Of a DNA stretch of 64,000 bases, positions 1-64,000 are shown one piece after another. Within the stretch, counting starts at the first letter, position 1. Each line of letters starts with the position of its first letter. The position numbers and the translations under genes are program-made. Under the pieces are notes generated by a model. It searched no databases and had not been told where the DNA came from. It saw nothing but the letters and a program-made list of their open reading frames with translations. The stretch is from assembly GCA_043816305.1 (NCBI GenBank), contig JBDRHZ010000043.1, positions 42,322 to 106,321 of the forward strand, in the 5' to 3' direction. This DNA is from Patescibacteria group bacterium (GTDB taxonomy: Bacteria > Patescibacteriota > Dojkabacteria > JAHIVN01).

Positions 1-529
1 CAGCCCCATCGCTGCAGCCCATCGGAAATATCTGAAAGTAGAAGTATACATCAACATCATAAACGATAAGTTCTGGAGTATCTATCATAAAATCGCGTCC
101 ATACTTTTCCTGAAAATCCAACCTGCCTAGCGGTCCTCCGGCTCCATTCACATCTAGACTTGATGCATTACTATTCTCATCACGATTCAAAACAAACTTG
201 ATGTTTGGTTCCAAGGTTGATTCATCTTCGACACAAGCCATCTCAGTACAGCTGACACTTCCTTTTTCACAACTGCAGGTATTGCAACCGTCAACCGAAT
301 CGAAAGTATCGCCACTCTCATACATCTTGCCTGAATAATTACAGACCTGACTTCTCGATTGTCTATCTTCATCCTCTTTATCCAAGTAGTAAAACAGCCC
401 GACCCCAAAACCAATGAGGAGCATCAGGACAAAAAAAATCATTCCCAAAATCAAAAGAAGAGTAAAGACAGTTGGTTTACTGAGAATATCTGATTTTAAA
501 TCGTCCGTTTGAGATTTTTTGCTGCTCAT
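1..529 (-). CDS. membrane-anchored cysteine-rich protein, partial (C-terminus runs off the left edge)
   Basis: Hand translation from ATG (rc of 527-529): MSSKKSQTDDLKSDILSKPTVFTLLLILGMIFFVLMLLIGFGVGLFYYL (one TM helix), then CNYSGKMYESGDTFDSVDGCNTCSCEKGSVSCTEMAC. The frame stays open to position 1. It is absent from the ORF track, presumably because no stop lies in the window. Confidence 0.5.
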   Translation of the reverse strand, partial: MSSKKSQTDDLKSDILSKPTVFTLLLILGMIFFVLMLLIGFGVGLFYYLDKEDEDRQSRSQVCNYSGKMYESGDTFDSVDGCNTCSCEKGSVSCTEMACVEDESTLEPNIKFVLNRDENSNASSLDVNGAGGPLGRLDFQEKYGRDFMIDTPELIVYDVDVYFYFQIFPMGCSDGA

Positions 530-656
530 AATTAATGATCATTACTAAAAGAGTATTTACTTATAACACACAAATCGAAATTTGATAATTTTAAGGTTCG
601 ACCGAGTCAAAGAAAACGACAGAAGAATCAAACAGTGCTAAGAAAAGTCGAGCTGA

Positions 657-1871
657 CTAGAATTCCTCAGTTGCCAGAATCTCGATATTCTTTTCTTTCA
701 AAAGATCCGACACTACTTTGGTCTCAAGACTGACTAGACTGATACCCTTTAGTTTGAGATCTGCCTTAGGACACTCTATACAGTTGGGAGTCTGATATGA
801 GATGAGTAGTTGATCATCAATCCAAAGAGGTCGTGACTCTTGATCACGAAGTCTTTTCATGACTTCGTTGCCGATATCATATACCCAGATCGTTGTCACT
901 CCGCTAGGCCAGTCGTATGTCCAATAGGCGATTTTTGTCTTGTCGGGAGACGGTTTAAAGTCAAATGCTCCAACGATTCTTTCTGATAATTGGCGAGACT
1001 TCTTTTCCCCAAGCGATTGAACATATAGACTATTATTCTTTTTGAAATATATCAGTTCATTACTCATGAAAAAAGCGGATGTTGGAATGTTTCCGATTTC
1101 CTTGTTCAAACTGAACAGCACTGTACCTGTCAGGTCAAACACAACAACAGTCGGCTCGCCGACAAATGTAAATGTATTTACTAGAAGTATTCTTTCATCG
1201 TTTGGAGAAAATCTGATATAGGTAGAATCACCGAAATCATCTATTTTGAATGCATCATACTTAAATTTCCCCAGATTCCTAAAGGAGCCATTATTTTTCA
1301 GTGTTAAATACAATTCACCATTTTGTTCAAAAAGATATGCCAGGTTTGTTTCTTTCGAAGACCACTTCAGTGCCAGCACATCACTAGCTTGTAGTTCAAA
1401 CGAATCAACTATCTTTTTCTTGCTTATCGAATATGTATTTATGGTACAGCTTCCAGTATCGCATTCAGAGTAGCTCAACTCATCTTTGTTTTTCCAGCTC
1501 AGGGATGAGTATTTTTTATTCTTGTTTATTTCTATACCAAACCTCTTTTCGGTTTCAACGTTATAAACAAAAAGTTCCCCTTTTGACATATAGGCAATCT
1601 TTCTTACTCGCGGGTCCTCTTTCTTTTTATCACCATCCTTATCTTTCTCTGCTGTGGCAACCAGCTCTGCATGTCCGGTCCCAACAATCTTACTATTAAC
1701 AAACTTGAAAGTGATTGAAGCTACAATTCCTGCGATGATTAGCCCAACTGCACAGAGAACAAATATCAGTATCTTTTCTCCTCTTTCTTCATTACTATCG
1801 CTTGTAGAGATGTCTTCATATGATAGGAACTCTTGAAGAGACTCTTCTTGTCGTGGTATTTTTTCCTTCAT
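657..1871 (-). CDS. membrane-anchored beta-propeller-like protein (TolB/PD40-like repeats)
   Basis: ORF track 657..1940. I start it at the internal ATG (rc 1869-1871, MKEKIPRQEE) ahead of a single TM helix (ILIFVLCAVGLIIAGIVASITF). The remainder is beta-rich with FSPNDERILL and PSPDKTKIAYW type blade motifs. Confidence 0.55.
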   Translation of the reverse strand: MKEKIPRQEESLQEFLSYEDISTSDSNEERGEKILIFVLCAVGLIIAGIVASITFKFVNSKIVGTGHAELVATAEKDKDGDKKKEDPRVRKIAYMSKGELFVYNVETEKRFGIEINKNKKYSSLSWKNKDELSYSECDTGSCTINTYSISKKKIVDSFELQASDVLALKWSSKETNLAYLFEQNGELYLTLKNNGSFRNLGKFKYDAFKIDDFGDSTYIRFSPNDERILLVNTFTFVGEPTVVVFDLTGTVLFSLNKEIGNIPTSAFFMSNELIYFKKNNSLYVQSLGEKKSRQLSERIVGAFDFKPSPDKTKIAYWTYDWPSGVTTIWVYDIGNEVMKRLRDQESRPLWIDDQLLISYQTPNCIECPKADLKLKGISLVSLETKVVSDLLKEKNIEILATEEF

Positions 1872-1995
1872 AGTGGGAACTTGAACTATTAATTGAATTA
1901 TAAGGAAAAACTGGTATAGAAAGCAAGCGTTTCTTAACAATTATTTGATTCACAAGCCCGACTGTTATATTATTCATTGCCAAAGATCTCTCACT

Positions 1996-4182
1996 ATGAT
2001 TCTAAACAACTTAAATCCTCAGCAGCAAGAGGCTGTGAGTACAATTGAAGGGCCATTATTGATCCTTGCTGGAGCAGGATCTGGGAAAACACGCGTCCTT
2101 ACACACCGGATTGCTTACATTTTACAGAAGCGCTTAAGCAGACCGGAAGAAATACTTGCAGTTACCTTTACAAACAAAGCGGCTGGAGAGATGAAATCTC
2201 GAGTAGAGAAGCTGGTTAACCCTTCTGCTGCAAACAGATACCAGATAACGGGTACCAGTTCCCAGCTCCCATACATCGGAACTTTTCACTCTATCTGTGT
2301 AAAGATTCTCCGCCGGGACGGCCATCATCTGGGCATTGACCCAAATTTTTCAATCTACGATACAGATGATCAGCTTTCAGCTGTCAAACAGGCAATGAAG
2401 GAACTAGGCTTAAGTATAAAGGAGTTTAATCCCAAATCAATTCTTAGCTTCATCTCAAGCTCAAAGAACGAGCTGGTCACTCCGGATGAGTACAAGAAAT
2501 TTTCTCAAGGATATCTGCAAGACGCTGTAAGTACAGTTTATCCAAAATATCAAAAAATTCTTCGCGCTAACAATGCACTTGACTTTGATGATCTTATCGG
2601 AAGAACTGTAGAACTTTTGCGAACCGCTCAATCAGTACTGAACATATATCAAAGCCAGTTTAAATACGTACTTGTTGACGAATATCAGGATACAAATCAT
2701 GCACAATATGTTCTCGTAAACAAAATTGCGCAGAAAAAAAGAAATATCTGTGTAGTTGGAGATGATGATCAGGCAATTTACAGCTGGAGAGGGGCGACTA
2801 TCAAGAATATTCTTTCTTTTGAAGAGGATTATCCCGAGGCAAAGGTCATAAAGCTTGAACAAAACTACAGAAGTACGCAGAATATCTTAGACGCCGCACA
2901 CAATGTAATCCAGCATAATCAGGCAAGAAAGCCCAAAAAGCTCTGGACTGAAAAAGATCGGGGGCCGAAAGTCGAAGTTTACCGAGCACTTGATGAGAAA
3001 GATGAGTCAAAATTCGTTGTGGAAAAAATCCTTGAGGAAAAAGATTTCCAAAATACCGCAGTTCTATACAGAATAAATGCACAGTCACGAACGCTTGAAG
3101 AAGCATTTTTGAACTATGGCGTGCCTTATCAGATATTTGGCGGGATAAGCTTTTATCAGCGGAAAGAAATAAAAGACACCCTCGCTTATCTGAGATGTCT
3201 TTATAATCCGCAGGATGATGTCAGCTTGAAAAGAATAATAAATACACCTCCTCGTAAAATTGGCTCAGTTACTATAAACAATCTTCAAACGAAAGCTTCC
3301 AGCAATAAGATCTCTATCGTAGAACTCTTGATGCAAAAGCTCGAGACAAAAGATATCACAAATAACTCGGTCCAGAAGGTTGCCCTCATTCTCGAAAAGA
3401 TGAAAAAAGCCTCGCTTCAGCTCAAGTTAACCGACCTCATAAACTTTGTTTTAAATGAGTCCGGCTACCTGGACTGGCTCAATGATGGCACTCCGGAAAA
3501 CGATTCCAGAATAGAAAATATCAAAGAATTGATAACTGTGGCAGGCAAATACGATGAGATGGAACCCGAGTCAGCACTGACAGAATTTCTAGAGGAAGTA
3601 TCTTTGATAGAAGAACAACAGCTAAAAGCGCAAACTCAGAAGGACAAAAATAGGGTAACTCTGATGACTATGCATTCAGCAAAAGGACTTGAGTTTAAAA
3701 CTGTATTTATAGCCGGGATGGAAGAAGGACTTTTCCCGCACTCACGAAGCTATACTGATCCGACCGAGATGGAAGAGGAGAGAAGACTGGCCTATGTAGG
3801 TATCACAAGAGCAAAAGAGAATCTTTACCTAACTCATGCTGAAAGCCGAAGAGTATTTGGAGCCGAACAGGATAACCTTGTCTCAAGATTTATCTCAGAC
3901 ATCCATGAAGAACTAGTAACCTACACTGCATGGGACGCTACTGATGGAATTATCGATAACAGCTCAAGCCACCATAATAAACACGCCCTCACTACTCAAT
4001 TTGATCAGATCGATCTCATCGTCGGTGATAGAGTAGAACACAATGAATTTGGTAAAGGCAGAGTAATGGAGATAAATGATAACATAGTCAAAGTCGACTT
4101 CGGTCCGCTGGTTGGAGTAAAACAGCTGGCAGTTGAATATGCCAATTTGAAGAGAATAGAGAAAGAATTTGAAGATAGCTAA
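1996..4182 (+). CDS. pcrA: ATP-dependent DNA helicase PcrA/UvrD (SF1)
   Basis: Carries the full SF1 motif set: AGAGSGKTRVLTHRIAY, VDEYQDTN, VVGDDDQAIYSWRGA, QNYRST, MTMHSAKGLEF, VGITRAKE. Start moved to ATG 1996 (MILNNLNPQQQEAV). Confidence 0.92.
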   Translation: MILNNLNPQQQEAVSTIEGPLLILAGAGSGKTRVLTHRIAYILQKRLSRPEEILAVTFTNKAAGEMKSRVEKLVNPSAANRYQITGTSSQLPYIGTFHSICVKILRRDGHHLGIDPNFSIYDTDDQLSAVKQAMKELGLSIKEFNPKSILSFISSSKNELVTPDEYKKFSQGYLQDAVSTVYPKYQKILRANNALDFDDLIGRTVELLRTAQSVLNIYQSQFKYVLVDEYQDTNHAQYVLVNKIAQKKRNICVVGDDDQAIYSWRGATIKNILSFEEDYPEAKVIKLEQNYRSTQNILDAAHNVIQHNQARKPKKLWTEKDRGPKVEVYRALDEKDESKFVVEKILEEKDFQNTAVLYRINAQSRTLEEAFLNYGVPYQIFGGISFYQRKEIKDTLAYLRCLYNPQDDVSLKRIINTPPRKIGSVTINNLQTKASSNKISIVELLMQKLETKDITNNSVQKVALILEKMKKASLQLKLTDLINFVLNESGYLDWLNDGTPENDSRIENIKELITVAGKYDEMEPESALTEFLEEVSLIEEQQLKAQTQKDKNRVTLMTMHSAKGLEFKTVFIAGMEEGLFPHSRSYTDPTEMEEERRLAYVGITRAKENLYLTHAESRRVFGAEQDNLVSRFISDIHEELVTYTAWDATDGIIDNSSSHHNKHALTTQFDQIDLIVGDRVEHNEFGKGRVMEINDNIVKVDFGPLVGVKQLAVEYANLKRIEKEFEDS

Positions 4183-4286
4183 AATCTCAAAGTGCCTAAG
4201 CTCAAAAGCCCATCTGCTCATCCACTCACTGGCTCATCTGCTCCCATCGTGATATCATATACAGAACTTAACTTTGAATTATAACC

Positions 4287-4544
4287 ATGCCCGAACAATT
4301 AGGCAGATATATCTTCCTGGCTTTCATTTTACTGCTTGCAGTTTTTCACTCCTATCTCTGGATCAAAATTATTCAGAAAATGGGCTACAAAGGCTGGCTG
4401 CCTATTCTCTTGACAGCAATCATGAGTCTTTTTCTTTATATGTCCGGCTATTACTTCCTTGTACTGCTCATCTTTCTTTCATTCCTGGCGTTTGGAAAGT
4501 GGCCGATTCTAAGAAAAGCTGTAAATAAGTCAAAAAAGAAGTAA
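4287..4544 (+). CDS. small hydrophobic membrane protein (85 aa)
   Basis: Two to three predicted TM segments (YIFLAFILLLAVF, LPILLTAIMSLFLYMSGYYFLVLLIFLSFLAF) and a basic tail KSKKK. The overlapping frame 4274..4528 looks less protein-like. Confidence 0.4.
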   Translation: MPEQLGRYIFLAFILLLAVFHSYLWIKIIQKMGYKGWLPILLTAIMSLFLYMSGYYFLVLLIFLSFLAFGKWPILRKAVNKSKKK

Positions 4545-4613
4545 TAGAAAGTATTCTATACTGGAATTAAGAGTAAATACCTGGAATAACGATATATTTA
4601 ATATATATTACTT

Positions 4614-5465
4614 ATGGAGCAAGATTCAGGAAGAGTAACAACTGAACAGTTATTCAACAACCCTTTAACTGCTCAAAGACTAGTTGGCCTACTTGCTAGT
4701 ATGAGACCAGAGGTCCAACGTATCTCTATCGTGAATCAGGAAACAGGGCAAAGAGAGGAGTTTAACCTAAAATTATCTAATTTGGATCTGAATAAAAGAT
4801 TAGGAGAAGTAATCACCGAGGGTGGTAGACCTTTTGTTGTAAACATCGAAGACCAAGAGTTCATACTAACATATTTCCACTTGAACCAAGATATCGCTCA
4901 ATTTCTGATTGATCATCTTAAATACCCTGGTAGCAGAGAAGCTACATTTCGAATAATTACATTTGCATATCCACCTATAGCTACAGCTCTTAGAGAGAAT
5001 TGCACTCTTGAAGCTCTTAGAGCAAAATTCCCGGCTTGTGACAAACCTGAAATCCTGTTACAAAGAATAAAAAGTCTAATTGTGCATCTCGAATCTCCAT
5101 TTATTCTTGATACAATTGTTGAGGCCGACGGGGGGAACCATGCCGCAAGAAATTTGGACGAAAGAATAATGATAGCTGCAGCTTCTCCAGAAGTAGATCT
5201 ACATTCTTTTTTGACATATACAAAATTATCTGGGAACTCACTACAAAGCACCCTTATTTCTTTCTTGACTGTTCGTGCACTTCTACCGGAAAATAGAGCC
5301 ATTCTGAATCTAAACAAGCAAGCAGATCACTTACAACTCTTACTTGGAAAATCATATACAGAAAGAGTCCCTGCTGAGAAAATATTCATTGCAAGACAAT
5401 TTGACAAGTTTGTAGGGAAACTACTCGGAATAATCCTAACAGAAGGAGCAGAAGCAACCGTATAG
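4614..5465 (+). CDS. hypothetical protein, no recognisable motif (atypical-composition ORFan)
   Basis: Uninterrupted 283-aa ORF with an ATG start. Looks helical, is Lys-poor relative to its neighbours, and has no catalytic or binding motif I can name. Confidence 0.6.
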   Translation: MEQDSGRVTTEQLFNNPLTAQRLVGLLASMRPEVQRISIVNQETGQREEFNLKLSNLDLNKRLGEVITEGGRPFVVNIEDQEFILTYFHLNQDIAQFLIDHLKYPGSREATFRIITFAYPPIATALRENCTLEALRAKFPACDKPEILLQRIKSLIVHLESPFILDTIVEADGGNHAARNLDERIMIAAASPEVDLHSFLTYTKLSGNSLQSTLISFLTVRALLPENRAILNLNKQADHLQLLLGKSYTERVPAEKIFIARQFDKFVGKLLGIILTEGAEATV

Positions 5466-5482
5466 AATCTAGCTCTTCCCAA

Positions 5483-6505
5483 CTACAGAGTATCTTTTAT
5501 CCATTTATAAAGTTTATACCCTAAACCTCTAAACACCTTCACATACTGCGGAAGCATATCTACATGCTCACCACCGAAACCGCTTTTGAAGTAGGAAATT
5601 CCAAATAGGGAATGGTCCTGATCACCCTTTGGTGCTGCTCCCCACTGATCGTAAAAGTTCCTACCGGCTTTTGCCTGCTGCTTAATGATTTCCCACTTTA
5701 GTAAGTATGAGGCCTCTACATCTCGGCCCTTCTTTGTCGCACCTCCATAAAGTTCATACACCTGGTAATCGTTCAAAACCAATAAATATGCCGCAACTAC
5801 TTCTCCTTTATACTCTGCCACGTAAATCTTGATGAGGTCCTCTTTTGACATCTCATCCCAGATTCTCTGAAAATAATCTTTCGGATGAGTCTTGAAGCTT
5901 GTGCTGCCTTTTACTGATTCTATTACTTTGTAGAATTTGTCAACCGCTTCATAGCCTTCGACTTCTTTTGCCACAACTCCCTCTCTCACAGCTTTCCGGA
6001 TATTTCTCCTCCACTTTGATCGAACACTTTGAAATAATTCTTCCTCAGTCCTATCGATTCGGATAACGTCAGTCCAGTTTGGTTGGATAGTTTCTCCGGC
6101 TACCTTCCATCCATCAGTTTCTAATACCATTTTGAAGCTTTCGTTCCAGTTTTCAAATCTCAAGTCATCCTCAGGATCTATCAGTACAAAAGCAATATGC
6201 CTTTCATTTAAGCACTTTGTCAATTCTTGGATAACGTAATCTAAGTACTTGATGTCTCTGACAGAAACTCCCCGGGGAATGTAGGCAAAGCTCGAAAGAC
6301 CAATAAATCGAGTAAACTTTTGAAGAGGGAACTTTCTATAATGAATTGATAATACTGCTACCAAATTTCCCTCCTTGAAAATACCAACCCTTTCTACTCT
6401 CCAGTTGTAAGACTTTACCTCTCCCCAGTTCCAGGATTGAAGCGGCGAACCGCCGAAATGCTGCCAAGCTTGTTTATACTGTTCCTCGTTTAATTTTTTT
6501 ACCAT
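5483..6505 (-). CDS. FemAB-family peptidoglycan bridge aminoacyltransferase (FemX-like)
   Basis: PLQSWNWGEVK, YELYGGATKKG, YDQWGAAP and FKSGFGGE match the FemAB/FemX pattern. Length 340 aa. Confidence 0.85.
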   Translation of the reverse strand: MVKKLNEEQYKQAWQHFGGSPLQSWNWGEVKSYNWRVERVGIFKEGNLVAVLSIHYRKFPLQKFTRFIGLSSFAYIPRGVSVRDIKYLDYVIQELTKCLNERHIAFVLIDPEDDLRFENWNESFKMVLETDGWKVAGETIQPNWTDVIRIDRTEEELFQSVRSKWRRNIRKAVREGVVAKEVEGYEAVDKFYKVIESVKGSTSFKTHPKDYFQRIWDEMSKEDLIKIYVAEYKGEVVAAYLLVLNDYQVYELYGGATKKGRDVEASYLLKWEIIKQQAKAGRNFYDQWGAAPKGDQDHSLFGISYFKSGFGGEHVDMLPQYVKVFRGLGYKLYKWIKDTL

Positions 6506-6556
6506 ACGATTGTTTTACTATTGTAAGACGATTATGTAACTATTGTCGAACAATCG

Positions 6557-7549
6557 CTAGCCTCCGGACCTCTGTCTCCACTCATTCACCTTATTCATCA
6601 CTCTATACACAACATAGCCAATCCTATCGAACACATAGGTATACTGAGGAGGAAAATCAATTACTTCACCGCCAAATCCCTCCTTGAACTGAACAAGACC
6701 AGGGTATTTAAACTCCGCTCCCCACTCATCATAGTACTTTTTACCAAGTTTCTTTGCATGCCGGATAGTAAACCATTTCATCAGATAGTTTGCCAATAAC
6801 TCATTTCCCTTTTGGCTGCAGCCGCCATACATCTCAAATGCCGAATTCTCATTGTACAAAACCATATATGACCCCACCACTTCACTTCCAGCTTCTGCGA
6901 TAAATAAATCAACATTCTCTCCAAACAAATCCCAAATCTTTTTATAGTACGAGCCTTCATGCAGAACATATCCTTTTATCTTACCTATATCCTCGATAAT
7001 GCGAACAAAAGAGCTAATATCAAAACTCGTTCCAATGCGTATTTTCACTCCATTCTTCTCAGCTTTGCGGATGTATTGTCTATGTTTCGACCTCATTTCA
7101 GACAGCAATTCTTCCTCTCTTTTTGATAAATCTAGTACCACCGTCCTATTCGGCTGGATTTGTAGGCCAGTAGCTTTAAACCCAATTCTTTCGTATAACT
7201 TTGGGCTTTGAGTTTTAAGTTTTGAATTGTAGCTAATGTTAGGATCGATCATCAAGTGAGACAGGTGTAATTCGTGTTTTGTAATTTGGCCAATCACATT
7301 CTCAAGATACTTCTCATCCTTTACAGCTATTCCTCTGGGAATGTAGCCAAACTTTTTTCCGTAAATTGGAATTTTTCTTGTAAGAATGGTAAGAATTGAT
7401 ACAACTTCATCTTCATCAAATACACCAAGGCGCACTGGTTGCCATTTCGGTTTCTTCAATTCTCCCCAAGCGCAGGACTGAAGCGGGTGGACATCGAGAA
7501 CCTTTTCTTGCTTTAAATATTCTTCTTTTGAGAGTTCTTTTATTGACAT
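6557..7549 (-). CDS. FemAB-family peptidoglycan bridge aminoacyltransferase (second tandem copy)
   Basis: HPLQSCAWGELK, FEMYGGCSQKG, YDEWGAE, FKEGFGGE. Paralog of 5483..6505. Confidence 0.85.
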   Translation of the reverse strand: MSIKELSKEEYLKQEKVLDVHPLQSCAWGELKKPKWQPVRLGVFDEDEVVSILTILTRKIPIYGKKFGYIPRGIAVKDEKYLENVIGQITKHELHLSHLMIDPNISYNSKLKTQSPKLYERIGFKATGLQIQPNRTVVLDLSKREEELLSEMRSKHRQYIRKAEKNGVKIRIGTSFDISSFVRIIEDIGKIKGYVLHEGSYYKKIWDLFGENVDLFIAEAGSEVVGSYMVLYNENSAFEMYGGCSQKGNELLANYLMKWFTIRHAKKLGKKYYDEWGAEFKYPGLVQFKEGFGGEVIDFPPQYTYVFDRIGYVVYRVMNKVNEWRQRSGG

Positions 7550-7789
7550 TGTTGTATGTTTTTATGGTTGTTAAGTTAACACTTCCCTGCAGCCATTTAA
7601 CCATAAAACAATATGGCCATTATTCTTCGATTATAATTTGTATAACGGAATATAGCAAAAATAGTAGCAGTAGATGTGTCAGTAGCAGGACAGCTACAAA
7701 ATATTATCTATAGCAAAACTAATTCCTATCTTGATTGACAAACGCTAAGCTAGTTTTATATAATCAAAGTTATTATTTAGTCTTAACAA

Positions 7790-8704
7790 ATGTCTGTAAA
7801 TTGTTCTATTGGAAAGAAAATCAAAAAAACAAGAGGAGATCTGGGATTATCTCAAAAAGAACTTGGAATACTTACAAACTATTCTGTCCCGACCCTCAGC
7901 CTTATCGAAAGCGGTAAGATAAATATATCAGTCGAATCATTATCAAACATAGCTATGGCGCTGAAGAAACCACTCTCTTATTTCCTCCAAAATGCTCAAG
8001 ATAAGAAGTATGAGGTTAGTACGAAACTTATTGCAATAGAGAATGAGCTTGATGAAATTAAAAGCTCTCTAAATCAGGAGGTTATAAGAGCTCGAAAATC
8101 AAACTTCAATCTTGCCGTAAGCGGAGGAGTGGGAACTGGTGACAATGGAAGATTTCATCTAATAAATGAACTAGCAAAACACTTCCAAGCGAAAGCTTTT
8201 CCAGAAAACCCAGCTGCAAATCCATACATAGAAAAATTCTACAAAGAAAAAGGCAAGTGGGGATTCCACAGCCAGCTATTCTTCTTTAAGGAAAATTTCA
8301 AGCAGCAGGCTGAGATTAAGAAGAAGCTTGGACCTGTAATTCAAGGTAGAAGTTTGTACGAAAACTTTAGAGTGTTTGCTACTGTTTGGTTCGAAATGGG
8401 CTATTTAAACAGAGTAGATTTTCAGCTGCTCGGAGATCTTTATGATCAAGCAATTCAAATCATCAGAAAACCTGATCTGATAGTCTATCTAGAAAGCGAT
8501 CCGAAGAAAATCTCAAAAACAATTCCTAGATTCAAAGAAAGAAAGATCAATTTGAACCACATTAGAAGAATTCACAGTAAATATAAAGCTTGGACGAAGA
8601 CATTTGATATAGCGCCTATTCTAAGCTTTGATATTCATAAACTCGATCTTTTTGAAAAGAAAAGCATCAAACTGATAGCAGAGGAAATTCAAAACGCCCT
8701 CTAA
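7790..8704 (+). CDS. XRE-type HTH fused to a deoxynucleoside-kinase-like domain with degenerate catalytic motifs
   Basis: The N-terminus (IGKKIKKTRGDLGLSQKELGILTNYSVPTLSLIESGK) is an XRE HTH. The C-terminal part aligns by eye to the dNK/dCK family: FPENPAANPYIEKFYKEKGKWGFHSQLFF, GRSLYENFRVFA, PDLIVYLESDPKKISKTI. The P-loop reads SGGVGTGDNG (nt 8120-8149) instead of GxxGxGKS/T, and the ERS motif reads GRS. Confidence 0.75.
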   Translation: MSVNCSIGKKIKKTRGDLGLSQKELGILTNYSVPTLSLIESGKINISVESLSNIAMALKKPLSYFLQNAQDKKYEVSTKLIAIENELDEIKSSLNQEVIRARKSNFNLAVSGGVGTGDNGRFHLINELAKHFQAKAFPENPAANPYIEKFYKEKGKWGFHSQLFFFKENFKQQAEIKKKLGPVIQGRSLYENFRVFATVWFEMGYLNRVDFQLLGDLYDQAIQIIRKPDLIVYLESDPKKISKTIPRFKERKINLNHIRRIHSKYKAWTKTFDIAPILSFDIHKLDLFEKKSIKLIAEEIQNAL

Positions 8705-8730
8705 TTATTGTATATAATGATATAGTTTGA

Positions 8731-8744
8731 TATACTATAGTATA
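8731..8744. promoter_or_regulatory. perfect 14-bp palindrome TATACTATAGTATA immediately upstream of the HTH-Nudix gene
   Basis: Read directly from the sequence. It lies 4 nt before ATG 8748, inside an AT-rich promoter-like stretch (TATATAAT at about 8711-8718). Candidate autoregulatory operator. Confidence 0.35.
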
Positions 8745-8747
8745 GTT

Positions 8748-9356
8748 ATGAGACAACTTATTTCAATCAACAAAGCGGCGGAATTATTAAACGTACACCC
8801 AAACACTCTAAAGAGATGGGATAAATCCGGCGAGCTAAATGCTATACGATTCGGAATTCGCGGGGATAGAAAATATAGAGAGGAAGACCTCCAGAAATTT
8901 ATAATCTCTTCAAGAAGAAAGAAGAAGATTTACCCAAATGTAGGCCCTCTCGTTGCTGTTGCCTGTATGGTACTAAAAGGTGATAAAATTCTTCTTGGTA
9001 AAAGAACCGCTGAAATGTGCAGGGGGGAGTATTGTCTCGTCGGAGGATCGCTTGCCTTTGGAGAAACATTTGAAGAAACTGCAAAGAACGAAGCGATACT
9101 CAAAGCTAACATAAAGATATCCGAACCGAGAATAATATGTGTCACTAACAATAGAAAAAATATACCTAAAATAAATAGACAAAACATCACAATAGGAACC
9201 ATAGCGAAGTATAAATCAGGAAAGGTCAGAGATAAACAGCCAGATAGGATAATCAATTGGAAATGGTACTACTTGGATAATCTGCCAACACCAATCATCG
9301 AAGCAGATACGAAGATAATTGAATGTTATAAGAAGGGGAGGTTTTATATAGACTAG
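8748..9356 (+). CDS. MerR/excisionase-type HTH fused to a Nudix-fold domain with degenerate Nudix box
   Basis: The N-terminus (ISINKAAELLNVHPNTLKRWDKSGEL) is an excisionase/MerR-like HTH. The Nudix box position reads GSLAFGETFEETAKNEAILKANI. The G-x5-E spacing is kept, but REUXEE is replaced by NEAILK, so most catalytic Glu residues are missing. Start taken at ATG 8748. Confidence 0.7.
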   Translation: MRQLISINKAAELLNVHPNTLKRWDKSGELNAIRFGIRGDRKYREEDLQKFIISSRRKKKIYPNVGPLVAVACMVLKGDKILLGKRTAEMCRGEYCLVGGSLAFGETFEETAKNEAILKANIKISEPRIICVTNNRKNIPKINRQNITIGTIAKYKSGKVRDKQPDRIINWKWYYLDNLPTPIIEADTKIIECYKKGRFYID

Positions 9357-9411
9357 TGGAAGGGAGAATTTTGGATATTGGTTGTTAGTTATTAGTTGTA
9401 AATTGGGAATT

Positions 9412-9472
9412 GGGCATAAAAAAGCAGTTTCGTCGCCAAACGTCCCAGCTGTTTTTACGCCCATTTAATTTT
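9412..9472 (+). terminator. candidate intrinsic terminator after the HTH-Nudix gene
   Basis: Imperfect long hairpin GGGCATAAAAAAGCAG...CAGCTGTTTTTACGCCC followed by the T-rich ATTTAATTTT. Confidence 0.4.
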
Positions 9473-9488
9473 AGCAAATAATCTGTAC

Positions 9489-9508
9489 AAATGCGATTTA
9501 TCGCATTT
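9489..9508. promoter_or_regulatory. 9-bp-arm palindrome AAATGCGAT-TT-ATCGCATTT upstream of the zinc-ribbon mini-ORF
   Basis: Perfect dyad read from the sequence, 12 nt upstream of ATG 9520. Confidence 0.3.
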
Positions 9509-9519
9509 ACATAATAACT

Positions 9520-9672
9520 ATGAAGAAATCGCAAAACCCGAAAACACCCCTCTGCCCAAGATGTTTTAATGTAATTAAAGAGGTAGATGACAAATGCCCA
9601 AGGTGTGGATTTCCACTTTTGTCAGACAACCACATAGTATATGTTGAAGACTTAACACCTAAGAACCCCTAG
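9520..9672 (+). CDS. 50-aa zinc-ribbon mini-protein (below ORF-track cutoff)
   Basis: Hand translation: MKKSQNPKTPLCPRCFNVIKEVDDKCPRCGFPLLSDNHIVYVEDLTPKNP. It has two CPxC knuckles spaced 10 aa apart. Its 3' end overlaps the convergent 9659..11206 ORF by 14 nt. Confidence 0.4.
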   Translation: MKKSQNPKTPLCPRCFNVIKEVDDKCPRCGFPLLSDNHIVYVEDLTPKNP

Positions 9673-11206
9673 TTGCCAAATCAATTGCTTTTAGTGAGGC
9701 ATTTATACCCATCAAAAACAATCCTGCATCATAAGACTCTTCATGACAAGCCATCATCAAAATATGTCTCAACCTTGCCATACTTCGCCATACGTAGTGA
9801 ACATCACTTCTTCCTAATAGTAGAGGGAAAGATTGATGGGATATTTCAAATGCTTCATAAAAGGCCTGTTCTATATTTATAAGCAAAGGTAGAAAAAAGT
9901 CTTCGTCCATTCTACACTCTACCTGATTTCTATCTTCGCGTGGCCTTACATATAAATTCTTATGGGGAAACCTCCATCTAGGAGAACCCTCTTCTACTTT
10001 TATTGAACGTGTTATCAGATCTTTGTAATCTGCAAGCACTTCACGAAATAAGCTTACCGCTTGGGGATAGACCCTCAGGCTAGCAATTAGTATTTCCTGA
10101 GGCAAACCAAGCAGATAAAAAACCGCTCTATTTCTTGCGTCTTTTAATATTCCCATCCTTTCTACCTCTGCAACAAATTCGTGCAGTGGGAGCACCTTCC
10201 CAGCGATATCACGATCCCAACCAAGTTCTCCCTTCATTCCTTTTTGAAAAGTCTTCATCCTACTAGGTATATCTTCTTCCTTCAACATCTCCATAATACT
10301 ACTAACACCATACATCAAACCAGCTTCTGCTAACTTTTGGTATAAGGTTGCAAGAAGCCCAAGACCTGGTCCATTTAGATACATTTGTCTTCTATCCAGA
10401 TCGTTTGATCGCATCAACAAGGCTTGGATAAGTTCTGGATGAAGAATTATCCCTACTGTCCGACTAGATATAGCTGTGTTTTGCAGTAAACCCAGTGCAG
10501 CTTGGGGTAAGAAAATCTGACTGTGATCTCCTGCCTCATATCTAAATCTGAAGGTATTATAGAGATAACCTAAAACAGCCATGGGAACTCCGCCATCACA
10601 GGCAATCCTTATTTCATTTCCCACACCCCAATGCTTGCGGGTAAAAACAAAAAGTTTCGTATCGATCAACTCTCTAAGTAACTGTGCAGATAGAATTTTT
10701 TCTAGATAATCAATATTTCCTAGCAGGGCCTCGTTCTTATTAGTTCTGGGCATAAAGGTAAACCTAGCCCTGCTAGACCAAAATACAAAACTATCCTCGC
10801 CCTCAGGAACAGAGAAAACCCACTGAGCAGATGCTATAAGTGTTGATTTCCCTGATCCAGGCGTACCGCATATAACATCACGCATAAAAGTATCAAGTCC
10901 TTCTGCTTCCGGAACACATAATCTCAACAACGTCCTCCAAGCATCTTGCAATTGTATAGGCAAACCTCTTACACCGCCTCGTGAACAAACAGCTCTATCA
11001 TACAAGGTAGTTATAACCTTAATAGCGGTTGGCCCCAGATTATCTAGAAGGAGCTGCTCCTCTGCAAGGCTTTCAGCCGGCCTCCGAGGTTCGGTTGACA
11101 AAAATTCCCATAAATCCCCATCCTGTCCTTCAACAGAAATACGGCCGGCACCCCCAGGATGTGGAGGTTTTGCATACCTAGCTCCTCCCGCTCTCTCTGT
11201 ACTCAT
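9659..11206 (-). CDS. P-loop NTPase of unknown family with long helical C-terminal region (atypical-composition ORFan)
   Basis: Walker A GTPGSGKST (aa 114-122; nt 10844-10867 encode GTPGSGKS). A possible Walker B lies at IRIACDGG. The N-terminus is Gly/Pro/Arg-rich. My rough hand count is 18 Lys versus 42 Arg, against about 48 Lys and 25 Arg in DnaA. The start ATG overlaps the upstream stop (TAATG at 11204-11208). Confidence 0.7.
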   Translation of the reverse strand: MSTERAGGARYAKPPHPGGAGRISVEGQDGDLWEFLSTEPRRPAESLAEEQLLLDNLGPTAIKVITTLYDRAVCSRGGVRGLPIQLQDAWRTLLRLCVPEAEGLDTFMRDVICGTPGSGKSTLIASAQWVFSVPEGEDSFVFWSSRARFTFMPRTNKNEALLGNIDYLEKILSAQLLRELIDTKLFVFTRKHWGVGNEIRIACDGGVPMAVLGYLYNTFRFRYEAGDHSQIFLPQAALGLLQNTAISSRTVGIILHPELIQALLMRSNDLDRRQMYLNGPGLGLLATLYQKLAEAGLMYGVSSIMEMLKEEDIPSRMKTFQKGMKGELGWDRDIAGKVLPLHEFVAEVERMGILKDARNRAVFYLLGLPQEILIASLRVYPQAVSLFREVLADYKDLITRSIKVEEGSPRWRFPHKNLYVRPREDRNQVECRMDEDFFLPLLINIEQAFYEAFEISHQSFPLLLGRSDVHYVWRSMARLRHILMMACHEESYDAGLFLMGINASLKAIDLATRGS

Positions 11207-11826
11207 TATGCCTTCTGTAATATATAACCCTTTCCTTTCACATTCTTCAACCTGTAGTTAGAAGGCAGTTTCTTTTTCAACCGTTCTATCAGTTTATATG
11301 TTCCCCAAAGTGAAAATTCTCCACGTTGCACAAGATCTGAAATCTCATACAGAGATACCAGATCTTCCTCCCTCTCCTTGAAGTACTCAAAAACTTGGTT
11401 TAACAAAGGCGATGATTCGAGACATTTCCTTGATAGACTCCCAAGATACGCCTGTTCCAAAAGAGGACTAATAGTGTTTCCTTTCGAATCCAATAATCCT
11501 AACAATTGTAGTTTCGATTTTGGGAAATAGGCGAATAAATCAACAAGCTCTTCAAGTACCATTTCTACGGGAGGATATTCCAACACCTCTTTTTTATCCA
11601 AAGACTTGTATGTATCAACAAAGCTACAAAGCCTCTTGATCAGCCCGGGAATACCCCCACTAAGTCTATATATTTCTTCTTCAAACTCACTTGGAATGTT
11701 CCAGCCATTTGTGAGCCGTCTTTGGTCGATAGCATGCTTTGTCTTTCCGAAATCAAAAGGTTTCCTGATTTTTACACATGAGACCGGCCTGACTGATTTG
11801 GGAAAATATCTCTTCGGATGTATCAA
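11206..11826 (-). CDS. winged-helix (OmpR/PhoB-type C-terminal) DNA-binding protein, upstream partner of the NTPase
   Basis: The C-terminus (WGTYKLIERLKKKLPSNYRLKNVKGKGYILQ) matches the Trans_reg_C pattern (xxxIxRLRKKL...I.TVRGxGYxL). An LSGGIPGLIKRL motif resembles the GxP helix of STAND/AAA+ lids. TTG start at 11826, with no ATG in frame upstream. Confidence 0.55.
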   Translation of the reverse strand: MIHPKRYFPKSVRPVSCVKIRKPFDFGKTKHAIDQRRLTNGWNIPSEFEEEIYRLSGGIPGLIKRLCSFVDTYKSLDKKEVLEYPPVEMVLEELVDLFAYFPKSKLQLLGLLDSKGNTISPLLEQAYLGSLSRKCLESSPLLNQVFEYFKEREEDLVSLYEISDLVQRGEFSLWGTYKLIERLKKKLPSNYRLKNVKGKGYILQKA

Positions 11827-12016
11827 AAAATCATACTCCTTTGTGCCCCCACTGCTTCAGTTTGATAAACGAAGAGACTCTAACATGCCCCAAGAGTGCC
11901 AATACAGATATGAAAGCGAAATGCGGTTAATCTACAGTGAAGATTTCGATGAGTACAGATTAAGGAATTAGATATAGTATCTACCAGCAAATTTAGCTAA
12001 ATTGATCGAAGTTGCC

Positions 12017-12541
12017 ATGGAAGAAATTTTGACAGATGAACAAAGAAGAGAAGTTATTCAAACTAGATGTTTTTCACTAATAACCCAGCGTTTCGATTTA
12101 GAATGCAATTGTTTACTTGAAGGAGAATATGCAGCATTCATTGTTCGTTCAAATATAGCAGGCGGAACAGTCTTTGGTCCAGGTAACCAGGTTCGGCCCA
12201 TACATGTAGTATTTACAGACTACTTGCAACACTTTTGTAGCACTCAGGCGATATATCTAAATTTAGATGTTTTGAAGGGCACTATCCTTGAAGCTCTAGA
12301 GGGGATCGAAGCACATCGCATAGAAACCTTCGCTCTATCTTATCCTGACGTAAGAGGCATTCTTCATTACGAGGATTTGCAAAATATCCAGCCAGAAGGA
12401 ATAGATTACGTTCAAACAAACTTTGCTGCTTTAAGCAAACTGTATCAAGTACTTACAGCATCTATTTATGACTTAATAAGAGAGCTGGCAGAGAAACAAG
12501 AATTTAAACATCTTGCAGTTCTTGCCAATAAAGAAGTTTAA
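12017..12541 (+). CDS. hypothetical protein (atypical-composition ORFan), divergent from the wHTH-NTPase operon
   Basis: ORF track 12002..12541. I prefer ATG 12017 (MEEILTDEQRREV). No recognisable motif. Confidence 0.55.
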   Translation: MEEILTDEQRREVIQTRCFSLITQRFDLECNCLLEGEYAAFIVRSNIAGGTVFGPGNQVRPIHVVFTDYLQHFCSTQAIYLNLDVLKGTILEALEGIEAHRIETFALSYPDVRGILHYEDLQNIQPEGIDYVQTNFAALSKLYQVLTASIYDLIRELAEKQEFKHLAVLANKEV

Positions 12542-12582
12542 ATTGAGAGTTGAAAGCTAGATAGTCGGATAGTTTGATACCT

Positions 12583-13076
12583 TCAGTTTCTCTTAGAATT
12601 GTACTTGTTCTCCTCAACATAACTTACTAAAAGTTTGGCATATTTTTCCCTATCTTTAGGATTCGAAAGCTCTCTCTTTCCATATTGCACATAAAGACCA
12701 TCGCCAGAATATCTTGGAAACACATGCACGTGAAAATGCCATAGGTCCTGATCACCGGCCGGCTCATTATGCTGCCACAAAGATACTCCATCACAATTGT
12801 AAGTTTTTCGAATAGCTATACTTATGTACTTCACAAATTCGGCAATTCTAATATTCACTTTTCTGGGAAGGTCATAAATATTCTCGTAGTGATTTCGAGA
12901 ACTTACCAGAACATGGCCGGGATTATTCGGCCACCAATGGGAGGCTATATGGGAGAATATAAACTCATCTATGTAAATAATGTCTGTGCCTGTTTGGTAT
13001 ATGGAAATTCTCCTTCAACTCCAATGGCAACAGCGCAAAGCGGGCACTTGTAGTCCTTTGGTTCGTGATTGAACAT
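12583..13076 (-). pseudogene. HIT-family hydrolase interrupted by a single-nucleotide frameshift
   Basis: From ATG (rc 13074-13076) the frame reads MFNHEPKDYKCPLCAVAIGVEGEFPYTKQAQTLFT and stops at rc 12969-12971. The +2 frame continues DIIYIDEFIFSHIASHWWPNNPGHVLVSSRNHYENIYDLPRKVNIRIAEF...HFHVHVFPR, which contains the HIT motif HxHxHxx. The total of 494 nt is one short of an intact 165-codon gene. The break lies near 12981-12992. Confidence 0.6.
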
Positions 13077-13083
13077 GTTTTGT

Positions 13084-13659
13084 CTACTTGAAACTCAATC
13101 CGTCTGCACTTCTAAATTCTACTTTTACCCCATCAATTTCAACTTCAAGAATGCAGCAGTCATCTTTTTTATCCAGCTCTTTCCCCAAGAATTCCTTGCA
13201 GAATACCTCAAGAACTTTTCCATGCGTTACAGCAAGAATTCTTTCCGCATCAAAATCTTGAATCTTCTCTATCATAATCTTTAATCGTCTAATCAGATCG
13301 TCGACACTCTCACTTCCAGGCACCCATTCTCCATTTTCATACGCCTCGTGCAGCTCAGGATAATTCTTTTCGATATCTTCTTTTTTTTCTCCGCACATCA
13401 AGCCATAAGTATTTCGCTCCTTGAGATAAAGCCATTTCTCTGCTTTCAATCCTACGCCCTGACCAAGAATCTCGGCTGTCTCAAATGCCCGAAGAAGGGG
13501 GGAGGAAAGAATTTTATCTATATTGAATTTCTTGACTTTATCGACAGAATCTTCTGCCTGCTGTCTGCCTTTTTCAGAAAGCAGCAAGTCACCCCATCCT
13601 CCATACCTATTCTCAACATCATCCATTCCCTCACCATGGCGCATAAAGAATACTTTCAT
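13084..13659 (-). CDS. histidine phosphatase family protein (phosphoglycerate-mutase-like)
   Basis: VFFMRHGEG...GGWGD and a later AVTHG give the RHG...H catalytic pattern. Its stop lies 7 nt before the HIT start. Confidence 0.8.
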   Translation of the reverse strand: MKVFFMRHGEGMDDVENRYGGWGDLLLSEKGRQQAEDSVDKVKKFNIDKILSSPLLRAFETAEILGQGVGLKAEKWLYLKERNTYGLMCGEKKEDIEKNYPELHEAYENGEWVPGSESVDDLIRRLKIMIEKIQDFDAERILAVTHGKVLEVFCKEFLGKELDKKDDCCILEVEIDGVKVEFRSADGLSFK

Positions 13660-13798
13660 AATTTCAAATTAAAAGTTTAAGTTAATTAATTCTACATCAA
13701 GAGACGACTATCGATCAATACCGATCGTCAGGACATAATACTTGTTAATCCAGCTCGAAATTGTATATAATCTAAACATTGTCAATAATTACTGTACG

Positions 13799-14374
13799 AT
13801 GAACTTTGATCTGGTATTAAAACAATTGGGTTTTAAACTAAGAGAACGTCAGATTATTGCTTATCTGTACTCAAAGGGAAATTGTAAAGCAAGTAAAATA
13901 GCTCTTGAGCTATGCATTCCGAAAAGCACTATTCTTTTTGTTTTGTATAAACTTGAAAAGAAGGGGTTTGTCACAAAGATTAAAAAAGCAAAGTCTTATA
14001 TATTTACACCTGCTGATCCGACTGCCCTAATCAATCATTTCGACAACACGATTCAAGAAGCAGAAGCAAAGAAAGAAAAAATTCTGCCACTCATTCCAGA
14101 GATTAGGCGACTGAAAGATCATAAGGCTGACGCCAAAATTGCATATTACAGTACAGATTCATCTATAAAAGAACTGCGCCAGTCATTGCTGGAGCAGGTC
14201 GACAATAAAGACACAAAGATTCTTTATGATAAAGAATCTGTAAAAATTTACGCCAACGATCAGTACTTGTTTCTGCTCTCAGATGATCTAGCAGTCAGAT
14301 TTGAGAATAGAGGGACATTAGTTAAATTTATCAATGCCTTTAAATACGTAAATGCCTACGAAATCAAAAAGTGA
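13799..14374 (+). CDS. TrmB-like winged-helix transcriptional regulator
   Basis: LRERQIIAYLYSKGNCKASKIALELCIPKSTILFVLYKLEKKGFVTK. Start taken at ATG 13799. Confidence 0.6.
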   Translation: MNFDLVLKQLGFKLRERQIIAYLYSKGNCKASKIALELCIPKSTILFVLYKLEKKGFVTKIKKAKSYIFTPADPTALINHFDNTIQEAEAKKEKILPLIPEIRRLKDHKADAKIAYYSTDSSIKELRQSLLEQVDNKDTKILYDKESVKIYANDQYLFLLSDDLAVRFENRGTLVKFINAFKYVNAYEIKK

Positions 14375-15077
14375 GGCCACAAAGACTAAAGTCCTAAATA
14401 CGCGTATTTCATCGTCAGGCGAAACCCTCCGTAGCAGAATTGCGAAGGAGGGTAAAATCATATACTTCTTCCGGCACGGCGAAGAGATGAATGATGTCGC
14501 AGGGAAATTCGGCGGATGGTCTGATCCGGCACTTTCCCACAAGGGCATCAAATTAGCCAAGAAGACAGCACTATATCTGAAACCGAAAAACTTTAATATA
14601 ATTCTAACTTCCCCGCTGGAAAGAGCAAGCCAAAGTGCCGATATCATTGGAAAGATCATAGATGTTGATGTAAAGGAACTTGTCTACCTAAAAGAAAGAA
14701 ATACCTACGGCATTCTTGGTGGCATTTCGAAGAAAACAGCCAAAGAAGATTATCCTGAATTGCTGCGTTCTTATAATGCACAGGAATTCATACCCGGAGC
14801 AGAAAGATACGATGACTTCAAGAATAGAGTAGAGACACTTATTCGGAAATTGCTTGAAACTGAGTATCAAAGAATTCTATGTGTTACACATGGATATCTT
14901 ATCACTACACTTATAGAAGAATTTCTCGGTTTAAATAGAGAAAGTATCGAAGACGGCTGTTTACTTGGTTTGCGTTCTGTGGGTCGAAAGTTTGAAATAC
15001 TTGAAACAAAGAACATGACATACACCGAAGGGCAGAAAACGTATGATTCAGAAAGGTATCGGAAATTCAAATCCTAA
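14352..15077 (+). CDS. histidine phosphatase family protein (second copy)
   Basis: IIYFFRHGEEMNDVAGKFGGWSD and CVTHG. Paralog of 13084..13659. Confidence 0.75.
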   Translation: MPTKSKSEATKTKVLNTRISSSGETLRSRIAKEGKIIYFFRHGEEMNDVAGKFGGWSDPALSHKGIKLAKKTALYLKPKNFNIILTSPLERASQSADIIGKIIDVDVKELVYLKERNTYGILGGISKKTAKEDYPELLRSYNAQEFIPGAERYDDFKNRVETLIRKLLETEYQRILCVTHGYLITTLIEEFLGLNRESIEDGCLLGLRSVGRKFEILETKNMTYTEGQKTYDSERYRKFKS

Positions 15078-15788
15078 CTACTGCAGGGTGAAAACCCCTA
15101 TCATATGCACCTTCAACTTATTTAAAACTGGAAAACTCAAAAAGAACTCTATTGCCACACCGATATAAAAGAAAAACCTGTTAATGGCTATATAAGTCGG
15201 GTCGCCATTTAAAATCAGTCGATTAATTGTAAAATTGTTTAATTTGGCAAGTTTAAATAGCTTATCAGCCGAATTAGCACGGTAGACAGCAGGCATTGGA
15301 TCAGTCACTAAATTCTCGCTCATCTTTCCTACAACTTTTTTCCGGAGCCAATCAGGAATTATTCTGTTGAAGAATACTACATAGTTCCAGTTATTTGGTG
15401 CAAGGAAAACCAGCCTTCCGCCTTTTTTCAGGACTCTTGAGAACTCTGCAAAAGCTTTCGAAGGATCCTGGATATGCTCAAAGACCCATGAGGAAATGAT
15501 CATATCAACACTCTCGCTTTCTACTTGAGGAATATTCTCAAGACTTGCTACAATCTTTTCATCCAACACTTTATTCATCTTCAGAAATTCTTCACTCACG
15601 TCAACTCCAATAACTCTTTTTGCTCTTTTATACTCCTTTTCAAACATAGATGAAAAGCCGCAACCAGCTTCAAGAACAGTTGAATCCTGTTCAATATACG
15701 ATCGGACTAAATCCTTGTAGATGGAAACGGAATCTGTCCAGGAAGAGTTGATTTTTTTGTATTCTTGTCTGTATTGGTCTTGTAACAT
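15078..15788 (-). CDS. class I SAM-dependent methyltransferase
   Basis: Motif I VLEAGCGFS, acidic loop VIGVDVSEE, post-I LKKGGRLVFLAPN. Confidence 0.8.
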   Translation of the reverse strand: MLQDQYRQEYKKINSSWTDSVSIYKDLVRSYIEQDSTVLEAGCGFSSMFEKEYKRAKRVIGVDVSEEFLKMNKVLDEKIVASLENIPQVESESVDMIISSWVFEHIQDPSKAFAEFSRVLKKGGRLVFLAPNNWNYVVFFNRIIPDWLRKKVVGKMSENLVTDPMPAVYRANSADKLFKLAKLNNFTINRLILNGDPTYIAINRFFFYIGVAIEFFLSFPVLNKLKVHMIGVFTLQ

Positions 15789-15944
15789 TAGTCGTATGTT
15801 ATCAGCTATTTTAATCTATTATTCTTATGAACACCTGAGAGAATTCTATTATGAATCCTGATTCTAGTAAAGAGTCCCTAACAGATTGTCTAGGACTAGA
15901 TATGCTAGGTTTTACCATTTATACTAAAAGATTGATTTCAGTAA

Positions 15945-16209
15945 AGTAAGTTTATACGTACTAAATAATTTTCTTTTTCCAAAGAAACCCCGTATGTATA
16001 AAATTCGATCATAGATAAAAAAACGATTGATCCAGAGTACTTGGGGTCCGGGGTTTTCACGTTTCAGAAATATTGTTTTTGAAAGCCAGCGTTGCTAAAA
16101 ACTTGAAAACCCCGGTGGCTTTTTTCATCTATTTTTTGGCCACCCAAAAAATAGATGATTTTGATTCTTTTCTAAAAAGAATACATGGAGTAATACGTAT
16201 AAACTTACT
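15945..16209. other. 265-bp element bounded by perfect 16-bp inverted repeats with nested strong hairpins (candidate structured ncRNA or MITE-like element)
   Basis: AGTAAGTTTATACGTA (15945-15960) pairs with TACGTATAAACTTACT (16194-16209). Inside is a 12-bp stem CCGGGGTTTTCA/TGAAAACCCCGG (16048-16059/16104-16115) followed by a T6 run (16120-16125). There is also a 14-bp hairpin CATCTATTTTTTGG-CCAC-CCAAAAAATAGATG (16126-16157). Confidence 0.4.
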
Positions 16210-16273
16210 ATGAAGTAAAAAACCTCTTTAAACCGAAGATACAAATAACAAACTGCTGATTCCTAACTACTGC

Positions 16274-17401
16274 TCAATCCAATCTCATCGGCATCACAAT
16301 GTGTAAAAAGTCTTTGTCTTCAACGTCTTTGAATACTCCAGGAGCCGTGACTCCGTTTGTTTCAAAGTAGACATCTTCCCCTTCTATAGCATTTAACATG
16401 TCCAGCAAAAATTTGATATTGTATCCTGTCACAAGGTCTTCTCCCTTAACATCCAAGATTTCAATACTACTCTCATTTTCACCGACATCTGCTACCTGAG
16501 CAGATAGCCTTAATTTGCCTTTGGCAGCTAAAATCTCAAAAACGGCTTTATTTCCAACAGCTGAACGGGCAAATATACTTACAACTTTTAGTGATCTTCC
16601 TAGCATTTCCTTATCCACTCTGAAGCTGTGCTTCGTTTCCTTCGGAAGAATTTGTTGATATTCAGGAAATTCTCCCTCTATCAATCTTGTGGAAATCTCT
16701 ACATCCTGCACCTTGAAAATCATCTGGTTTTTGTCTTTGAGGAGATATCCCTCTAAGGTTTCATCGTCTTCTCCTAAGTCATGCGTAATTCTTGCTAGTT
16801 CACTCAAGGCTCTTGCAGGAATTATATGACTGAATTCAGAAGTACCTTTTCTATCAATATCCAGTACCTTCTTTGATAACCTAAATCCGTCAACTCCAAC
16901 TATAGTAAGCTTTTTTGAGGTAGCTTCGAAAAGAACGCCTGTTAAAACCGGACGGGAATCGTCATGCGCAGCAGCAAATATTACCTTATCGAGAGACTTA
17001 GCAAACTGAAGTGCCTTTACTTTAAAAGCAGGAGTTTCTTTTGCATGGGGCAGAGGAGGAAATTCTTCTGCATCAACAACATTGAATTCCGCACTGCTTT
17101 GTTTATTCTTGACAACTAACACTTTATCTCGAAATTCCAGATTTAGAGGTCCAGATGAAAGCGAATTTACAAATTCAGCCAGCGTCCTTGCATTTGCTGT
17201 TGTCTTTCCCTTTGCTTTTACATCGGCTCCAACAAGTGTGCTTATCCCGAGTTCAAGATCTGTTGTTGAAAGCTTCAATTGATTGTCAACTATCTCTATC
17301 AAGACATTTGAAAGAACTGGAATCGAAGGATTTGAACTTATCGTTTTTGAAACATAGTTGAGAGCTTTTGCAAAGCTTTCTTGAGTTAAGGTTGCTTTCA
17401 T
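16274..17401 (-). CDS. dnaN: DNA polymerase III beta sliding clamp
   Basis: 375 aa, located directly downstream of dnaA. Typical N-terminus MKATLTQESFAKALNYVSKTISSNPSIPVLSNVLIE and C-terminus LHIVMPMRL. Confidence 0.95.
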   Translation of the reverse strand: MKATLTQESFAKALNYVSKTISSNPSIPVLSNVLIEIVDNQLKLSTTDLELGISTLVGADVKAKGKTTANARTLAEFVNSLSSGPLNLEFRDKVLVVKNKQSSAEFNVVDAEEFPPLPHAKETPAFKVKALQFAKSLDKVIFAAAHDDSRPVLTGVLFEATSKKLTIVGVDGFRLSKKVLDIDRKGTSEFSHIIPARALSELARITHDLGEDDETLEGYLLKDKNQMIFKVQDVEISTRLIEGEFPEYQQILPKETKHSFRVDKEMLGRSLKVVSIFARSAVGNKAVFEILAAKGKLRLSAQVADVGENESSIEILDVKGEDLVTGYNIKFLLDMLNAIEGEDVYFETNGVTAPGVFKDVEDKDFLHIVMPMRLD

Positions 17402-17979
17402 ATTAATATGTATTATATTAAATAATTTAGAAGTAGTAATAGTATAGGCAGTGGATTTGTTTATAAGTTTAACTTGTATCTATTTCAAGGCGTTTTTCTG
17501 AACTTATCCGTGTGGATTGTTTTTCTCTACAGTTTTAAGTTATAAAAAGAGTATCTAATTTTTACTACTTGATGTCAAGCAATAATACGATGTGTTTAAG
17601 TAAGGGGTTTGTGTGGAAGAATATGTTGATGGTATTTGGATAACTTTTGACAAAAAGTGTTATGATTTTTGTGGTAATGACCCTTTATACTCAATTAATA
17701 TTATATTTGCTGGGATATTCTCTTCTAATATAAAATCCACACTCAAGGAGTTGTTCACAAAGCTCGCACAGTTATACACAAAGAATTGAATCTCAAAAAA
17801 GATTGATAAATCGGTATCTTTAGAAAGGTTATTCACATATTGACATGATGCTCATGGCGGATGGGGTTAGAAAGCAGGACATGGCGTTACAAGTCTTTCT
17901 GAGATATTACTTCGGTATCTATATGAAGGAGTGCTTGCAGGATTTAACTGAAGTAGATAATTCTAGGTTTAACTGAGGC
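17402..17979. promoter_or_regulatory. candidate oriC (dnaA-dnaN intergenic) with DnaA-box cluster and AT-rich unwinding region
   Basis: One-mismatch DnaA boxes: TTTGGATAA (17635-17643, rc orientation), TTATACACA (17772-17780), TTATTCACA (17829-17837). Weaker boxes at 17733-17741 and 17751-17759. Very AT-rich stretch at 17401-17450. Confidence 0.6.
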
Positions 17980-19362
17980 TTAAATAGTTGGCTGCTGCTG
18001 GATTTCGTTTATCAGGTTGTCGATCTGTTCTTTGAATGTCAAGTTTGTCTGAATCATGCTTTGAACTTTGTCGATAGCATGGATTGCAGTTGTATGATCT
18101 TTCCTTTCAAGGATCTCTGAAACTTCCTGGAGCTTGTATCCGAATTCATCTCGGAGAATATACATGCATATCTGGCGAGCAAAAGCTATTTCCTTCGTTC
18201 TTCGAGGCCCTTTTATTTCTTTGGAAGAAACTCCAAACTCCTTTGCCACTTTCTTTATGATGGTGGAAGTTTTTACAGCTTTTCTTTTTGAATTGGGGTC
18301 TTTGCCAAGTATCTTTGCTATCTCAGCTTGTGTGAGTTCGTCCTCTTTTTTCATGGAATTATAGAGATTGACTTTTTGGAGTGCGCCTTCGAGTTCTCTA
18401 ATATTCTCTTTTATTATTTCGGCAATGAAACGTAGAAAGGGTTCTGGAAGATTTATACCGAACTCCTTTTGCTTTTGTTCGAGTATTGCTATACGTTCTT
18501 CATATCTTGGCTTTGATATATCTGCTACCATGCCTCCTTGAAATCTGGAGATCAATCTGTCTTCGATATTGGGGATTTCTTCGGGTGTTCTATCAGATGT
18601 GATGACAATTTGTTTGGAAGCCTGAAAGAGAACATTGAAAGTGTTGAAAAAGGCGCTCTGAGTTTCTTTTCTGTTGGAGAGCATTTGAATGTCATCTATG
18701 ATAAGCACATCCAATTTCCTATATTTATCTCTGAACTTATCCATAGTATTTGAACGTATGCAGGCAACCATATCATTTAGGAAGTTTTCGGTTGTACTAT
18801 ACAGAACTTTTTTTGTAGTATCACGATCGATGATCTCTCTTCCGATAGCCTGGGCTAGATGGGTCTTGCCTATACCTGTTGTGCCGTATAGGAATAGAGG
18901 ATTGTAGCTCTTTCCCGGGTTTTCAGAAACGGAAATTGCAGCTGCATGAGCAAGCCTGTTAGAATCTCCAACGACATAATTTGCAAAAGTGTATCGCTCA
19001 TTCAAACTGGAAGACCGAATATGTTGATATGAAGCTTCATCTATTCCGTCTTTTACTTGCAGAATAGGAGCAGTGTCGTCCGCCTCTGTTTTTTTGGATG
19101 TATCTTTCACAAGGTACTTGTCGTATTTGAATTCCGGATTGAGATCTTTTCCATACACAAATGAAATAGTTTTTTGAATGAGATGCTTGTGTTTTTGGTT
19201 AAGCCAGTCAGCAGTATAACTGTTTTTAACACCAATTAGAGCCTTCCTGCCTTCGATATCTATGAGTCTTGTGTCTCTAAACCATGTCTTGAATTGAGCG
19301 GGAGAATCAAGCTTTATCTCAATCTGTGCAAGAGTTTTTTTCCAGATATCGGTTTTATCCAT
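17980..19362 (-). CDS. dnaA: chromosomal replication initiator DnaA
   Basis: AAA+ Walker A GTTGIGKTHL, Walker B LIIDDIQ, sensor and box VII residues, and the C-terminal DnaA signature (RQICMYILRDEFGYKLQEVSEILERKDHTTAIHAIDK). Confidence 0.97.
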   Translation of the reverse strand: MDKTDIWKKTLAQIEIKLDSPAQFKTWFRDTRLIDIEGRKALIGVKNSYTADWLNQKHKHLIQKTISFVYGKDLNPEFKYDKYLVKDTSKKTEADDTAPILQVKDGIDEASYQHIRSSSLNERYTFANYVVGDSNRLAHAAAISVSENPGKSYNPLFLYGTTGIGKTHLAQAIGREIIDRDTTKKVLYSTTENFLNDMVACIRSNTMDKFRDKYRKLDVLIIDDIQMLSNRKETQSAFFNTFNVLFQASKQIVITSDRTPEEIPNIEDRLISRFQGGMVADISKPRYEERIAILEQKQKEFGINLPEPFLRFIAEIIKENIRELEGALQKVNLYNSMKKEDELTQAEIAKILGKDPNSKRKAVKTSTIIKKVAKEFGVSSKEIKGPRRTKEIAFARQICMYILRDEFGYKLQEVSEILERKDHTTAIHAIDKVQSMIQTNLTFKEQIDNLINEIQQQPTI

Positions 19363-19427
19363 GTGTTTTTTTGGGCAACTTGGGTAGAAAATTGGGTAGT
19401 GTATTTGATGTCTATACTTTATGAGTA

Positions 19428-19456
19428 TGTGGATAACTTGTCAAGAAAGTGGATAA
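19428..19456. promoter_or_regulatory. two DnaA boxes upstream of dnaA
   Basis: TGTGGATAA (19428-19436) is the perfect complement of TTATCCACA. AGTGGATAA (19448-19456) has one mismatch. Confidence 0.6.
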
Positions 19457-19528
19457 TTCAGCTTATAGCTTACAGTTTACCGCATATAAACGTATTTGTT
19501 GTAAAAAGTGGAACAAGTCATACACATC

Positions 19529-19537
19529 TGATATAAC
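19529..19537 (+). promoter_or_regulatory. extended -10-like element TGATATAAC upstream of ORF 19567
   Basis: TGn-TATAAC lies 30 nt upstream of the ATG. Confidence 0.3.
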
Positions 19538-19566
19538 AATCACATATTAAATATTAGAGATTAGAG

Positions 19567-19923
19567 ATGGTCGAGTGTGAACTAGAAGGGCGTGTCCCTA
19601 TCTTTGAAGCCAAACCAGATACTATTTATACCGGGGTTGAAGGAGCACAAGGAAATGTTGCTAGAGTAAGGTACCTAGACTTAGATACTGGAGGATTCTC
19701 TTTTTTGGATGGTTGGGATGTAGATTTGTTTATTAGGTTTAGGGTGGTGCAAGCCCGCTTTCCGGCAGGAAGCCAAGTTGCTCATCAAACCGCTGCTGGG
19801 AGGATGGTGTTTATTGAGAGGGTAGAAGCTGATACTGGAGCGGGAGCAGGAGAGTTTCGCATAATTAGGAATCTTGACTATGTAATAGTTCGACCGGTTA
19901 AACAGGCATCGGTTGCAGTTTGA
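19567..19923 (+). CDS. hypothetical 118-aa protein (atypical-composition ORFan) next to the origin
   Basis: ATG start. Sequence looks beta-rich and is Gly/Arg/Val-rich with only 2 Lys (hand count). No motif recognised. Confidence 0.5.
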   Translation: MVECELEGRVPIFEAKPDTIYTGVEGAQGNVARVRYLDLDTGGFSFLDGWDVDLFIRFRVVQARFPAGSQVAHQTAAGRMVFIERVEADTGAGAGEFRIIRNLDYVIVRPVKQASVAV

Positions 19924-19988
19924 GTTCAGGGTACCATCGATTCAGATCAAGAACCAAACATCCAACAACGAATTACCAATTACCAGTG

Positions 19989-21374
19989 TCAGTACGGATA
20001 CCAGAAACTTCTTTTCTTCCCGCTCTCATTTTTCGAAACGACTTTCTTCTTCAGACACTGCTGAATCTTCGATTCAGTTGTTTCAATGCCCGAATCTTTC
20101 CATCCGGTCCAGTGATCCCATCCGGGGAAAGTGATGAACGTTTCATTTATCGAAACCAAGCCTGATTCAAGTTTTACGGCAATTTCCTCAGCATTTTTAA
20201 TATTCATAGAAAATACAGAATTTGACAGTCCATAATTGGTATCGTTTGCTTTACTTATAGCTTCATCTTCATTTTTAACGATAACTACAGGAACTGTGTT
20301 GCCAAATGTCTCTTTTTTTATCAGTTCAATATCATCATTCTTTGCGAGAATTACTGATGGGGAGAGCCAGTAGCCATTATTTCGATCCAGTTTATCTCCA
20401 CCGCACAAGACTTTTGCACCATTCTTCCGACTGTCTTGAATCCTTCGATATACTTTTTCTAACGCCTCCATTCTGATATACGGTCCATAGTCGATTCCTG
20501 CTCGTAGATTTTTCACTATTTTTGTTATTTTAACGAGAAATTTATCTGCTACTTTTTTTACAACGTAAACTCTTTTCACGCTGACACACTCCTGCCCTGC
20601 GTTATATGTTCCTCCCCAGGCAATCGATTTGGCTGCCAAATTGAGGTCTGCGTCTTCAAGTACTAGTGCCGCGCTATTTCCACCAAGCTCAAGCTGGACA
20701 GGTCGAATGCCGAAGTTTTGCAGAATGTCTTTCCCAGCTTCGACAGATCCGATCATGAATAGCTTATTAATGCTCGATTTCACAAGGAGTTTTCCGACTT
20801 TTTCATCTCCAATCAATATTTGTATTAAGTCCTTTGGAAAACTTGCCTCAACAAAAAGCTCTTTGCAAAGAAGTCCGACAAGTGTTGAGTATTCTGAAGG
20901 TTTAAATACAACAGCGCTTCCGGATACTAAAGCAGGGATGATATACACCATAGGAGGATAGAAAGGAAAGTTCCAGGGAAGAATCAGGCCGATTACTCCT
21001 TGAGGAACGTACTGAATTTCTGCCGTTGTCTTGGGAAATGTCTCAGGGTTGAATGTGTAATTCTGTATCTTTACCTTTGAGAATTCTCCTAGATAATAAT
21101 CAACAGCATCAATTACGTCATACAATTCAGCCTCACAGTCAGGAGTCATCTTCCCAGTTTCCTCCTTTATCAACTCAAGAATTTCGGCTGATCTTTTATG
21201 CATCACCTTTTTTAATCTCTTGAAAAGCTCAGCCCTTTCTTCAAATGTAGTTTTCTGCCAAGTAATTTGAGTATCTCTTGCATTCTCTACTGCAGAATCG
21301 ACTTTGGCTTTTGTGAAATTTTCAAACTCCTTTAATATTTTTCCGTTTGCGGGATTGATCGACTGGATTTTCAT
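19989..21374 (-). CDS. NAD(P)-dependent aldehyde dehydrogenase family protein
   Basis: LELGGNSAALV (catalytic Glu region), GQECVSVKRVYV (catalytic Cys), FPWNFPF. Confidence 0.9.
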   Translation of the reverse strand: MKIQSINPANGKILKEFENFTKAKVDSAVENARDTQITWQKTTFEERAELFKRLKKVMHKRSAEILELIKEETGKMTPDCEAELYDVIDAVDYYLGEFSKVKIQNYTFNPETFPKTTAEIQYVPQGVIGLILPWNFPFYPPMVYIIPALVSGSAVVFKPSEYSTLVGLLCKELFVEASFPKDLIQILIGDEKVGKLLVKSSINKLFMIGSVEAGKDILQNFGIRPVQLELGGNSAALVLEDADLNLAAKSIAWGGTYNAGQECVSVKRVYVVKKVADKFLVKITKIVKNLRAGIDYGPYIRMEALEKVYRRIQDSRKNGAKVLCGGDKLDRNNGYWLSPSVILAKNDDIELIKKETFGNTVPVVIVKNEDEAISKANDTNYGLSNSVFSMNIKNAEEIAVKLESGLVSINETFITFPGWDHWTGWKDSGIETTESKIQQCLKKKVVSKNESGKKRSFWYPY

Positions 21375-21391
21375 TCTTCTGATTTAAAATA

Positions 21392-22198
21392 TTAGATTGG
21401 AATTGCATTGTGCCAGAGAAGTAGGCAGAATGCTTTCATAGAGTCGGCGATTTTTTGATTCTGAATCAGGTAGGCGAGTGAATTTAAATCTTTGTGAAAA
21501 CCATAAGCGAATATGATTTTGTCATCAAAGCAGAAAAGATCGACGTCTATGTTGCCCGCCAAACTCTTCAAATACCTCGGTTGATACAAACCTTTTAGAT
21601 CAGGATTCTTTCGTAAGAACTGTCTGCATTTTCTTATGTCACTTTTATTCTCTATGAACACAAACCTGTCGCCATGTTTTCTGAGTACAGATTCCTGTCC
21701 GCTTGAGATAAGTTTTCCTGTCTTATCAAACTTGTAATAATTGTCAAAATCGAAATTGCCTCCAAACCCAAGCAAGCCTTCGCTTGAAGTACCAATGATC
21801 TTATCCAAATCCGCGCGAATGTTTGCTCCTTTGAAGACCTTGAAGTCGCTAGCAACATCAAGATTTTCTCCGTTCGAAAGAGAGAGGAGCAGTGGAACTT
21901 CACGCTTCAGCTGCTCAAACTGTTTTTCGGTTTGAAGTTTGTAATCTTGGGCTAATCGGATAAGCTTTCTGGGACTGACCGCTTTGTATTTTATTTTGCT
22001 TTTCGGATCGGTTGATCTGAAAATAAGCTTTTTTGCTTTTAGAGAATCTAGAATTTCGTAAAGCGTTGTACGATTGATTTTGAGTTCTTGAGAAAGAGAA
22101 GTAATTTTTTGGGGAGGATTTGTAAGAATAGTTTTATAAACCAGGTATTCCTCATCTGAGAGTCCGAAGTACTTTGTATCGATCGCAGAATTTGCCAT
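21392..22198 (-). CDS. TrmB-like winged-helix transcriptional regulator
   Basis: LSDEEYLVYKTILTNPPQKITSLSQELKINRTTLYEILDSLKAKKLIFR. Its stop lies 18 nt upstream of the aldehyde dehydrogenase start. Confidence 0.6.
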   Translation of the reverse strand: MANSAIDTKYFGLSDEEYLVYKTILTNPPQKITSLSQELKINRTTLYEILDSLKAKKLIFRSTDPKSKIKYKAVSPRKLIRLAQDYKLQTEKQFEQLKREVPLLLSLSNGENLDVASDFKVFKGANIRADLDKIIGTSSEGLLGFGGNFDFDNYYKFDKTGKLISSGQESVLRKHGDRFVFIENKSDIRKCRQFLRKNPDLKGLYQPRYLKSLAGNIDVDLFCFDDKIIFAYGFHKDLNSLAYLIQNQKIADSMKAFCLLLWHNAIPI

Positions 22199-22424
22199 AG
22201 TAGTATTATATCACGGGTGTAAGTAATGTCAAACAGAACTTACAGCCCTTGTGATTACAAAACCTAATTTACGTTGAATAAGCGATGTAGTAAGATAAGT
22301 AAACAGCATATAGCGGATAGTGGCCAGTGAAATAGTTAAGTAGCATGCTGATGGCTGATAGCGGAGAGCTGATCATAAAAAAGTAAATAACTAATAATAA
22401 CTATAAATAACTGAATTTAATTAT

Positions 22425-23195
22425 ATGTTCACAACAATTCGGAGTCTCAAAATCAGTTACGAAGTTTTGGGAGAGGGCGAACCGATACTTCTGCTCCATG
22501 GCTGGGGCGGAAGTCTGGAAAGCATGAAGGCTTTAGGTTCTAGGCTTAAGGATCAGGGGTTTAAAGTAATTCTCGTTGATTTGCCTGGGTTTGGAAAAAG
22601 TGATAAGCCGAGAGAAGCTTTCTGGCTTGAGGATTATGCGCAGATAATTGAAGAATTTCTCAAACAGCTGGAAATTGAGAATCCGGTTCTTTTTGGGCAT
22701 TCGTTTGGAGGGGCGATATCTATAAAGATTACTACTCGCAAGAATGTGAAAGTGAAGAAGCTAATATTATGTAACAGTTCCGGGATAAGATTGCCAAAGG
22801 AAAAGAAGCAGAAAGTTGTGGGAAAGGTTGCTAAAATAGTCAAAGCTTTCGCTAGAATTCCATTACTTGGCAGGCTTTATCCGTACTTGCGCAAGTTCTT
22901 CTATTATTACATATTGGGTGAACGCGACTACATAGACCACCAGGAAATTGCTGGTACTTTTGAAAAAGTAATAGTAGAAGATCTGACTGAGCAATTAAAC
23001 ATAGTAGATATTCCAACACTGCTTCTGTGGGGTGAGAATGATACTTCGACGCCTCTTGCTCAAGGTGAAACAATGCGACTAAGAATTCAAAATTCAAAAC
23101 TCAAAGTCTATGAAGGGGAGGGGCATGGAATACCGAAATTTAAACCGGAATTGGTGGTGAAAGACATAGTTGAGTTTATCTCCGGTAGCAGGTAG
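22425..23195 (+). CDS. alpha/beta hydrolase
   Basis: HGWGGS oxyanion region, nucleophile elbow GHSFGG, C-terminal GEGHG. Confidence 0.85.
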   Translation: MFTTIRSLKISYEVLGEGEPILLLHGWGGSLESMKALGSRLKDQGFKVILVDLPGFGKSDKPREAFWLEDYAQIIEEFLKQLEIENPVLFGHSFGGAISIKITTRKNVKVKKLILCNSSGIRLPKEKKQKVVGKVAKIVKAFARIPLLGRLYPYLRKFFYYYILGERDYIDHQEIAGTFEKVIVEDLTEQLNIVDIPTLLLWGENDTSTPLAQGETMRLRIQNSKLKVYEGEGHGIPKFKPELVVKDIVEFISGSR

Positions 23196-23240
23196 CCAGT
23201 ATCCGCTACCGGTTACCGGCTCCCGGCTACCAGATACCGG
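23196..23240. repeat. cryptically simple spacer built from TACCGG-like words
   Basis: CCAGTATCCGCTACCGGTTACCGGCTCCCGGCTACCAGATACCGG, read directly. Confidence 0.6.
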
Positions 23241-23309
23241 TTTGTAGATGCATTACAAAATTTCTCCATTTATGCTAAGATTTGAGTATTAAAATAATCT
23301 TACCTGGCG

Positions 23310-24005
23310 ATGTACAGAATTCTTTACTTTCTAATATTTGTATTTGCATTTTGGTTTATTCATGCCCTTTCCCGAATATTAAACCATACTTACCTGTGGC
23401 AGTTAAAAGAGTACCGTCTGGATAGGATAAGGGTATTTCTGCGTGAGAAGAAGATTCTATCTCTAAAGATTTATCCAACAATAATCGCATTTCTGCTTGG
23501 CTTATCCGGCTTTGTGCTGACGAAATATATGCATGTCCGCTGGCTTTATATAGCTCTTGTCCTGGGTTTTGGGTACTTTGTGTATTCCTCTTTAGGTACA
23601 CTTACCAAGCTCATTTCTCGGAAACTGACTTTTCCAAAGAAGAGCTTGAGAAATCTGCTTATAGTAGGAAGTGTTCTTGTGATGTCTCTTGTTCCACTTG
23701 CCTCATCATATATGTTCTATCGTTCGATTTACATTGAGATAGACGGCAGGCACGATAACATAGATCCTCAGATCGTAACCAGTATAGACGAATTCTTCCC
23801 GCAGAAAATGGGCGATACTGATTACTATGCAGTTCCTCTAGAGACTGGAACAATAGTTCTTTACTTCCTGCTCTTATTTGCCTTTGATCTGATTCTGCCA
23901 ATTCTTGTAGCTCTGTTTGTCTTTTTGACAGCTATTCTTTCGGCAGTTACACGTAAAAAAAAATTAGAAGGGCTCGGAAAAAAATCTCCAAAATCGAAAA
24001 TCTAA
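23310..24005 (+). CDS. multi-pass membrane domain ORF, probably the N-terminal part of a membrane-anchored Mur ligase
   Basis: Six or more hydrophobic segments. It ends 48 nt after an A9 run (23955-23963). The -1 frame continues straight into the Mur ligase P-loop. Confidence 0.6.
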   Translation: MYRILYFLIFVFAFWFIHALSRILNHTYLWQLKEYRLDRIRVFLREKKILSLKIYPTIIAFLLGLSGFVLTKYMHVRWLYIALVLGFGYFVYSSLGTLTKLISRKLTFPKKSLRNLLIVGSVLVMSLVPLASSYMFYRSIYIEIDGRHDNIDPQIVTSIDEFFPQKMGDTDYYAVPLETGTIVLYFLLLFAFDLILPILVALFVFLTAILSAVTRKKKLEGLGKKSPKSKI

Positions 24006-25045
24006 AGATAGTTGGTATCACGGGAAGCTATGGAAAAACAACTACAAAGGAAATTCTTCATTTGATTCTTTCATCAAAATTCAAGACCTACTCAACTCCA
24101 AAAAATTATAACTCTACAATCGGTGTTGCAATATCAATTCTTGAAAATCTGAATTGGCTGGCGGATGTTTTCATAGTTGAAATGGGGGCGTATAAGAGAG
24201 GGGAAATTAAGGAAATATGTGATCTAGTCCCTCCAGACATAGCTATCATTACAGCTGTTTCAGAACAGCACCTGGCGCTTTTTGGTGATATCGAAAATAC
24301 ACTCATGGCAAAATATGAGATAGTGGAGAATTCTAAAAAAGACGCGACTATAGTTTTGAATGGGGATAATGATCTGGTTCTTCGAGTGGCGGGAAAATCG
24401 AGCAAGAATAAGATACTCTATTCTACAACAAAAGAGCTGGATCTGTGGGCAAGTGATATAAAGTCAAAGGGGGATTATGTAGAATTTAACGTACATCATA
24501 AAGGAGAGAATAAGAGGTTTGAAGTAAAGGTTTTGGGTGAGCACAATGTATCAAATGTACTTGCCGCTACAGCATCTGCATTAACACTTGGGATGACACT
24601 TGATGAAATTGCAGAGGTGCTAAAGAAAGGATCAAAAAGAAAAAAGATCGGTAGACTAGCCATTCGTAAAAGTAGGTTTGGATATCAGGTAATTGATGAC
24701 AGCTACAATTCAAATTCACAGGGGTTCAGTGCAGCTCTGGACATTTTGAGTCGAACAAAGGGTGGAAAAAAAGTGTTGGTTACGATTGGGATTATTGAAG
24801 CTGGTGATCGTTTAGGTGAGGTATATAAAGCACTTGCAAGGCAGATAGTAGATGTCTGCGATGTCCTGCTGACAACTGATAAGAGACTAGTGTCTGCAGT
24901 AAAGGATGAGAAAGCGAACTTTGAAATCATTCTTGATACAAACTTGAAGAGGCAGCTCAGTTTCCTGACTCGAGAACTTGGCCGGGAGGATGTAGTCCTA
25001 TTTGAAGGTCCAAATATTCGTCTTTTGAATGAGATATTAAAATAA
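23957..25045 (+). CDS. MurF-like Mur ligase (central ATP-binding and C-terminal domains), with no canonical start upstream of its P-loop
   Basis: The frame is open from 23957: KKIRRARKKISKIENLKIVGITGSYGKTTTKE (P-loop at 24014-24046), later VIDDSYNSNSQGFSAALDIL. The ORF track starts at TTG 24062, which would delete the P-loop. Confidence 0.8.
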   Translation, partial: KKIRRARKKISKIENLKIVGITGSYGKTTTKEILHLILSSKFKTYSTPKNYNSTIGVAISILENLNWLADVFIVEMGAYKRGEIKEICDLVPPDIAIITAVSEQHLALFGDIENTLMAKYEIVENSKKDATIVLNGDNDLVLRVAGKSSKNKILYSTTKELDLWASDIKSKGDYVEFNVHHKGENKRFEVKVLGEHNVSNVLAATASALTLGMTLDEIAEVLKKGSKRKKIGRLAIRKSRFGYQVIDDSYNSNSQGFSAALDILSRTKGGKKVLVTIGIIEAGDRLGEVYKALARQIVDVCDVLLTTDKRLVSAVKDEKANFEIILDTNLKRQLSFLTRELGREDVVLFEGPNIRLLNEILK

Positions 25046-25061
25046 AATTAATTGAATTCAA

Positions 25062-26303
25062 ATGATTTTTACCGCACTTAGTCCAAATACACAAAAAGAC
25101 GACTTTGATATTGCCAGAAGGCTAGTATTTAAACCTCAAGATTATGAGAATGGTGCGGAAATTGAAGAACTCAGGACTTGGTTTGCCAGTACTTTGGATG
25201 TCATGTCCGTTGTTTTATATGAAAGCGCCAGAACAGGACTTTTTTTTCTGCTGAAAGAGCTGGGTGTCGGAAAAGGAGATGAGGTTGTGTTGCAGGCCTT
25301 TACATGTGTTGCGGCAGTGAATCCAATAAAGTGGACCGGAGCTAAGCCAATATATGTTGATGTCAACCCAGGAACTTACAACCTGGATCTTAATGATCTG
25401 GCAAACAAAGTGAATGAAAGAACAAAGGCAATTCTGGTCCAGCATACATTTGGCTATCCAGCTGAGATTGAAAAAATTCTTGATTTTGCAAAGACAAATG
25501 GTCTTTTTATCATAGAGGACTGTGCACATACTATTGGAGGAATGTTGAAAGGGAAACCTCTGGGAAGCTTTGGTGACGGGGCGGTATTCAGTCTTGGTAG
25601 AGATAAAGGTATATCATCAAGTTTTGGAGGAGTTGTCGCAACAAAGAGGAAACTTCTAGGTCAAAAGTTGATCGGACAGGAAAAGTTCCTGGCATATCCG
25701 TCAAAATCTTGGATAAGAAAACAGCTTCTTTACACTGTGACAAGTTTCTTAACAAGGAAATACTATGATACACTTTCACTTGGCAAGTTGATACATCTCA
25801 TCTCGTTTAAGCTGGGACTTGTGAGCAGGTCTACAGAACAGGTTGAGAAAAGGACAGGAGCTTTTCCACGTCATGCTAAAAGCCGAATGCCAAATGCATT
25901 TGCAAAGACAGCTCTCAATCAGCTGCATAAACTTGAGACAATAAATTTATCAAGACTGAAGATAAGCAGACTTTATATGAAGAGTTTAGCAGGGATTTCA
26001 GGAGTAAAACTTCCCGGATGGGAACTTGCTGATGGTATTTTCCCGCTTAGGTTCCCACTGCTTGTTGAGAAACGCGATGAATTAGTCGAGTACTTATCTT
26101 CGAGGGGCGTGCTTGCTGGCGATTGGTATGATGTTCCGGTAGCTCCTAAAGATGTTGATCTGCTTGCTGCATCGTATCAGCAAGGAAGCTGTCCGAATGC
26201 AGAGTCTGTCAGTCGTAGTGTAGTAAACTTGCCAGTGAATGTGAACATGTCCGAATCGGATACTGAGAAAGTGATTCGGTTAGTTAGGGGATTTTTTGGG
26301 TGA
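25062..26303 (+). CDS. DegT/DnrJ/EryC1/StrS-family PLP-dependent aminotransferase
   Basis: ILVQHTFGYPAEIEKILDFAKTNGLFIIEDCAHTIGG and FSLGRDKGISS (PLP lysine). Confidence 0.85.
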   Translation: MIFTALSPNTQKDDFDIARRLVFKPQDYENGAEIEELRTWFASTLDVMSVVLYESARTGLFFLLKELGVGKGDEVVLQAFTCVAAVNPIKWTGAKPIYVDVNPGTYNLDLNDLANKVNERTKAILVQHTFGYPAEIEKILDFAKTNGLFIIEDCAHTIGGMLKGKPLGSFGDGAVFSLGRDKGISSSFGGVVATKRKLLGQKLIGQEKFLAYPSKSWIRKQLLYTVTSFLTRKYYDTLSLGKLIHLISFKLGLVSRSTEQVEKRTGAFPRHAKSRMPNAFAKTALNQLHKLETINLSRLKISRLYMKSLAGISGVKLPGWELADGIFPLRFPLLVEKRDELVEYLSSRGVLAGDWYDVPVAPKDVDLLAASYQQGSCPNAESVSRSVVNLPVNVNMSESDTEKVIRLVRGFFG

Positions 26304-26363
26304 AGACAGTTGGCCAACTATTGTTGAACAATTGTCATACTATTGTAGTACAATCGCGGGCCA

Positions 26364-27404
26364 ATGGTCATAAAAAAAATAACAAACAAAACAACCTGGG
26401 AAGACTTTGTGCTTACGCAAGGTTATAACTCTCACTTTCAGTCTTGGAACTGGGGTGAGTTTGAGAGGAGCCAAGGTAATAAATTTGAGAACCTGGGGAT
26501 ATATGAAGGAAGTAAATTGATTGGTCTTCTGCCTACAAAGTGTGTTCGGGCTAGGAGAGGAAAATATCTGCAGCTGAGACATGGTCCGATCTTTGATTTT
26601 TCAGATACTAAGCTGTTGAAGTATTTTGTGGACTTTATATACAAAAAAGCTAAAAACGAAGGTTTCTGGTTTGTCCGAATTAGCCCGCTGATCCCGATAG
26701 AAGATGAAGAAAAATATTCGAACGAACTGTCAGGATTTAAACCATGCTCGCTTCACAATAATGACAGTGAACTCACCTGGATATTGAATATCACAAAAGG
26801 AGAAGACGATATACTTGCAAATATGCGAAAGAATACCAGGTATTATATACGTAAGGCGGAGAGAGACGGGGTAAAAATTGAAAAGACAAAGGATCTGGAT
26901 AAGATGGAAGAATTTTGGCAGATCTATCAGAATACGGTGCAAAGACAAAAATGGGCAGCATACTCACGGGAGTACATAACAAAAGAGTTTCAATCGTTTC
27001 TTGCAGACGATCAGATAGACTTGTATCTGGCAAAGTACAATGGAAAGTATATTGCTGCATCACTTATCCTTTACTACGGAAAACAGGCAATTTATCATCA
27101 CAGCGGGAGTCTTTCTGCATATTCCAAAATTCCAGCGAGCTACCTTATTCAGTGGGAAGCTATTAAAGAATCAAGAAATAGAGGTTTAAAGTACTATAAC
27201 TTTTGGGGAATCGCACCCATAGAGAAGGTCGGGGAAGAATATGAAATTGAAGAAGGGCATCCTTGGGAGGGATTAAGCTTTTTTAAGCAGGGTTTCGGAG
27301 GGGGACCTAGGCAGTTCATGCATGCAAAAGATCTGCCGGTTAGTCCGCTGTACAATCTGACTAGAATCTTTGAGAGGGTTGAAAAAAAGAGCAGGGGATA
27401 TTAG
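26364..27404 (+). CDS. FemAB-family peptidoglycan bridge aminoacyltransferase (third copy)
   Basis: HFQSWNWGEFE, IYHHSGS, YNFWGIAP, FKQGFGGG. Confidence 0.85.
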   Translation: MVIKKITNKTTWEDFVLTQGYNSHFQSWNWGEFERSQGNKFENLGIYEGSKLIGLLPTKCVRARRGKYLQLRHGPIFDFSDTKLLKYFVDFIYKKAKNEGFWFVRISPLIPIEDEEKYSNELSGFKPCSLHNNDSELTWILNITKGEDDILANMRKNTRYYIRKAERDGVKIEKTKDLDKMEEFWQIYQNTVQRQKWAAYSREYITKEFQSFLADDQIDLYLAKYNGKYIAASLILYYGKQAIYHHSGSLSAYSKIPASYLIQWEAIKESRNRGLKYYNFWGIAPIEKVGEEYEIEEGHPWEGLSFFKQGFGGGPRQFMHAKDLPVSPLYNLTRIFERVEKKSRGY

Positions 27405-27530
27405 CAAATAGCTAACAGTAAACAGCTTACAGCGAAACAGTCAGGCAGTGAAGTAGTGGATGGAGAGACAGTAAAACAGTTTTCATATCTTAATAAATAT
27501 GAGTAACGGTAAAATCTTAGTTATCTAGTC

Positions 27531-28172
27531 ATGAAACTATTCCTTTATTCTGGTGGATCCAGGGAACAAAATGAAGAAATGAATCAGAGCCTTGTCAAGC
27601 AGCTGCCACTTGATTCAACTTTTTGTTTTATCCCTTCGCAATCAGACAAAACGAGGAAATATTTTGAAGAGTTTAAAGCCTGGTTTGGATATTGTGGGTA
27701 CGAGAATTTCAAATACTTTGATCTGGATGAGGAATATGATGAAACAAAACTTCTGGAAGTACAAGAATCTGATGCAATTTACCTTTCTGGGGGGAATACT
27801 TTTCATTTTTTATATAATATAAAGATGCGGGGATTTGATAAGTTTTTGAGACTCTTCGTACAGAGGGGAAGTATCTTGATAGGTTTAAGTGCTGGGAGTT
27901 ACATTATGACACCGAGTATAGCTTATACGGTAGAATACCATAGGTGGAAAGGAGACTTTGAGGAGCTTAATGTCGATAAAATTAATGACTTTAAAGCTGT
28001 GGGTTTAGTTGACTTTGAAATAGTTCCTCATTTTGATCATGAGGACAAGCGCGATTTTACTGAAAAGTACAAGAAAACAACAAGAAATATGATTTACGGC
28101 ATGTATGACGGTTCGGGTATAATTGTGAAAGATAAAAAGATAGAATTTGTTGGAAATATTGTAGAATTGTAG
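27531..28172 (+). CDS. peptidase S51 family (dipeptidase E / cyanophycinase-like)
   Basis: AIYLSGGNTFHFL and LIGLSAGSYIM (nucleophile Ser) plus a later His. Confidence 0.75.
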   Translation: MKLFLYSGGSREQNEEMNQSLVKQLPLDSTFCFIPSQSDKTRKYFEEFKAWFGYCGYENFKYFDLDEEYDETKLLEVQESDAIYLSGGNTFHFLYNIKMRGFDKFLRLFVQRGSILIGLSAGSYIMTPSIAYTVEYHRWKGDFEELNVDKINDFKAVGLVDFEIVPHFDHEDKRDFTEKYKKTTRNMIYGMYDGSGIIVKDKKIEFVGNIVEL

Positions 28173-28176
28173 GAAT

Positions 28177-29529
28177 TTGATTAATCAAATTCAAAAAGAA
28201 ATTATGAAAAAAATATTCTCAAAAATCATTCTCAAATACCTTCAAACCTTAACAAGACTTTATGTTAAGAGGCAGGATATCGACATCTTTGGTCTTACCG
28301 GGAGTGTAGGAAAAACAACACTTACTCTCGCCTTATATGGGATTCTCTCAAAAAAGTTTAAGATAGGGATGACTTACCGTGACGGCCACGGCCTGAACAG
28401 CGAATCAGGGATTCCTTTTGCTATATTAGAAGTGCACGTCAGCGGCTACTCTCCGCTAGATTGGATAAAATACTTATTCACAGCAACGCTGCATTTTTTC
28501 TTCAAGAAGAGCGATTACGAGAAGTTCATTATCGAGATGGGCGTTGATAAGCCAGGTGATATGGACTTTATTCTATCAATGACTAAAGTAGATCTAGGCA
28601 TTTTTCTGACTATTTCCAAGACTCATACAGAGAATTTCGAGAAGTTGAACAAAGATCTTCTTCAAGCAGTTTTTGATGAGAAGGCAAAGATTATCAAATC
28701 TCTAGATAAGAATAGCTGGGCTGTTTTGAATTATGATATTGAACTCATTCGTGGCCTTGAAAATATTACTAAGGCAAAGACTATAACTTTTGGACTCAGT
28801 GAGGGTGCAGATGTCCGAGGAATCGTAAAGGATGTATCGCCAGACTTATTTGAAGGAGAAATAAACTTCAAAAGTCAGTCTCATAGAATTAAGATTAAAA
28901 AATTCTTCATAAATAAGGGTATTTTTACTACTATGCTGGCGGCGTTTGCTGTAGGTGTAACGTATGGAATAAAGGCAGATGACTGCATCGATGCGCTGAA
29001 AAATATAGAAATGCCGCCTGGACGGTTGTCCCGGATTGAGGGCGTTAAAAATACTATTATCATCGACAGTTCATACAACGCCTCTAAAACATCAATGTTT
29101 GAAGCAGCTGGCGTACTCTCCTTGTTCAAGGACAGAAAAAAGATTGCCGTACTGGGAGATATGCGTGAACTTGGAAAAGAGTCGAAAATTGAGCATGAAG
29201 AAATAGCAGTTGAATTCTCAAAGGTAGCAGATGAGATGGTCCTGATTGGTCCAGCTTTGAAAAAGTACTTTCTACCAAAAGCCTTAGAAAAGGGCTTTAT
29301 GAGTGAAAAGATGCATTGTTTCGGGAATACTTGGAAGGCTTTGAACTTTATTAAAGAAAAACTGATCCAGAGAGGTGAAGCAATTCTGGTCAAGGGGTCA
29401 CAAAACACCTTGTTCCTCGAGATAATAGTTGAAAGGCTGATGAAGCATCCTTCTCAAGCAGACAAGTTGCTTTGCAGGAGAGGAGAGTACTGGGAAAAGA
29501 AAAGACAGTATCTCAAAACTCAAAACTAA
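28177..29529 (+). CDS. Mur ligase family protein (second MurF-like paralog)
   Basis: IFGLTGSVGKTTLT P-loop, IIIDSSYNASKTSMFEAAGVL, VLGDMRELG. TTG start at 28177; alternative ATG at 28204. Confidence 0.8.
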   Translation: MINQIQKEIMKKIFSKIILKYLQTLTRLYVKRQDIDIFGLTGSVGKTTLTLALYGILSKKFKIGMTYRDGHGLNSESGIPFAILEVHVSGYSPLDWIKYLFTATLHFFFKKSDYEKFIIEMGVDKPGDMDFILSMTKVDLGIFLTISKTHTENFEKLNKDLLQAVFDEKAKIIKSLDKNSWAVLNYDIELIRGLENITKAKTITFGLSEGADVRGIVKDVSPDLFEGEINFKSQSHRIKIKKFFINKGIFTTMLAAFAVGVTYGIKADDCIDALKNIEMPPGRLSRIEGVKNTIIIDSSYNASKTSMFEAAGVLSLFKDRKKIAVLGDMRELGKESKIEHEEIAVEFSKVADEMVLIGPALKKYFLPKALEKGFMSEKMHCFGNTWKALNFIKEKLIQRGEAILVKGSQNTLFLEIIVERLMKHPSQADKLLCRRGEYWEKKRQYLKTQN

Positions 29530-29671
29530 TATGTCAAATCAGTGATTAAAAACGAAAGTCACTGACAGTGTAAAATGTTTTGTGAGGGTATTTAATCTAC
29601 AATTTCCTGCAAAAACTGCAGGAATAATGCTTTAATATGCGGGAAATAATTCTGTTCTTAATGAAGTTGTT

Positions 29672-29950
29672 GTGGCCGAAGAACAGATACAGCAAGAGAG
29701 TGTAGTAATCGAAAGAACGTTACTTGTAAATGGGGAAATTATCGCCGTATCAGCTTTTCTGGCTCTTACGGGGATTGCGATACTGAGATACTCTTCTTCT
29801 GCAAGTGTTGGAACGCTTATGATAACTGGCGGGATAGAGGTATATTTTACAGCCTTAAACAGGTTTGGATATCTAAGAAGTGCTGCAATAAAAAATATTG
29901 AAAGACTCTCACCTCAAGTGATACGAATTCTAGGTTTGAAGGAGCCATGA
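29672..29950 (+). CDS. small membrane protein (92 aa), GTG start
   Basis: Two hydrophobic segments (IIAVSAFLALTGIAIL, VGTLMITGGIEVYF). No homolog recognised. Confidence 0.3.
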   Translation: MAEEQIQQESVVIERTLLVNGEIIAVSAFLALTGIAILRYSSSASVGTLMITGGIEVYFTALNRFGYLRSAAIKNIERLSPQVIRILGLKEP

Positions 29951-29992
29951 AACTTTGATTTTCATCTTTTGACAGGTTAGAATGTCCCTTAT

Positions 29993-31897
29993 ATGAAAAG
30001 TAGAAAGACATTTTTCAGGGGACTGATAACTATCTGTATCCTAACTACGATAGGCCTTTCTGTGTATTATCTCACTAGCAGGAATACGTTTGACCTTAGA
30101 GGAAGAGCTGAGTCAACAGAAGCTGAAGTGACAATCTCTCCTTCAGAAGAAAACTTCCCAGTTGAGACTTTTAAAAATTATGGTGTGAATATTTTCACTA
30201 CGAGGTATGAGATGCTTTTTGAAGCGGGTGCTGAAAGCGAGTATGCGGATTTTCTTGCTATTTATAAGGATTTCGACTTCAAGACTCTACGATTTCCAAA
30301 TGGCTGTCACATCGCTTGGTACAACTGGAAAGATCCAGATAGTTCAACAAATCCGGCTCCAACTGTCGAGCAAGTCCTGCAGTTCGCTAAAGATTCGGAT
30401 AGCGAGCTGATATTTGAGATGTCAACTTTAGGATTCCTAGATTCTGCTATTCGCGATCATAAGTACACGAATCCCTGCGGAAATGAGATAGAATTTCGCT
30501 GGTCTGAGAATGATATCCGCTGGTTTGTTCAGGAGTACACTGTGAAACGTAAAGCTGCAGGTGAGAATTACATCGAGTATTATGAACTTGGTAATGAAGA
30601 ATGGGGCTACTATAACCATGACCTACAGCGGATGCTTACTCCAGCAGAATATGTTAATGCAGCTAAGGCTGTTTCTCAGATTATAAAGCAAGAAGCTCCC
30701 TATGTAGAGATCATCGGAGTCAGTACTTGGCAGGACAGTGCAGTGTGGGGAGCGCAAGAGTATATCAATAATCCCTCATTCTTCGATAATGTAACACTCC
30801 ATACCTATTGGCATGATGCTTGGTTGGGTGAGCCTCCAGAAGGGGAAAGCTTGTTTTCGATTGATTGGCATATCAAGCCGATTTTGGATGCTTACCAACA
30901 GGTGTTTGCTGGTGTGGAGAAGTTTCAGAGGCCTGCATATACAGAATGGAATCTTTTCTGCTGGCCAGAGGGAAATAGCGGAAGACCTCATAAAAATACT
31001 ATGAAATTTGAGCATACTCTCTATATTCTTGAGCATATGCTTGTACAGTCTGAGTACAATATCAAAATGACAAATTATCATGAATTCCATCCACTTGCGG
31101 ACAATGTACAGAACTACGGAGGCTGCAATCTAGTTTTTAAAGATGGGGAGGAGTATGGGCTCTCGGCGGCCGGTATCGGGTTATATACTTATTCACAGCA
31201 CTATGCCATTGAGCATGTAAAGACAGTTGTTGACTCGCCGATTTATTCTTACGAACCATACGGATATGGTGAGGATTTTAGGTTTCAGTCCTTGTTTGCT
31301 TCGTCTGCAAAATCAGATGACAAAGTTCATTCTATAATTATAAATCGTAATCCTGAAAAAGATATGGAAACTACGATTAATCTTGCTGATTTCTCAGATG
31401 AAGTGAAGTATGATTTATATTTACTTCACGCACCGGCATTAAGTAGTGATAAAGAAGAAATTAAACTAGATCAAATGGAAAAAGGAAAAGTTGTCGATAG
31501 TACCTTTGTAATTGACATTCCGAAGTACAGTGCAGTGATTCTCGAGATCACAAAGGAAGAATGTGTGTCTGATTGTTCAAGCAAAGTCTGCGGAGATGAC
31601 AATGGCTGCGGGGGTAAATGTACCGGCTGTCCAAAGGGAGAAATATGTAATGAGAAAAGCTGGAAATGTGAGAAGACCGTGCCTTCGAATAGCTGTTCAG
31701 TTGCAGATATCAATGGCAAAGAGAATAGTCCAGATGGTGAAGTGAATGCATATGATCTGTCTATGGTTCTCTCAAACTGGAAGTGTACGACAGGACCAAA
31801 TTGTGGAAAAGCAGATATTTGGGGGAGGGATGATAAAAAAGATGGTCAGGTTGGACCGTTTGATCTGTCGAGGGTACTGAGCTGTTGGAAGAAATAA
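29993..31897 (+). CDS. secreted clan GH-A (GH51-like) glycoside-hydrolase-like protein with Cys-rich linker and dockerin-like C-terminal repeats
   Basis: Signal anchor LITICILTTIGLSVYYL. YYELGNEEWG is a GNE acid/base motif and AYTEWNLFCW is a (D/T)EWN nucleophile motif. Linker CGDDNGCGGKCTGCPKGEIC. Two Ca-loop-like repeats: DINGKENSPDGEVNAYDLSMVLSNW and DIWGRDDKKDGQVGPFDLSRVLSCW. Confidence 0.7.
   Translation: MKSRKTFFRGLITICILTTIGLSVYYLTSRNTFDLRGRAESTEAEVTISPSEENFPVETFKNYGVNIFTTRYEMLFEAGAESEYADFLAIYKDFDFKTLRFPNGCHIAWYNWKDPDSSTNPAPTVEQVLQFAKDSDSELIFEMSTLGFLDSAIRDHKYTNPCGNEIEFRWSENDIRWFVQEYTVKRKAAGENYIEYYELGNEEWGYYNHDLQRMLTPAEYVNAAKAVSQIIKQEAPYVEIIGVSTWQDSAVWGAQEYINNPSFFDNVTLHTYWHDAWLGEPPEGESLFSIDWHIKPILDAYQQVFAGVEKFQRPAYTEWNLFCWPEGNSGRPHKNTMKFEHTLYILEHMLVQSEYNIKMTNYHEFHPLADNVQNYGGCNLVFKDGEEYGLSAAGIGLYTYSQHYAIEHVKTVVDSPIYSYEPYGYGEDFRFQSLFASSAKSDDKVHSIIINRNPEKDMETTINLADFSDEVKYDLYLLHAPALSSDKEEIKLDQMEKGKVVDSTFVIDIPKYSAVILEITKEECVSDCSSKVCGDDNGCGGKCTGCPKGEICNEKSWKCEKTVPSNSCSVADINGKENSPDGEVNAYDLSMVLSNWKCTTGPNCGKADIWGRDDKKDGQVGPFDLSRVLSCWKK
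31731..31824 (+). repeat. 94-nt tract identical to 33743-33836
   Basis: Base-by-base comparison of the two paralog 3' regions. The flanks diverge immediately on both sides. Confidence 0.9.
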
Positions 31898-31926
31898 ATA
31901 TAAGGTATAGTTGTAATGAAAACTTT

Positions 31927-33909
31927 ATGAAGAAATTAAGCAAGGGGTTATTTTTGATATTTTTAATGCTAGCTATAGCAGGAGCTGTATATATTATTAG
32001 AAGAGAGGATTCTTTAGATATCAGGGAAAAGGCAGCAGGTTTTGATGCGACGGTAATAGTTCATTCTGGTTCGGTAGGTCATGACATAAAATATGGAGCA
32101 CATTTAAATGTCCATTCCGACTCCAGTCAATTTACGGTAATAAGCGATAAAAATTCAGATAAACATAAAAGTTTTGTTGAAAATTTCAAAAAGTTGGGGT
32201 TCAGTTACCACAGGATAGGTTTTAATGTAGCAGAATATGACTGGACTACAGAAAAAAATAGAGATGCGATATACGACGTCCTCGACTTTTCTGATGAAGT
32301 TGACTCAGATCCAATTTTTCTCATGTCAGTCGCGGGGATAATTGATCCTGCCAGGGAACATAAGTACATGAATCCTGTTGGTGATGAAGTTACTGTCAGG
32401 TTTCCTATTGGCGACTTGGATGATCCAGCTGTCTATGGGATAAAGGATTTTGTGAAAGAATTTACCCTGGATCGTAAGAATGCCGGTAAGAAATATATTA
32501 AATACTATGAACTCGGGAATGAGGAATGGGGCTGGTGGGATGAAACTGAGCAGAGATTTCTAACTCCTCAAGAATATATAGCAGCAGCTGATCAGGTATC
32601 AGCTGCAATTGAAGAGGTGATACAGAATGACGCAACGCTAAAGAGTGAAGTAAATGTACTGGGAGTAAGTTCTAGAGTCTTGGCTGAGGGTTATGGTGGA
32701 GCGGCTGTTCCCTATGGCGATGGTGATTTTGTCATCTGGGGGGCAAAGGAGTACGAAACGAGCCAGAATTTTTATGATTATGTAACATATCATGGGTACT
32801 GGCATGACAGGTGGGCTGCAGACATGCCTGAAGGAGAAAGTTTATTTGCCCTGGATTTTCATACTGCAGTGGATTTTGTTATGTACCAGGACTTTTTTCC
32901 TGCTGTAATTAAATTCCAGAGGCCCGCTGTTACCGAATGGAATCTTTACTGTTGGACAAATCCTAATGCCGGAAGACGTCATCGAAACGCTCAAAAATTC
33001 GAGCATTTGTTTTACGTACTTGGAAATCAGCTCAAGCAATTCGAATATGATGTTCCTTTTAGTATATATCATAACTATGTTCCTCCGACCTATACGCTGT
33101 CAGAACAAACAAATACTGAAAGAGGCGGGTGTAATCTGCTTCACCTTATAGAGCAGAATGGGAGCGAGTACGGAATAAGTGCACCCGGGGTGGCGTTTGA
33201 AATTCTTAAAGATCATTTTGGTGAATCATATGTGAAAACTGAGATCTCTTCGCCGAAAATATCGCTGGATCAATATAGTGGGGTCAGCGGGGAGTATGAT
33301 TCTATTATAGGAGGTTCCTCGGTCAAGGATAAAAAAATATATACAGTTCTGATTAACAGAGATTGGGATGAAGATCTGACAACAAAGATATCTCTAGAGG
33401 GATATAGCGGAGATGTTAATTACAGCATGTATCTTCTAGACGCTCCGGCTCTAAATAGTTCTTTAGATGACATATCGTTTGTTCCAACTGTCCAGAATAA
33501 GATTACTGCAAATGGTTTTGACGTTGTAATACCAAGTATGAGTTCTGTGGTACTTGAGATCACAAAGAAAGAATGTATTCCCACTTGTTCAGGGAAACTA
33601 TGTGGTGAAAATAACGGCTGTGGAGGGAAGTGTACAAACTGCCCGGAAGGGAAGTACTGCGATACTGGAGACTGGCTGTGCAAGGAGACCAGTCCATCAA
33701 GGGGTTGTTCTATTGCGGATATAAATGGAAAGTCAGATAGTTCAGATGGTGAAGTGAATGCATATGATCTGTCTATGGTTCTCTCAAACTGGAAGTGTAC
33801 GACAGGACCAAATTGTGGAAAAGCAGATATTTGGGGCAAGGACGATAAGAAGGACGGTGAGGTTGGACCATTTGATTTATCTAGAGTGTTGAGCTGTTGG
33901 AAGAAATAG
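31927..33909 (+). CDS. paralog of 29993..31897: GH-A-like domain plus Cys-rich linker plus dockerin-like repeats
   Basis: YYELGNEEWG, AVTEWNLYCW, CGENNGCGGKCTNCPEGKYC, and the same dockerin-like tail. Start set at ATG 31927 (MKKLSKGLFLIFLMLAIAG) rather than the overlapping 31885. Confidence 0.7.
   Translation: MKKLSKGLFLIFLMLAIAGAVYIIRREDSLDIREKAAGFDATVIVHSGSVGHDIKYGAHLNVHSDSSQFTVISDKNSDKHKSFVENFKKLGFSYHRIGFNVAEYDWTTEKNRDAIYDVLDFSDEVDSDPIFLMSVAGIIDPAREHKYMNPVGDEVTVRFPIGDLDDPAVYGIKDFVKEFTLDRKNAGKKYIKYYELGNEEWGWWDETEQRFLTPQEYIAAADQVSAAIEEVIQNDATLKSEVNVLGVSSRVLAEGYGGAAVPYGDGDFVIWGAKEYETSQNFYDYVTYHGYWHDRWAADMPEGESLFALDFHTAVDFVMYQDFFPAVIKFQRPAVTEWNLYCWTNPNAGRRHRNAQKFEHLFYVLGNQLKQFEYDVPFSIYHNYVPPTYTLSEQTNTERGGCNLLHLIEQNGSEYGISAPGVAFEILKDHFGESYVKTEISSPKISLDQYSGVSGEYDSIIGGSSVKDKKIYTVLINRDWDEDLTTKISLEGYSGDVNYSMYLLDAPALNSSLDDISFVPTVQNKITANGFDVVIPSMSSVVLEITKKECIPTCSGKLCGENNGCGGKCTNCPEGKYCDTGDWLCKETSPSRGCSIADINGKSDSSDGEVNAYDLSMVLSNWKCTTGPNCGKADIWGKDDKKDGEVGPFDLSRVLSCWKK
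33743..33836 (+). repeat. 94-nt tract identical to 31731-31824
   Basis: See the partner repeat. Confidence 0.9.
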
Positions 33910-33978
33910 TTTTCTCACAGGTGCTTTCTTGGTAAAATATCTGTATGCGTCTAGTTAAGCTTGATATCATGAACTAAT

Positions 33979-34677
33979 ATGGTTATAGACATTCTCACAA
34001 TTTTTCCAAAAATGTTTGACTCCCCGTTTGCAGAGTCTATCGTGAAACGTGCTATTGATGCGGGTAAAGTCATCATAAATACTCATGACTTGCGGAAATG
34101 GACTAGTGATAAACATAAAACTGTTGATGCGAAGCCTTTTGGAGGGGGAGCAGGAATGGTAATGATGATAGAACCAATTTACAAGGCATTGCATGAACTT
34201 GATCCGGATCATGGTGCATACAGAATACTATTTACCGCAAGAGGTGCAAGAATTGTGCAGGAAAAGGTGCGGGAATTATCGCAGAAAGAACGTATTATTC
34301 TGGTATGCGGGCATTATGAGGAAATCGATCAAAGAGTGCATGACTTTCTTGTTGATGAGTGTATTTCAATAGGGGATTTTATTTTGACTGGTGGTGAGAT
34401 TTCTTCGATGGCTTTGACAGATGCGGTTGTGAGATTGATTCCTGGAGTCCTGGGAAATGAAGAGTCTTTAAAAGAGGAATCTTTTTCGACAGAGAACTCA
34501 AATATCAAATCTCAAAACTCAAATTTCAATTATCTAGAATATCCTCACTACACGCGCCCTGCAGAGTTTAAGGCAAAGGAGGGGAAAGTGTTAGAGGTGC
34601 CAGAGGTTCTTCTCTCTGGAAACCATGGGAAGATAAAGAAGTGGAGGGAACAGAATAGAAGAATTGCATGTAAATAG
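33979..34677 (+). CDS. trmD: tRNA (guanine37-N1)-methyltransferase
   Basis: IDILTIFPKMFDSPF, DAKPFGGGAGMVMM, LVCGHYEEIDQRV, YPHYTRPAEF. Confidence 0.9.
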   Translation: MVIDILTIFPKMFDSPFAESIVKRAIDAGKVIINTHDLRKWTSDKHKTVDAKPFGGGAGMVMMIEPIYKALHELDPDHGAYRILFTARGARIVQEKVRELSQKERIILVCGHYEEIDQRVHDFLVDECISIGDFILTGGEISSMALTDAVVRLIPGVLGNEESLKEESFSTENSNIKSQNSNFNYLEYPHYTRPAEFKAKEGKVLEVPEVLLSGNHGKIKKWREQNRRIACK

Positions 34678-34738
34678 CTGTAAGGACGTGATTAACTCGC
34701 GTCTCAGACGGCTAATTAGTGTTTAACATTCTTTCAAT

Positions 34739-35251
34739 ATGAAATTCATCAAGGAAATCTTTGAAAAGGACGTTTTTGGTAAAGAAATTTTAAGAAATGA
34801 TATGAAGCTAACGATCAGAAGATCTGTCAGGGCTGTTGCGTTCAATAAAGAGCAGAAGTTCCCCTTGGTATTTTTAAGTGAGAATGACTATCATATTATT
34901 CCTGGTGGAAAAATTGATGAAGGAGAGACTCTGGAGTCTGCACTGAGAAGAGAATTTATGGAAGAGGTTGGATTTGACTTGAAAATCACTGAAGAAGTAG
35001 GAGTGATTGTCATGCATGAGTATTATGAGGAGACTCTTCATATAAATTACTGTTACTTAGGAAAGATTCTTGGAGATGAAAAGGAGCGTGTTTATACTAC
35101 AGAGGAAAGTGATCAGGTACCAGTTGTAAAGTGGTTCAGATTGGAAGATGCGATAAAGGTTCTTAAGGCGGATAAGCCAAGAAATGATTTAGGGAAATTT
35201 AACCGATTCCGGGATCTGGCTTTTCTGGAGGAGGCGAGAAGTAGTGAATAG
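34739..35251 (+). CDS. Nudix hydrolase (canonical Nudix box)
   Basis: GGKIDEGETLESALRREFMEEVGF fits GX5EX7REUXEEXGU. Confidence 0.85.
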   Translation: MKFIKEIFEKDVFGKEILRNDMKLTIRRSVRAVAFNKEQKFPLVFLSENDYHIIPGGKIDEGETLESALRREFMEEVGFDLKITEEVGVIVMHEYYEETLHINYCYLGKILGDEKERVYTTEESDQVPVVKWFRLEDAIKVLKADKPRNDLGKFNRFRDLAFLEEARSSE

Positions 35252-35297
35252 TGTAAAGTGTATAGTGTAATTAACCGATTGCAGAATATTGTTGAGT

Positions 35298-35867
35298 ATG
35301 AAAGATATTGAAGTAGAACTTAAATACCGGGTCAAGAACAAGAAAGGATTATTATCTTGGCTAAATAAACACGCAAAGAAGGCATATGAATATCATCAAA
35401 TTGACGAGTACTTTACACGTCCGGACAAGAACTTCTTTGATAAGAAGATACCGGATGAATATCTGAGAATTCGCAGAAGCGGGATGAGTTATTCAATTGC
35501 ATATAAACTGTGGTACTCAACTGAAGAGGGCGAGGGGACGCACTGCGATGAATATGAAACGGATGTGAAGGATGGCAAGCAGCTGGAAAAGATTTTCAAA
35601 GCGCTTGAATTTAAAACTCTGGTGATCGTGGACAAAAAGAGGGCAGCATATGATTACAGAAACTTCGAAATAGCGGTAGATGACGTTCGGGAAGTAGGTG
35701 TAGTATGCGAGATTGAGATTAGGGGGAATTTTAAAAGTATCGACGAGGCTCAAGCCCAAATAAGGGAAATGGCTATGAAGCTTGGGTTTGAGGAGAAAGA
35801 TAGGTCAGAAGACATTAAATTAGGATATGCACTCTTGATAGCGAAGAAGAAGGGATTATTTAGCTGA
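35298..35867 (+). CDS. CYTH-domain protein (CyaB/ThTPase-like)
   Basis: IEVELKYRV is the ExExK signature, with later acidic and basic beta strands. Start at ATG 35298. Confidence 0.8.
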   Translation: MKDIEVELKYRVKNKKGLLSWLNKHAKKAYEYHQIDEYFTRPDKNFFDKKIPDEYLRIRRSGMSYSIAYKLWYSTEEGEGTHCDEYETDVKDGKQLEKIFKALEFKTLVIVDKKRAAYDYRNFEIAVDDVREVGVVCEIEIRGNFKSIDEAQAQIREMAMKLGFEEKDRSEDIKLGYALLIAKKKGLFS

Positions 35868-36041
35868 AAGATATTTGTGAGTGACGGATAGCAAATAGCA
35901 TACAGTATACAGACTACCTTTCTGCAGGCTCAATGCAGGCGGGTTACGGTGTACCCTTCGACTATGCTCCCATGGTCTGACGACCAGGACAGGCAGGGCA
36001 AGCAGTTTACAGTTCTACCCTTTTCCGATATAGTATTCACT

Positions 36042-38171
36042 ATGAAAGACATAAGATCGCTGTTGTATCCAAAATCGATAGCTATAGTTGGAGCATCCCG
36101 AGACAGGGGCAAGCTTGGCCGGATTATTCTTGATAACGTAACGAAAAACGGATTTACAGGTGATATTTACCCGGTGAATCCAAAAGCCAAGAAAATTAAG
36201 AATATTGTCTGTTATCCAGATATCAAGTCTATAAAAAAGCCAATTGATCTGGCCATCATCGCAATACCTTCGACATTTGTATTTGATACAGTCAAAGATT
36301 TAACTCCAAATGAGGTAAAAAATGTAGTTGTTATCTCAGCCGGCTATTCGGAAATAGGACAAGATGGCATGATGGCCGAATTAAAACTCGGAGCGGTTCT
36401 GGAGAAAAATGGAATTAACCTCTTGGGTCCTAATTGTCTTGGGCTTATCTCCAGCGGAGTAAATCTGAATGCAACGTTTGCTAAGAACAATGTAAAGCAA
36501 GGGAATGTTGCATTTTTGTCTCAATCTGGAGCTTTGGGATCTGCGGCGCTTAGCTGGGCTGAGGAGACTGGTGTCGGTTTTTCCCATTTCGTCTCCATTG
36601 GCAATAAGGCCGATCTAGCAGAGAATGATTTTGTAGAATTCTTCACTTTGGACGAATCGGTGAAGGCAATATTTATGTATCTGGAGGATTTTGTAGACGG
36701 TAGAGAGCTTATGAAACTCGGACAGAAGACGAGAAAGCCAATAGTGGTCATGAAGCCTGGTGTATCAGAAGAAGCACAGAAAGCACTCGGTTCGCATACA
36801 GGATCTTTGGCACAGGATGATCTGATTGTCTCTGCGGCTATGAGACAGGGGGGAATAATTCGGGTTGATACCATAGAGAATATGCTGAGTTTGATGCAGA
36901 TGTTTTCCTTTCCGAAGCAGTTAAAAGGTCCCAATGTTGCCATTGTAACAAACGCAGGAGGACCAGGAGTAATTACTACAGATGCTATAGTTCAGGCAGG
37001 ACTCAATGTCGCCAAAATCAGTCAAAAGACCCAGCAAGCCCTGGCTATGAACCTTCCCTCATCCGCTAGTGTAAAAAATCCTATAGATGTTTTGGGAGAT
37101 GCAAGGGCAGATAGATATGAGATAGTCCTGCAAAAAGTCTTGACAGATCCGGGGGTGGATTGTGTTTTAACTCTTCTCACGACTCAGGTAATGACCGAAG
37201 TAGAAGAAACTGCCAAAGTAATAGTAAAAGCTGCTAAAACAAGCGGTAAATTCATTGTTCCTGTTTTTATAGGTGGGAAAGGTCTTGATAAGGGACTCGG
37301 GGTATTTCGTGATAATAATATGTCATTTTTCAGGTATCCCAATGATGCTATTGACGTTTTAGCCTATTTTTATGAGCATTCAAGAGAAGGGAAGAGGGAA
37401 CAACACAAACTTAGAGCAATTCTGAGTACGAACAAGGAGAAGTTCTCTAAGATGATGGAGAAAAGCTATGAGGTTTCGGACTTAGTAGATGTTGAAAGGT
37501 TATTGAAAGAATATAAGATACCTTCACTCGAATCCTACTTTGCTCAAGATATAGCAGGGGCAAGAAAGAGTGCAGAGGCCTTGGGATATCCTCTTGTAAT
37601 GAAGTTGATTCACCCTGAACTTTTGCATAAAACGGACGTAAATGCTGTCAGGCTAAACATCCGTAGTGAAAATGAACTGGAAGAGGCTCTAGTATCGTTA
37701 GAAAAATTAGGCACGAAACTAGAACTGACAAATTATAAACTGCAAGTACAGCATTTTGTCAAAGGTGCTGTTGAGCTTATCGTTGGTGTCAAAAGAGATG
37801 ACGCACAATTTACAGAAATTGGAGGGGAGAGAATCCTGCGCAAACATGGCTTTGGACACACTCTGCTTTTTGGGATGGGCGGCATATATACTGAGATTTA
37901 CAAAGACGTAGCTCTTCGAATCATTCCTCTAATGGAGCGCGATGTTTCAGGAATTATCAGAGAAACTAAAATCAGTGAGGTTCTCAAAGGTGCGAGAGGG
38001 CAGAACTACGACTTGAAGGAGGTAAAAAGAGTCATTCGTAACATAAATCAGCTGATATTGGACTTTCCTCAGATATCAGAACTTGATATAAACCCGCTTT
38101 TTGTGAAAGAGAACGGAGTTTGGGCTGTAGACGTGAAAATGGTTGTGAAAAGGTATACTCCTAGTGAGTAG
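36042..38171 (+). CDS. ADP-forming acetyl-CoA synthetase / NDP-forming acyl-CoA synthetase (fused alpha-beta)
   Basis: SIAIVGASRDRGKLG (CoA-binding), GPNCLG, FLSQSGALG, VSIGNKADL, and a C-terminal ATP-grasp (LGYPLVMKLIHPELLHKTDVNAVRLNI). Start at ATG 36042. Confidence 0.85.
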   Translation: MKDIRSLLYPKSIAIVGASRDRGKLGRIILDNVTKNGFTGDIYPVNPKAKKIKNIVCYPDIKSIKKPIDLAIIAIPSTFVFDTVKDLTPNEVKNVVVISAGYSEIGQDGMMAELKLGAVLEKNGINLLGPNCLGLISSGVNLNATFAKNNVKQGNVAFLSQSGALGSAALSWAEETGVGFSHFVSIGNKADLAENDFVEFFTLDESVKAIFMYLEDFVDGRELMKLGQKTRKPIVVMKPGVSEEAQKALGSHTGSLAQDDLIVSAAMRQGGIIRVDTIENMLSLMQMFSFPKQLKGPNVAIVTNAGGPGVITTDAIVQAGLNVAKISQKTQQALAMNLPSSASVKNPIDVLGDARADRYEIVLQKVLTDPGVDCVLTLLTTQVMTEVEETAKVIVKAAKTSGKFIVPVFIGGKGLDKGLGVFRDNNMSFFRYPNDAIDVLAYFYEHSREGKREQHKLRAILSTNKEKFSKMMEKSYEVSDLVDVERLLKEYKIPSLESYFAQDIAGARKSAEALGYPLVMKLIHPELLHKTDVNAVRLNIRSENELEEALVSLEKLGTKLELTNYKLQVQHFVKGAVELIVGVKRDDAQFTEIGGERILRKHGFGHTLLFGMGGIYTEIYKDVALRIIPLMERDVSGIIRETKISEVLKGARGQNYDLKEVKRVIRNINQLILDFPQISELDINPLFVKENGVWAVDVKMVVKRYTPSE

Positions 38172-38347
38172 AATGTAAGAATCATGTAACCAGTTTTCTA
38201 TAGAAATCAATTTTTCCACCAGGTAGCTATTGTCATTCAATCTTTAAACTTAAGAACAAAGAGCGAAAGCTGTTGTTGTAAAAGTTATGATTAGGGGGTT
38301 ATTGTTTGTAATTATTAGCTTCTCAATTCAATAAGGTTTTTTCCTGT

Positions 38348-38785
38348 TTAAACGATTTCAAGTGCGGTCTCTATGATAGCATTCACTCCTTTCCGTACGT
38401 AATTGCCGCCCTTGAACCCAGCGAGTTTGTTTCTGAGAGCTGAGGTCAAAAGCCTCGTGACAAGTGATATATCTTCTTCTGGGCACATGATGATGAGCTT
38501 CTTGCTTCCAACGGACAGGATTTCTGCAGATATTTCGCCGAGAACCTCTTTGAAGAATTTTTTCTTGTATTCTTCCCGAACCCTTTGTTTATCCGATATC
38601 CCTCCACCAGATGTGCCTCTGAAATAGCCGGCCTTGTCATCCCAGACTGGAAGTTTTGCCTGAAGTTTTCTTTCTTTGATTGCTCTTCCTGAGATTTGTA
38701 GGCATTTGGCGTGCTTTTCATCAAGGATAAGTATGCAGAATTTGTCCAGGACTTTTTTTGCCTGGGAGATATTTAGCTGGGCCAT
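38348..38785 (-). CDS. hypothetical protein, possibly eRF1-like / host-attachment (baeRF) family
   Basis: Overall pattern (LILDEKHAKCLQI..., KKLIIMCPEEDISLVTRLLTSALRNKLAGF) resembles that family. This is a weak by-eye call. Start at ATG rc 38783-38785. Confidence 0.35.
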   Translation of the reverse strand: MAQLNISQAKKVLDKFCILILDEKHAKCLQISGRAIKERKLQAKLPVWDDKAGYFRGTSGGGISDKQRVREEYKKKFFKEVLGEISAEILSVGSKKLIIMCPEEDISLVTRLLTSALRNKLAGFKGGNYVRKGVNAIIETALEIV

Positions 38786-38958
38786 GTAGAATGGGTGAAA
38801 AGTTATGTAGAAATAGTTTAACATAAGTAGGGAAGGATTTGAATTGTTTATTTGCGATATTGTTATATTGTTGGAAATGCAGGCTTGTAGTAGAGTCTGG
38901 TTTCAACTGGATGATTCTGCACTGATATATAGTCAGCTATAATTATCAGCACTGACAG

Positions 38959-38979
38959 ATGCGGCCTGGAAGGCCGCAT
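38959..38979. promoter_or_regulatory. GC-rich hairpin ATGCGGCCT-GGA-AGGCCGCAT in the leader of the 39049 operon
   Basis: A perfect 9-bp stem, by far the most GC-rich structure in this AT-rich intergenic region. It lies downstream of promoter-like TGATATATA (38923-38931) and TATAAT (38938-38943). Confidence 0.35.
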
Positions 38980-39048
38980 TCTACTAGCAACTCGTAATGG
39001 AGTACGTTTCCAGGCGTTTTACAATGTTACTATTAGCGGATTGATTTT

Positions 39049-39336
39049 ATGGACAGCGAACCTACGAGAGTACCTCGAACAGTTAATGTAGTATTGTCGG
39101 AAGGTACTTCTCTATTTCCTCTGGTTCCAGTGGCAGGAACCGGAGATTGGGACGAAACTATATCTGTTATCGGCTGGGGAGGGGATAGGCTTATTTTAGG
39201 AGGGAATGGCTCTGGTCCTGTTCCCTTTTTTTCAGGCAAGTATATGTTTGTTCAGGAAATTCTTTCTGGGATTGTTGTGAGAGTACTTCATGGTGATGTT
39301 TATTATGTTGTTCCACAAGGCTCTGTACAGTTCTGA
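39049..39336 (+). CDS. hypothetical 95-aa protein (atypical-composition ORFan 1 of 3)
   Basis: ATG start. Gly/Val/Pro-rich with 1 Lys (hand count). Looks beta-rich. Confidence 0.5.
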   Translation: MDSEPTRVPRTVNVVLSEGTSLFPLVPVAGTGDWDETISVIGWGGDRLILGGNGSGPVPFFSGKYMFVQEILSGIVVRVLHGDVYYVVPQGSVQF

Positions 39337-39358
39337 CTTGAGGTTTTGTATAGATTGC

Positions 39359-39367
39359 TGATATAAT
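39359..39367 (+). promoter_or_regulatory. perfect extended -10 element TGATATAAT
   Basis: TGn-TATAAT lies 30 nt upstream of ATG 39397. Confidence 0.4.
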
Positions 39368-39396
39368 CAGGGTTATCTGCCATATTTAGTAAAATA

Positions 39397-39744
39397 ATGG
39401 AGCTACTACATCGATTTACCAGCTGGATGTGTGAAACGAGAGATACGGCAAAGTCTGAGCAAGTATTTGATCAATTCATATCCAGAAGAGATCCTGCAAC
39501 GAGAAGACGGCTAGAGACAATACTAGTAAGAACTATCCTAGGTTCTAAAGTAGTAGGATTGGAAATAATAGCCCTAAGTTCTTATTCTATATTAGGGTTA
39601 GGCCTTACGATTGGTATTTGGGAATGGTCGAATGGAGAAGAAGTCAAGTTTTTAATCCGGCAAAGACTTAGAGATGTAGAATTGGTGATGAAATTGAAGG
39701 GAGTAGAAGCGGTAAGGGCTTTGTTTATGGGAAATCAAAGGTAG
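39397..39744 (+). CDS. hypothetical 115-aa protein with central hydrophobic segment(s) (ORFan 2 of 3)
   Basis: VVGLEIIALSSYSILGLGLTIGIWEW suggests one or two TM helices. The flanks are Arg-rich. Confidence 0.5.
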   Translation: MELLHRFTSWMCETRDTAKSEQVFDQFISRRDPATRRRLETILVRTILGSKVVGLEIIALSSYSILGLGLTIGIWEWSNGEEVKFLIRQRLRDVELVMKLKGVEAVRALFMGNQR

Positions 39745-39777
39745 ATAATTCAGAAACATTAGTGCATAGATTAAGCC

Positions 39778-40332
39778 ATGGAAATCGAAGCTATACATAC
39801 AGTTCTCGAGTTTGACTATATCCCATCGCAGCAAGTTTCGGCTTTAATACCTGATAAAGCAGGTCCCATCCAAGCAAGAACCGGAAATTTCCGTGCCGGT
39901 CCATTTACAGTAGATTTCATTAGAGGAGCTAAGCTTGAAGTAGTGGGGCTTTTGCATTTCAAACTTGATGCTTCACGTTTAAACTATGGTTTTCTTGTTC
40001 GAGATATGGATAGTGCTGGGGAAAGATTGTATTGGCTTTCGAGCAAAGCTCTGTCTTTGGACCAGCTTTATGAAATAGGCGGAGTGCAGGCATTTGACTT
40101 TCGGAGAGATAATGGTGAGCGTTTTCGGGTAGTGGTAAATATAACTGGAGAGAAAGTTGTTGTTAGGCTGGATGAGGTAGGGGAGTATCCTTATCCGGCA
40201 GGCTTTGTCGGCGCAACTGGATTTGAAAAGACGGTAGTTAGCCCAGAAAATATTCGTGATCTTATACACGCTATAGGGTTCTTTATCGAGAGTAATTTTG
40301 ATGTTGCAACCATAAGAGCAGCATTTAGGTAG
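39778..40332 (+). CDS. hypothetical 184-aa protein (ORFan 3 of 3)
   Basis: ATG start. Looks beta-rich. No motif recognised. Confidence 0.55.
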   Translation: MEIEAIHTVLEFDYIPSQQVSALIPDKAGPIQARTGNFRAGPFTVDFIRGAKLEVVGLLHFKLDASRLNYGFLVRDMDSAGERLYWLSSKALSLDQLYEIGGVQAFDFRRDNGERFRVVVNITGEKVVVRLDEVGEYPYPAGFVGATGFEKTVVSPENIRDLIHAIGFFIESNFDVATIRAAFR

Positions 40333-40350
40333 GGAACAGATTAACTATAA

Positions 40351-40383
40351 TTACTCAAACTCCCTGATCATCTAAATTATAGA
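40351..40383. repeat. left copy of 33-nt direct repeat TTACTCAAACTCCCTGATCATCT(A/G)AATTATAGA
   Basis: 32/33 identical to 43053-43085, 2,702 bp away, in the same orientation. Confidence 0.9.
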
Positions 40384-40420
40384 ACATCACTTCCCTTATT
40401 TAACAAGTTCTTTTTTTACT
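40351..40420 (-). pseudogene. decayed duplicate of the last ~70 nt of the oxidoreductase beta-subunit gene
   Basis: The rc reads PVKKELVK*GK*CSII*MIREFE*, against the genuine gene end KKTLVEEVKEYSIIQMIREFE* at 43053-43120. The first 33 nt are 32/33 identical; the remainder is roughly 65% identical by hand alignment. Confidence 0.7.
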
Positions 40421-40462
40421 GGAGAAGTCTGGTTGGGTGACGAATGTTTAATTAAATTGCGA

Positions 40463-41749
40463 TTATTTGATTAGGTTTATATTATTGCTAATAAGTTCAA
40501 GATTAATGTCTGCTCCCATAGCAAGTACATTGCACCTTTCCTTAACAAGTATTTCTCTAGCTATGGTTGCCAGCTCTGTTTGCTTTATATTCTTTTGGAT
40601 GAAGTCGCTCGAAATATTTTCCTCATTGAGTTCTGTACCATAAAATGCTGCTTCGGCTAGAAGTTGAGAGTAGGGTAGGTTTTTCAAATGTACTATATCA
40701 TTAAGTGTTTTTTTTCGAGCTAGTAGAAATAACTTCTCGTCAGTTCCAATTGTTGAAATAATTGAAAAAAACTCTTTTAGTGTTGTGTCGATCAAAATGG
40801 GGTTTATCGGGAGCAGAACTTTGATCCAAGTATGATCAAGCAGTTTGTGCAGGTGTACAAAGTGATTGTATACAGAACCAAGTTTTTTGGTAAGCTGTTG
40901 ATGAATCAGTACTTGTAAATAATTGATTAATGTTCTTAGTTTCAGAATATTCTCAAAAGAGTATTCTATATAAAATGGAAAACCAACAAGGAGATAGTCC
41001 AGTTGTAAGTGTAGTGTCTTCTCTACCCAGACATGCGAATGAAAGTTTTTATGGCTGATAACTTCCGAGTCTTGTTCTTCCAGAGGCCGATCTTCTATTG
41101 ATCCAAGCTGACTCACTCTAGGGGTTGCTATGTTTTTGTTGATATATTCGGCTACCCCTCCAGAATCTAAGTTTCCCACGACCGCTATATATAGAGGATG
41201 TCTCAGAATTCTATCTCTGAAAGATAATATTTGACTTGCCGAAAGTTTAGAGACAGTTTGATAGGTACCTATTGTCGGGTACTTGAATCCTGAGCTCGAA
41301 TTCTGCCAGATTCTCTCGTTGAACAGATCTTGTATATGTATATCAGGGAAGTCTTTCCTTTGACGAATTTCAGTTCTAACTATATTTTTCGTCCGTTCGA
41401 GAATGGCGTTATCAATATTTATTTCAGATAAGATCAAAGAAATTACCTTTATAGCTTGCTCGATGTATCTATGAATGCAGGAGACTGTAATAAGTATGTA
41501 TTCATAAGTTGTTTTAGCGTAAATATGGATGTTATACCTATGTAGTAACTCACCGTATTTCTCGACTGGTTGATTATTTTGTGGACTAAAGTAGAGGAGA
41601 TGCTCAATAAGGTGGCTGATGCCTGCATTTGCGGAGTTTTCATAACGGTTTCCTGCAGGAATAACGAGAGTGATACTTGAAAATTCTTCTTGGGTAGATT
41701 TTTTATGAAATAGTTTTGAGCCATCTGGAAAGTTGTGCGATTTGATCAT
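40463..41749 (-). CDS. M16-family (pitrilysin/insulinase-like) zinc peptidase
   Basis: GISHLIEHLLYF carries the inverted zinc motif HxxEH. Length 428 aa. Confidence 0.8.
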   Translation of the reverse strand: MIKSHNFPDGSKLFHKKSTQEEFSSITLVIPAGNRYENSANAGISHLIEHLLYFSPQNNQPVEKYGELLHRYNIHIYAKTTYEYILITVSCIHRYIEQAIKVISLILSEINIDNAILERTKNIVRTEIRQRKDFPDIHIQDLFNERIWQNSSSGFKYPTIGTYQTVSKLSASQILSFRDRILRHPLYIAVVGNLDSGGVAEYINKNIATPRVSQLGSIEDRPLEEQDSEVISHKNFHSHVWVEKTLHLQLDYLLVGFPFYIEYSFENILKLRTLINYLQVLIHQQLTKKLGSVYNHFVHLHKLLDHTWIKVLLPINPILIDTTLKEFFSIISTIGTDEKLFLLARKKTLNDIVHLKNLPYSQLLAEAAFYGTELNEENISSDFIQKNIKQTELATIAREILVKERCNVLAMGADINLELISNNINLIK

Positions 41750-41788
41750 TTTACAAAGACACGAATTTGAACTATTATAAATAATACA

Positions 41789-42091
41789 ATGAATTCAGAA
41801 GAAATAAAAATTAAAATCAAAGAACGATTTCCAGGAGTTTACGAAGGAAGGAATCTAGAGGTATTGATGAGAGAGGTCGAGATGCTTACCCCAGTGATTA
41901 AAAATGGATTGGTAGAATTTCTCGAAAGTGAAGTTGTACCTGATATTGAAGTGGAGGGCTACAGTCTTGAGAAGTTAGTTTCTGAACATCAAATGAATGT
42001 ATTGGCTGCCTTTCTGACGCTAGATTGGTTAAGGAAAGAACCGGAAGAAGCCAAAAAGTCGTTGTTGAGGGGACATGATGCTATTGTCTAA
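41789..42091 (+). CDS. hypothetical 100-aa acidic protein (possible immunity-type protein)
   Basis: Host-like, Lys/Glu-rich composition. First gene of a three-gene small-protein array that contains a SUKH protein. Confidence 0.45.
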   Translation: MNSEEIKIKIKERFPGVYEGRNLEVLMREVEMLTPVIKNGLVEFLESEVVPDIEVEGYSLEKLVSEHQMNVLAAFLTLDWLRKEPEEAKKSLLRGHDAIV

Positions 42092-42137
42092 TATTGTATT
42101 TTGCTGACTTTATCTAACTTTTTACATATTTATACAT

Positions 42138-42578
42138 ATGTGGGATAGAATATTAGGTACACTTTCAGAAAAATTTGAAGTAAAAAAATTCGATGGTGCC
42201 GGAGAAAAGGATATAAATGTTCTTGAGGATAAGCTTGGTGTGAAACTTCCTGAAGAACTTAGAGAACTGTTGAAGAATACAGATGGGTTGGAAGTAGAGA
42301 AGACAAGGATAATCCGGCCGGTCAAAGATATATTAGAAGATAATGAACGATTCCGATCGGACGAAAATATTCTTAGAAGCTTTATGCCTTTTGACAGTCT
42401 GCTGTTCTTTGGGGATTCGGGTGGAGCAGGGGATCTGTTAGCCTATGCTATTATTCAAGGGGAGATCAGTAAAACAGGTGTATATGTCTGGGATCATGAA
42501 AATGACAGCAGAACTTGGATAGCGCCTTCAATTCAAAAGCTTTTAGAGTGGTGGATAGATGGGAAAATAAAGGTTTAA
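42138..42578 (+). CDS. SMI1/KNR4 (SUKH-1) family protein, typical polymorphic-toxin immunity fold
   Basis: INVLEDKLGVKLPEELRELLKNTDGLE, LLFFGDSGGAGDLLAY, GVYVWDHEND, SIQKLLEWW. Confidence 0.75.
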   Translation: MWDRILGTLSEKFEVKKFDGAGEKDINVLEDKLGVKLPEELRELLKNTDGLEVEKTRIIRPVKDILEDNERFRSDENILRSFMPFDSLLFFGDSGGAGDLLAYAIIQGEISKTGVYVWDHENDSRTWIAPSIQKLLEWWIDGKIKV

Positions 42579-42608
42579 TGTGTCTATTTTAATTTATTTA
42601 AAATAAAG

Positions 42609-43043
42609 ATGGCCAACTACAGTGTAGAAGATCTTATCGTGAAAGGTTGTACTATAAAAAGCCGAGAGGTAGATGGTAAGGTGTTGTGGACTCTGAAATT
42701 TGAATTTGAAGAGTTCCAGCAGAAAGAAGAGGATGGGGGAAATAAAACTCCTGTTTCATTGGGATTTAGCGACTTTGATTTGGGAATTGAAAGAATTGAA
42801 GATTTAGACGGATTTACAACGGAACTCAGAGAAAAGTTTCATGATGGAGGAGATGGATCGCTATATTTGTTTGAACACAACCCTCTAAACTGGATGAAGC
42901 TGAAGTTTACAAAGGCAGGAGAGAATAGGTATTCGGTTGAATGCGAGTGTTCAGTTGAATTTTCAGGATTTACCGGAGAAGGTGATCAGGACAAGGATTT
43001 TCGATTAAGTTTTACAACTATAGCTGATCATGAGGCGAGATAG
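42609..43043 (+). CDS. hypothetical 144-aa acidic protein (possible immunity-type protein)
   Basis: Small, acidic and probably beta-rich. It follows the SUKH gene. No motif recognised. Confidence 0.45.
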   Translation: MANYSVEDLIVKGCTIKSREVDGKVLWTLKFEFEEFQQKEEDGGNKTPVSLGFSDFDLGIERIEDLDGFTTELREKFHDGGDGSLYLFEHNPLNWMKLKFTKAGENRYSVECECSVEFSGFTGEGDQDKDFRLSFTTIADHEAR

Positions 43044-43052
43044 TAGCAAGGA

Positions 43053-43085
43053 TTACTCAAACTCCCTGATCATCTGAATTATAGA
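43053..43085. repeat. right copy of the 33-nt direct repeat (this is the true 3' end of the beta-subunit gene)
   Basis: See 40351-40383. Confidence 0.9.
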
Positions 43086-43919
43086 GTATTCTTTTACTTC
43101 TTCAACCAAGGTCTTCTTTTCACCTTTTCTTTGAACCAGTCTCTGGGAGTAGGGGATACTCTTTTTATCCTGGTAGATTATTCCTGTGGCGATCTTCTTT
43201 TCAACATCACTTGCTGTTTCAAAAGCTCTTTTCCAGTCTGAAGCGTCATAGTTCTTCCTTTCGGCTAAGTCAAACACTCTTTCCTGGAACCACTGGAATG
43301 TATTCAGCTTGTTAAATGTGATGCAGGGCTGTAAAAATTCTACAAAAGAGAATCCTTTGTGTTCCACAGCACTTTTCATTACTTTTACCATTTGTTTTGG
43401 ATTTCCTGCAAAAGTTTTAGCTACGAAAGAAGCGTTTGAGATCAGTGCCAGTTGTGCAGGGACAATGTTATTCTCAACTATTCCTAAGGGAGCCGTTTTT
43501 CCGGGGTTTCCTTCTTCTGTAGTTACTGTCGGCTGGCCGGTTGTCAGACCAAATGTTTGGTTATTATGCATTAGTACTGTAATGTTGTAATTGCTCCTTG
43601 CAGCCCACATCAGGTGATTTACTCCTTCCTCCATAACGCCACCATCTCCGCCGATCGCGATGACTGTCAGTTCAGGGTTTGCTATCTTGATTCCCATTGC
43701 AGCAGCTACAGTTCGACCGTGAAGTGATTTGAAGCCGTAAGTGTTGACCTTGTCAGCCATATTGCCGCTGCAGCCTATGTCGTAAGTCAGAACTGTATTA
43801 TACGGTTCGAGTTCCATCTCCGAAAGTGCCTGTTTTAGACTGTTCCAGATGCCATAGTTCCCGCATCCTGGACACCAGGTTGGGGTTACTGTTGTGTTGA
43901 AGTCCTCGAGTTGTGCCAT
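43053..43919 (-). CDS. 2-oxoacid:ferredoxin oxidoreductase beta subunit (TPP-binding)
   Basis: TWCPGCGNYGI, IGGDGG (TPP motif GDG), CITFN. Confidence 0.9.
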   Translation of the reverse strand: MAQLEDFNTTVTPTWCPGCGNYGIWNSLKQALSEMELEPYNTVLTYDIGCSGNMADKVNTYGFKSLHGRTVAAAMGIKIANPELTVIAIGGDGGVMEEGVNHLMWAARSNYNITVLMHNNQTFGLTTGQPTVTTEEGNPGKTAPLGIVENNIVPAQLALISNASFVAKTFAGNPKQMVKVMKSAVEHKGFSFVEFLQPCITFNKLNTFQWFQERVFDLAERKNYDASDWKRAFETASDVEKKIATGIIYQDKKSIPYSQRLVQRKGEKKTLVEEVKEYSIIQMIREFE

Positions 43920-43975
43920 CTGTTCTAGTAATACATAAATATTTTAGCTTTTAGAAATTTCGAATAACCTGCTAT

Positions 43976-45703
43976 CTAAATTTTTGTTTTTAAAATCTCT
44001 ACCAGCTCGTCCTTAAAAAATGGTGTTCCAACGTATTTTGTTATTCTTGTCTTTATATCAATCCCTGTTTCACACCTGATAAGCTTGGCGAACTGGCCTG
44101 AATAATTATTTTCAACTGCAATCAGCTTGTTTCTTTTTGCATATCTTTTTATGGTTTCTATTTCAATCGGATAAACGAAAGAGTAGTGCAATGCATTTAT
44201 ACGGCTTTTTCCGTTATTTAGCTTCTCAAGTGCGTCAATAATTGGTCCCTTTTGTGACCCCCAGCAGATAATAGTTGTTTTTGCCTTTTCCGGTCCATAA
44301 AGCTTAGGTTCTGGAAGTTCAGAAATTATTCCTCCGTATTTCCTCATTCTCTTGTCCATCATCTGTTTTCGTGCATAAAGATCTTCTGTAGAATAGCCTT
44401 TTTCATCATGTTCGTCGCTGTTTGCGAGATATACCCCTCCCTTTGATCCGGGAAGTGACCTTGGGGAAACTCCTGAAACCGTAATTTTATAGCGTTTGAA
44501 CTCGAGCTGATTAGCGAGATCAGGTTCAGAGAGTATCTGTCCTCGGCTTACCTTGATTTTTCCATCTTTAAATCGCTTTGCTTGGTACCAGCTTTCAGAC
44601 AGGTATTTATCAAGGAGTATGATCACAAGTGTTTGATATTTATCAGCCAGATTAAATGCTTGTGGAACAAGCTCAAATACCTCATTGATATCTCCAGGAG
44701 CAAGTACGATCTTGGGAAATTCCCCATGTCCTGCTCGTGATACAAACTCGAGATCTCCTTGTTCCGTCCAGGTAGGCAGTCCCGTTGCCGGTGCAGGTCT
44801 CTGTGAGTTGAAAACTACGAGTGGTGTCTCATTGATACCTATTAATGAGAGACTTTCTGTCATGAGAGCCAATCCACCACCCGAAGTCCCGCAGGCAGAA
44901 CGTGTTCCTGCAAAACTGGCACCTATAGCCATTTGGATGGCAGTGATCTCATCTTCGGCCTGTTTCACGATCATCTTTGTCTTATCAGTTCTACTTGCAA
45001 GGTATTGCAGAATTCCAGTTGAAGGGGTCATCGGATATGCACAGTAAAGTCTGCAGCCAGAGGCATAAGTGGCGAGTCCGGCTACTTCATTTCCAGTTCC
45101 TATTATCCTATCGGTGGAGCCTTTTAGCTGTTTCAATTCAACGAAGTACTGATCAGCAACGACTTTAAATCCATCTTTCGCGCATTTTATATTTGTTTCT
45201 ATATCCTTGGATTTCTTGCCGAAGATTTGTTTCAGTTGGTTTTCGAGAACTTTGAATTCTTTTGTCAGCATGCTCCAGACTGCTCCGGTGATGACAGAGT
45301 TTTCCATTACTGGTTGTCCGTTATTCTCTTTTACGATTTCATCAACTGGGATGACAAGGATCTGTATACCCTTGTTATCGAGAGATTTCTTTACTCTTGG
45401 CTTGATAACTCTATTATCATCGCAGATCAGAAGTCCTTTTCGGTTCAGATCCTCATGGTGCTTCTCAATAGTCTCATCGTTCAATGCAACTAAGATGTCA
45501 AATCTTTGCGTAATCGAGCCTATCTGCTTGTCGGCTACATTTATCTGAAATGTGGAATGACCTCCTCGAATGAGAGAAGGGTACTCGCTATAGGAAAATG
45601 TCCAGTAGCCCAGATCCTTGAGTGCCTTTGTGAGTATGTAGCCGGAGGTTTTTACTCCTTGTCCGGCGCTCCCGCCAATTTTTATCGAAAAAGTCTGTTT
45701 CAT
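43976..45703 (-). CDS. 2-oxoacid:ferredoxin oxidoreductase alpha subunit with fused N-terminal gamma domain
   Basis: IKIGGSAGQGVKTSG (gamma domain), then GNEVAGLATYASGCRLYCAYPMTPST (alpha domain). Start at ATG rc 45701-45703. Confidence 0.85.
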   Translation of the reverse strand: MKQTFSIKIGGSAGQGVKTSGYILTKALKDLGYWTFSYSEYPSLIRGGHSTFQINVADKQIGSITQRFDILVALNDETIEKHHEDLNRKGLLICDDNRVIKPRVKKSLDNKGIQILVIPVDEIVKENNGQPVMENSVITGAVWSMLTKEFKVLENQLKQIFGKKSKDIETNIKCAKDGFKVVADQYFVELKQLKGSTDRIIGTGNEVAGLATYASGCRLYCAYPMTPSTGILQYLASRTDKTKMIVKQAEDEITAIQMAIGASFAGTRSACGTSGGGLALMTESLSLIGINETPLVVFNSQRPAPATGLPTWTEQGDLEFVSRAGHGEFPKIVLAPGDINEVFELVPQAFNLADKYQTLVIILLDKYLSESWYQAKRFKDGKIKVSRGQILSEPDLANQLEFKRYKITVSGVSPRSLPGSKGGVYLANSDEHDEKGYSTEDLYARKQMMDKRMRKYGGIISELPEPKLYGPEKAKTTIICWGSQKGPIIDALEKLNNGKSRINALHYSFVYPIEIETIKRYAKRNKLIAVENNYSGQFAKLIRCETGIDIKTRITKYVGTPFFKDELVEILKTKI

Positions 45704-45768
45704 AGGCAGTTTGAAAGATGATGAGTAAAGGATATTACAAAGCGTAGAGAAGGTCAAGAAAAAAGAAG

Positions 45769-45797
45769 AAATTAGATAACTAGAAAATTAGATAACT
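45769..45797. promoter_or_regulatory. 13-bp direct repeat AAATTAGATAACT x2 upstream of the oxidoreductase operon
   Basis: Copies at 45769-45781 and 45785-45797, 66-94 nt upstream of the start at 45703. Confidence 0.3.
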
Positions 45798-45880
45798 TTG
45801 TAATTAAGTAATGGTACTTAGGAAGTAGGGATTCATCAGGGGCTGGGGCTTAGATTGTATAGTTAGTCTTACGAGATTTT

Positions 45881-46384
45881 CTACTTATTTAATTGAAAAC
45901 TGTCTTTTATCTCTCCTATATCGTCAAAAGCTGCTTGCAGATCCTGTGGTGCGATACCATTCATCTGGGCAAATGTATAAACATATTCTGAGTTCTCGCC
46001 TAATTTTATTTCCATCCCAAGTTCTTCCAGCATAGGATCCCAGTCATTTTGGGAGTAGACAGTTATCGTAAACATAGAAACTTCTCCCTGGGTACTGCTT
46101 GTCAGCTTGAACTGGTAGTATGCCTCGAATTCCAATCCTGCGCCTGGTGTTTTATCAACATTATAACCTTCCCAGCTGTTTGGAAATAAAAGTGAAAAAT
46201 CATGTTCATAATTGGTGTACGGAAGATTGTCTGCTATACTTGTCGAGGTGGAAGTTTCTGTGGTGTCCTCATGCTCAACAGTACTGCTGGAATTTAGTAA
46301 TAAATATGCTGCTATCCCGCCTGCAGAGCAGCAGCACAGAAGTAGTACTACCACAACGATTACGATTATGATGGTTTTGTTCAT
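45881..46384 (-). CDS. membrane-anchored extracytoplasmic protein, unknown function
   Basis: N-terminal anchor IIIVIVVVVLLLCCCSAGGIAAYLLL followed by a Ser/Thr-rich linker. Confidence 0.5.
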   Translation of the reverse strand: MNKTIIIVIVVVVLLLCCCSAGGIAAYLLLNSSSTVEHEDTTETSTSTSIADNLPYTNYEHDFSLLFPNSWEGYNVDKTPGAGLEFEAYYQFKLTSSTQGEVSMFTITVYSQNDWDPMLEELGMEIKLGENSEYVYTFAQMNGIAPQDLQAAFDDIGEIKDSFQLNK

Positions 46385-46444
46385 GCTTGGGCCGTAAGAA
46401 TTAATGCTAAATTCATTATAGAGGTAGGGGAGAGATTTGTAAAA

Positions 46445-47419
46445 TTAAAAGAGAAGATGTCCTAATCTTTCCAATGCAGTTACTTTGAATACTCTGAGGT
46501 CTGGTGTAAGGGTTTCCTCGGCAAGGACGGTTTGTACAATATGTTGAAGAGCTGCAGGATGACATCTCCTAAGCTCACGGAGAAGAGATTCTGCTTGAGA
46601 ACCCCCAGGGTCTGATGACAGCATTGTGTTGAGAAGTCTTCTTTGGGCATCGACATCATCGGGTGTTCCAAATATTGCAATTTTTATCTCGGTCGTTCCT
46701 CCTACTTTGAGTACATCATCAAGTTCGTATAGTACTGTTGGAGGAACTTCTGTTGTTGCAGGAGGAGTAGACCTTGTTGTTACAACCCTTTGTCGGGGAA
46801 TTTGCTGTCCTGCTGCAATTAAAGCTGCTGATCTCATTGCAAGTACATTTGCCTGAGCATTTTTTATAACTCCAGGAAGATCTAGTTGGATAAGAAGCTC
46901 AATTACAGAAGGTATAGAGTTATCAGCGCAGTACCTTTCAACAACAAGAGCAAGATCTGGTAAATTTAAGGCTTGAAGATTGTCACGAACAGATCCGTTT
47001 TCGGTTGGCTGTGAGAAAATTTGGGTTCGTATTCTGGAAATGAGTGCTAGTTTATCATGAAAAGTAATAAAACTACCTTCTACATAATCATATACGACAG
47101 TTCTAGCTCGTAGCCTTGCATCTGGAATCATACCTTGGATAACTTCTGTAAATCTTCTAGCTGAATATGTGGTGTCTTCAAATTTCCCCGTTTTCAGAAA
47201 TAACTTAACGAGCCCTTCTCCTTGTTCGACTTTATGTTTTCTATCTATCTCGGCTGCTGTTTGTCTGGCAAAGTGTTCTTGAAGTTCCCGTTGTCTAAAC
47301 GAGGGACCGTTTACCGATCTGTTCACAGCCTTTCTTGCCTGAGCTGCATCTAGCTTTGAAGTGTCTTGATCTGTGATAGCGTTATCACCACGTTGTCTTA
47401 GGGATTCATGAATTGACAT
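46445..47419 (-). CDS. hypothetical 324-aa protein (atypical-composition ORFan)
   Basis: Long clean ORF. Arg/Ala/Leu/Thr-rich and looks helical. No motif recognised. Confidence 0.6.
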   Translation of the reverse strand: MSIHESLRQRGDNAITDQDTSKLDAAQARKAVNRSVNGPSFRQRELQEHFARQTAAEIDRKHKVEQGEGLVKLFLKTGKFEDTTYSARRFTEVIQGMIPDARLRARTVVYDYVEGSFITFHDKLALISRIRTQIFSQPTENGSVRDNLQALNLPDLALVVERYCADNSIPSVIELLIQLDLPGVIKNAQANVLAMRSAALIAAGQQIPRQRVVTTRSTPPATTEVPPTVLYELDDVLKVGGTTEIKIAIFGTPDDVDAQRRLLNTMLSSDPGGSQAESLLRELRRCHPAALQHIVQTVLAEETLTPDLRVFKVTALERLGHLLF

Positions 47420-47450
47420 ATAGTATCATTTACAAATAGGGATACTATAT
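47418..47450. promoter_or_regulatory. 10-bp inverted repeat ATATAGTATC / GATACTATAT abutting the start codon of ORF 46445..47419
   Basis: Arms at 47418-47427 and 47441-47450 with a 13-nt spacer. On the mRNA this would fold the last 33 nt of the 5' UTR up to the AUG. Confidence 0.35.
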
Positions 47451-47523
47451 AAATTACACCAATTGTTTAGCTCATAGTAAACCGTTTGTTAAATTGGGGT
47501 TACTGCTGTAAAATCAACGTATA

Positions 47524-48420
47524 ATGACAATAAACGACCTTCTACAAAAAGGCGGAGAGATTCTTAAGCATGATTCTCAGACTCCTGATCTGGATAGTGA
47601 GATTCTCTTGAGTTTTGTTCTCGAGAGGGATAGGGCATATCTTTATACTCACAGAGAAGAGCCTGTCAAAGAGAAATTAAAACAAAAGTATTACTCCCTT
47701 TTAGAACGAAGAAAAAATGGGGAACCGATTGCCTATATTACAAACACCAAGGAATTTTATAGCCTTGATTTTTATGTTGATAAGAACGTTTTGATTCCAA
47801 GGCCTGAAACTGAGGATCTTGTCGATTTAGCATTTGAGGAAATACAAAGATTAGTAAAGAATGTGAAATCGAGAGCGGGGAGTGTGAGGATCGTTGATGT
47901 CGGGACCGGGAGCGGTTGTATAGGGGTTACGCTTATCCATAAGATTATTGAAAGCGGGTTGAACGGGAAAACCGGATTCGATTTCTACCTCATCGATATT
48001 TCCGGAAAAGTATTGAATGTTGCTAAGAAGAATTATATAAAACTTATCAGTGATGTGAAGAATGTAAAGGTGAATTTCGTTAAGACGGATCTTCTGAAGG
48101 GCTTTAAGAATAAGTTCGATATTATAGCCTCTAATCCGCCATACATCCCGAGCGGAAAGATTGATTTCCTGGATAGAGCTGTAAAGGATTTTGAGCCAAG
48201 AGTAGCTTTGAACGGTGGAAGGGGAGGACTGGTCACTATAAAACGACTTATCAACGAGGCTGTAAAACGGTTAATGCCAGAGGGCCGGTTTTTGTTTGAG
48301 CTTCTTGAAGAGCACCCCGAAACGGTGAAATTATACTTGGAAGAAAATTTTCCCAAATACAAAGTAGAATTTAAAAAGGATAGTTTCGGTGAGTGGAGAT
48401 TTGCAGTGGTTAGTAGGTAG
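47524..48420 (+). CDS. prmC: release-factor glutamine N5-methyltransferase
   Basis: VDVGTGSGCIG (SAM motif I) and IIASNPPYIP (NPPY). Confidence 0.85.
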   Translation: MTINDLLQKGGEILKHDSQTPDLDSEILLSFVLERDRAYLYTHREEPVKEKLKQKYYSLLERRKNGEPIAYITNTKEFYSLDFYVDKNVLIPRPETEDLVDLAFEEIQRLVKNVKSRAGSVRIVDVGTGSGCIGVTLIHKIIESGLNGKTGFDFYLIDISGKVLNVAKKNYIKLISDVKNVKVNFVKTDLLKGFKNKFDIIASNPPYIPSGKIDFLDRAVKDFEPRVALNGGRGGLVTIKRLINEAVKRLMPEGRFLFELLEEHPETVKLYLEENFPKYKVEFKKDSFGEWRFAVVSR

Positions 48421-48519
48421 TAATCAGTCAAAAGTCAACAGTCTTTAGTTATTCTTTCTATTTAAAATGGGCTCAAATACTTGAGATTTAAAGCTGATAA
48501 CTGACAGCTGAACGCTGAC

Positions 48520-48885
48520 TTAGCAGGTGCTGTGAATCAAAACATTTACTTTCTTTCCCTCTTTTAGCAGCTTATTGTACTCTTTTACGGCCTTGGGGGA
48601 TTTCAAAGCTTTGTAGAAAATTCCCTTTTGATCGGCTTCTTCCTTTATTACCTCGGGGACTTTCAAAACACTTGCCCAGCCGGTGCCGATAATTATCACC
48701 TCCGGATCATTCTCGAAGAGTCTTTCCACTTCCCACTTGCCAATTTCATGACTGGTCCCGAAGTACTCCACTAGTTTAGGATAATCTCTTTCCTCGACGA
48801 GATTTCCTGAAATGAGAACGTCATGATACTGATCGTCTCCAATTTTTATCTTTCCCCAAGCTATTTTATCAATCTTTAGGCTCAT
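48520..48885 (-). CDS. Mth938-like domain protein (DUF498/NDUFAF3-like)
   Basis: WGKIKIGDDQYHDVLISG and VIIIGTGWASVLKVP give the typical pattern. Length 121 aa. Confidence 0.65.
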   Translation of the reverse strand: MSLKIDKIAWGKIKIGDDQYHDVLISGNLVEERDYPKLVEYFGTSHEIGKWEVERLFENDPEVIIIGTGWASVLKVPEVIKEEADQKGIFYKALKSPKAVKEYNKLLKEGKKVNVLIHSTC

Positions 48886-48964
48886 TCCCCAGTCGAACAG
48901 ATATTATATTAATGTATAATTAATGCACCTTATTATATTTAATAACGAAAATATTCCCTGATAT

Positions 48965-49744
48965 TTACGAAAGATCAATTGCCTGTTTCGGGAATAACGT
49001 TACCTGTTTCCCTCGAAATTTGTTTGTAAGTTTGAGGATGCTATGTCCGAAAGAAGAGAAAAGTAACAGGACAAATGGGGGAGTTTTTTTCTTGTTAACA
49101 CTTTCTTCAAGGAAGAGATTAATCAGTTTTTTAAAGATTCTCTTATCATTTAAATATTGATCAAATATCACAAAATCGATATCTGCATTCTTTGCAAAAT
49201 CGCGATCTATTTCAGAATCTCCAAAATAAATGAGCTCTTCTTTTTTAAGTTTTTGAGAAGAAATGAGGTCAAGCAGACACTTTGGATCCGGCTTCTTATA
49301 CCCCTCATCAACGCAGGAAATTATTGTCTCAAAGTAACCTGAAATCCTGGTTTTTTTCAAGAATGCCTCAAGTGTATCCTTACTTCTATTTGTACAAATG
49401 TGCAGGGTTTTGCCTCTATTCTTGAGGAAGTCTAAAATGTCGATAACACCTTCGAATAGAGAAGCTCTATAACTTTCGTCTTTTTGAATTTTCTGGTCCA
49501 GAAGGAGCATTCTTTCAACACTTGTCATCAATCCAAATTCCTTTATCATTCTCCTGTAGTGATCCCGGATAGTAGAACCTGCATATTTATCGTGTAGATC
49601 AATAACATTTTGGGGATTGATATCAGGATCAATTTTCGTGACAACACGAGCAATAGTTTCACTTGAAAAGTCTCTAGCATCAATCAAAGTTTCGTCAAGA
49701 TCAAAGACAAAGTGCTGTTTGTATGTGTCGTTTTGTACTTTCAT
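48965..49744 (-). CDS. HAD-superfamily hydrolase
   Basis: FVFDLDETLID (DxDxT), CTNRSK, GDSEIDRDFA. Confidence 0.75.
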   Translation of the reverse strand: MKVQNDTYKQHFVFDLDETLIDARDFSSETIARVVTKIDPDINPQNVIDLHDKYAGSTIRDHYRRMIKEFGLMTSVERMLLLDQKIQKDESYRASLFEGVIDILDFLKNRGKTLHICTNRSKDTLEAFLKKTRISGYFETIISCVDEGYKKPDPKCLLDLISSQKLKKEELIYFGDSEIDRDFAKNADIDFVIFDQYLNDKRIFKKLINLFLEESVNKKKTPPFVLLLFSSFGHSILKLTNKFRGKQVTLFPKQAIDLS

Positions 49745-49862
49745 AGCGTTTTCTTGTAACGACTCGGATTATAGCATAATAGGGGAGAATGGGCCAATTA
49801 ATGCAATTTGCAAGTGATGTAAATATTGATTAAGGCAAAAGGATTACTGACACGGAAACAAT

Positions 49863-50075
49863 TTATTGCCTCTTTCTCTCTTGAATTAAGAGGAGAATAT
49901 TTAGAATCAGTGCTACTGTGAAGAATAACGCTCCTAGGAAGCATTTGGAGACTAGCTGCTTTTCGCTACCAGAACAGGACTCACAGTCCTGAAAGTACTC
50001 CATGTACCATTGGTACCAAGCGAAGAGGGTACCTCCGAGCAATACAGCGAATTGGGCAAAGAGAAGTTTTTTCAT
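49863..50075 (-). CDS. small membrane protein with CxxC (70 aa)
   Basis: Two TM segments flank DCESCSGSEKQ. Confidence 0.4.
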   Translation of the reverse strand: MKKLLFAQFAVLLGGTLFAWYQWYMEYFQDCESCSGSEKQLVSKCFLGALFFTVALILNILLLIQERKRQ

Positions 50076-50219
50076 GAGAAAAGTAATTAATAGTTAATTT
50101 AGTTAAATTCTGATAGTTCATTAATAGTATATTAAGGAGGATGTGAATGCAATTTAAGTTGACAGATAATGAGGCTAAGCAGAGGATATAATCAGGGGTT
50201 TGCCACTCTGAACCCAGGC

Positions 50220-50245
50220 CATTCTTTTTTACGCAAAAAAGAATG
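50220..50245. other. perfect 11-bp hairpin CATTCTTTTTT-ACGC-AAAAAAGAATG
   Basis: Read directly. It sits in the 320-bp gap between 50075 and 50395. Confidence 0.5.
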
Positions 50246-50394
50246 TAAAAAGCGCTGGAGTTAATTAGTTTGCTGACAGTAAAAATATTCGACCCGAAAT
50301 TTCCCACCCAAATAATTAACCCCAGACCCCGATCTTTTTCACACCTTAATCAAGATATATCGCTTTATCCCAGTTTATTTGTATAGGATTCGAT

Positions 50395-50961
50395 TTATTT
50401 TTCCTTGAACTTCATGACACTATAAGTGCTTATTTTCACATTCTCCTTCTTCCACATATCTTGGGGCAAGCCTGCCTTTAGACACAAGCTTGATAAGAAT
50501 TCTTCTGGATTGTCGACCTCTTCCCAGACTTGGGGGAGGTAGGTAGCCGAATGAAAGCCCATTTCTAGAATTACTCCAGGCTTATCTTTCGATAGAAATT
50601 CAATCAGAGCTTCAGGGCTTGTCCGCTTATAAGCTTTTGGTTCGCTCAGTATAGATATCTCGATTCTGATACCGTCTAACTCCTCCTTTGTTAGTTGTGG
50701 AAATCGGGGATCGTTAAACGCTGCTGAGTAGGTGTTCTCAATGATATCTCTATACAATTCTATTTGAGGAACCAGCTTACCTATACAGCCACGAAGCGCA
50801 CCATTATTGGTTAGAGTTACAAAAGTTGCTTTCTTTTCCTTATACTTTTTCGGTATGTCAGAATCTTTGACACTCAGTTCCTCACCGGTTTTGAGGATAT
50901 GCTCGAGTGCTTTACGAGAAAGCTTGAGGAGAAATTGTTTGTCTTTTTCAGTTAATGACAT
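50395..50961 (-). CDS. amrA: AmmeMemoRadiSam system protein A (AMMECR1 domain)
   Basis: ATFVTLTNNGALRGCIG signature and DPRFP. Confidence 0.9.
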   Translation of the reverse strand: MSLTEKDKQFLLKLSRKALEHILKTGEELSVKDSDIPKKYKEKKATFVTLTNNGALRGCIGKLVPQIELYRDIIENTYSAAFNDPRFPQLTKEELDGIRIEISILSEPKAYKRTSPEALIEFLSKDKPGVILEMGFHSATYLPQVWEEVDNPEEFLSSLCLKAGLPQDMWKKENVKISTYSVMKFKEK

Positions 50962-50970
50962 TGGGCTTAT

Positions 50971-50982
50971 GGGCTGATGAGC
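50971..50982. repeat. GGGCTGATGAGC: one of four copies of the intergenic motif GGGYYGATGAGC
   Basis: Other copies at 56521-56532, 63817-63828 and 63833-63844. Confidence 0.7.
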
Positions 50983-51031
50983 CTACGGGCCGAAGAGCCT
51001 TTGCTCCATTCAATTAACATAAATTAACTAT

Positions 51032-51049
51032 CAATCAATCAATCAATCA
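51032..51049. repeat. (CAAT)4 microsatellite in an operon-internal spacer
   Basis: TCAATCAATCAATCAATCAG, read directly. Confidence 0.8.
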
Positions 51050-51072
51050 GTAATCAATTAACAGTCTTCCGA

Positions 51073-51867
51073 TTATTCATAATACACAATCGAAGCATAT
51101 CCCACAACCTGCGTCTTATCACCGGCAGTATCACCTGAGTTTCTATAATCTAGAAGTTTTGTCTTCCATTTATTCGCCTTCGCGACTTCATTTAGAATGA
51201 GAATGCCATCAACTCCGCAGGCTTGGTTTGCTTCGATAAATGAGTCAAGTGCGAGAATAGCATCAATAGTTTCTTTATCAGTTTCACAAGCCTCCTTGTA
51301 TGGCAGGTAATGCGACAGGTCAGAACTGATAATTATCAGTGTTTCTTCATTTAGATGCTCGTTTATTGTGGCTGCTATTTCCTTGAAGGCATTCAGCCTT
51401 CCGCATACTAAAGGAGTTATTTTAAATTCTTTCAATACGCTTTGCAGGAAAGGGAGCTGAACTTCAATACTGTGTTCAAAAAGGTGGGCTTCATTCACAA
51501 GGCTGAAATCTGATTCATCTTTCAGCTCCTGAGATAGGGGAGAGAGCTGGACTATTCCAAGCGGTGTCCGCCAGAAATTATAGCTAGTGAGACCAATGTT
51601 TGTAAACGTTACTTTGTGCGAAGGACCGATGAGAATGATATTGGATATTGGTTGTTGGACAGTAGCTTCCTGTAGCAATTTATAGCCGTGTGCTGCTACT
51701 GGAGCTGAATACTCATATCCGGCATGCGGTAAGATGAGCGCTTTTATCTTTCCATTTACCTTTTCGGGTCTAACGTCTTTAAGATACTTCTCGATATCCT
51801 TTTTGAGTTTTTCCTCGTCTTCAGGATAAAAAGTACCTGCAAAAGCCGGCGGGCGGATGTTCATCAT
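51073..51867 (-). CDS. amrB: AmmeMemoRadiSam system protein B (MEMO1 family)
   Basis: PAFAGTFYP, LILPHAGYEYS, SSDLSHY. Confidence 0.85.
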   Translation of the reverse strand: MMNIRPPAFAGTFYPEDEEKLKKDIEKYLKDVRPEKVNGKIKALILPHAGYEYSAPVAAHGYKLLQEATVQQPISNIILIGPSHKVTFTNIGLTSYNFWRTPLGIVQLSPLSQELKDESDFSLVNEAHLFEHSIEVQLPFLQSVLKEFKITPLVCGRLNAFKEIAATINEHLNEETLIIISSDLSHYLPYKEACETDKETIDAILALDSFIEANQACGVDGILILNEVAKANKWKTKLLDYRNSGDTAGDKTQVVGYASIVYYE

Positions 51868-52052
51868 AGCTGGAAATGTTTAAGATTACATTAGTGATTA
51901 TCCTTTAAGTATGACTGGTTGTCAATGTAGAAACCGGTAACCGGGATCAGGTGTCAGTAGACGGTAAACAAGTTGCTGTCCACTGTCTTTAGTTATTGCG
52001 AGTTATTCTGAGCAACTGAGACTATTGTTGGTGGTGAGTGCTGACTGCTATT

Positions 52053-53075
52053 CTACTTCCACATTCCCTCAATTCTAGCATTGCACTTTCCACATTTCCC
52101 ATCTTTCAAATTCTCAATTCTAGTATATCCCCAGTCCCTTTTTATTAGTAGTTCTTCACACTTTGGGCAGTAAGTACTATGCAGGTCCTGGTCATGAATA
52201 TTACCTGCGTAAACGTATTTCAGTCCCGCGGTTTTTCCTATCCTATAAGCTTCTTTAATCTTCGCTTCTGATGTTGAGGAAATATTACGCATTTTGTAGG
52301 AAGGACTGAAGCGAGTAACGTGCCAAGGAATTGATTGAGAAACTGATACAATAAATTGAGCAATCTGATCTAATTCATGTGGTGAATCATTTTGGCCAGG
52401 TATTATCAAAGTAGTAAGCTCTATCCAAATGCCTTTATTGTATAAAAGCTTGATGCTATCCAAAACGGGCTGTAATTTTGCTTTGCATATTTTAGTATAA
52501 AAGGTGTTACTAAACGACTTGAGATCGATGTTGATAGCGTCTAGGTATGGGGACATTAGTTCAACAGCTTCCTTTGACCCATAGCCATTTGAAACATATA
52601 CGTTTTTAATTCCAGCTTTCTTTGCAAGTTTGGCTGTGTCATATGTGTACTCGCAGAAAATGAAAGGCTCATTGTATGTGTAGGAGATGATTTTTATATT
52701 ATTTTCTATGCAGAAATAGACGATTTCTTTTGGAGATAGTTTATAAAGCGGGGGAACAGGGATAGACTTATCTTTGGTACACTGAGACATCCATGCATTT
52801 TGGCAGAAGTCGCAGCCAAAGTTGCAACCTATTGTTCCCACGGAAAAAACTGAACTTCCAGGTAGAAAGTGAAAAAATGGCTTCTTTTCTATGTCGTCGA
52901 CTTCAGATCCGGAAGTCAGTCCATAAACAAGAGAGTAGAGAATGCCATCCTTGTTCTGCCTCACTCCGCAGATTCCGCATCTATCAGGTACGATTTTACA
53001 GTAGTGATTGCAGGCAGTGCACTCCACGAGGTTATTTTTGAGTTTTTTGAAAAGAAGGGCTTTGTGCATATACAT
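52053..53075 (-). CDS. amrS: AmmeMemoRadiSam system radical SAM enzyme
   Basis: GCNFGCDFCQN is the CxxxCxxC cluster. There are additional N- and C-terminal Cys pairs. The start is either ATG 53075 or 53069. Confidence 0.9.
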   Translation of the reverse strand: MYMHKALLFKKLKNNLVECTACNHYCKIVPDRCGICGVRQNKDGILYSLVYGLTSGSEVDDIEKKPFFHFLPGSSVFSVGTIGCNFGCDFCQNAWMSQCTKDKSIPVPPLYKLSPKEIVYFCIENNIKIISYTYNEPFIFCEYTYDTAKLAKKAGIKNVYVSNGYGSKEAVELMSPYLDAINIDLKSFSNTFYTKICKAKLQPVLDSIKLLYNKGIWIELTTLIIPGQNDSPHELDQIAQFIVSVSQSIPWHVTRFSPSYKMRNISSTSEAKIKEAYRIGKTAGLKYVYAGNIHDQDLHSTYCPKCEELLIKRDWGYTRIENLKDGKCGKCNARIEGMWK

Positions 53076-53076
53076 G

Positions 53077-53129
53077 ATAGTTTAGCATATTTTTCAACTT
53101 TATGAAGGGTAGAAAATATGCTAAACTAT
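53077..53129. promoter_or_regulatory. perfect 17-bp inverted repeat in the divergent promoter region between amrS and ORF 53134
   Basis: ATAGTTTAGCATATTTT (53077-53093) pairs with AAAATATGCTAAACTAT (53113-53129), separated by a 19-nt spacer. Confidence 0.45.
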
Positions 53130-53133
53130 TATT

Positions 53134-53958
53134 ATGGAAAGTCTCTCATTTATAAGAAAGGAAAGAGAAATTCCCTTTTTTAGGGTAGATGGAAGTGGGA
53201 AAATTGAACTAGCATTACCTGAAGACTGTTTAGACATGGCCCCTATATCAGTATCCTTGAAGTTTGTGAAACCTATTAAAACTAGTAAAGATCAACTCCA
53301 GGATTGGGGTTTCATTGGGAAGAAACTTGCTGGTTTCGTGGCAGGACTTTCAGAACGATTCAATGAAGTAACTGATACTTTTGGATTAAGGACTGCAGTA
53401 ATTGATATCCTTAGGAGATTAGGTGTAGAAACAGCCGAGTATAGGGAGAAAAGACTTCCTTGTATAGTCCAGAATGTTACTAATCTGGCCGGCTTACGGG
53501 AAATTACGAAAAGGTATAGGGGAACGATTGATGCTATTGGTAACATGGTAACTTACGAGGCTAGGGTGTTGGTAGATTTCACTACTGGAGCTATAATTGT
53601 TCCAAGAGATCAAGTATATCCTACACAAAAGGCTTCAAGAAATCAAGGAGTTATTGCTTTAAGAATTGCTCTTGGTCAACATTTTGGTTATGCGGGAGAA
53701 TTTACTAAGGGCGAAGTGCATACAGTAATGACTTATCGTATTGAGGATGATTCTAGGGAGTGGCAGTCTGAAATGGTTCGAAGAGTTTTTGATATGTCTA
53801 TTGCATTGTTTAATTTGGGTATAGAAGCGAGAGATTTAGGAAGGAATCAGGTAGCAAGTAGAAGAGTATCTTCTCGACCAAGGTCTTATGTTGTAGATTG
53901 GAATGTTCCAGGCAATACTCCTCACCCTTATACTCCAGGTCCATTTGCCAGAAAATAA
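53134..53958 (+). CDS. hypothetical 274-aa protein (atypical-composition ORFan) with basic Pro-rich tail
   Basis: Clean ORF with an ATG start. C-terminus RRVSSRPRSYVVDWNVPGNTPHPYTPGPFARK. No motif recognised. Confidence 0.55.
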   Translation: MESLSFIRKEREIPFFRVDGSGKIELALPEDCLDMAPISVSLKFVKPIKTSKDQLQDWGFIGKKLAGFVAGLSERFNEVTDTFGLRTAVIDILRRLGVETAEYREKRLPCIVQNVTNLAGLREITKRYRGTIDAIGNMVTYEARVLVDFTTGAIIVPRDQVYPTQKASRNQGVIALRIALGQHFGYAGEFTKGEVHTVMTYRIEDDSREWQSEMVRRVFDMSIALFNLGIEARDLGRNQVASRRVSSRPRSYVVDWNVPGNTPHPYTPGPFARK

Positions 53959-53982
53959 TATAAAATTCTCTAAATGGTATCG

Positions 53983-54330
53983 TTAGCCTAGTTGCCACTG
54001 AAAGATTCTCAGCTTAATCACATACTTTTCTGATACTTTTACACCTTCTTTTTCCAGCAGCTCCTTCTGTAAATCCTTAGTTACTTCAGGATTTCGTATG
54101 CTTATGTAGCCATTTGAGTTTATCACTCGCCACCAGGGGATATGTACTCCTTCGGGTGTGTTTCTGAGCGCCCAGCCGACCTGACGAGCAGCTCTTGGCG
54201 AGCCGATGAGTGCCGATATGAAGCCGTAAGTAGTTACTTTGCCTTTTGGGATTCGGGAGACTGCCTTGTAAACGCGTGAGTTGAAGGACACGAATGCAAA
54301 CGAATGAACGAATTTAATTAATGCAAACAA
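53983..54330 (-). CDS. MGMT-family DNA-binding protein, alkyltransferase-like (ATL) type lacking the acceptor Cys
   Basis: IPKGKVTTYGFISALIGSPRAARQVGWAL, then IPWWRV where MGMT has PCHRV. Confidence 0.7.
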   Translation of the reverse strand: MFALIKFVHSFAFVSFNSRVYKAVSRIPKGKVTTYGFISALIGSPRAARQVGWALRNTPEGVHIPWWRVINSNGYISIRNPEVTKDLQKELLEKEGVKVSEKYVIKLRIFQWQLG

Positions 54331-54956
54331 AGTTTCTGCACTATCTCAGCATGAACGTCTTGGATAGACTGTTCGCCGTTGATTTTTATCACAATCCTTT
54401 GTTTCTCATAAAATTCAAGCATTGGATTCATTTCTTTTAGGTCAGTGTTGATCCTTTTTAGAGCAGCTTCTTTCGTTTCATCTTCTCTTTGAAAGAGTTT
54501 TGATCCGCATTCATCGCAGATTCCGGGTTTTTGGGGTTTCGGGGTGGTAAGGATATTGTAGCTGATATTGCAGTGCTCATTTGAACATGTCCATCTGCCT
54601 GCTATTCTGTGGAGTGCATTTTTCTTGCTTATGTCGATGAATATTACTTTGTCAAATTTGTAGCTCTTGTCAAATGCCTTTGCTTGAACCAGTGTTCTCG
54701 GAAATCCATCAAACACAACACCTTTTTGACAATCATCTTCTGCAAGTCTTTGTGAAACTATTTTCAAGATAAGTTTGTCAGGTATATAATTCCCTTTGTC
54801 GATATAAGAGCGCACTTCCTTTCCAAGTGGAGATGTTTTATCAATCTCTCTTAGAAGATCCCCACTCGAAATATGAGGTACGTTCAATTCTTCGGCAATT
54901 TGTCTAGCTTGGGTTCCCTTTCCTGAAGCTTTGATACCAACTATAAGGATATGCAT
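54318..54956 (-). CDS. adk: adenylate kinase (zinc-lid type)
   Basis: GIKASGKGTQA P-loop, VVFDGFPRT, and lid Cys residues CSNEHC...CDEC. Confidence 0.9.
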   Translation of the reverse strand: MHILIVGIKASGKGTQARQIAEELNVPHISSGDLLREIDKTSPLGKEVRSYIDKGNYIPDKLILKIVSQRLAEDDCQKGVVFDGFPRTLVQAKAFDKSYKFDKVIFIDISKKNALHRIAGRWTCSNEHCNISYNILTTPKPQKPGICDECGSKLFQREDETKEAALKRINTDLKEMNPMLEFYEKQRIVIKINGEQSIQDVHAEIVQKLCLH

Positions 54957-55085
54957 GTATGTTTCTAAAAAATCTAATTTGCTCTGAATATAACAGATTT
55001 AAGAGAAGGGATCAATCGGAGTGGCTTCCGGGTTAAGTATTATTTTTGTCGCTTATCCGCTCATTAGCTCATAAGCTCAAAGGCT

Positions 55086-55796
55086 CTAAAGCACATTTAT
55101 GCCCCAGATTGACAAGAACCAGAAGACGGCTGTTAGAGCTAAGATCAGGATTGAAGCAACTCCAAGTATCTTTGGAAGAATTTTTTTGATAGGAGAGGGG
55201 TCGAAAGAAAGCGCTGGATCGAATACAAAGCCCAGCAATATACCTCCAACGAGCCCTCCTATGTGTGCCCAGTTATCTATACCTGGTGCGATAAAGCCAA
55301 ATACCAGGTTATATGCAACAAAAGGAAGCAGCTGTCTTTCGTCAATTGGGAGATCAAAAACGTACGTTTTCTTTGCCCAGGCGTTTCCAAGAATTAAGCC
55401 GACTAGTCCGAATAAGGCACCTGAAGCTCCTGCAGATACTGAAAATGGGCTGCTCAGTACCAGGCTCAACAGTCCTGCTGTGATGGCAGTGATAACATAG
55501 GTAGCAATGAGTTTGGTCCTTCCGAAGAAATCTTCGACGAAGTTGCCAAGCTGGTACAGTGTGTAGGAATTTATCAGCAGATGGAAAATTCCTATATGCA
55601 GAAACGCGCTGCTGACGATTCTCCATACTTCACCTCCAAGAACAAGATATCTATTTAAAGCACCGTATTCAACTAAAACAGCTGTATTAGTTGAACCGCC
55701 AGAAATTTCCATTGCAGCCCAGATCAGGACGTTCGTTCCCAATATAATGTACGTAATTTTTGTCTCGATTTTCAGTTTTGCCAGTATATCCTGCAT
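55086..55796 (-). CDS. rhomboid-family intramembrane serine protease
   Basis: Six TM helices, GASGALFG (GxSG) and a downstream AHIGG. Confidence 0.85.
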   Translation of the reverse strand: MQDILAKLKIETKITYIILGTNVLIWAAMEISGGSTNTAVLVEYGALNRYLVLGGEVWRIVSSAFLHIGIFHLLINSYTLYQLGNFVEDFFGRTKLIATYVITAITAGLLSLVLSSPFSVSAGASGALFGLVGLILGNAWAKKTYVFDLPIDERQLLPFVAYNLVFGFIAPGIDNWAHIGGLVGGILLGFVFDPALSFDPSPIKKILPKILGVASILILALTAVFWFLSIWGINVL

Positions 55797-55917
55797 GCGT
55801 ATGAAATGTGATAATTCAATTGACTTGGAATTTTAACAATTTTTGGAGGAAAATGGTAATGCAAAAGTTATTTGCTGCGCATTATGTGGTCATTGTGTAA
55901 ATGGTGGTTGTAAGTTC

Positions 55918-56454
55918 CTAATTTGCATCAACGATCGTGGTTTCTGTCTTTTCAACCGTTCCGTCGGGATGAGTGATTTCGACCCACATCTCATATCTTC
56001 CTGCGGCGTACTTTGACCAGTAAGTTTTGTATTCTCCGTCTTCTGTACCTTTCTCACCAAGGCCTATTTCAAACGTTTCCCCGCTTGAGTTCTTTACATA
56101 GAATGCCACTTTTGTGTCCTTTGAGTAGAAGCTTTCCAGCGACAATCCTACAACCTCATCCGGCAGAGTGATAGTAGAGTACTGCTCCGGATATATCAGA
56201 ACGAAGTCTTCTGTGATAGTTTTTTCATCACCAGTTTGGGGCAGCTCGAAAGAACTATTAGGGATAAATGCGACCGAGGAAAGGTATAGCAGAGAGCCAA
56301 GAAGCATGCCTGTACTTATGACAACAATAGGCATCGTTTTGCTTAAGCTGTTTATGATATCAAGCTTCTTTTCGATTCGTGCGATTCTTTCCAGAAGTCC
56401 GCCGATAGATTTCTCCTTTTTGGTACTTTTTGTTTTTTTCATCTTTTTGGGCAT
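55918..56454 (-). CDS. membrane-anchored protein, unknown function
   Basis: Basic N-terminus, one TM helix (MPIVVISTGMLLGSLLYLSSVAF), then a beta-rich ectodomain. Confidence 0.5.
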   Translation of the reverse strand: MPKKMKKTKSTKKEKSIGGLLERIARIEKKLDIINSLSKTMPIVVISTGMLLGSLLYLSSVAFIPNSSFELPQTGDEKTITEDFVLIYPEQYSTITLPDEVVGLSLESFYSKDTKVAFYVKNSSGETFEIGLGEKGTEDGEYKTYWSKYAAGRYEMWVEITHPDGTVEKTETTIVDAN

Positions 56455-56520
56455 AAGCCGAAAAATTAGGGTTAATATCCTAAGTATAAGATACTAAATT
56501 CGAAGGGTGGTGTAAAGCGG

Positions 56521-56532
56521 GGGCCGATGAGC
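56521..56532. repeat. GGGCCGATGAGC: copy of the GGGYYGATGAGC motif
   Basis: Read directly. Confidence 0.7.
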
Positions 56533-56612
56533 ATTGGAGCTTTTGGACCTTAAGGCTTGATGGCTTTGAAGCTAGTCACCAAGTAGATATTTTAATATCA
56601 AAAATGTAGCTG

Positions 56613-59600
56613 CTACTTCACCGGTATTCCATCAGGCCAGCAGTGATTCTTGTAGTCACAGTTTTCGCAGTGTCTATACTCCTTGGTCCTGTCAAATTTC
56701 AAATCTCTAATTTGGTCCATTGTTTTACATATTAAGGTTTTGAGATCCTCTATATCTTCGCTTTCATATTCAAATTCTTCTTTTTTTGCCTTTTTACCCG
56801 GTTTTGATTCCAAGAAGTCGAATTCTCCTTTTACCACATCATAGTTGAAATTCCGATCCAGCTGGGAAAGTAGTTTATAAAAGTTCAGCTGTCTGATCAG
56901 GTCTCTATCAGAATATTTTGTCTTGCCTTCGATCTCACCACGCGATTTTGGAGTTCCAGTTTTGTAATCTGTTACTTTTATTGTCTTTCTATCTCTATCT
57001 ACCCAGTCCATACGGTCAATCTTGCCTGATAGGGGAATGTCTCCCAGATACACTTTTTTGAAGCCGAAGGAATACTCTATGAAAAGAGGTTCCCGGAAGG
57101 TTTCCTTGTTATTCTCAAAGTATCTCTCTAGAACTTCCTTTCCCCGGTTTAGTGTCGGTTGAAATTCCTGATCAGTTAAAATTTCATTTCTTAGTGCATT
57201 TTCATATTCTAAAAGCAGAGAATCCGGTTTAGGTATTTTATGAGTCTTTTTGAATGTTTTAAAGAATATTTCAAGTGCTTTATGGATTGCAGTTCCAAAA
57301 GCTAAATGTACTGCTTTTGCCCTTGGTGTGCGAAGTACATTGTTGATCTTGAATTTGTAATGGCATTTCAGATATGTGTTTAATGCTGTGACGCTGAGTT
57401 TCATATTGCTGATGACTGATTTGAGAAAGTTTTCTTCTTCCAGGTAAATATCCTCAATTTTTTTTGTTACCGGAAGCTGTAGTTGTGCAATATCGTTCTG
57501 TGAAACGGCTTTTTCAAATTGTTCTATATTTACTTTTTCGATAAGTTTCCTTTCTATCTCGCTTATGAACATCGAAGGGACTGTTTGTCTGGTATAGCCG
57601 CCGCCTGGATAATTTTCGGCGTAGGTTAGAAAAATCTCTTTCTTTGCGCGGGTAAGGGCAACGTAGAACAACCTTCTCTCATCTTCGTTTTTCTCTTTTT
57701 TATCAACCTGTGTGTTTTTGACGATTCCTTCAGGAAGCTTGATTGCCTCCCGATTTGGATTATTTCCCCATTTTTTGTCTATGCACTTTGCAATGAATAC
57801 ATATTCAAATTCAAGTCCCTTGGATTTGTGAGCAGTCAGCAGTTTCACAGCCTCAGCATCTCCCGCCAGAGGCTGCTCTTCGATCTTGATGCCGTTCTCC
57901 CTCATAAGCCCGATATTCTCCAGGAACTTTTCAAGGTTCAGTGTATGGTCTGCCCGGTTCAAGCTTTTTATTTCGTTGAAAAATGTGTTGAGGGTTCTGA
58001 TGCGGGTTGTGTTCAGTTTATCTGAAAGAATCCAGTTCAGGAAGTTGCTTTCCTGGATAACTGTTTCAAAAAATTTAATAAACGTTGCATTTGCATTCAG
58101 ACTCTGCCATTCATTCAGCTTTTGCACAAATCTGATAAATTTATCTGCTTCCGCTAGATCAGTCTCGTTGAAAACATCTTCATCTATGATTGTATCTAGA
58201 AGATTTAGCTTTTTTTCAGACGAGAACCTGGCTAGTTTCAAGATGTCCAGTTTATCAAATTCGAGGAAGTCGAAGTTCAGAAGAGTGAAGATGTCGATGT
58301 CATTGCTTGGTTTTGTTTTTAGCTCATTGATTACTTTCAGAAGAATCAGAAGCCTGTTGATATCTCCGTCTTCAAGAATATTTCTCCCAGTAGCTATTTC
58401 GAATCTTATCCCGACTCTAGACAAAGCATCCTTTATATCGTCCACGTCTCGGTTATTTCTGACAAGTACTGCTATTTGATCAGGATCGACCTTGTTCTTT
58501 ATCAATTCTTGTATCCTTTGGGCGAGAAAATCATTTTCAAGCGAAGCATTCGAAAACTTAGCAGTCTTCAAGGCTATATTCTTATGGTTGATTTCACTTC
58601 GAAGATTCTTATTTACATCTTTGAGTTTCAAGAGATTCTTTTTGATAAGGCTTCTTGAAGCATCCAGGATGTGCTGGCTTGAACGGTAGTTTGATGTTAA
58701 TGTAATGATTTCCGTCTTATCGAAGAGATTTTTGAAGTAGAGAACATTTTCAAGAGAAGCCCCCTGAAAGCGGTAAATGGACTGCTCATCATCTCCAACA
58801 ACAAATATGTTTGGATTTTCCCAGTGATCAGTAAGCAGTTTCACGATCTGGTTTTGGGCAGAATTGGTGTCTTGATATTCATCAACGAGAATGAAGAGGT
58901 ATCTTTCCTGCAGTGTGAGCTTGAGATTCTTGTCTTTTTTGAGTGTTGCTACGACGAAATTTATCATGTCCTCAAAGTCGTATCTTTGTATCTCTTTGAG
59001 TTTCCTCTGGTAGCTTCTGTAAATCAGCAGTAATTCCTGCTGTTTTTGGTAATCACGCTTCATCTTTTCGTATTTTGCATAAGGCTTTCCTGTCCTGGGG
59101 TTTATTTGCTTTTTCTCAGTTTTTAGCTGTTTTGACTCGTTATCCAGGAGTGAAGAGTAACCACTAGGATTAATTCCCTCACGTTTGAGGTTCTGTATGT
59201 TTTGGATGATGTCCTGTAAATAATAATAAGGAGTATTGGCTGGTTTTAGGGCATCTAGGTCGGTTGAATCAATCAATTCCTTAAATACCTGAATTCTCTC
59301 AAGCTCTGAAAGTGGAGTGGTATCCTCTGAAATCTGAAAGAATTCTCCATATTCTTTTATGACTTCAGTGCAGAATGAGTGAAAAGTGTTGATATTTACA
59401 TAGTAAGCTGTCGGACCGATGATCTCAACCAGTCTTTCTCTCATAGCCTTCACGCCGCTTTCAGTGAAAGTAAGGGCAAGAACTGATCTGGGGTCGGTGT
59501 CTGTTTTTTGCAGTATGTTAGCGATACGCATCGTGAGGGTCATCGTTTTTCCCGTGCCGGGACCGGCGATGATCATGACAGGGCCATCCAGCGTATCAAC

Positions 59601-59654
59601 TGCTTGTTTTTGCTCTTTGTTCAGCTTTTTGTAGAGAGTAGAGAAGTATGGCAT
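56613..59654 (-). CDS. UvrD-family helicase fused to a C-terminal PD-(D/E)XK / Cas4-like nuclease (AddA/AddB-like)
   Basis: AGPGTGKTMT, VDEYQDTN, VVGDDEQSIYRFQGA, SNYRSS, TAHKSKGLEF, VALTRAKKE. The C-terminus has CHYKF...DRMD...TDYKTG...CENCDYKNHC, a four-Cys cluster plus nuclease core. Confidence 0.85.
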   Translation of the reverse strand: MPYFSTLYKKLNKEQKQAVDTLDGPVMIIAGPGTGKTMTLTMRIANILQKTDTDPRSVLALTFTESGVKAMRERLVEIIGPTAYYVNINTFHSFCTEVIKEYGEFFQISEDTTPLSELERIQVFKELIDSTDLDALKPANTPYYYLQDIIQNIQNLKREGINPSGYSSLLDNESKQLKTEKKQINPRTGKPYAKYEKMKRDYQKQQELLLIYRSYQRKLKEIQRYDFEDMINFVVATLKKDKNLKLTLQERYLFILVDEYQDTNSAQNQIVKLLTDHWENPNIFVVGDDEQSIYRFQGASLENVLYFKNLFDKTEIITLTSNYRSSQHILDASRSLIKKNLLKLKDVNKNLRSEINHKNIALKTAKFSNASLENDFLAQRIQELIKNKVDPDQIAVLVRNNRDVDDIKDALSRVGIRFEIATGRNILEDGDINRLLILLKVINELKTKPSNDIDIFTLLNFDFLEFDKLDILKLARFSSEKKLNLLDTIIDEDVFNETDLAEADKFIRFVQKLNEWQSLNANATFIKFFETVIQESNFLNWILSDKLNTTRIRTLNTFFNEIKSLNRADHTLNLEKFLENIGLMRENGIKIEEQPLAGDAEAVKLLTAHKSKGLEFEYVFIAKCIDKKWGNNPNREAIKLPEGIVKNTQVDKKEKNEDERRLFYVALTRAKKEIFLTYAENYPGGGYTRQTVPSMFISEIERKLIEKVNIEQFEKAVSQNDIAQLQLPVTKKIEDIYLEEENFLKSVISNMKLSVTALNTYLKCHYKFKINNVLRTPRAKAVHLAFGTAIHKALEIFFKTFKKTHKIPKPDSLLLEYENALRNEILTDQEFQPTLNRGKEVLERYFENNKETFREPLFIEYSFGFKKVYLGDIPLSGKIDRMDWVDRDRKTIKVTDYKTGTPKSRGEIEGKTKYSDRDLIRQLNFYKLLSQLDRNFNYDVVKGEFDFLESKPGKKAKKEEFEYESEDIEDLKTLICKTMDQIRDLKFDRTKEYRHCENCDYKNHCWPDGIPVK

Positions 59655-59659
59655 GGATT

Positions 59660-59668
59660 TGGTATAAT
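59660..59668 (+). promoter_or_regulatory. extended -10 element TGGTATAAT upstream of ORF 59731
   Basis: TGn-TATAAT lies 63 nt upstream of the ATG. The identical 9-mer recurs at 63918-63926. Confidence 0.4.
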
Positions 59669-59730
59669 TGTTACTGAAAATATTGTATCATATTCGTGAT
59701 TTAATATTTAATATAGTCATAACGGTGGAA

Positions 59731-61110
59731 ATGCCAGAGGTAGCAAGAGGACTAAGGCTAAAGGATAGGCTCAAGGGGCTTTTTCATGCCCTTAGATATG
59801 AGATGCAGAGAGTTCCTGAACCAATCGCTACTGAAGTTGGCCTTGAAGAATTCAAAGAAAGGTTGCAGACAAAGGATCTAAAAACCTGGTTGGCTGTTAT
59901 GATAGGAGAGGAAGTGAGCAGAAGGGCTATACAACTAAGAGAAGAATACGAATTTTTGGAGGATGATTATTTCCAATTTCAGTATTTTTTACTCAGAAAT
60001 GCACTTCTAGACAACGAAATGTGTGATGCAGCAAGGCTATTGGGAACTTACTACAGAAGTGGGGAAGATGACCCCCCAGAAATAGCTAGGGTTTCAGCAA
60101 GTTTTATAGAGGGACAACTTGATTTTTTTGTTGGAAATAAGAAATTAGCACAGAGCATTATAGGAGAAATCAAAAGTACACCATCCCAGTTATTCTTTCA
60201 TGGAACTGTATGGCATAGATGGGAAAAGATTAGAGTGGCTGGTTTTCGAACAGAAGAAGGGCTTGCAACAATAACAGCAAATGCCGCCTATGCTCTTCTT
60301 CAGTACGCTTCTCCAACAAGTGAGTCGAGTCTTGCAGATTATGTTGATCTTTTGCCGGATCTAATAGCTAGGGGTGTTATAGCTGACAGAGGAAATTTAG
60401 CTGACAACTTTCTTGCAATGGTAGAGTTGATGTCTGGATCGGATATGATGGCTTTACATGGGGTTTTACTTGTGGTAGACAATAGATTCCCGGGGTTACA
60501 GATAAATCGTGGTATAGAAGGGGGAGATTCTGGGACTATTAGTTATGCATTTTATAGAGGTTCTGCCGATAAAGAGGGGGTGCGGGGGACATTTCGTGGG
60601 CAGAGATACAGGATGACTATTAGTCCAGATATTTTTGCAGCGGTAATTAGGAATACTGTTGGTTTTCAAACCCTTTTAGAAGATATTAGTATGGCTTTTG
60701 ACTCACATGATGCAGAACTTCTCGCAAAGGCTCAGCAAAGGATGGTAGAATATTTTCTTAATTCAAATGAGTTTGATGTGGAGTTTCCTAGAGAGGAAAT
60801 GGATCAAAAGGCAAAAGCCATCTTTGCAAGAAATGTTTTTTTGTCGATCTGTGGTGGGCATTATCAATATGAGGCTGCAAAATTGCTGACACTAGCAGAA
60901 TTTCTAAGAGGGCAGATCTTGGCAGGTACACATACTTATGCAATGATCAAAGATAGAGCATTAAGAATTAAGGATACTGTTGACTCCTGGCTCTATAGTG
61001 ATGTACATTTGCGTCCAGAGTTAAAGACCTATGTTGAAACTGTTGCAAGAATGGTTTACCAAGTTGTTGAGCCATTGGCTGCCTATCCTCAACGCGTTTC
61101 GACTACTTGA
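59731..61110 (+). CDS. hypothetical 459-aa protein (atypical-composition ORFan)
   Basis: Start set at ATG 59731 (MPEVARGLRL), preceded by GGTGGAA. There is only a weak, unproven resemblance of LFFHGTVWHRWEKIRVAGF (aa 154-172) to the HGT-x-GL segment of Tpt1/PARP-like ADP-ribosyl-transferase folds. Confidence 0.6.
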   Translation: MPEVARGLRLKDRLKGLFHALRYEMQRVPEPIATEVGLEEFKERLQTKDLKTWLAVMIGEEVSRRAIQLREEYEFLEDDYFQFQYFLLRNALLDNEMCDAARLLGTYYRSGEDDPPEIARVSASFIEGQLDFFVGNKKLAQSIIGEIKSTPSQLFFHGTVWHRWEKIRVAGFRTEEGLATITANAAYALLQYASPTSESSLADYVDLLPDLIARGVIADRGNLADNFLAMVELMSGSDMMALHGVLLVVDNRFPGLQINRGIEGGDSGTISYAFYRGSADKEGVRGTFRGQRYRMTISPDIFAAVIRNTVGFQTLLEDISMAFDSHDAELLAKAQQRMVEYFLNSNEFDVEFPREEMDQKAKAIFARNVFLSICGGHYQYEAAKLLTLAEFLRGQILAGTHTYAMIKDRALRIKDTVDSWLYSDVHLRPELKTYVETVARMVYQVVEPLAAYPQRVSTT

Positions 61111-61165
61111 TTAGCATTAAGCCGATGTCCAATGTATATATACTTGGGCCAACATTAGTATAAAT

Positions 61166-62131
61166 ATGTCAGAAGTACCATTTGATCCACAAGATAGAAG
61201 GAGAAAGCGAGATACAGTTCCGCTACCACGCGCAGATATACACCCTGTGGCTGTTGAGCATGGGGCTTCCTTATCAGAAGCAAGAGCTTTTAAGGCTCAA
61301 GAGCCACCTGTTCGAGCTGTATTAGGTGATCGTCCAGTATCTGAAGGCGCACCAGTTGATAATGGAGTACCGTCACCTGTCAGGCTTCCCGAATATATGC
61401 GGGTAAATACTTTTTTTGTTAGAGATCCAAGTGGAGGAGTCCTTGAAGTTTCAGATCCACGAGAATTTACTCAGGAGATGCGGCAGGCTTTGAATTCAAC
61501 CAAATTCACGTTTCACTGCAATAGAGACTATTCTGTCAACCATATTGAGTCTGACAAGGCTAGATTCTTTGCTCTGTTTGTTGCAGGTGGAGCAAGGAAG
61601 GACGTGATACTTTTTGTCGACAGATTGCAGAAAATGGGATGGGTTATGTATCGAGGTGCTTCAGATAGCCCTTTTGTGATAGATCGAGATATGAAGGTCA
61701 GGGTAGACTATAGATATGAAACGGCGGATCCCCTTCTGGATCAGGAACTTGTTGGTGCCCACAGATACTTGCCTGAATTTAGGGGGTCGGATATAGGCAT
61801 TTTACCTACTGATCTAACTGAAGATAATTATTTTGCAAGAATTGCCGATGGGCTTTTCTCGTTCCCATATAGGTTAATTGGCTGGGCTGTTTATTCATTT
61901 AAAGCTGGATCCTTGGATTTCCTCGATCCTGCTGAGGCGCATGCAGGCAATATGGGATTTTGTATATGGGATAAACGACCTTACAAAGACTTTATTTCTT
62001 CTTTTCCTATCATAAGATTTAAGTGGTATAGAGTAGGGAATGGTTTACAGAAAGTGCTGCCTTTTAAGAGAATTCTTCTCCCAGGAATTTGTTGGGTTAC
62101 GTTTGAGGATATAGAGAAAAGTGCGAGATAG
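61166..62131 (+). CDS. hypothetical 321-aa protein (atypical-composition ORFan) with Pro/Arg-rich N-terminal region
   Basis: Clean ORF. The first ~75 aa are Pro/Arg/Val-rich and probably disordered. No motif recognised. Confidence 0.6.
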   Translation: MSEVPFDPQDRRRKRDTVPLPRADIHPVAVEHGASLSEARAFKAQEPPVRAVLGDRPVSEGAPVDNGVPSPVRLPEYMRVNTFFVRDPSGGVLEVSDPREFTQEMRQALNSTKFTFHCNRDYSVNHIESDKARFFALFVAGGARKDVILFVDRLQKMGWVMYRGASDSPFVIDRDMKVRVDYRYETADPLLDQELVGAHRYLPEFRGSDIGILPTDLTEDNYFARIADGLFSFPYRLIGWAVYSFKAGSLDFLDPAEAHAGNMGFCIWDKRPYKDFISSFPIIRFKWYRVGNGLQKVLPFKRILLPGICWVTFEDIEKSAR

Positions 62132-62137
62132 GGTATT

Positions 62138-62752
62138 TTACACTCTCTCTGCTATGTGCCGTAATCCCTCGAGCGTTCTCCAGACAGTATCTTGTTCTCT
62201 GCCGTAAAGATTCGCAGCTATAGTTGATATTCTTCTCTGATTTAATCCGGGCAATTGTTGCCTAACCTGGTCAACCGCAGAGAGAAACTGATAAATTGTT
62301 GAATGCCGATGGAGTATTGCCTGTGTTATTGAACCTGTAACATTGGGATTTTCTGAACTGATGAGGAGATTTAACAGAGGTAAATTCTTTGTTATTTCAA
62401 CTATCTTTGAAGTACTCCCGATTGATCGATAATAGGGATTTCCGTCTTGTAATTGATCCGGCCTTGCAACTAACTTCAATATCATATGCGCTGCTGCTGT
62501 ATAAGCACTTTCATCTTGCAGGACTTTGATCGCTGCACGGATTACTTCTGTGGAGAGAGCATCTGCTGAGAAAACTGGAGCTAACATACCTACACTAATA
62601 GTATTTACTCCATCTTCGAGTCGTGCTAAACAGCTCATTAGAGCTCTTTCCTGGGGAGATAGGTTTTCAGGGTTAAGCCTATTTGAAGCCCTTTTTTCAC
62701 GATCTACAACTCTTCCTTTTCTTGCAAGGACTTCCCAGAGTTCTTCAGTCAT
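62138..62752 (-). CDS. hypothetical 204-aa helical protein (atypical-composition ORFan), 10 nt downstream of the YhaM-like gene
   Basis: ATG rc 62750-62752. The stop of the upstream gene is at 62763-62765. Convergent with 61166..62131, with a 6-nt gap. Confidence 0.55.
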   Translation of the reverse strand: MTEELWEVLARKGRVVDREKRASNRLNPENLSPQERALMSCLARLEDGVNTISVGMLAPVFSADALSTEVIRAAIKVLQDESAYTAAAHMILKLVARPDQLQDGNPYYRSIGSTSKIVEITKNLPLLNLLISSENPNVTGSITQAILHRHSTIYQFLSAVDQVRQQLPGLNQRRISTIAANLYGREQDTVWRTLEGLRHIAERV

Positions 62753-62762
62753 AGCCAGTTCT

Positions 62763-63704
62763 CTAATCCAAATAAACTTGTGTTCCTATCCACTTCTGCC
62801 ACTCGGAGAAACCCGGATCGCGGCCTTCGCCAAGCTTGATAGCTTTCTGAAATTGCCGGATCTGGCTTGATGCATGGTCAACAAAGTGAACTATAGCAGC
62901 TTCGATAGTAGCCGGTTTGATAGGGGAGCCATTCTCGAGCTCGCCCTGGTGGGAAATAATGATATGTTCAAGCTTCATCCACAATTCGTCAGGAAATTCT
63001 TTCGGCAGATGATCTCGAGTAAGATCTATACCCAATACCAGGTGTCCGATTAAACGCCCTTTTGTTGTCCGGATAATAGCCGTCTTTTTCAATGCTAGTT
63101 CTTCAAGTTTCCCTATGTCATGGAGGATGATTCCTGCCACAACTAGATCCTTGTCTGCTTCCGGGTAGCTTTTCAGAAGAGGCTCTGACATATCAAGCAT
63201 TTCAAGGGTGTGTTCAAGCAGCCCGCCGACGAAATCATGATGTACTTTTTCTGCAGCCGGTGCTCTTTTATATTTCTTTACAAATACTTCGTCTCCAAAA
63301 ATATCTTTAAGCAGATTCTTGAGGTCCTTACTTTTAACATCATTTATGACAGCAAGAAGCTGTGAGTACATTTTTTCGAGGTCTTTGTCAGTCGATTGAA
63401 CTAAGTCTGAAATGTCATAGTCCTCCGTTTTATCAAGTTTCTTAAGGATCATTTGAAGTTGATCGTTATATGACTGAATTTGAGCGTCTACTTTTACAAC
63501 ATCTCCTGATTCGAGATTTTTTATATGACAATTGGGGAAATCATCCTGCCAGATTTTTGCTGAAACTTCTCCTGTTCGATCTTGAAGTACCAATCGATAG
63601 TAGGGGTTTTGTGCACGGGTTTTGTGCATTTGAACTTCTTCGACAGAGAAAACTTCATCGGTGATAAAGTCTCCGTCTTTCAAGTCTTTTACGAATATTT
63701 TCAT
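62763..63704 (-). CDS. YhaM-like 3'-5' exoribonuclease (OB-fold plus HD domain)
   Basis: N-terminal OB fold (YYRLVLQDRTGEVSAKIW), then HHDFVGGLLEHTL and IILHDIGK (HD domain). Confidence 0.8.
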   Translation of the reverse strand: MKIFVKDLKDGDFITDEVFSVEEVQMHKTRAQNPYYRLVLQDRTGEVSAKIWQDDFPNCHIKNLESGDVVKVDAQIQSYNDQLQMILKKLDKTEDYDISDLVQSTDKDLEKMYSQLLAVINDVKSKDLKNLLKDIFGDEVFVKKYKRAPAAEKVHHDFVGGLLEHTLEMLDMSEPLLKSYPEADKDLVVAGIILHDIGKLEELALKKTAIIRTTKGRLIGHLVLGIDLTRDHLPKEFPDELWMKLEHIIISHQGELENGSPIKPATIEAAIVHFVDHASSQIRQFQKAIKLGEGRDPGFSEWQKWIGTQVYLD

Positions 63705-63816
63705 GATAAGTAGATTAAAAGTTATTAGGTAACTAGGTAATTAAACTATTTAGCTGTTCTTTGCATTATACTAGGATCTCTCTCGTATGGGAATGGTTAT
63801 GCGAGGAATATGGAAT

Positions 63817-63844
63817 GGGTCGATGAGCTAGTGGGCTGATGAGC
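63817..63844. repeat. two tandem copies of GGGYYGATGAGC (GGGTCGATGAGC, GGGCTGATGAGC) followed by complementary GCTCAT words
   Basis: Copies at 63817-63828 and 63833-63844. GGGCTCATTTGCTCATATGCTCACC follows at 63863-63887. Confidence 0.7.
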
Positions 63845-63952
63845 TTATTAGTTACTGAGTTCGGGCTCATTTGCTCATATGCTCACCAGCTTGCTATAGA
63901 AAAATAGGGTGAGAGGATGGTATAATGGGATATCTTTATTTGAATTATATTT

Positions 63953-64000
63953 ATGAGCGGAGAAGGAGCACCAGAAGGAGAAAACACGGGGAGACAGAAT
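63953..64000 (+). CDS. 5' end of an ORF running off the right edge (MSGEGAPEGENTGRQN...)
   Basis: ATG 63953 lies 27 nt downstream of a TGGTATAAT extended -10 (63918-63926). Only 16 codons are visible. Confidence 0.3.
   Translation, partial: MSGEGAPEGENTGRQN

Follow-up and report, generated by a model that had tools for sequence, protein, structure and literature searches.

Whether three neighbouring orphan genes lying between two nucleic-acid enzymes form one functional system is the question raised by a 3.1-kb stretch of the chromosome of an uncultured Candidatus Dojkabacteria (CPR) bacterium, represented by a MAG. The stretch lies in a window of 64 kb, by which we mean the whole piece of DNA that was analysed. 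Two plus-strand genes, o1 (59731-61110, 459 aa, MBU0975554) and o2 (61166-62131, 321 aa, MBU0975555), are followed on the minus strand by o3 (62138-62752, 204 aa, MBU0975556), and the trio is enclosed by two further minus-strand genes, encoding a fusion of a UvrD-family helicase with a PD-(D/E)XK/Cas4-like nuclease (1013 aa, 56613-59654) and a 313-aa YhaM-like OB-HD 3'-5' exoribonuclease (62763-63704). A 76-nt divergent intergenic region (59655-59730) separates the helicase-nuclease gene from o1, a 55-nt spacer on the plus strand (61111-61165) separates o1 from o2, the convergent o2 and o3 are 6 nt apart, and o3 lies on the same strand as yhaM, 10 nt downstream of it. A preliminary description of this DNA had reported the same three ORFs, with coordinates, strands and lengths that proved exact, and the same four gaps, which we read straight off the sequence. 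It had further proposed a conflict or defence island, and here our reading departs from it. We consider it somewhat better than an even bet (probability about 0.55) that the stretch is a variable accessory-gene slot, holding three unrelated and independently inherited orphans, not one system.

The Pfam domains of the two enzymes that border the slot agree with the UvrD/Cas4-like and OB-HD assignments made earlier. The helicase-nuclease matches UvrD-helicase (2.7e-65), UvrD_C (1.1e-38), PDDEXK_1 (1.3e-31) and, weakly, Cas4, carries a Cys cluster at its C-terminus, and has 92 relatives in Patescibacteria and Bacteroidota, mostly near full length and with varied neighbours. The YhaM-like protein combines an OB fold with an HD domain, matches the NCBIfam model PRK13480 at 1.6e-46, which is under that model's curated cut-off, is 93% identical in the sister species (STE_192) and is retained in each of the four related assemblies seen. 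Because the helicase is widespread and yhaM is conserved, these enzymes are not island cargo, and they stay intact whatever the slot contains.

The content of the slot, on the other hand, differs from relative to relative. In L003, yhaM (6991-7989) abuts the helicase gene (from 8001) with no ORF between them, both genes being 66% identical to those of the window, and o1, o2 and o3 are absent; the block is otherwise collinear, running from FtsZ/A/Q-like and S15-like genes to yhaM, the helicase, p178, rhomboid, adk and a radical-SAM-like gene, with names assigned by size, order or sequence. Relatives in which the two enzyme genes adjoin with unrelated or no genes in between and in which the three ORFans do not co-occur, or clear housekeeping homologues, were what the preliminary description had named as speaking against its proposal, and most of this is now observed. 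In STE_192, o2 and o3 stand beside yhaM, o1 does not occur in the assembled contigs, and two unrelated ORFs (293 and 263 aa) stand in its place; on a second contig, 141-aa and 263-aa ORFs lie upstream of the helicase, the latter with a weak, below-cut-off match to SpoIIE/PP2C-like proteins. In L086, an o1 homologue is convergent with yhaM (73% identical) at a distance of 74 nt, and o2 and o3 are missing. Elsewhere, o1 is found without o2 and o3, o2 without o3, and o3 without o2; the co-occurrence expected earlier is not seen, as the three genes are together nowhere outside the source genome. Farther afield, in many of the CPR loci retrieved, RmuC is the gene immediately 5' of the helicase, and other cargo just upstream of it includes GNAT (L035, L036, L008, L009, L012), MazE/AbrB plus PIN (L010, L012) and NUDIX (L007) genes. 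An empty site, partly different cargo, o1 on its own and other CPR cargo are together what a flexible accessory slot should present. The empty state is known from the single outgroup L003 and could reflect secondary deletion, so that it is not necessarily ancestral. The low-coverage STE_192 assembly is fragmented exactly at the slot, and o1 could sit in the unassembled gap.

Flexible slots, or hot spots, between conserved core genes underlie in general both 'defence islands' and flexible genomic islands. The present locus resembles them in its conserved flanks, its variable or absent content, its fast-evolving and patchy cargo, and in the toxin-antitoxin-like pairs that fill the equivalent place in other CPR lineages. 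It differs in that the cargo matches no known defence gene and comes without integrase, tRNA or flanking repeat, and in that orphans of the same type are spread singly over the whole window instead of being concentrated. The AbrB/MazE plus PIN (VapBC-like) pairs of L010 and L012 sit in the same slot, immediately upstream of the orthologous helicase-nuclease, whereas o1, o2 and o3 are much larger, lack PIN, AbrB or other toxin-antitoxin domains, contain no pair that overlaps in the same direction and do not share their inheritance.

The three are genuine orphans. Comparison with Pfam, NCBIfam, PHROGs, PADLOC and PDB sequences gave no match for any of the proteins, in keeping with the earlier statement that no component corresponds to a named system, and PDB profile searches gave nothing meaningful, the best match being a phage tail-tube protein (E = 0.056). 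An exhaustive HMMER scan of 1.84e9 representatives returned only two to four relatives per protein. A word-indexed search found only itself for o1, and itself plus one sister-species orthologue each for o2 and o3; profiles of o1 and o2 had no confirmed relatives among metagenome contigs, and HMMs of the three families found no further members among all ORFs of about 80 helicase loci. Searches of publications on Dojkabacteria and CPR orphan genes gave nothing specific to these genes. The o3 orthologue of the sister species (P0005, 53-55% identity) keeps its position, 2 nt after yhaM, and the one remote o3 homologue (P0012) adjoins an adenosine-kinase-like gene. A helix-turn-helix reading of this basic protein (pI 8.8), based by inspection on an LSPxER..L..L..G motif, was dropped when Pfam, NCBIfam and PDB searches gave it no backing. 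Measured against STE_192, dN amounts to 0.046 in yhaM, 0.105 in the helicase, 0.42 in o3 and 0.20-0.41 in o2, that is, about 2-9 times higher in the ORFans than in the flanking genes, in a comparison where dS is saturated. An all-vs-all BLASTP among the orphan ORFs of the window gave as its sole match an N-terminal one between o1 and ORF 4614-5465, weak at a pairwise E of 5e-4; hhalign did not support it, and paralogy was rejected.

How the slot would be expressed can be outlined from its signals. The extended -10 box TGGTATAAT described earlier in the divergent region was confirmed at 59660-59668 on the plus strand and pairs with a -35-like TAGAGA at 59639; the box occurs twice in the 64-kb window, its second copy (63918) lying ahead of another orphan ORF. 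A weaker promoter-like site on the minus strand (59737-59710) occupies the same region. For o1 itself, the longest reading starts at a TTG at 59668 (480 aa) and the NCBI gene call at a GTG at 59725 (461 aa). The o1-o2 spacer contains a palindrome (61126-61151) and a TATAAAT immediately 5' of the o2 ATG, and no terminator was found inside it. A regulatory role of the palindrome was rejected, since its fold is no better than that of shuffled sequence (z = 0.14) and it is not conserved in the sister species. In the reading preferred here, what in one relative is a tight yhaM-then-helicase-nuclease junction holds three fast-evolving, soluble orphan proteins, each inherited independently; the extended -10 promoter at 59660 would serve o1 and probably o2, o3 would be co-transcribed and possibly translationally coupled with yhaM, and the three proteins would act individually.

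For one of the three, o2, the genomic context suggests a partner. Its first 75 residues or so are rich in Pro (16%) and Arg (12%), as the preliminary description had noted, and are modelled by AF2 at pLDDT 25-39; a core with the conserved motifs NTF.V.D, GA..xILxVD..K.GWVMY, GA.RYLP, WDK.P and FKW follows. The whole model reaches a pLDDT of 40.9, at which Foldseek results are noise. The family comprises four assemblies among the 1.84e9 representatives, including the frameshift-split orthologue of the sister species (51-68% identical). Its remote members P0008 and P0010 are both followed immediately by a UvrD-type helicase gene: the order in L083 is RmuC, a 1-nt gap, the o2 homologue and the N-terminus of a UvrD helicase, and that in L084 is the o2 homologue, 29 nt and a 968-aa UvrD-PDDEXK helicase. 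As homologues occur in only two other contigs, both times 5' of such a gene, our best guess, offered tentatively, is that o2 binds or modulates UvrD-type helicase(-nuclease) enzymes. Phage Gam, Abc2 and gp5.9 are small proteins that bind and regulate helicase-nucleases of the RecBCD/AddAB type. The likeness to them is genomic only, in that o2 homologues stand immediately 5' of UvrD-type genes and the o2 of the window stands near one, whereas o2 has no known sequence or structural similarity to these inhibitors and is chromosomal, not phage-borne. The link draws on three lineages, two of them represented by short contigs, and in the window o2 is separated from the helicase gene by o1 and lies on the other strand. 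The CPR helicase-nucleases are little studied, and the o2 family provides a lead towards an accessory factor of these enzymes, one that would be cheap to test.

A doubtful but serious competitor to such a partnership holds that the ORFans have no functional tie to their neighbours, that the yhaM and helicase junctions are permissive sites of insertion and turnover, and that the adjacency of o2 and helicases is a by-product of a hot spot or of old shared synteny. Unrelated accessory genes do gather at the helicase 5' flank across CPR lineages (GNAT, MazE/PIN, NUDIX and other Arg>Lys ORFs), and repeated adjacency there could mean no more than that insertions favour the site; on the far side of yhaM lies a further large orphan ORF (498 aa, and 597 aa in STE_192) that is unalignable between the sister species, and about nine further places in the window hold Arg>Lys ORFans. 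On the other hand, the o2 homologues of L083 and L084 seem to adjoin another UvrD paralogue, one with a 'GPLLI' N-terminus (the L084 enzyme is 33% identical to the PcrA-like protein of the window and 28% to its helicase-nuclease), and therefore the shared factor is the type of helicase, not one conserved chromosomal site. Moreover, two direct adjacencies and one near adjacency to helicases would arise by chance with a probability below 1e-4, a rough estimate for a four-assembly family.

A reading that we regard as improbable takes the trio as one conflict/defence or toxin-immunity module, in which o1 is a divergent Tpt1/PARP-like effector and o2 and o3 are its partner, antidote or regulator, working with or embedded among the flanking nucleases. 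The genes are indeed fast-evolving and patchy, they lie where other CPR lineages encode VapBC-like pairs and are served by a strong promoter of their own, and the o2-o3 pair is kept in the sister species. Nevertheless, they do not travel together elsewhere, L003 has none of them, and orphan ORFs of the same kind fill about 20% of the window. In PADLOC-DB v2, o1, o2 and o3 matched no family, and neither did ten other orphan ORFs from the window and the sister species. The helicase-nuclease does match GajB models (1.8e-91), which are generic for UvrD helicases, and Gabija was rejected because no neighbouring ORF matches any PADLOC model such as GajA. A type II toxin-antitoxin module was likewise rejected: o1 (459 aa) and o2 (321 aa) are separated by 55 nt and inherited separately, o2 and o3 face each other, and no toxin-antitoxin domains were found. 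So was a mobile-element or prophage remnant, as there is no integrase, no tRNA in the window and no boundary repeat. PHROG comparisons gave no significant match (best E = 0.047), tblastn against 50,697 phage and 72,556 plasmid records gave none at all, and IMG/VR scanned with all three profiles yielded no relatives. With PADLOC empty, phage and plasmid relatives absent, flanks conserved and the trio not co-inherited, the island interpretation for the most part did not hold.

The effector part of that reading goes back to a segment of o1 said to recall weakly the HGT signature of Tpt1/PARP-like folds. The protein (pI 5.3, no transmembrane segment) has a helical N-terminus particular to its lineage, conserved LFFHGT...YAL.YA.PTSE motifs at its centre, of which LFFHGT spans residues 154-159 and includes H157, and a helical C-terminal region, and its only homologues among the 1.84e9 representatives are P0009 and P0007 (32% identity each). 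The segment itself is present and conserved: as in the Tpt1/KptA and PARP-like ADP-ribosyltransferase (ART) fold, a hydrophobic strand ends in H-G-T, I..xGF/L follows 7 residues on, and a second hydrophobic strand comes next. The one full-length homologue keeps H, G and T unchanged, and HGT-7-I-3-GF, the hydrophobic strand and the YAL.YA helix are shared with P0009 at 35% identity over the region. Furthermore, hhalign pairs TPSQLFFHGT..I..G of o1 with TPPQFLYHGT..I..G of E. coli KptA, although at a probability of 8% over 30 columns and with a provisional KptA sequence. Other sequence and profile searches did not add to this. Pfam gave no family at all for whole o1 at E up to 1, and the central domains of o1 and P0009, taken alone, matched none at E up to 10, be it ART, macro or toxin; PDB profile searches returned no ART. 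Within the ART motif set, judged by eye in the two-sequence alignment of o1 and P0009, only the first motif (LFFHGT, H157) is seen, the second-motif Tyr position being Ile/Phe, and no equivalent of the catalytic Glu or of the Arg-His-Arg-Arg set is identifiable. The AF2 model of o1 has a mean pLDDT of 45.7 (about 26-41 over residues 150-300 and near 30 around the motif), and its best Foldseek match in the PDB (E = 0.24, TM < 0.2) was treated as noise. ART-like activity of o1 is therefore kept as a low-probability lead suggested by the motif. The locus is better seen as an ordinary CPR feature, a variable slot whose conserved flanks enclose hypothetical proteins particular to the lineage, and neither 'defence island' nor 'ART toxin system' would be a fitting catalogue entry for it.

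The 'foreign composition' ascribed to the ORFans holds in so far as they differ from their neighbours. It is no mark of an island, as 13 of the 63 ORFs scattered over the window show the same bias (K/(K+R) <= 0.40), with a mean GC3 of 0.30 against 0.39 for the rest (p = 7e-8) and no significant Pfam match among the ten scanned. Lys-poor, Arg-rich, low-GC3 ORFs form a genome-wide class, of which o1, o2 and o3 are members. In three ORFans comparable with the sister species, dN is several-fold above that of neighbouring genes, and a fourth orphan slot is unalignable. ORFs here split sharply into conserved Lys>Arg genes and Arg>Lys, low-GC3 genes without Pfam matches; if this split holds genome-wide, it would be a simple compositional handle on the fast-turnover genes of episymbiotic bacteria. 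A long shot would be that the Dojkabacteria clade, and other CPR less so, carries a large dedicated class of Lys-depleted, Arg-rich cytoplasmic proteins that evolve ultra-fast (about 20% of ORFs here) and serve inter-organism conflict or host manipulation. In that case o2 would be the first of a new family whose members assist or modulate UvrD-PD-(D/E)XK helicase-nucleases, and o1 a highly divergent NAD+- or phosphate-transferase with the HGT motif.

That the ORFs are spurious, whether as non-coding DNA, as an RNA gene or through chimeric assembly, is hardly credible despite their extremely small families and lack of family matches, given the ORFs kept in the sister species, an o2 dN well under the saturated dS, and remote homologues 24-34% identical with conserved motifs. 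An RNA-gene or rRNA-like origin of the G-rich stretch was rejected, as Rfam and tRNA searches were empty across the 64-kb window. The three are genuine coding genes of restricted lineage, because they combine a long stop-free run (459 codons in o1 at about 40% GC, with a chance of roughly 1e-13 by our own estimate), GC periodicity by codon position (GC1>GC2>GC3) and homologues with intact ORFs. The same DNA of the locus was recovered in the independent assemblies of Logan (SRR6514274), JGI/GEM and NCBI.

The stretch between the helicase-nuclease and the YhaM-like gene is occupied by three orphan open reading frames (ORFs), o1 (59731–61110, plus strand, 459 aa), o2 (61166–62131, plus strand, 321 aa) and o3 (62138–62752, minus strand, 204 aa). 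This ORF map agrees exactly with the preliminary description, as do the gaps of 76, 55, 6 and 10 nt read from the sequence and the TGGTATAAT box, found at 59660–59668. On the minus strand, the helicase-nuclease (56613–59654, 1013 aa) carries UvrD-helicase, UvrD_C and PD-(D/E)XK domains with a weak Cas4 match, and the gene at 62763–63704 (313 aa) combines an OB fold with an HD domain; the latter is called YhaM-like because its score against the NCBIfam YhaM model (1.6e-46) lies under the model's curated cut-off. At NCBI the three orphan proteins carry the locus tags ABIE03_06715 to 06725 and are assigned to 'Patescibacteria group bacterium'. With codon-position periodicity (GC1 0.52–0.55, GC2 0.37–0.42, GC3 0.31–0.32) and no transmembrane segments, o1–o3 are real genes for soluble proteins. 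They have no significant match in Pfam, PHROGs, PADLOC or NCBIfam, in keeping with the earlier statement that no component matches a named system.

Gene order in relatives shows o1, o2 and o3 as three independent orphan genes in a variable slot between conserved flanks, and the locus is best regarded as a CPR genome's ordinary accessory genes, specific to its lineage. In the relative L003, whose helicase and YhaM are each 66% identical to those of the window, yhaM (6991–7989) is followed by the helicase (from 8001) with no gene between them. L003, the window and the sister-species MAG STE_192 are collinear over cell-division genes, small conserved genes, yhaM, the helicase, a 178-aa protein, rhomboid, adk and a radical-SAM-like gene, the names in the L003 block being assigned by size, order or sequence. 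In STE_192, yhaM is 93% identical, an o3 orthologue (53–55% identity) lies 2 nt after it and converges on an o2 orthologue (51–68% identity), and the position of o1 is held by unrelated ORFs of 293 and 263 aa. In STE_192 the helicase is found on a separate contig and is preceded by two ORFs, a 141-aa orphan and one of 263 aa with a weak SpoIIE/PP2C-like match under the Pfam cut-off. In L086, a Logan contig whose yhaM is 73% identical, an o1 homologue converges on yhaM at a distance of 74 nt, and o2 and o3 are absent. These arrangements show that the trio is no conserved unit: the slot can lack genes altogether, and what it holds changes between relatives. The preliminary description had named a helicase-nuclease adjoining the HD gene, with no co-occurrence of the three ORFs, as evidence against its reading; L003 shows that adjacency, and the full trio is absent from L086 and from the assembled contigs of STE_192.

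The STE_192 o2 orthologue (L081 2352–3324) is divided into ORFs of 182 and 144 aa by a frameshift just past a conserved GWVMY motif, which points either to an error of sequencing in this MAG, whose coverage is low (contig 69 at 3.5x), or to a pseudogene. A break within o2, near residue 117, also occurs in the Logan assembly of the window's own organism.

Homologues of the three genes are few. When o1, o2 and o3 were concatenated into one query and 1.84e9 representative proteins were scanned exhaustively with HMMER, the hits, besides the queries themselves, were P0009 (427 aa, 32% identity) and the fragment P0007 (32%) for o1, the two STE_192 pieces, P0008 (33%) and P0010 (33%) for o2, and P0005 (STE_192) and P0012 (24%) for o3. 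The remote homologues P0007–P0010 and P0012 are all singleton clusters, unnamed or annotated as 'hypothetical protein'. A further hit, P0011 (697 aa, repeat-rich), whose best stretch falls on the non-conserved N-terminus of o1, was taken as spurious. Against STE_192, where dS is saturated, dN is 0.046 for yhaM, 0.088 for rhomboid and 0.105 for the helicase, and reaches 0.20–0.41 for o2, 0.42 for o3 and 0.91 for a further orphan ORF at 53134–53958; these estimates show a several-fold faster protein evolution of the orphan genes than of their neighbours.

The main points of note at this locus are the association of o2 with helicases and a sharp two-class composition of the ORFs. The start of o2 in the window lies some 1.5 kb from the helicase start codon. 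The L084 homologue of o2, P0010, is encoded on the same strand as a 968-aa UvrD-PDDEXK helicase and stops 29 nt short of it; the L083 homologue, P0008, begins 1 nt past RmuC, and 84 nt after P0008 comes a UvrD helicase, represented by its N-terminus (MQINKPDITLNSEQKQAVQHDKGPLLI). The o2 family thus stands beside a UvrD-type helicase in all three lineages with visible context, the window included. Both the L083 and L084 helicases have a 'GPLLI'-type N-terminus and appear, from sequence comparison, to be a second UvrD paralogue, that of L084 being 33% identical to the PcrA-like gene of the window at 1945–4182 and 28% to the helicase-nuclease; the common factor is therefore the type of enzyme, not one chromosomal site. 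On these grounds o2 may act on helicase-nucleases, and it can tentatively be put forward as a candidate binder or modulator of the helicase-nuclease.

Against such a functional link stands the nature of the helicase 5′ flank, which receives varied genes. Among the CPR loci retrieved, many (L021, L024–L028, L032, L072 and others) have RmuC immediately upstream of the orthologous helicase-nuclease, and in others (L035, L036, L008, L009, L010, L012 and L007) the position just upstream is taken by a GNAT acetyltransferase, a NUDIX gene or a MazE/AbrB + PIN pair, so that the flank is a general accessory slot. The helicase-nuclease itself found 92 relatives in a genome-collection scan, the closest (83% identical) in Candidatus Dojkabacteria MAG STE_192 (GCA_028696515.1); near-full-length relatives of 30–66% identity occur across Patescibacteria and Bacteroidota, and it is therefore a widespread gene rather than island cargo. 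PADLOC 'GajB' matches to it were set aside as generic UvrD similarity; there is no GajA-like partner, and its neighbouring ORFs match no PADLOC model. In several loci, a second 'GPLLI'-type UvrD paralogue lies 3–7 kb downstream on the opposite strand. The PcrA-like gene at 1945–4182 (plus strand, 745 aa), a second UvrD-family helicase, is followed by an arginine-rich ORF at 4614–5465 (plus strand), whose N-terminus weakly resembles that of o1 (pairwise BLASTP E = 5e-4), a likeness that hhalign does not confirm.

For o1, the preliminary description had pointed to an HGT...GL segment recalling Tpt1/PARP-like ADP-ribosyltransferases (ART). The motif is real (154-LFFHGTVWHRWEKIRVAGFRTEEGLATITANAAYALLQYASPTSE, from residue 154) and is conserved in P0009 (LLFHGTIEPTVTNIARENQFRAQEGRATFALSPDYALNYADPTSE), the two sharing invariant H, G, T, I, F, EG, AT, YA, YA and PTSE, but the link to ART is unsupported. 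The isolated domain has no Pfam match at E up to 10, PDB profile searches returned no ART, and an hhalign comparison with E. coli KptA matched 30 columns at the motif with a probability of 8%, which is only a lead. A Foldseek search with the AlphaFold model of o1, whose pLDDT is about 30 in the motif region, gave only noise. An ART-like o1 is thus improbable.

The amino acid composition of o1–o3, described earlier as foreign, is indeed distinct, but it does not mark an island. Over 63 non-overlapping window ORFs of at least 90 aa, K/(K+R) is bimodal: 13 ORFs, rich in arginine over lysine, have values of 0.15–0.40 and a mean GC3 of 0.30, and the other 50 have values of at least 0.50 and a mean GC3 of 0.39 (Mann-Whitney p = 7e-8), with an intergenic GC of 0.346. 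Besides o1–o3, the arginine-rich class holds ten ORFs scattered from 4.6 kb to 54 kb (4614–5465, 9659–11206, 12002–12541, 19567–19923, 29672–29950, 39049–39336, 39397–39744, 39778–40332, 46445–47419 and 53134–53958). None of the 10 arginine-rich ORFs scanned had a significant Pfam match or a PADLOC match. Similar ORFs also occur in STE_192, lie directly upstream of the helicase in three WWE3-type loci, and are sparser in other CPR loci. By this measure, o1–o3 are shown to belong to what is probably a genome-wide compositional class, and composition therefore does not single out the locus.

On this evidence the locus is not a new defence system, and a conflict island is improbable. The trio is not conserved, the composition recurs in ORFs scattered over the window, and there is no mobile or viral signature, with no boundary repeats around the locus, no tRNA or Rfam family in the window, no relatives of o1–o3 in IMG/VR, and nothing from tblastn against phage and plasmid collections, remote homologues included as queries.

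As for expression, the extended -10 promoter at 59660 would drive o1 and possibly o2, and o3 is probably co-transcribed with yhaM, because the two are 10 nt apart in the window and 2 nt apart in STE_192. All five copies of TGNTATAAT in the window lie shortly before the start of an ORF, which is arginine-rich in three cases. The only other TGGTATAAT is at 63918, ahead of an ORF from 63954 (MSGEGAPEGENTGRQN...; window 63918–64000), a 498-aa orphan between yhaM and the DUF3467 gene (continued in L087 643–2139). The same slot holds an unalignable 597-aa orphan in STE_192 and no orphan in L003. A second cluster of three co-directional arginine-rich ORFs (39049–40332, plus strand; 95, 115 and 184 aa) contains an extended -10 box, TGATATAAT, at 39359, and the 515-aa arginine-rich ORF at 9659–11206 (minus strand) has a GTPGSGKST Walker-A-like motif, with only sub-threshold P-loop matches in Pfam.

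The adk/radical-SAM-like junction of the window holds the orphan ORF 53134–53958 (plus strand) and a gene at 53983–54330 (minus strand) that is MGMT-like by eye, listed with L002 7490–8332 and 8379–9026; L003 has neither. The STE_192 counterpart of the orphan is 25–28% identical, with a neighbour of paralogous look. The adenylate kinase (54318–54956, minus strand) is 45% identical to the STE_192 copy and 60% to the more distant L003 copy, whereas its neighbouring genes are 80–93% identical to STE_192, a discrepancy that may reflect gene replacement in STE_192.
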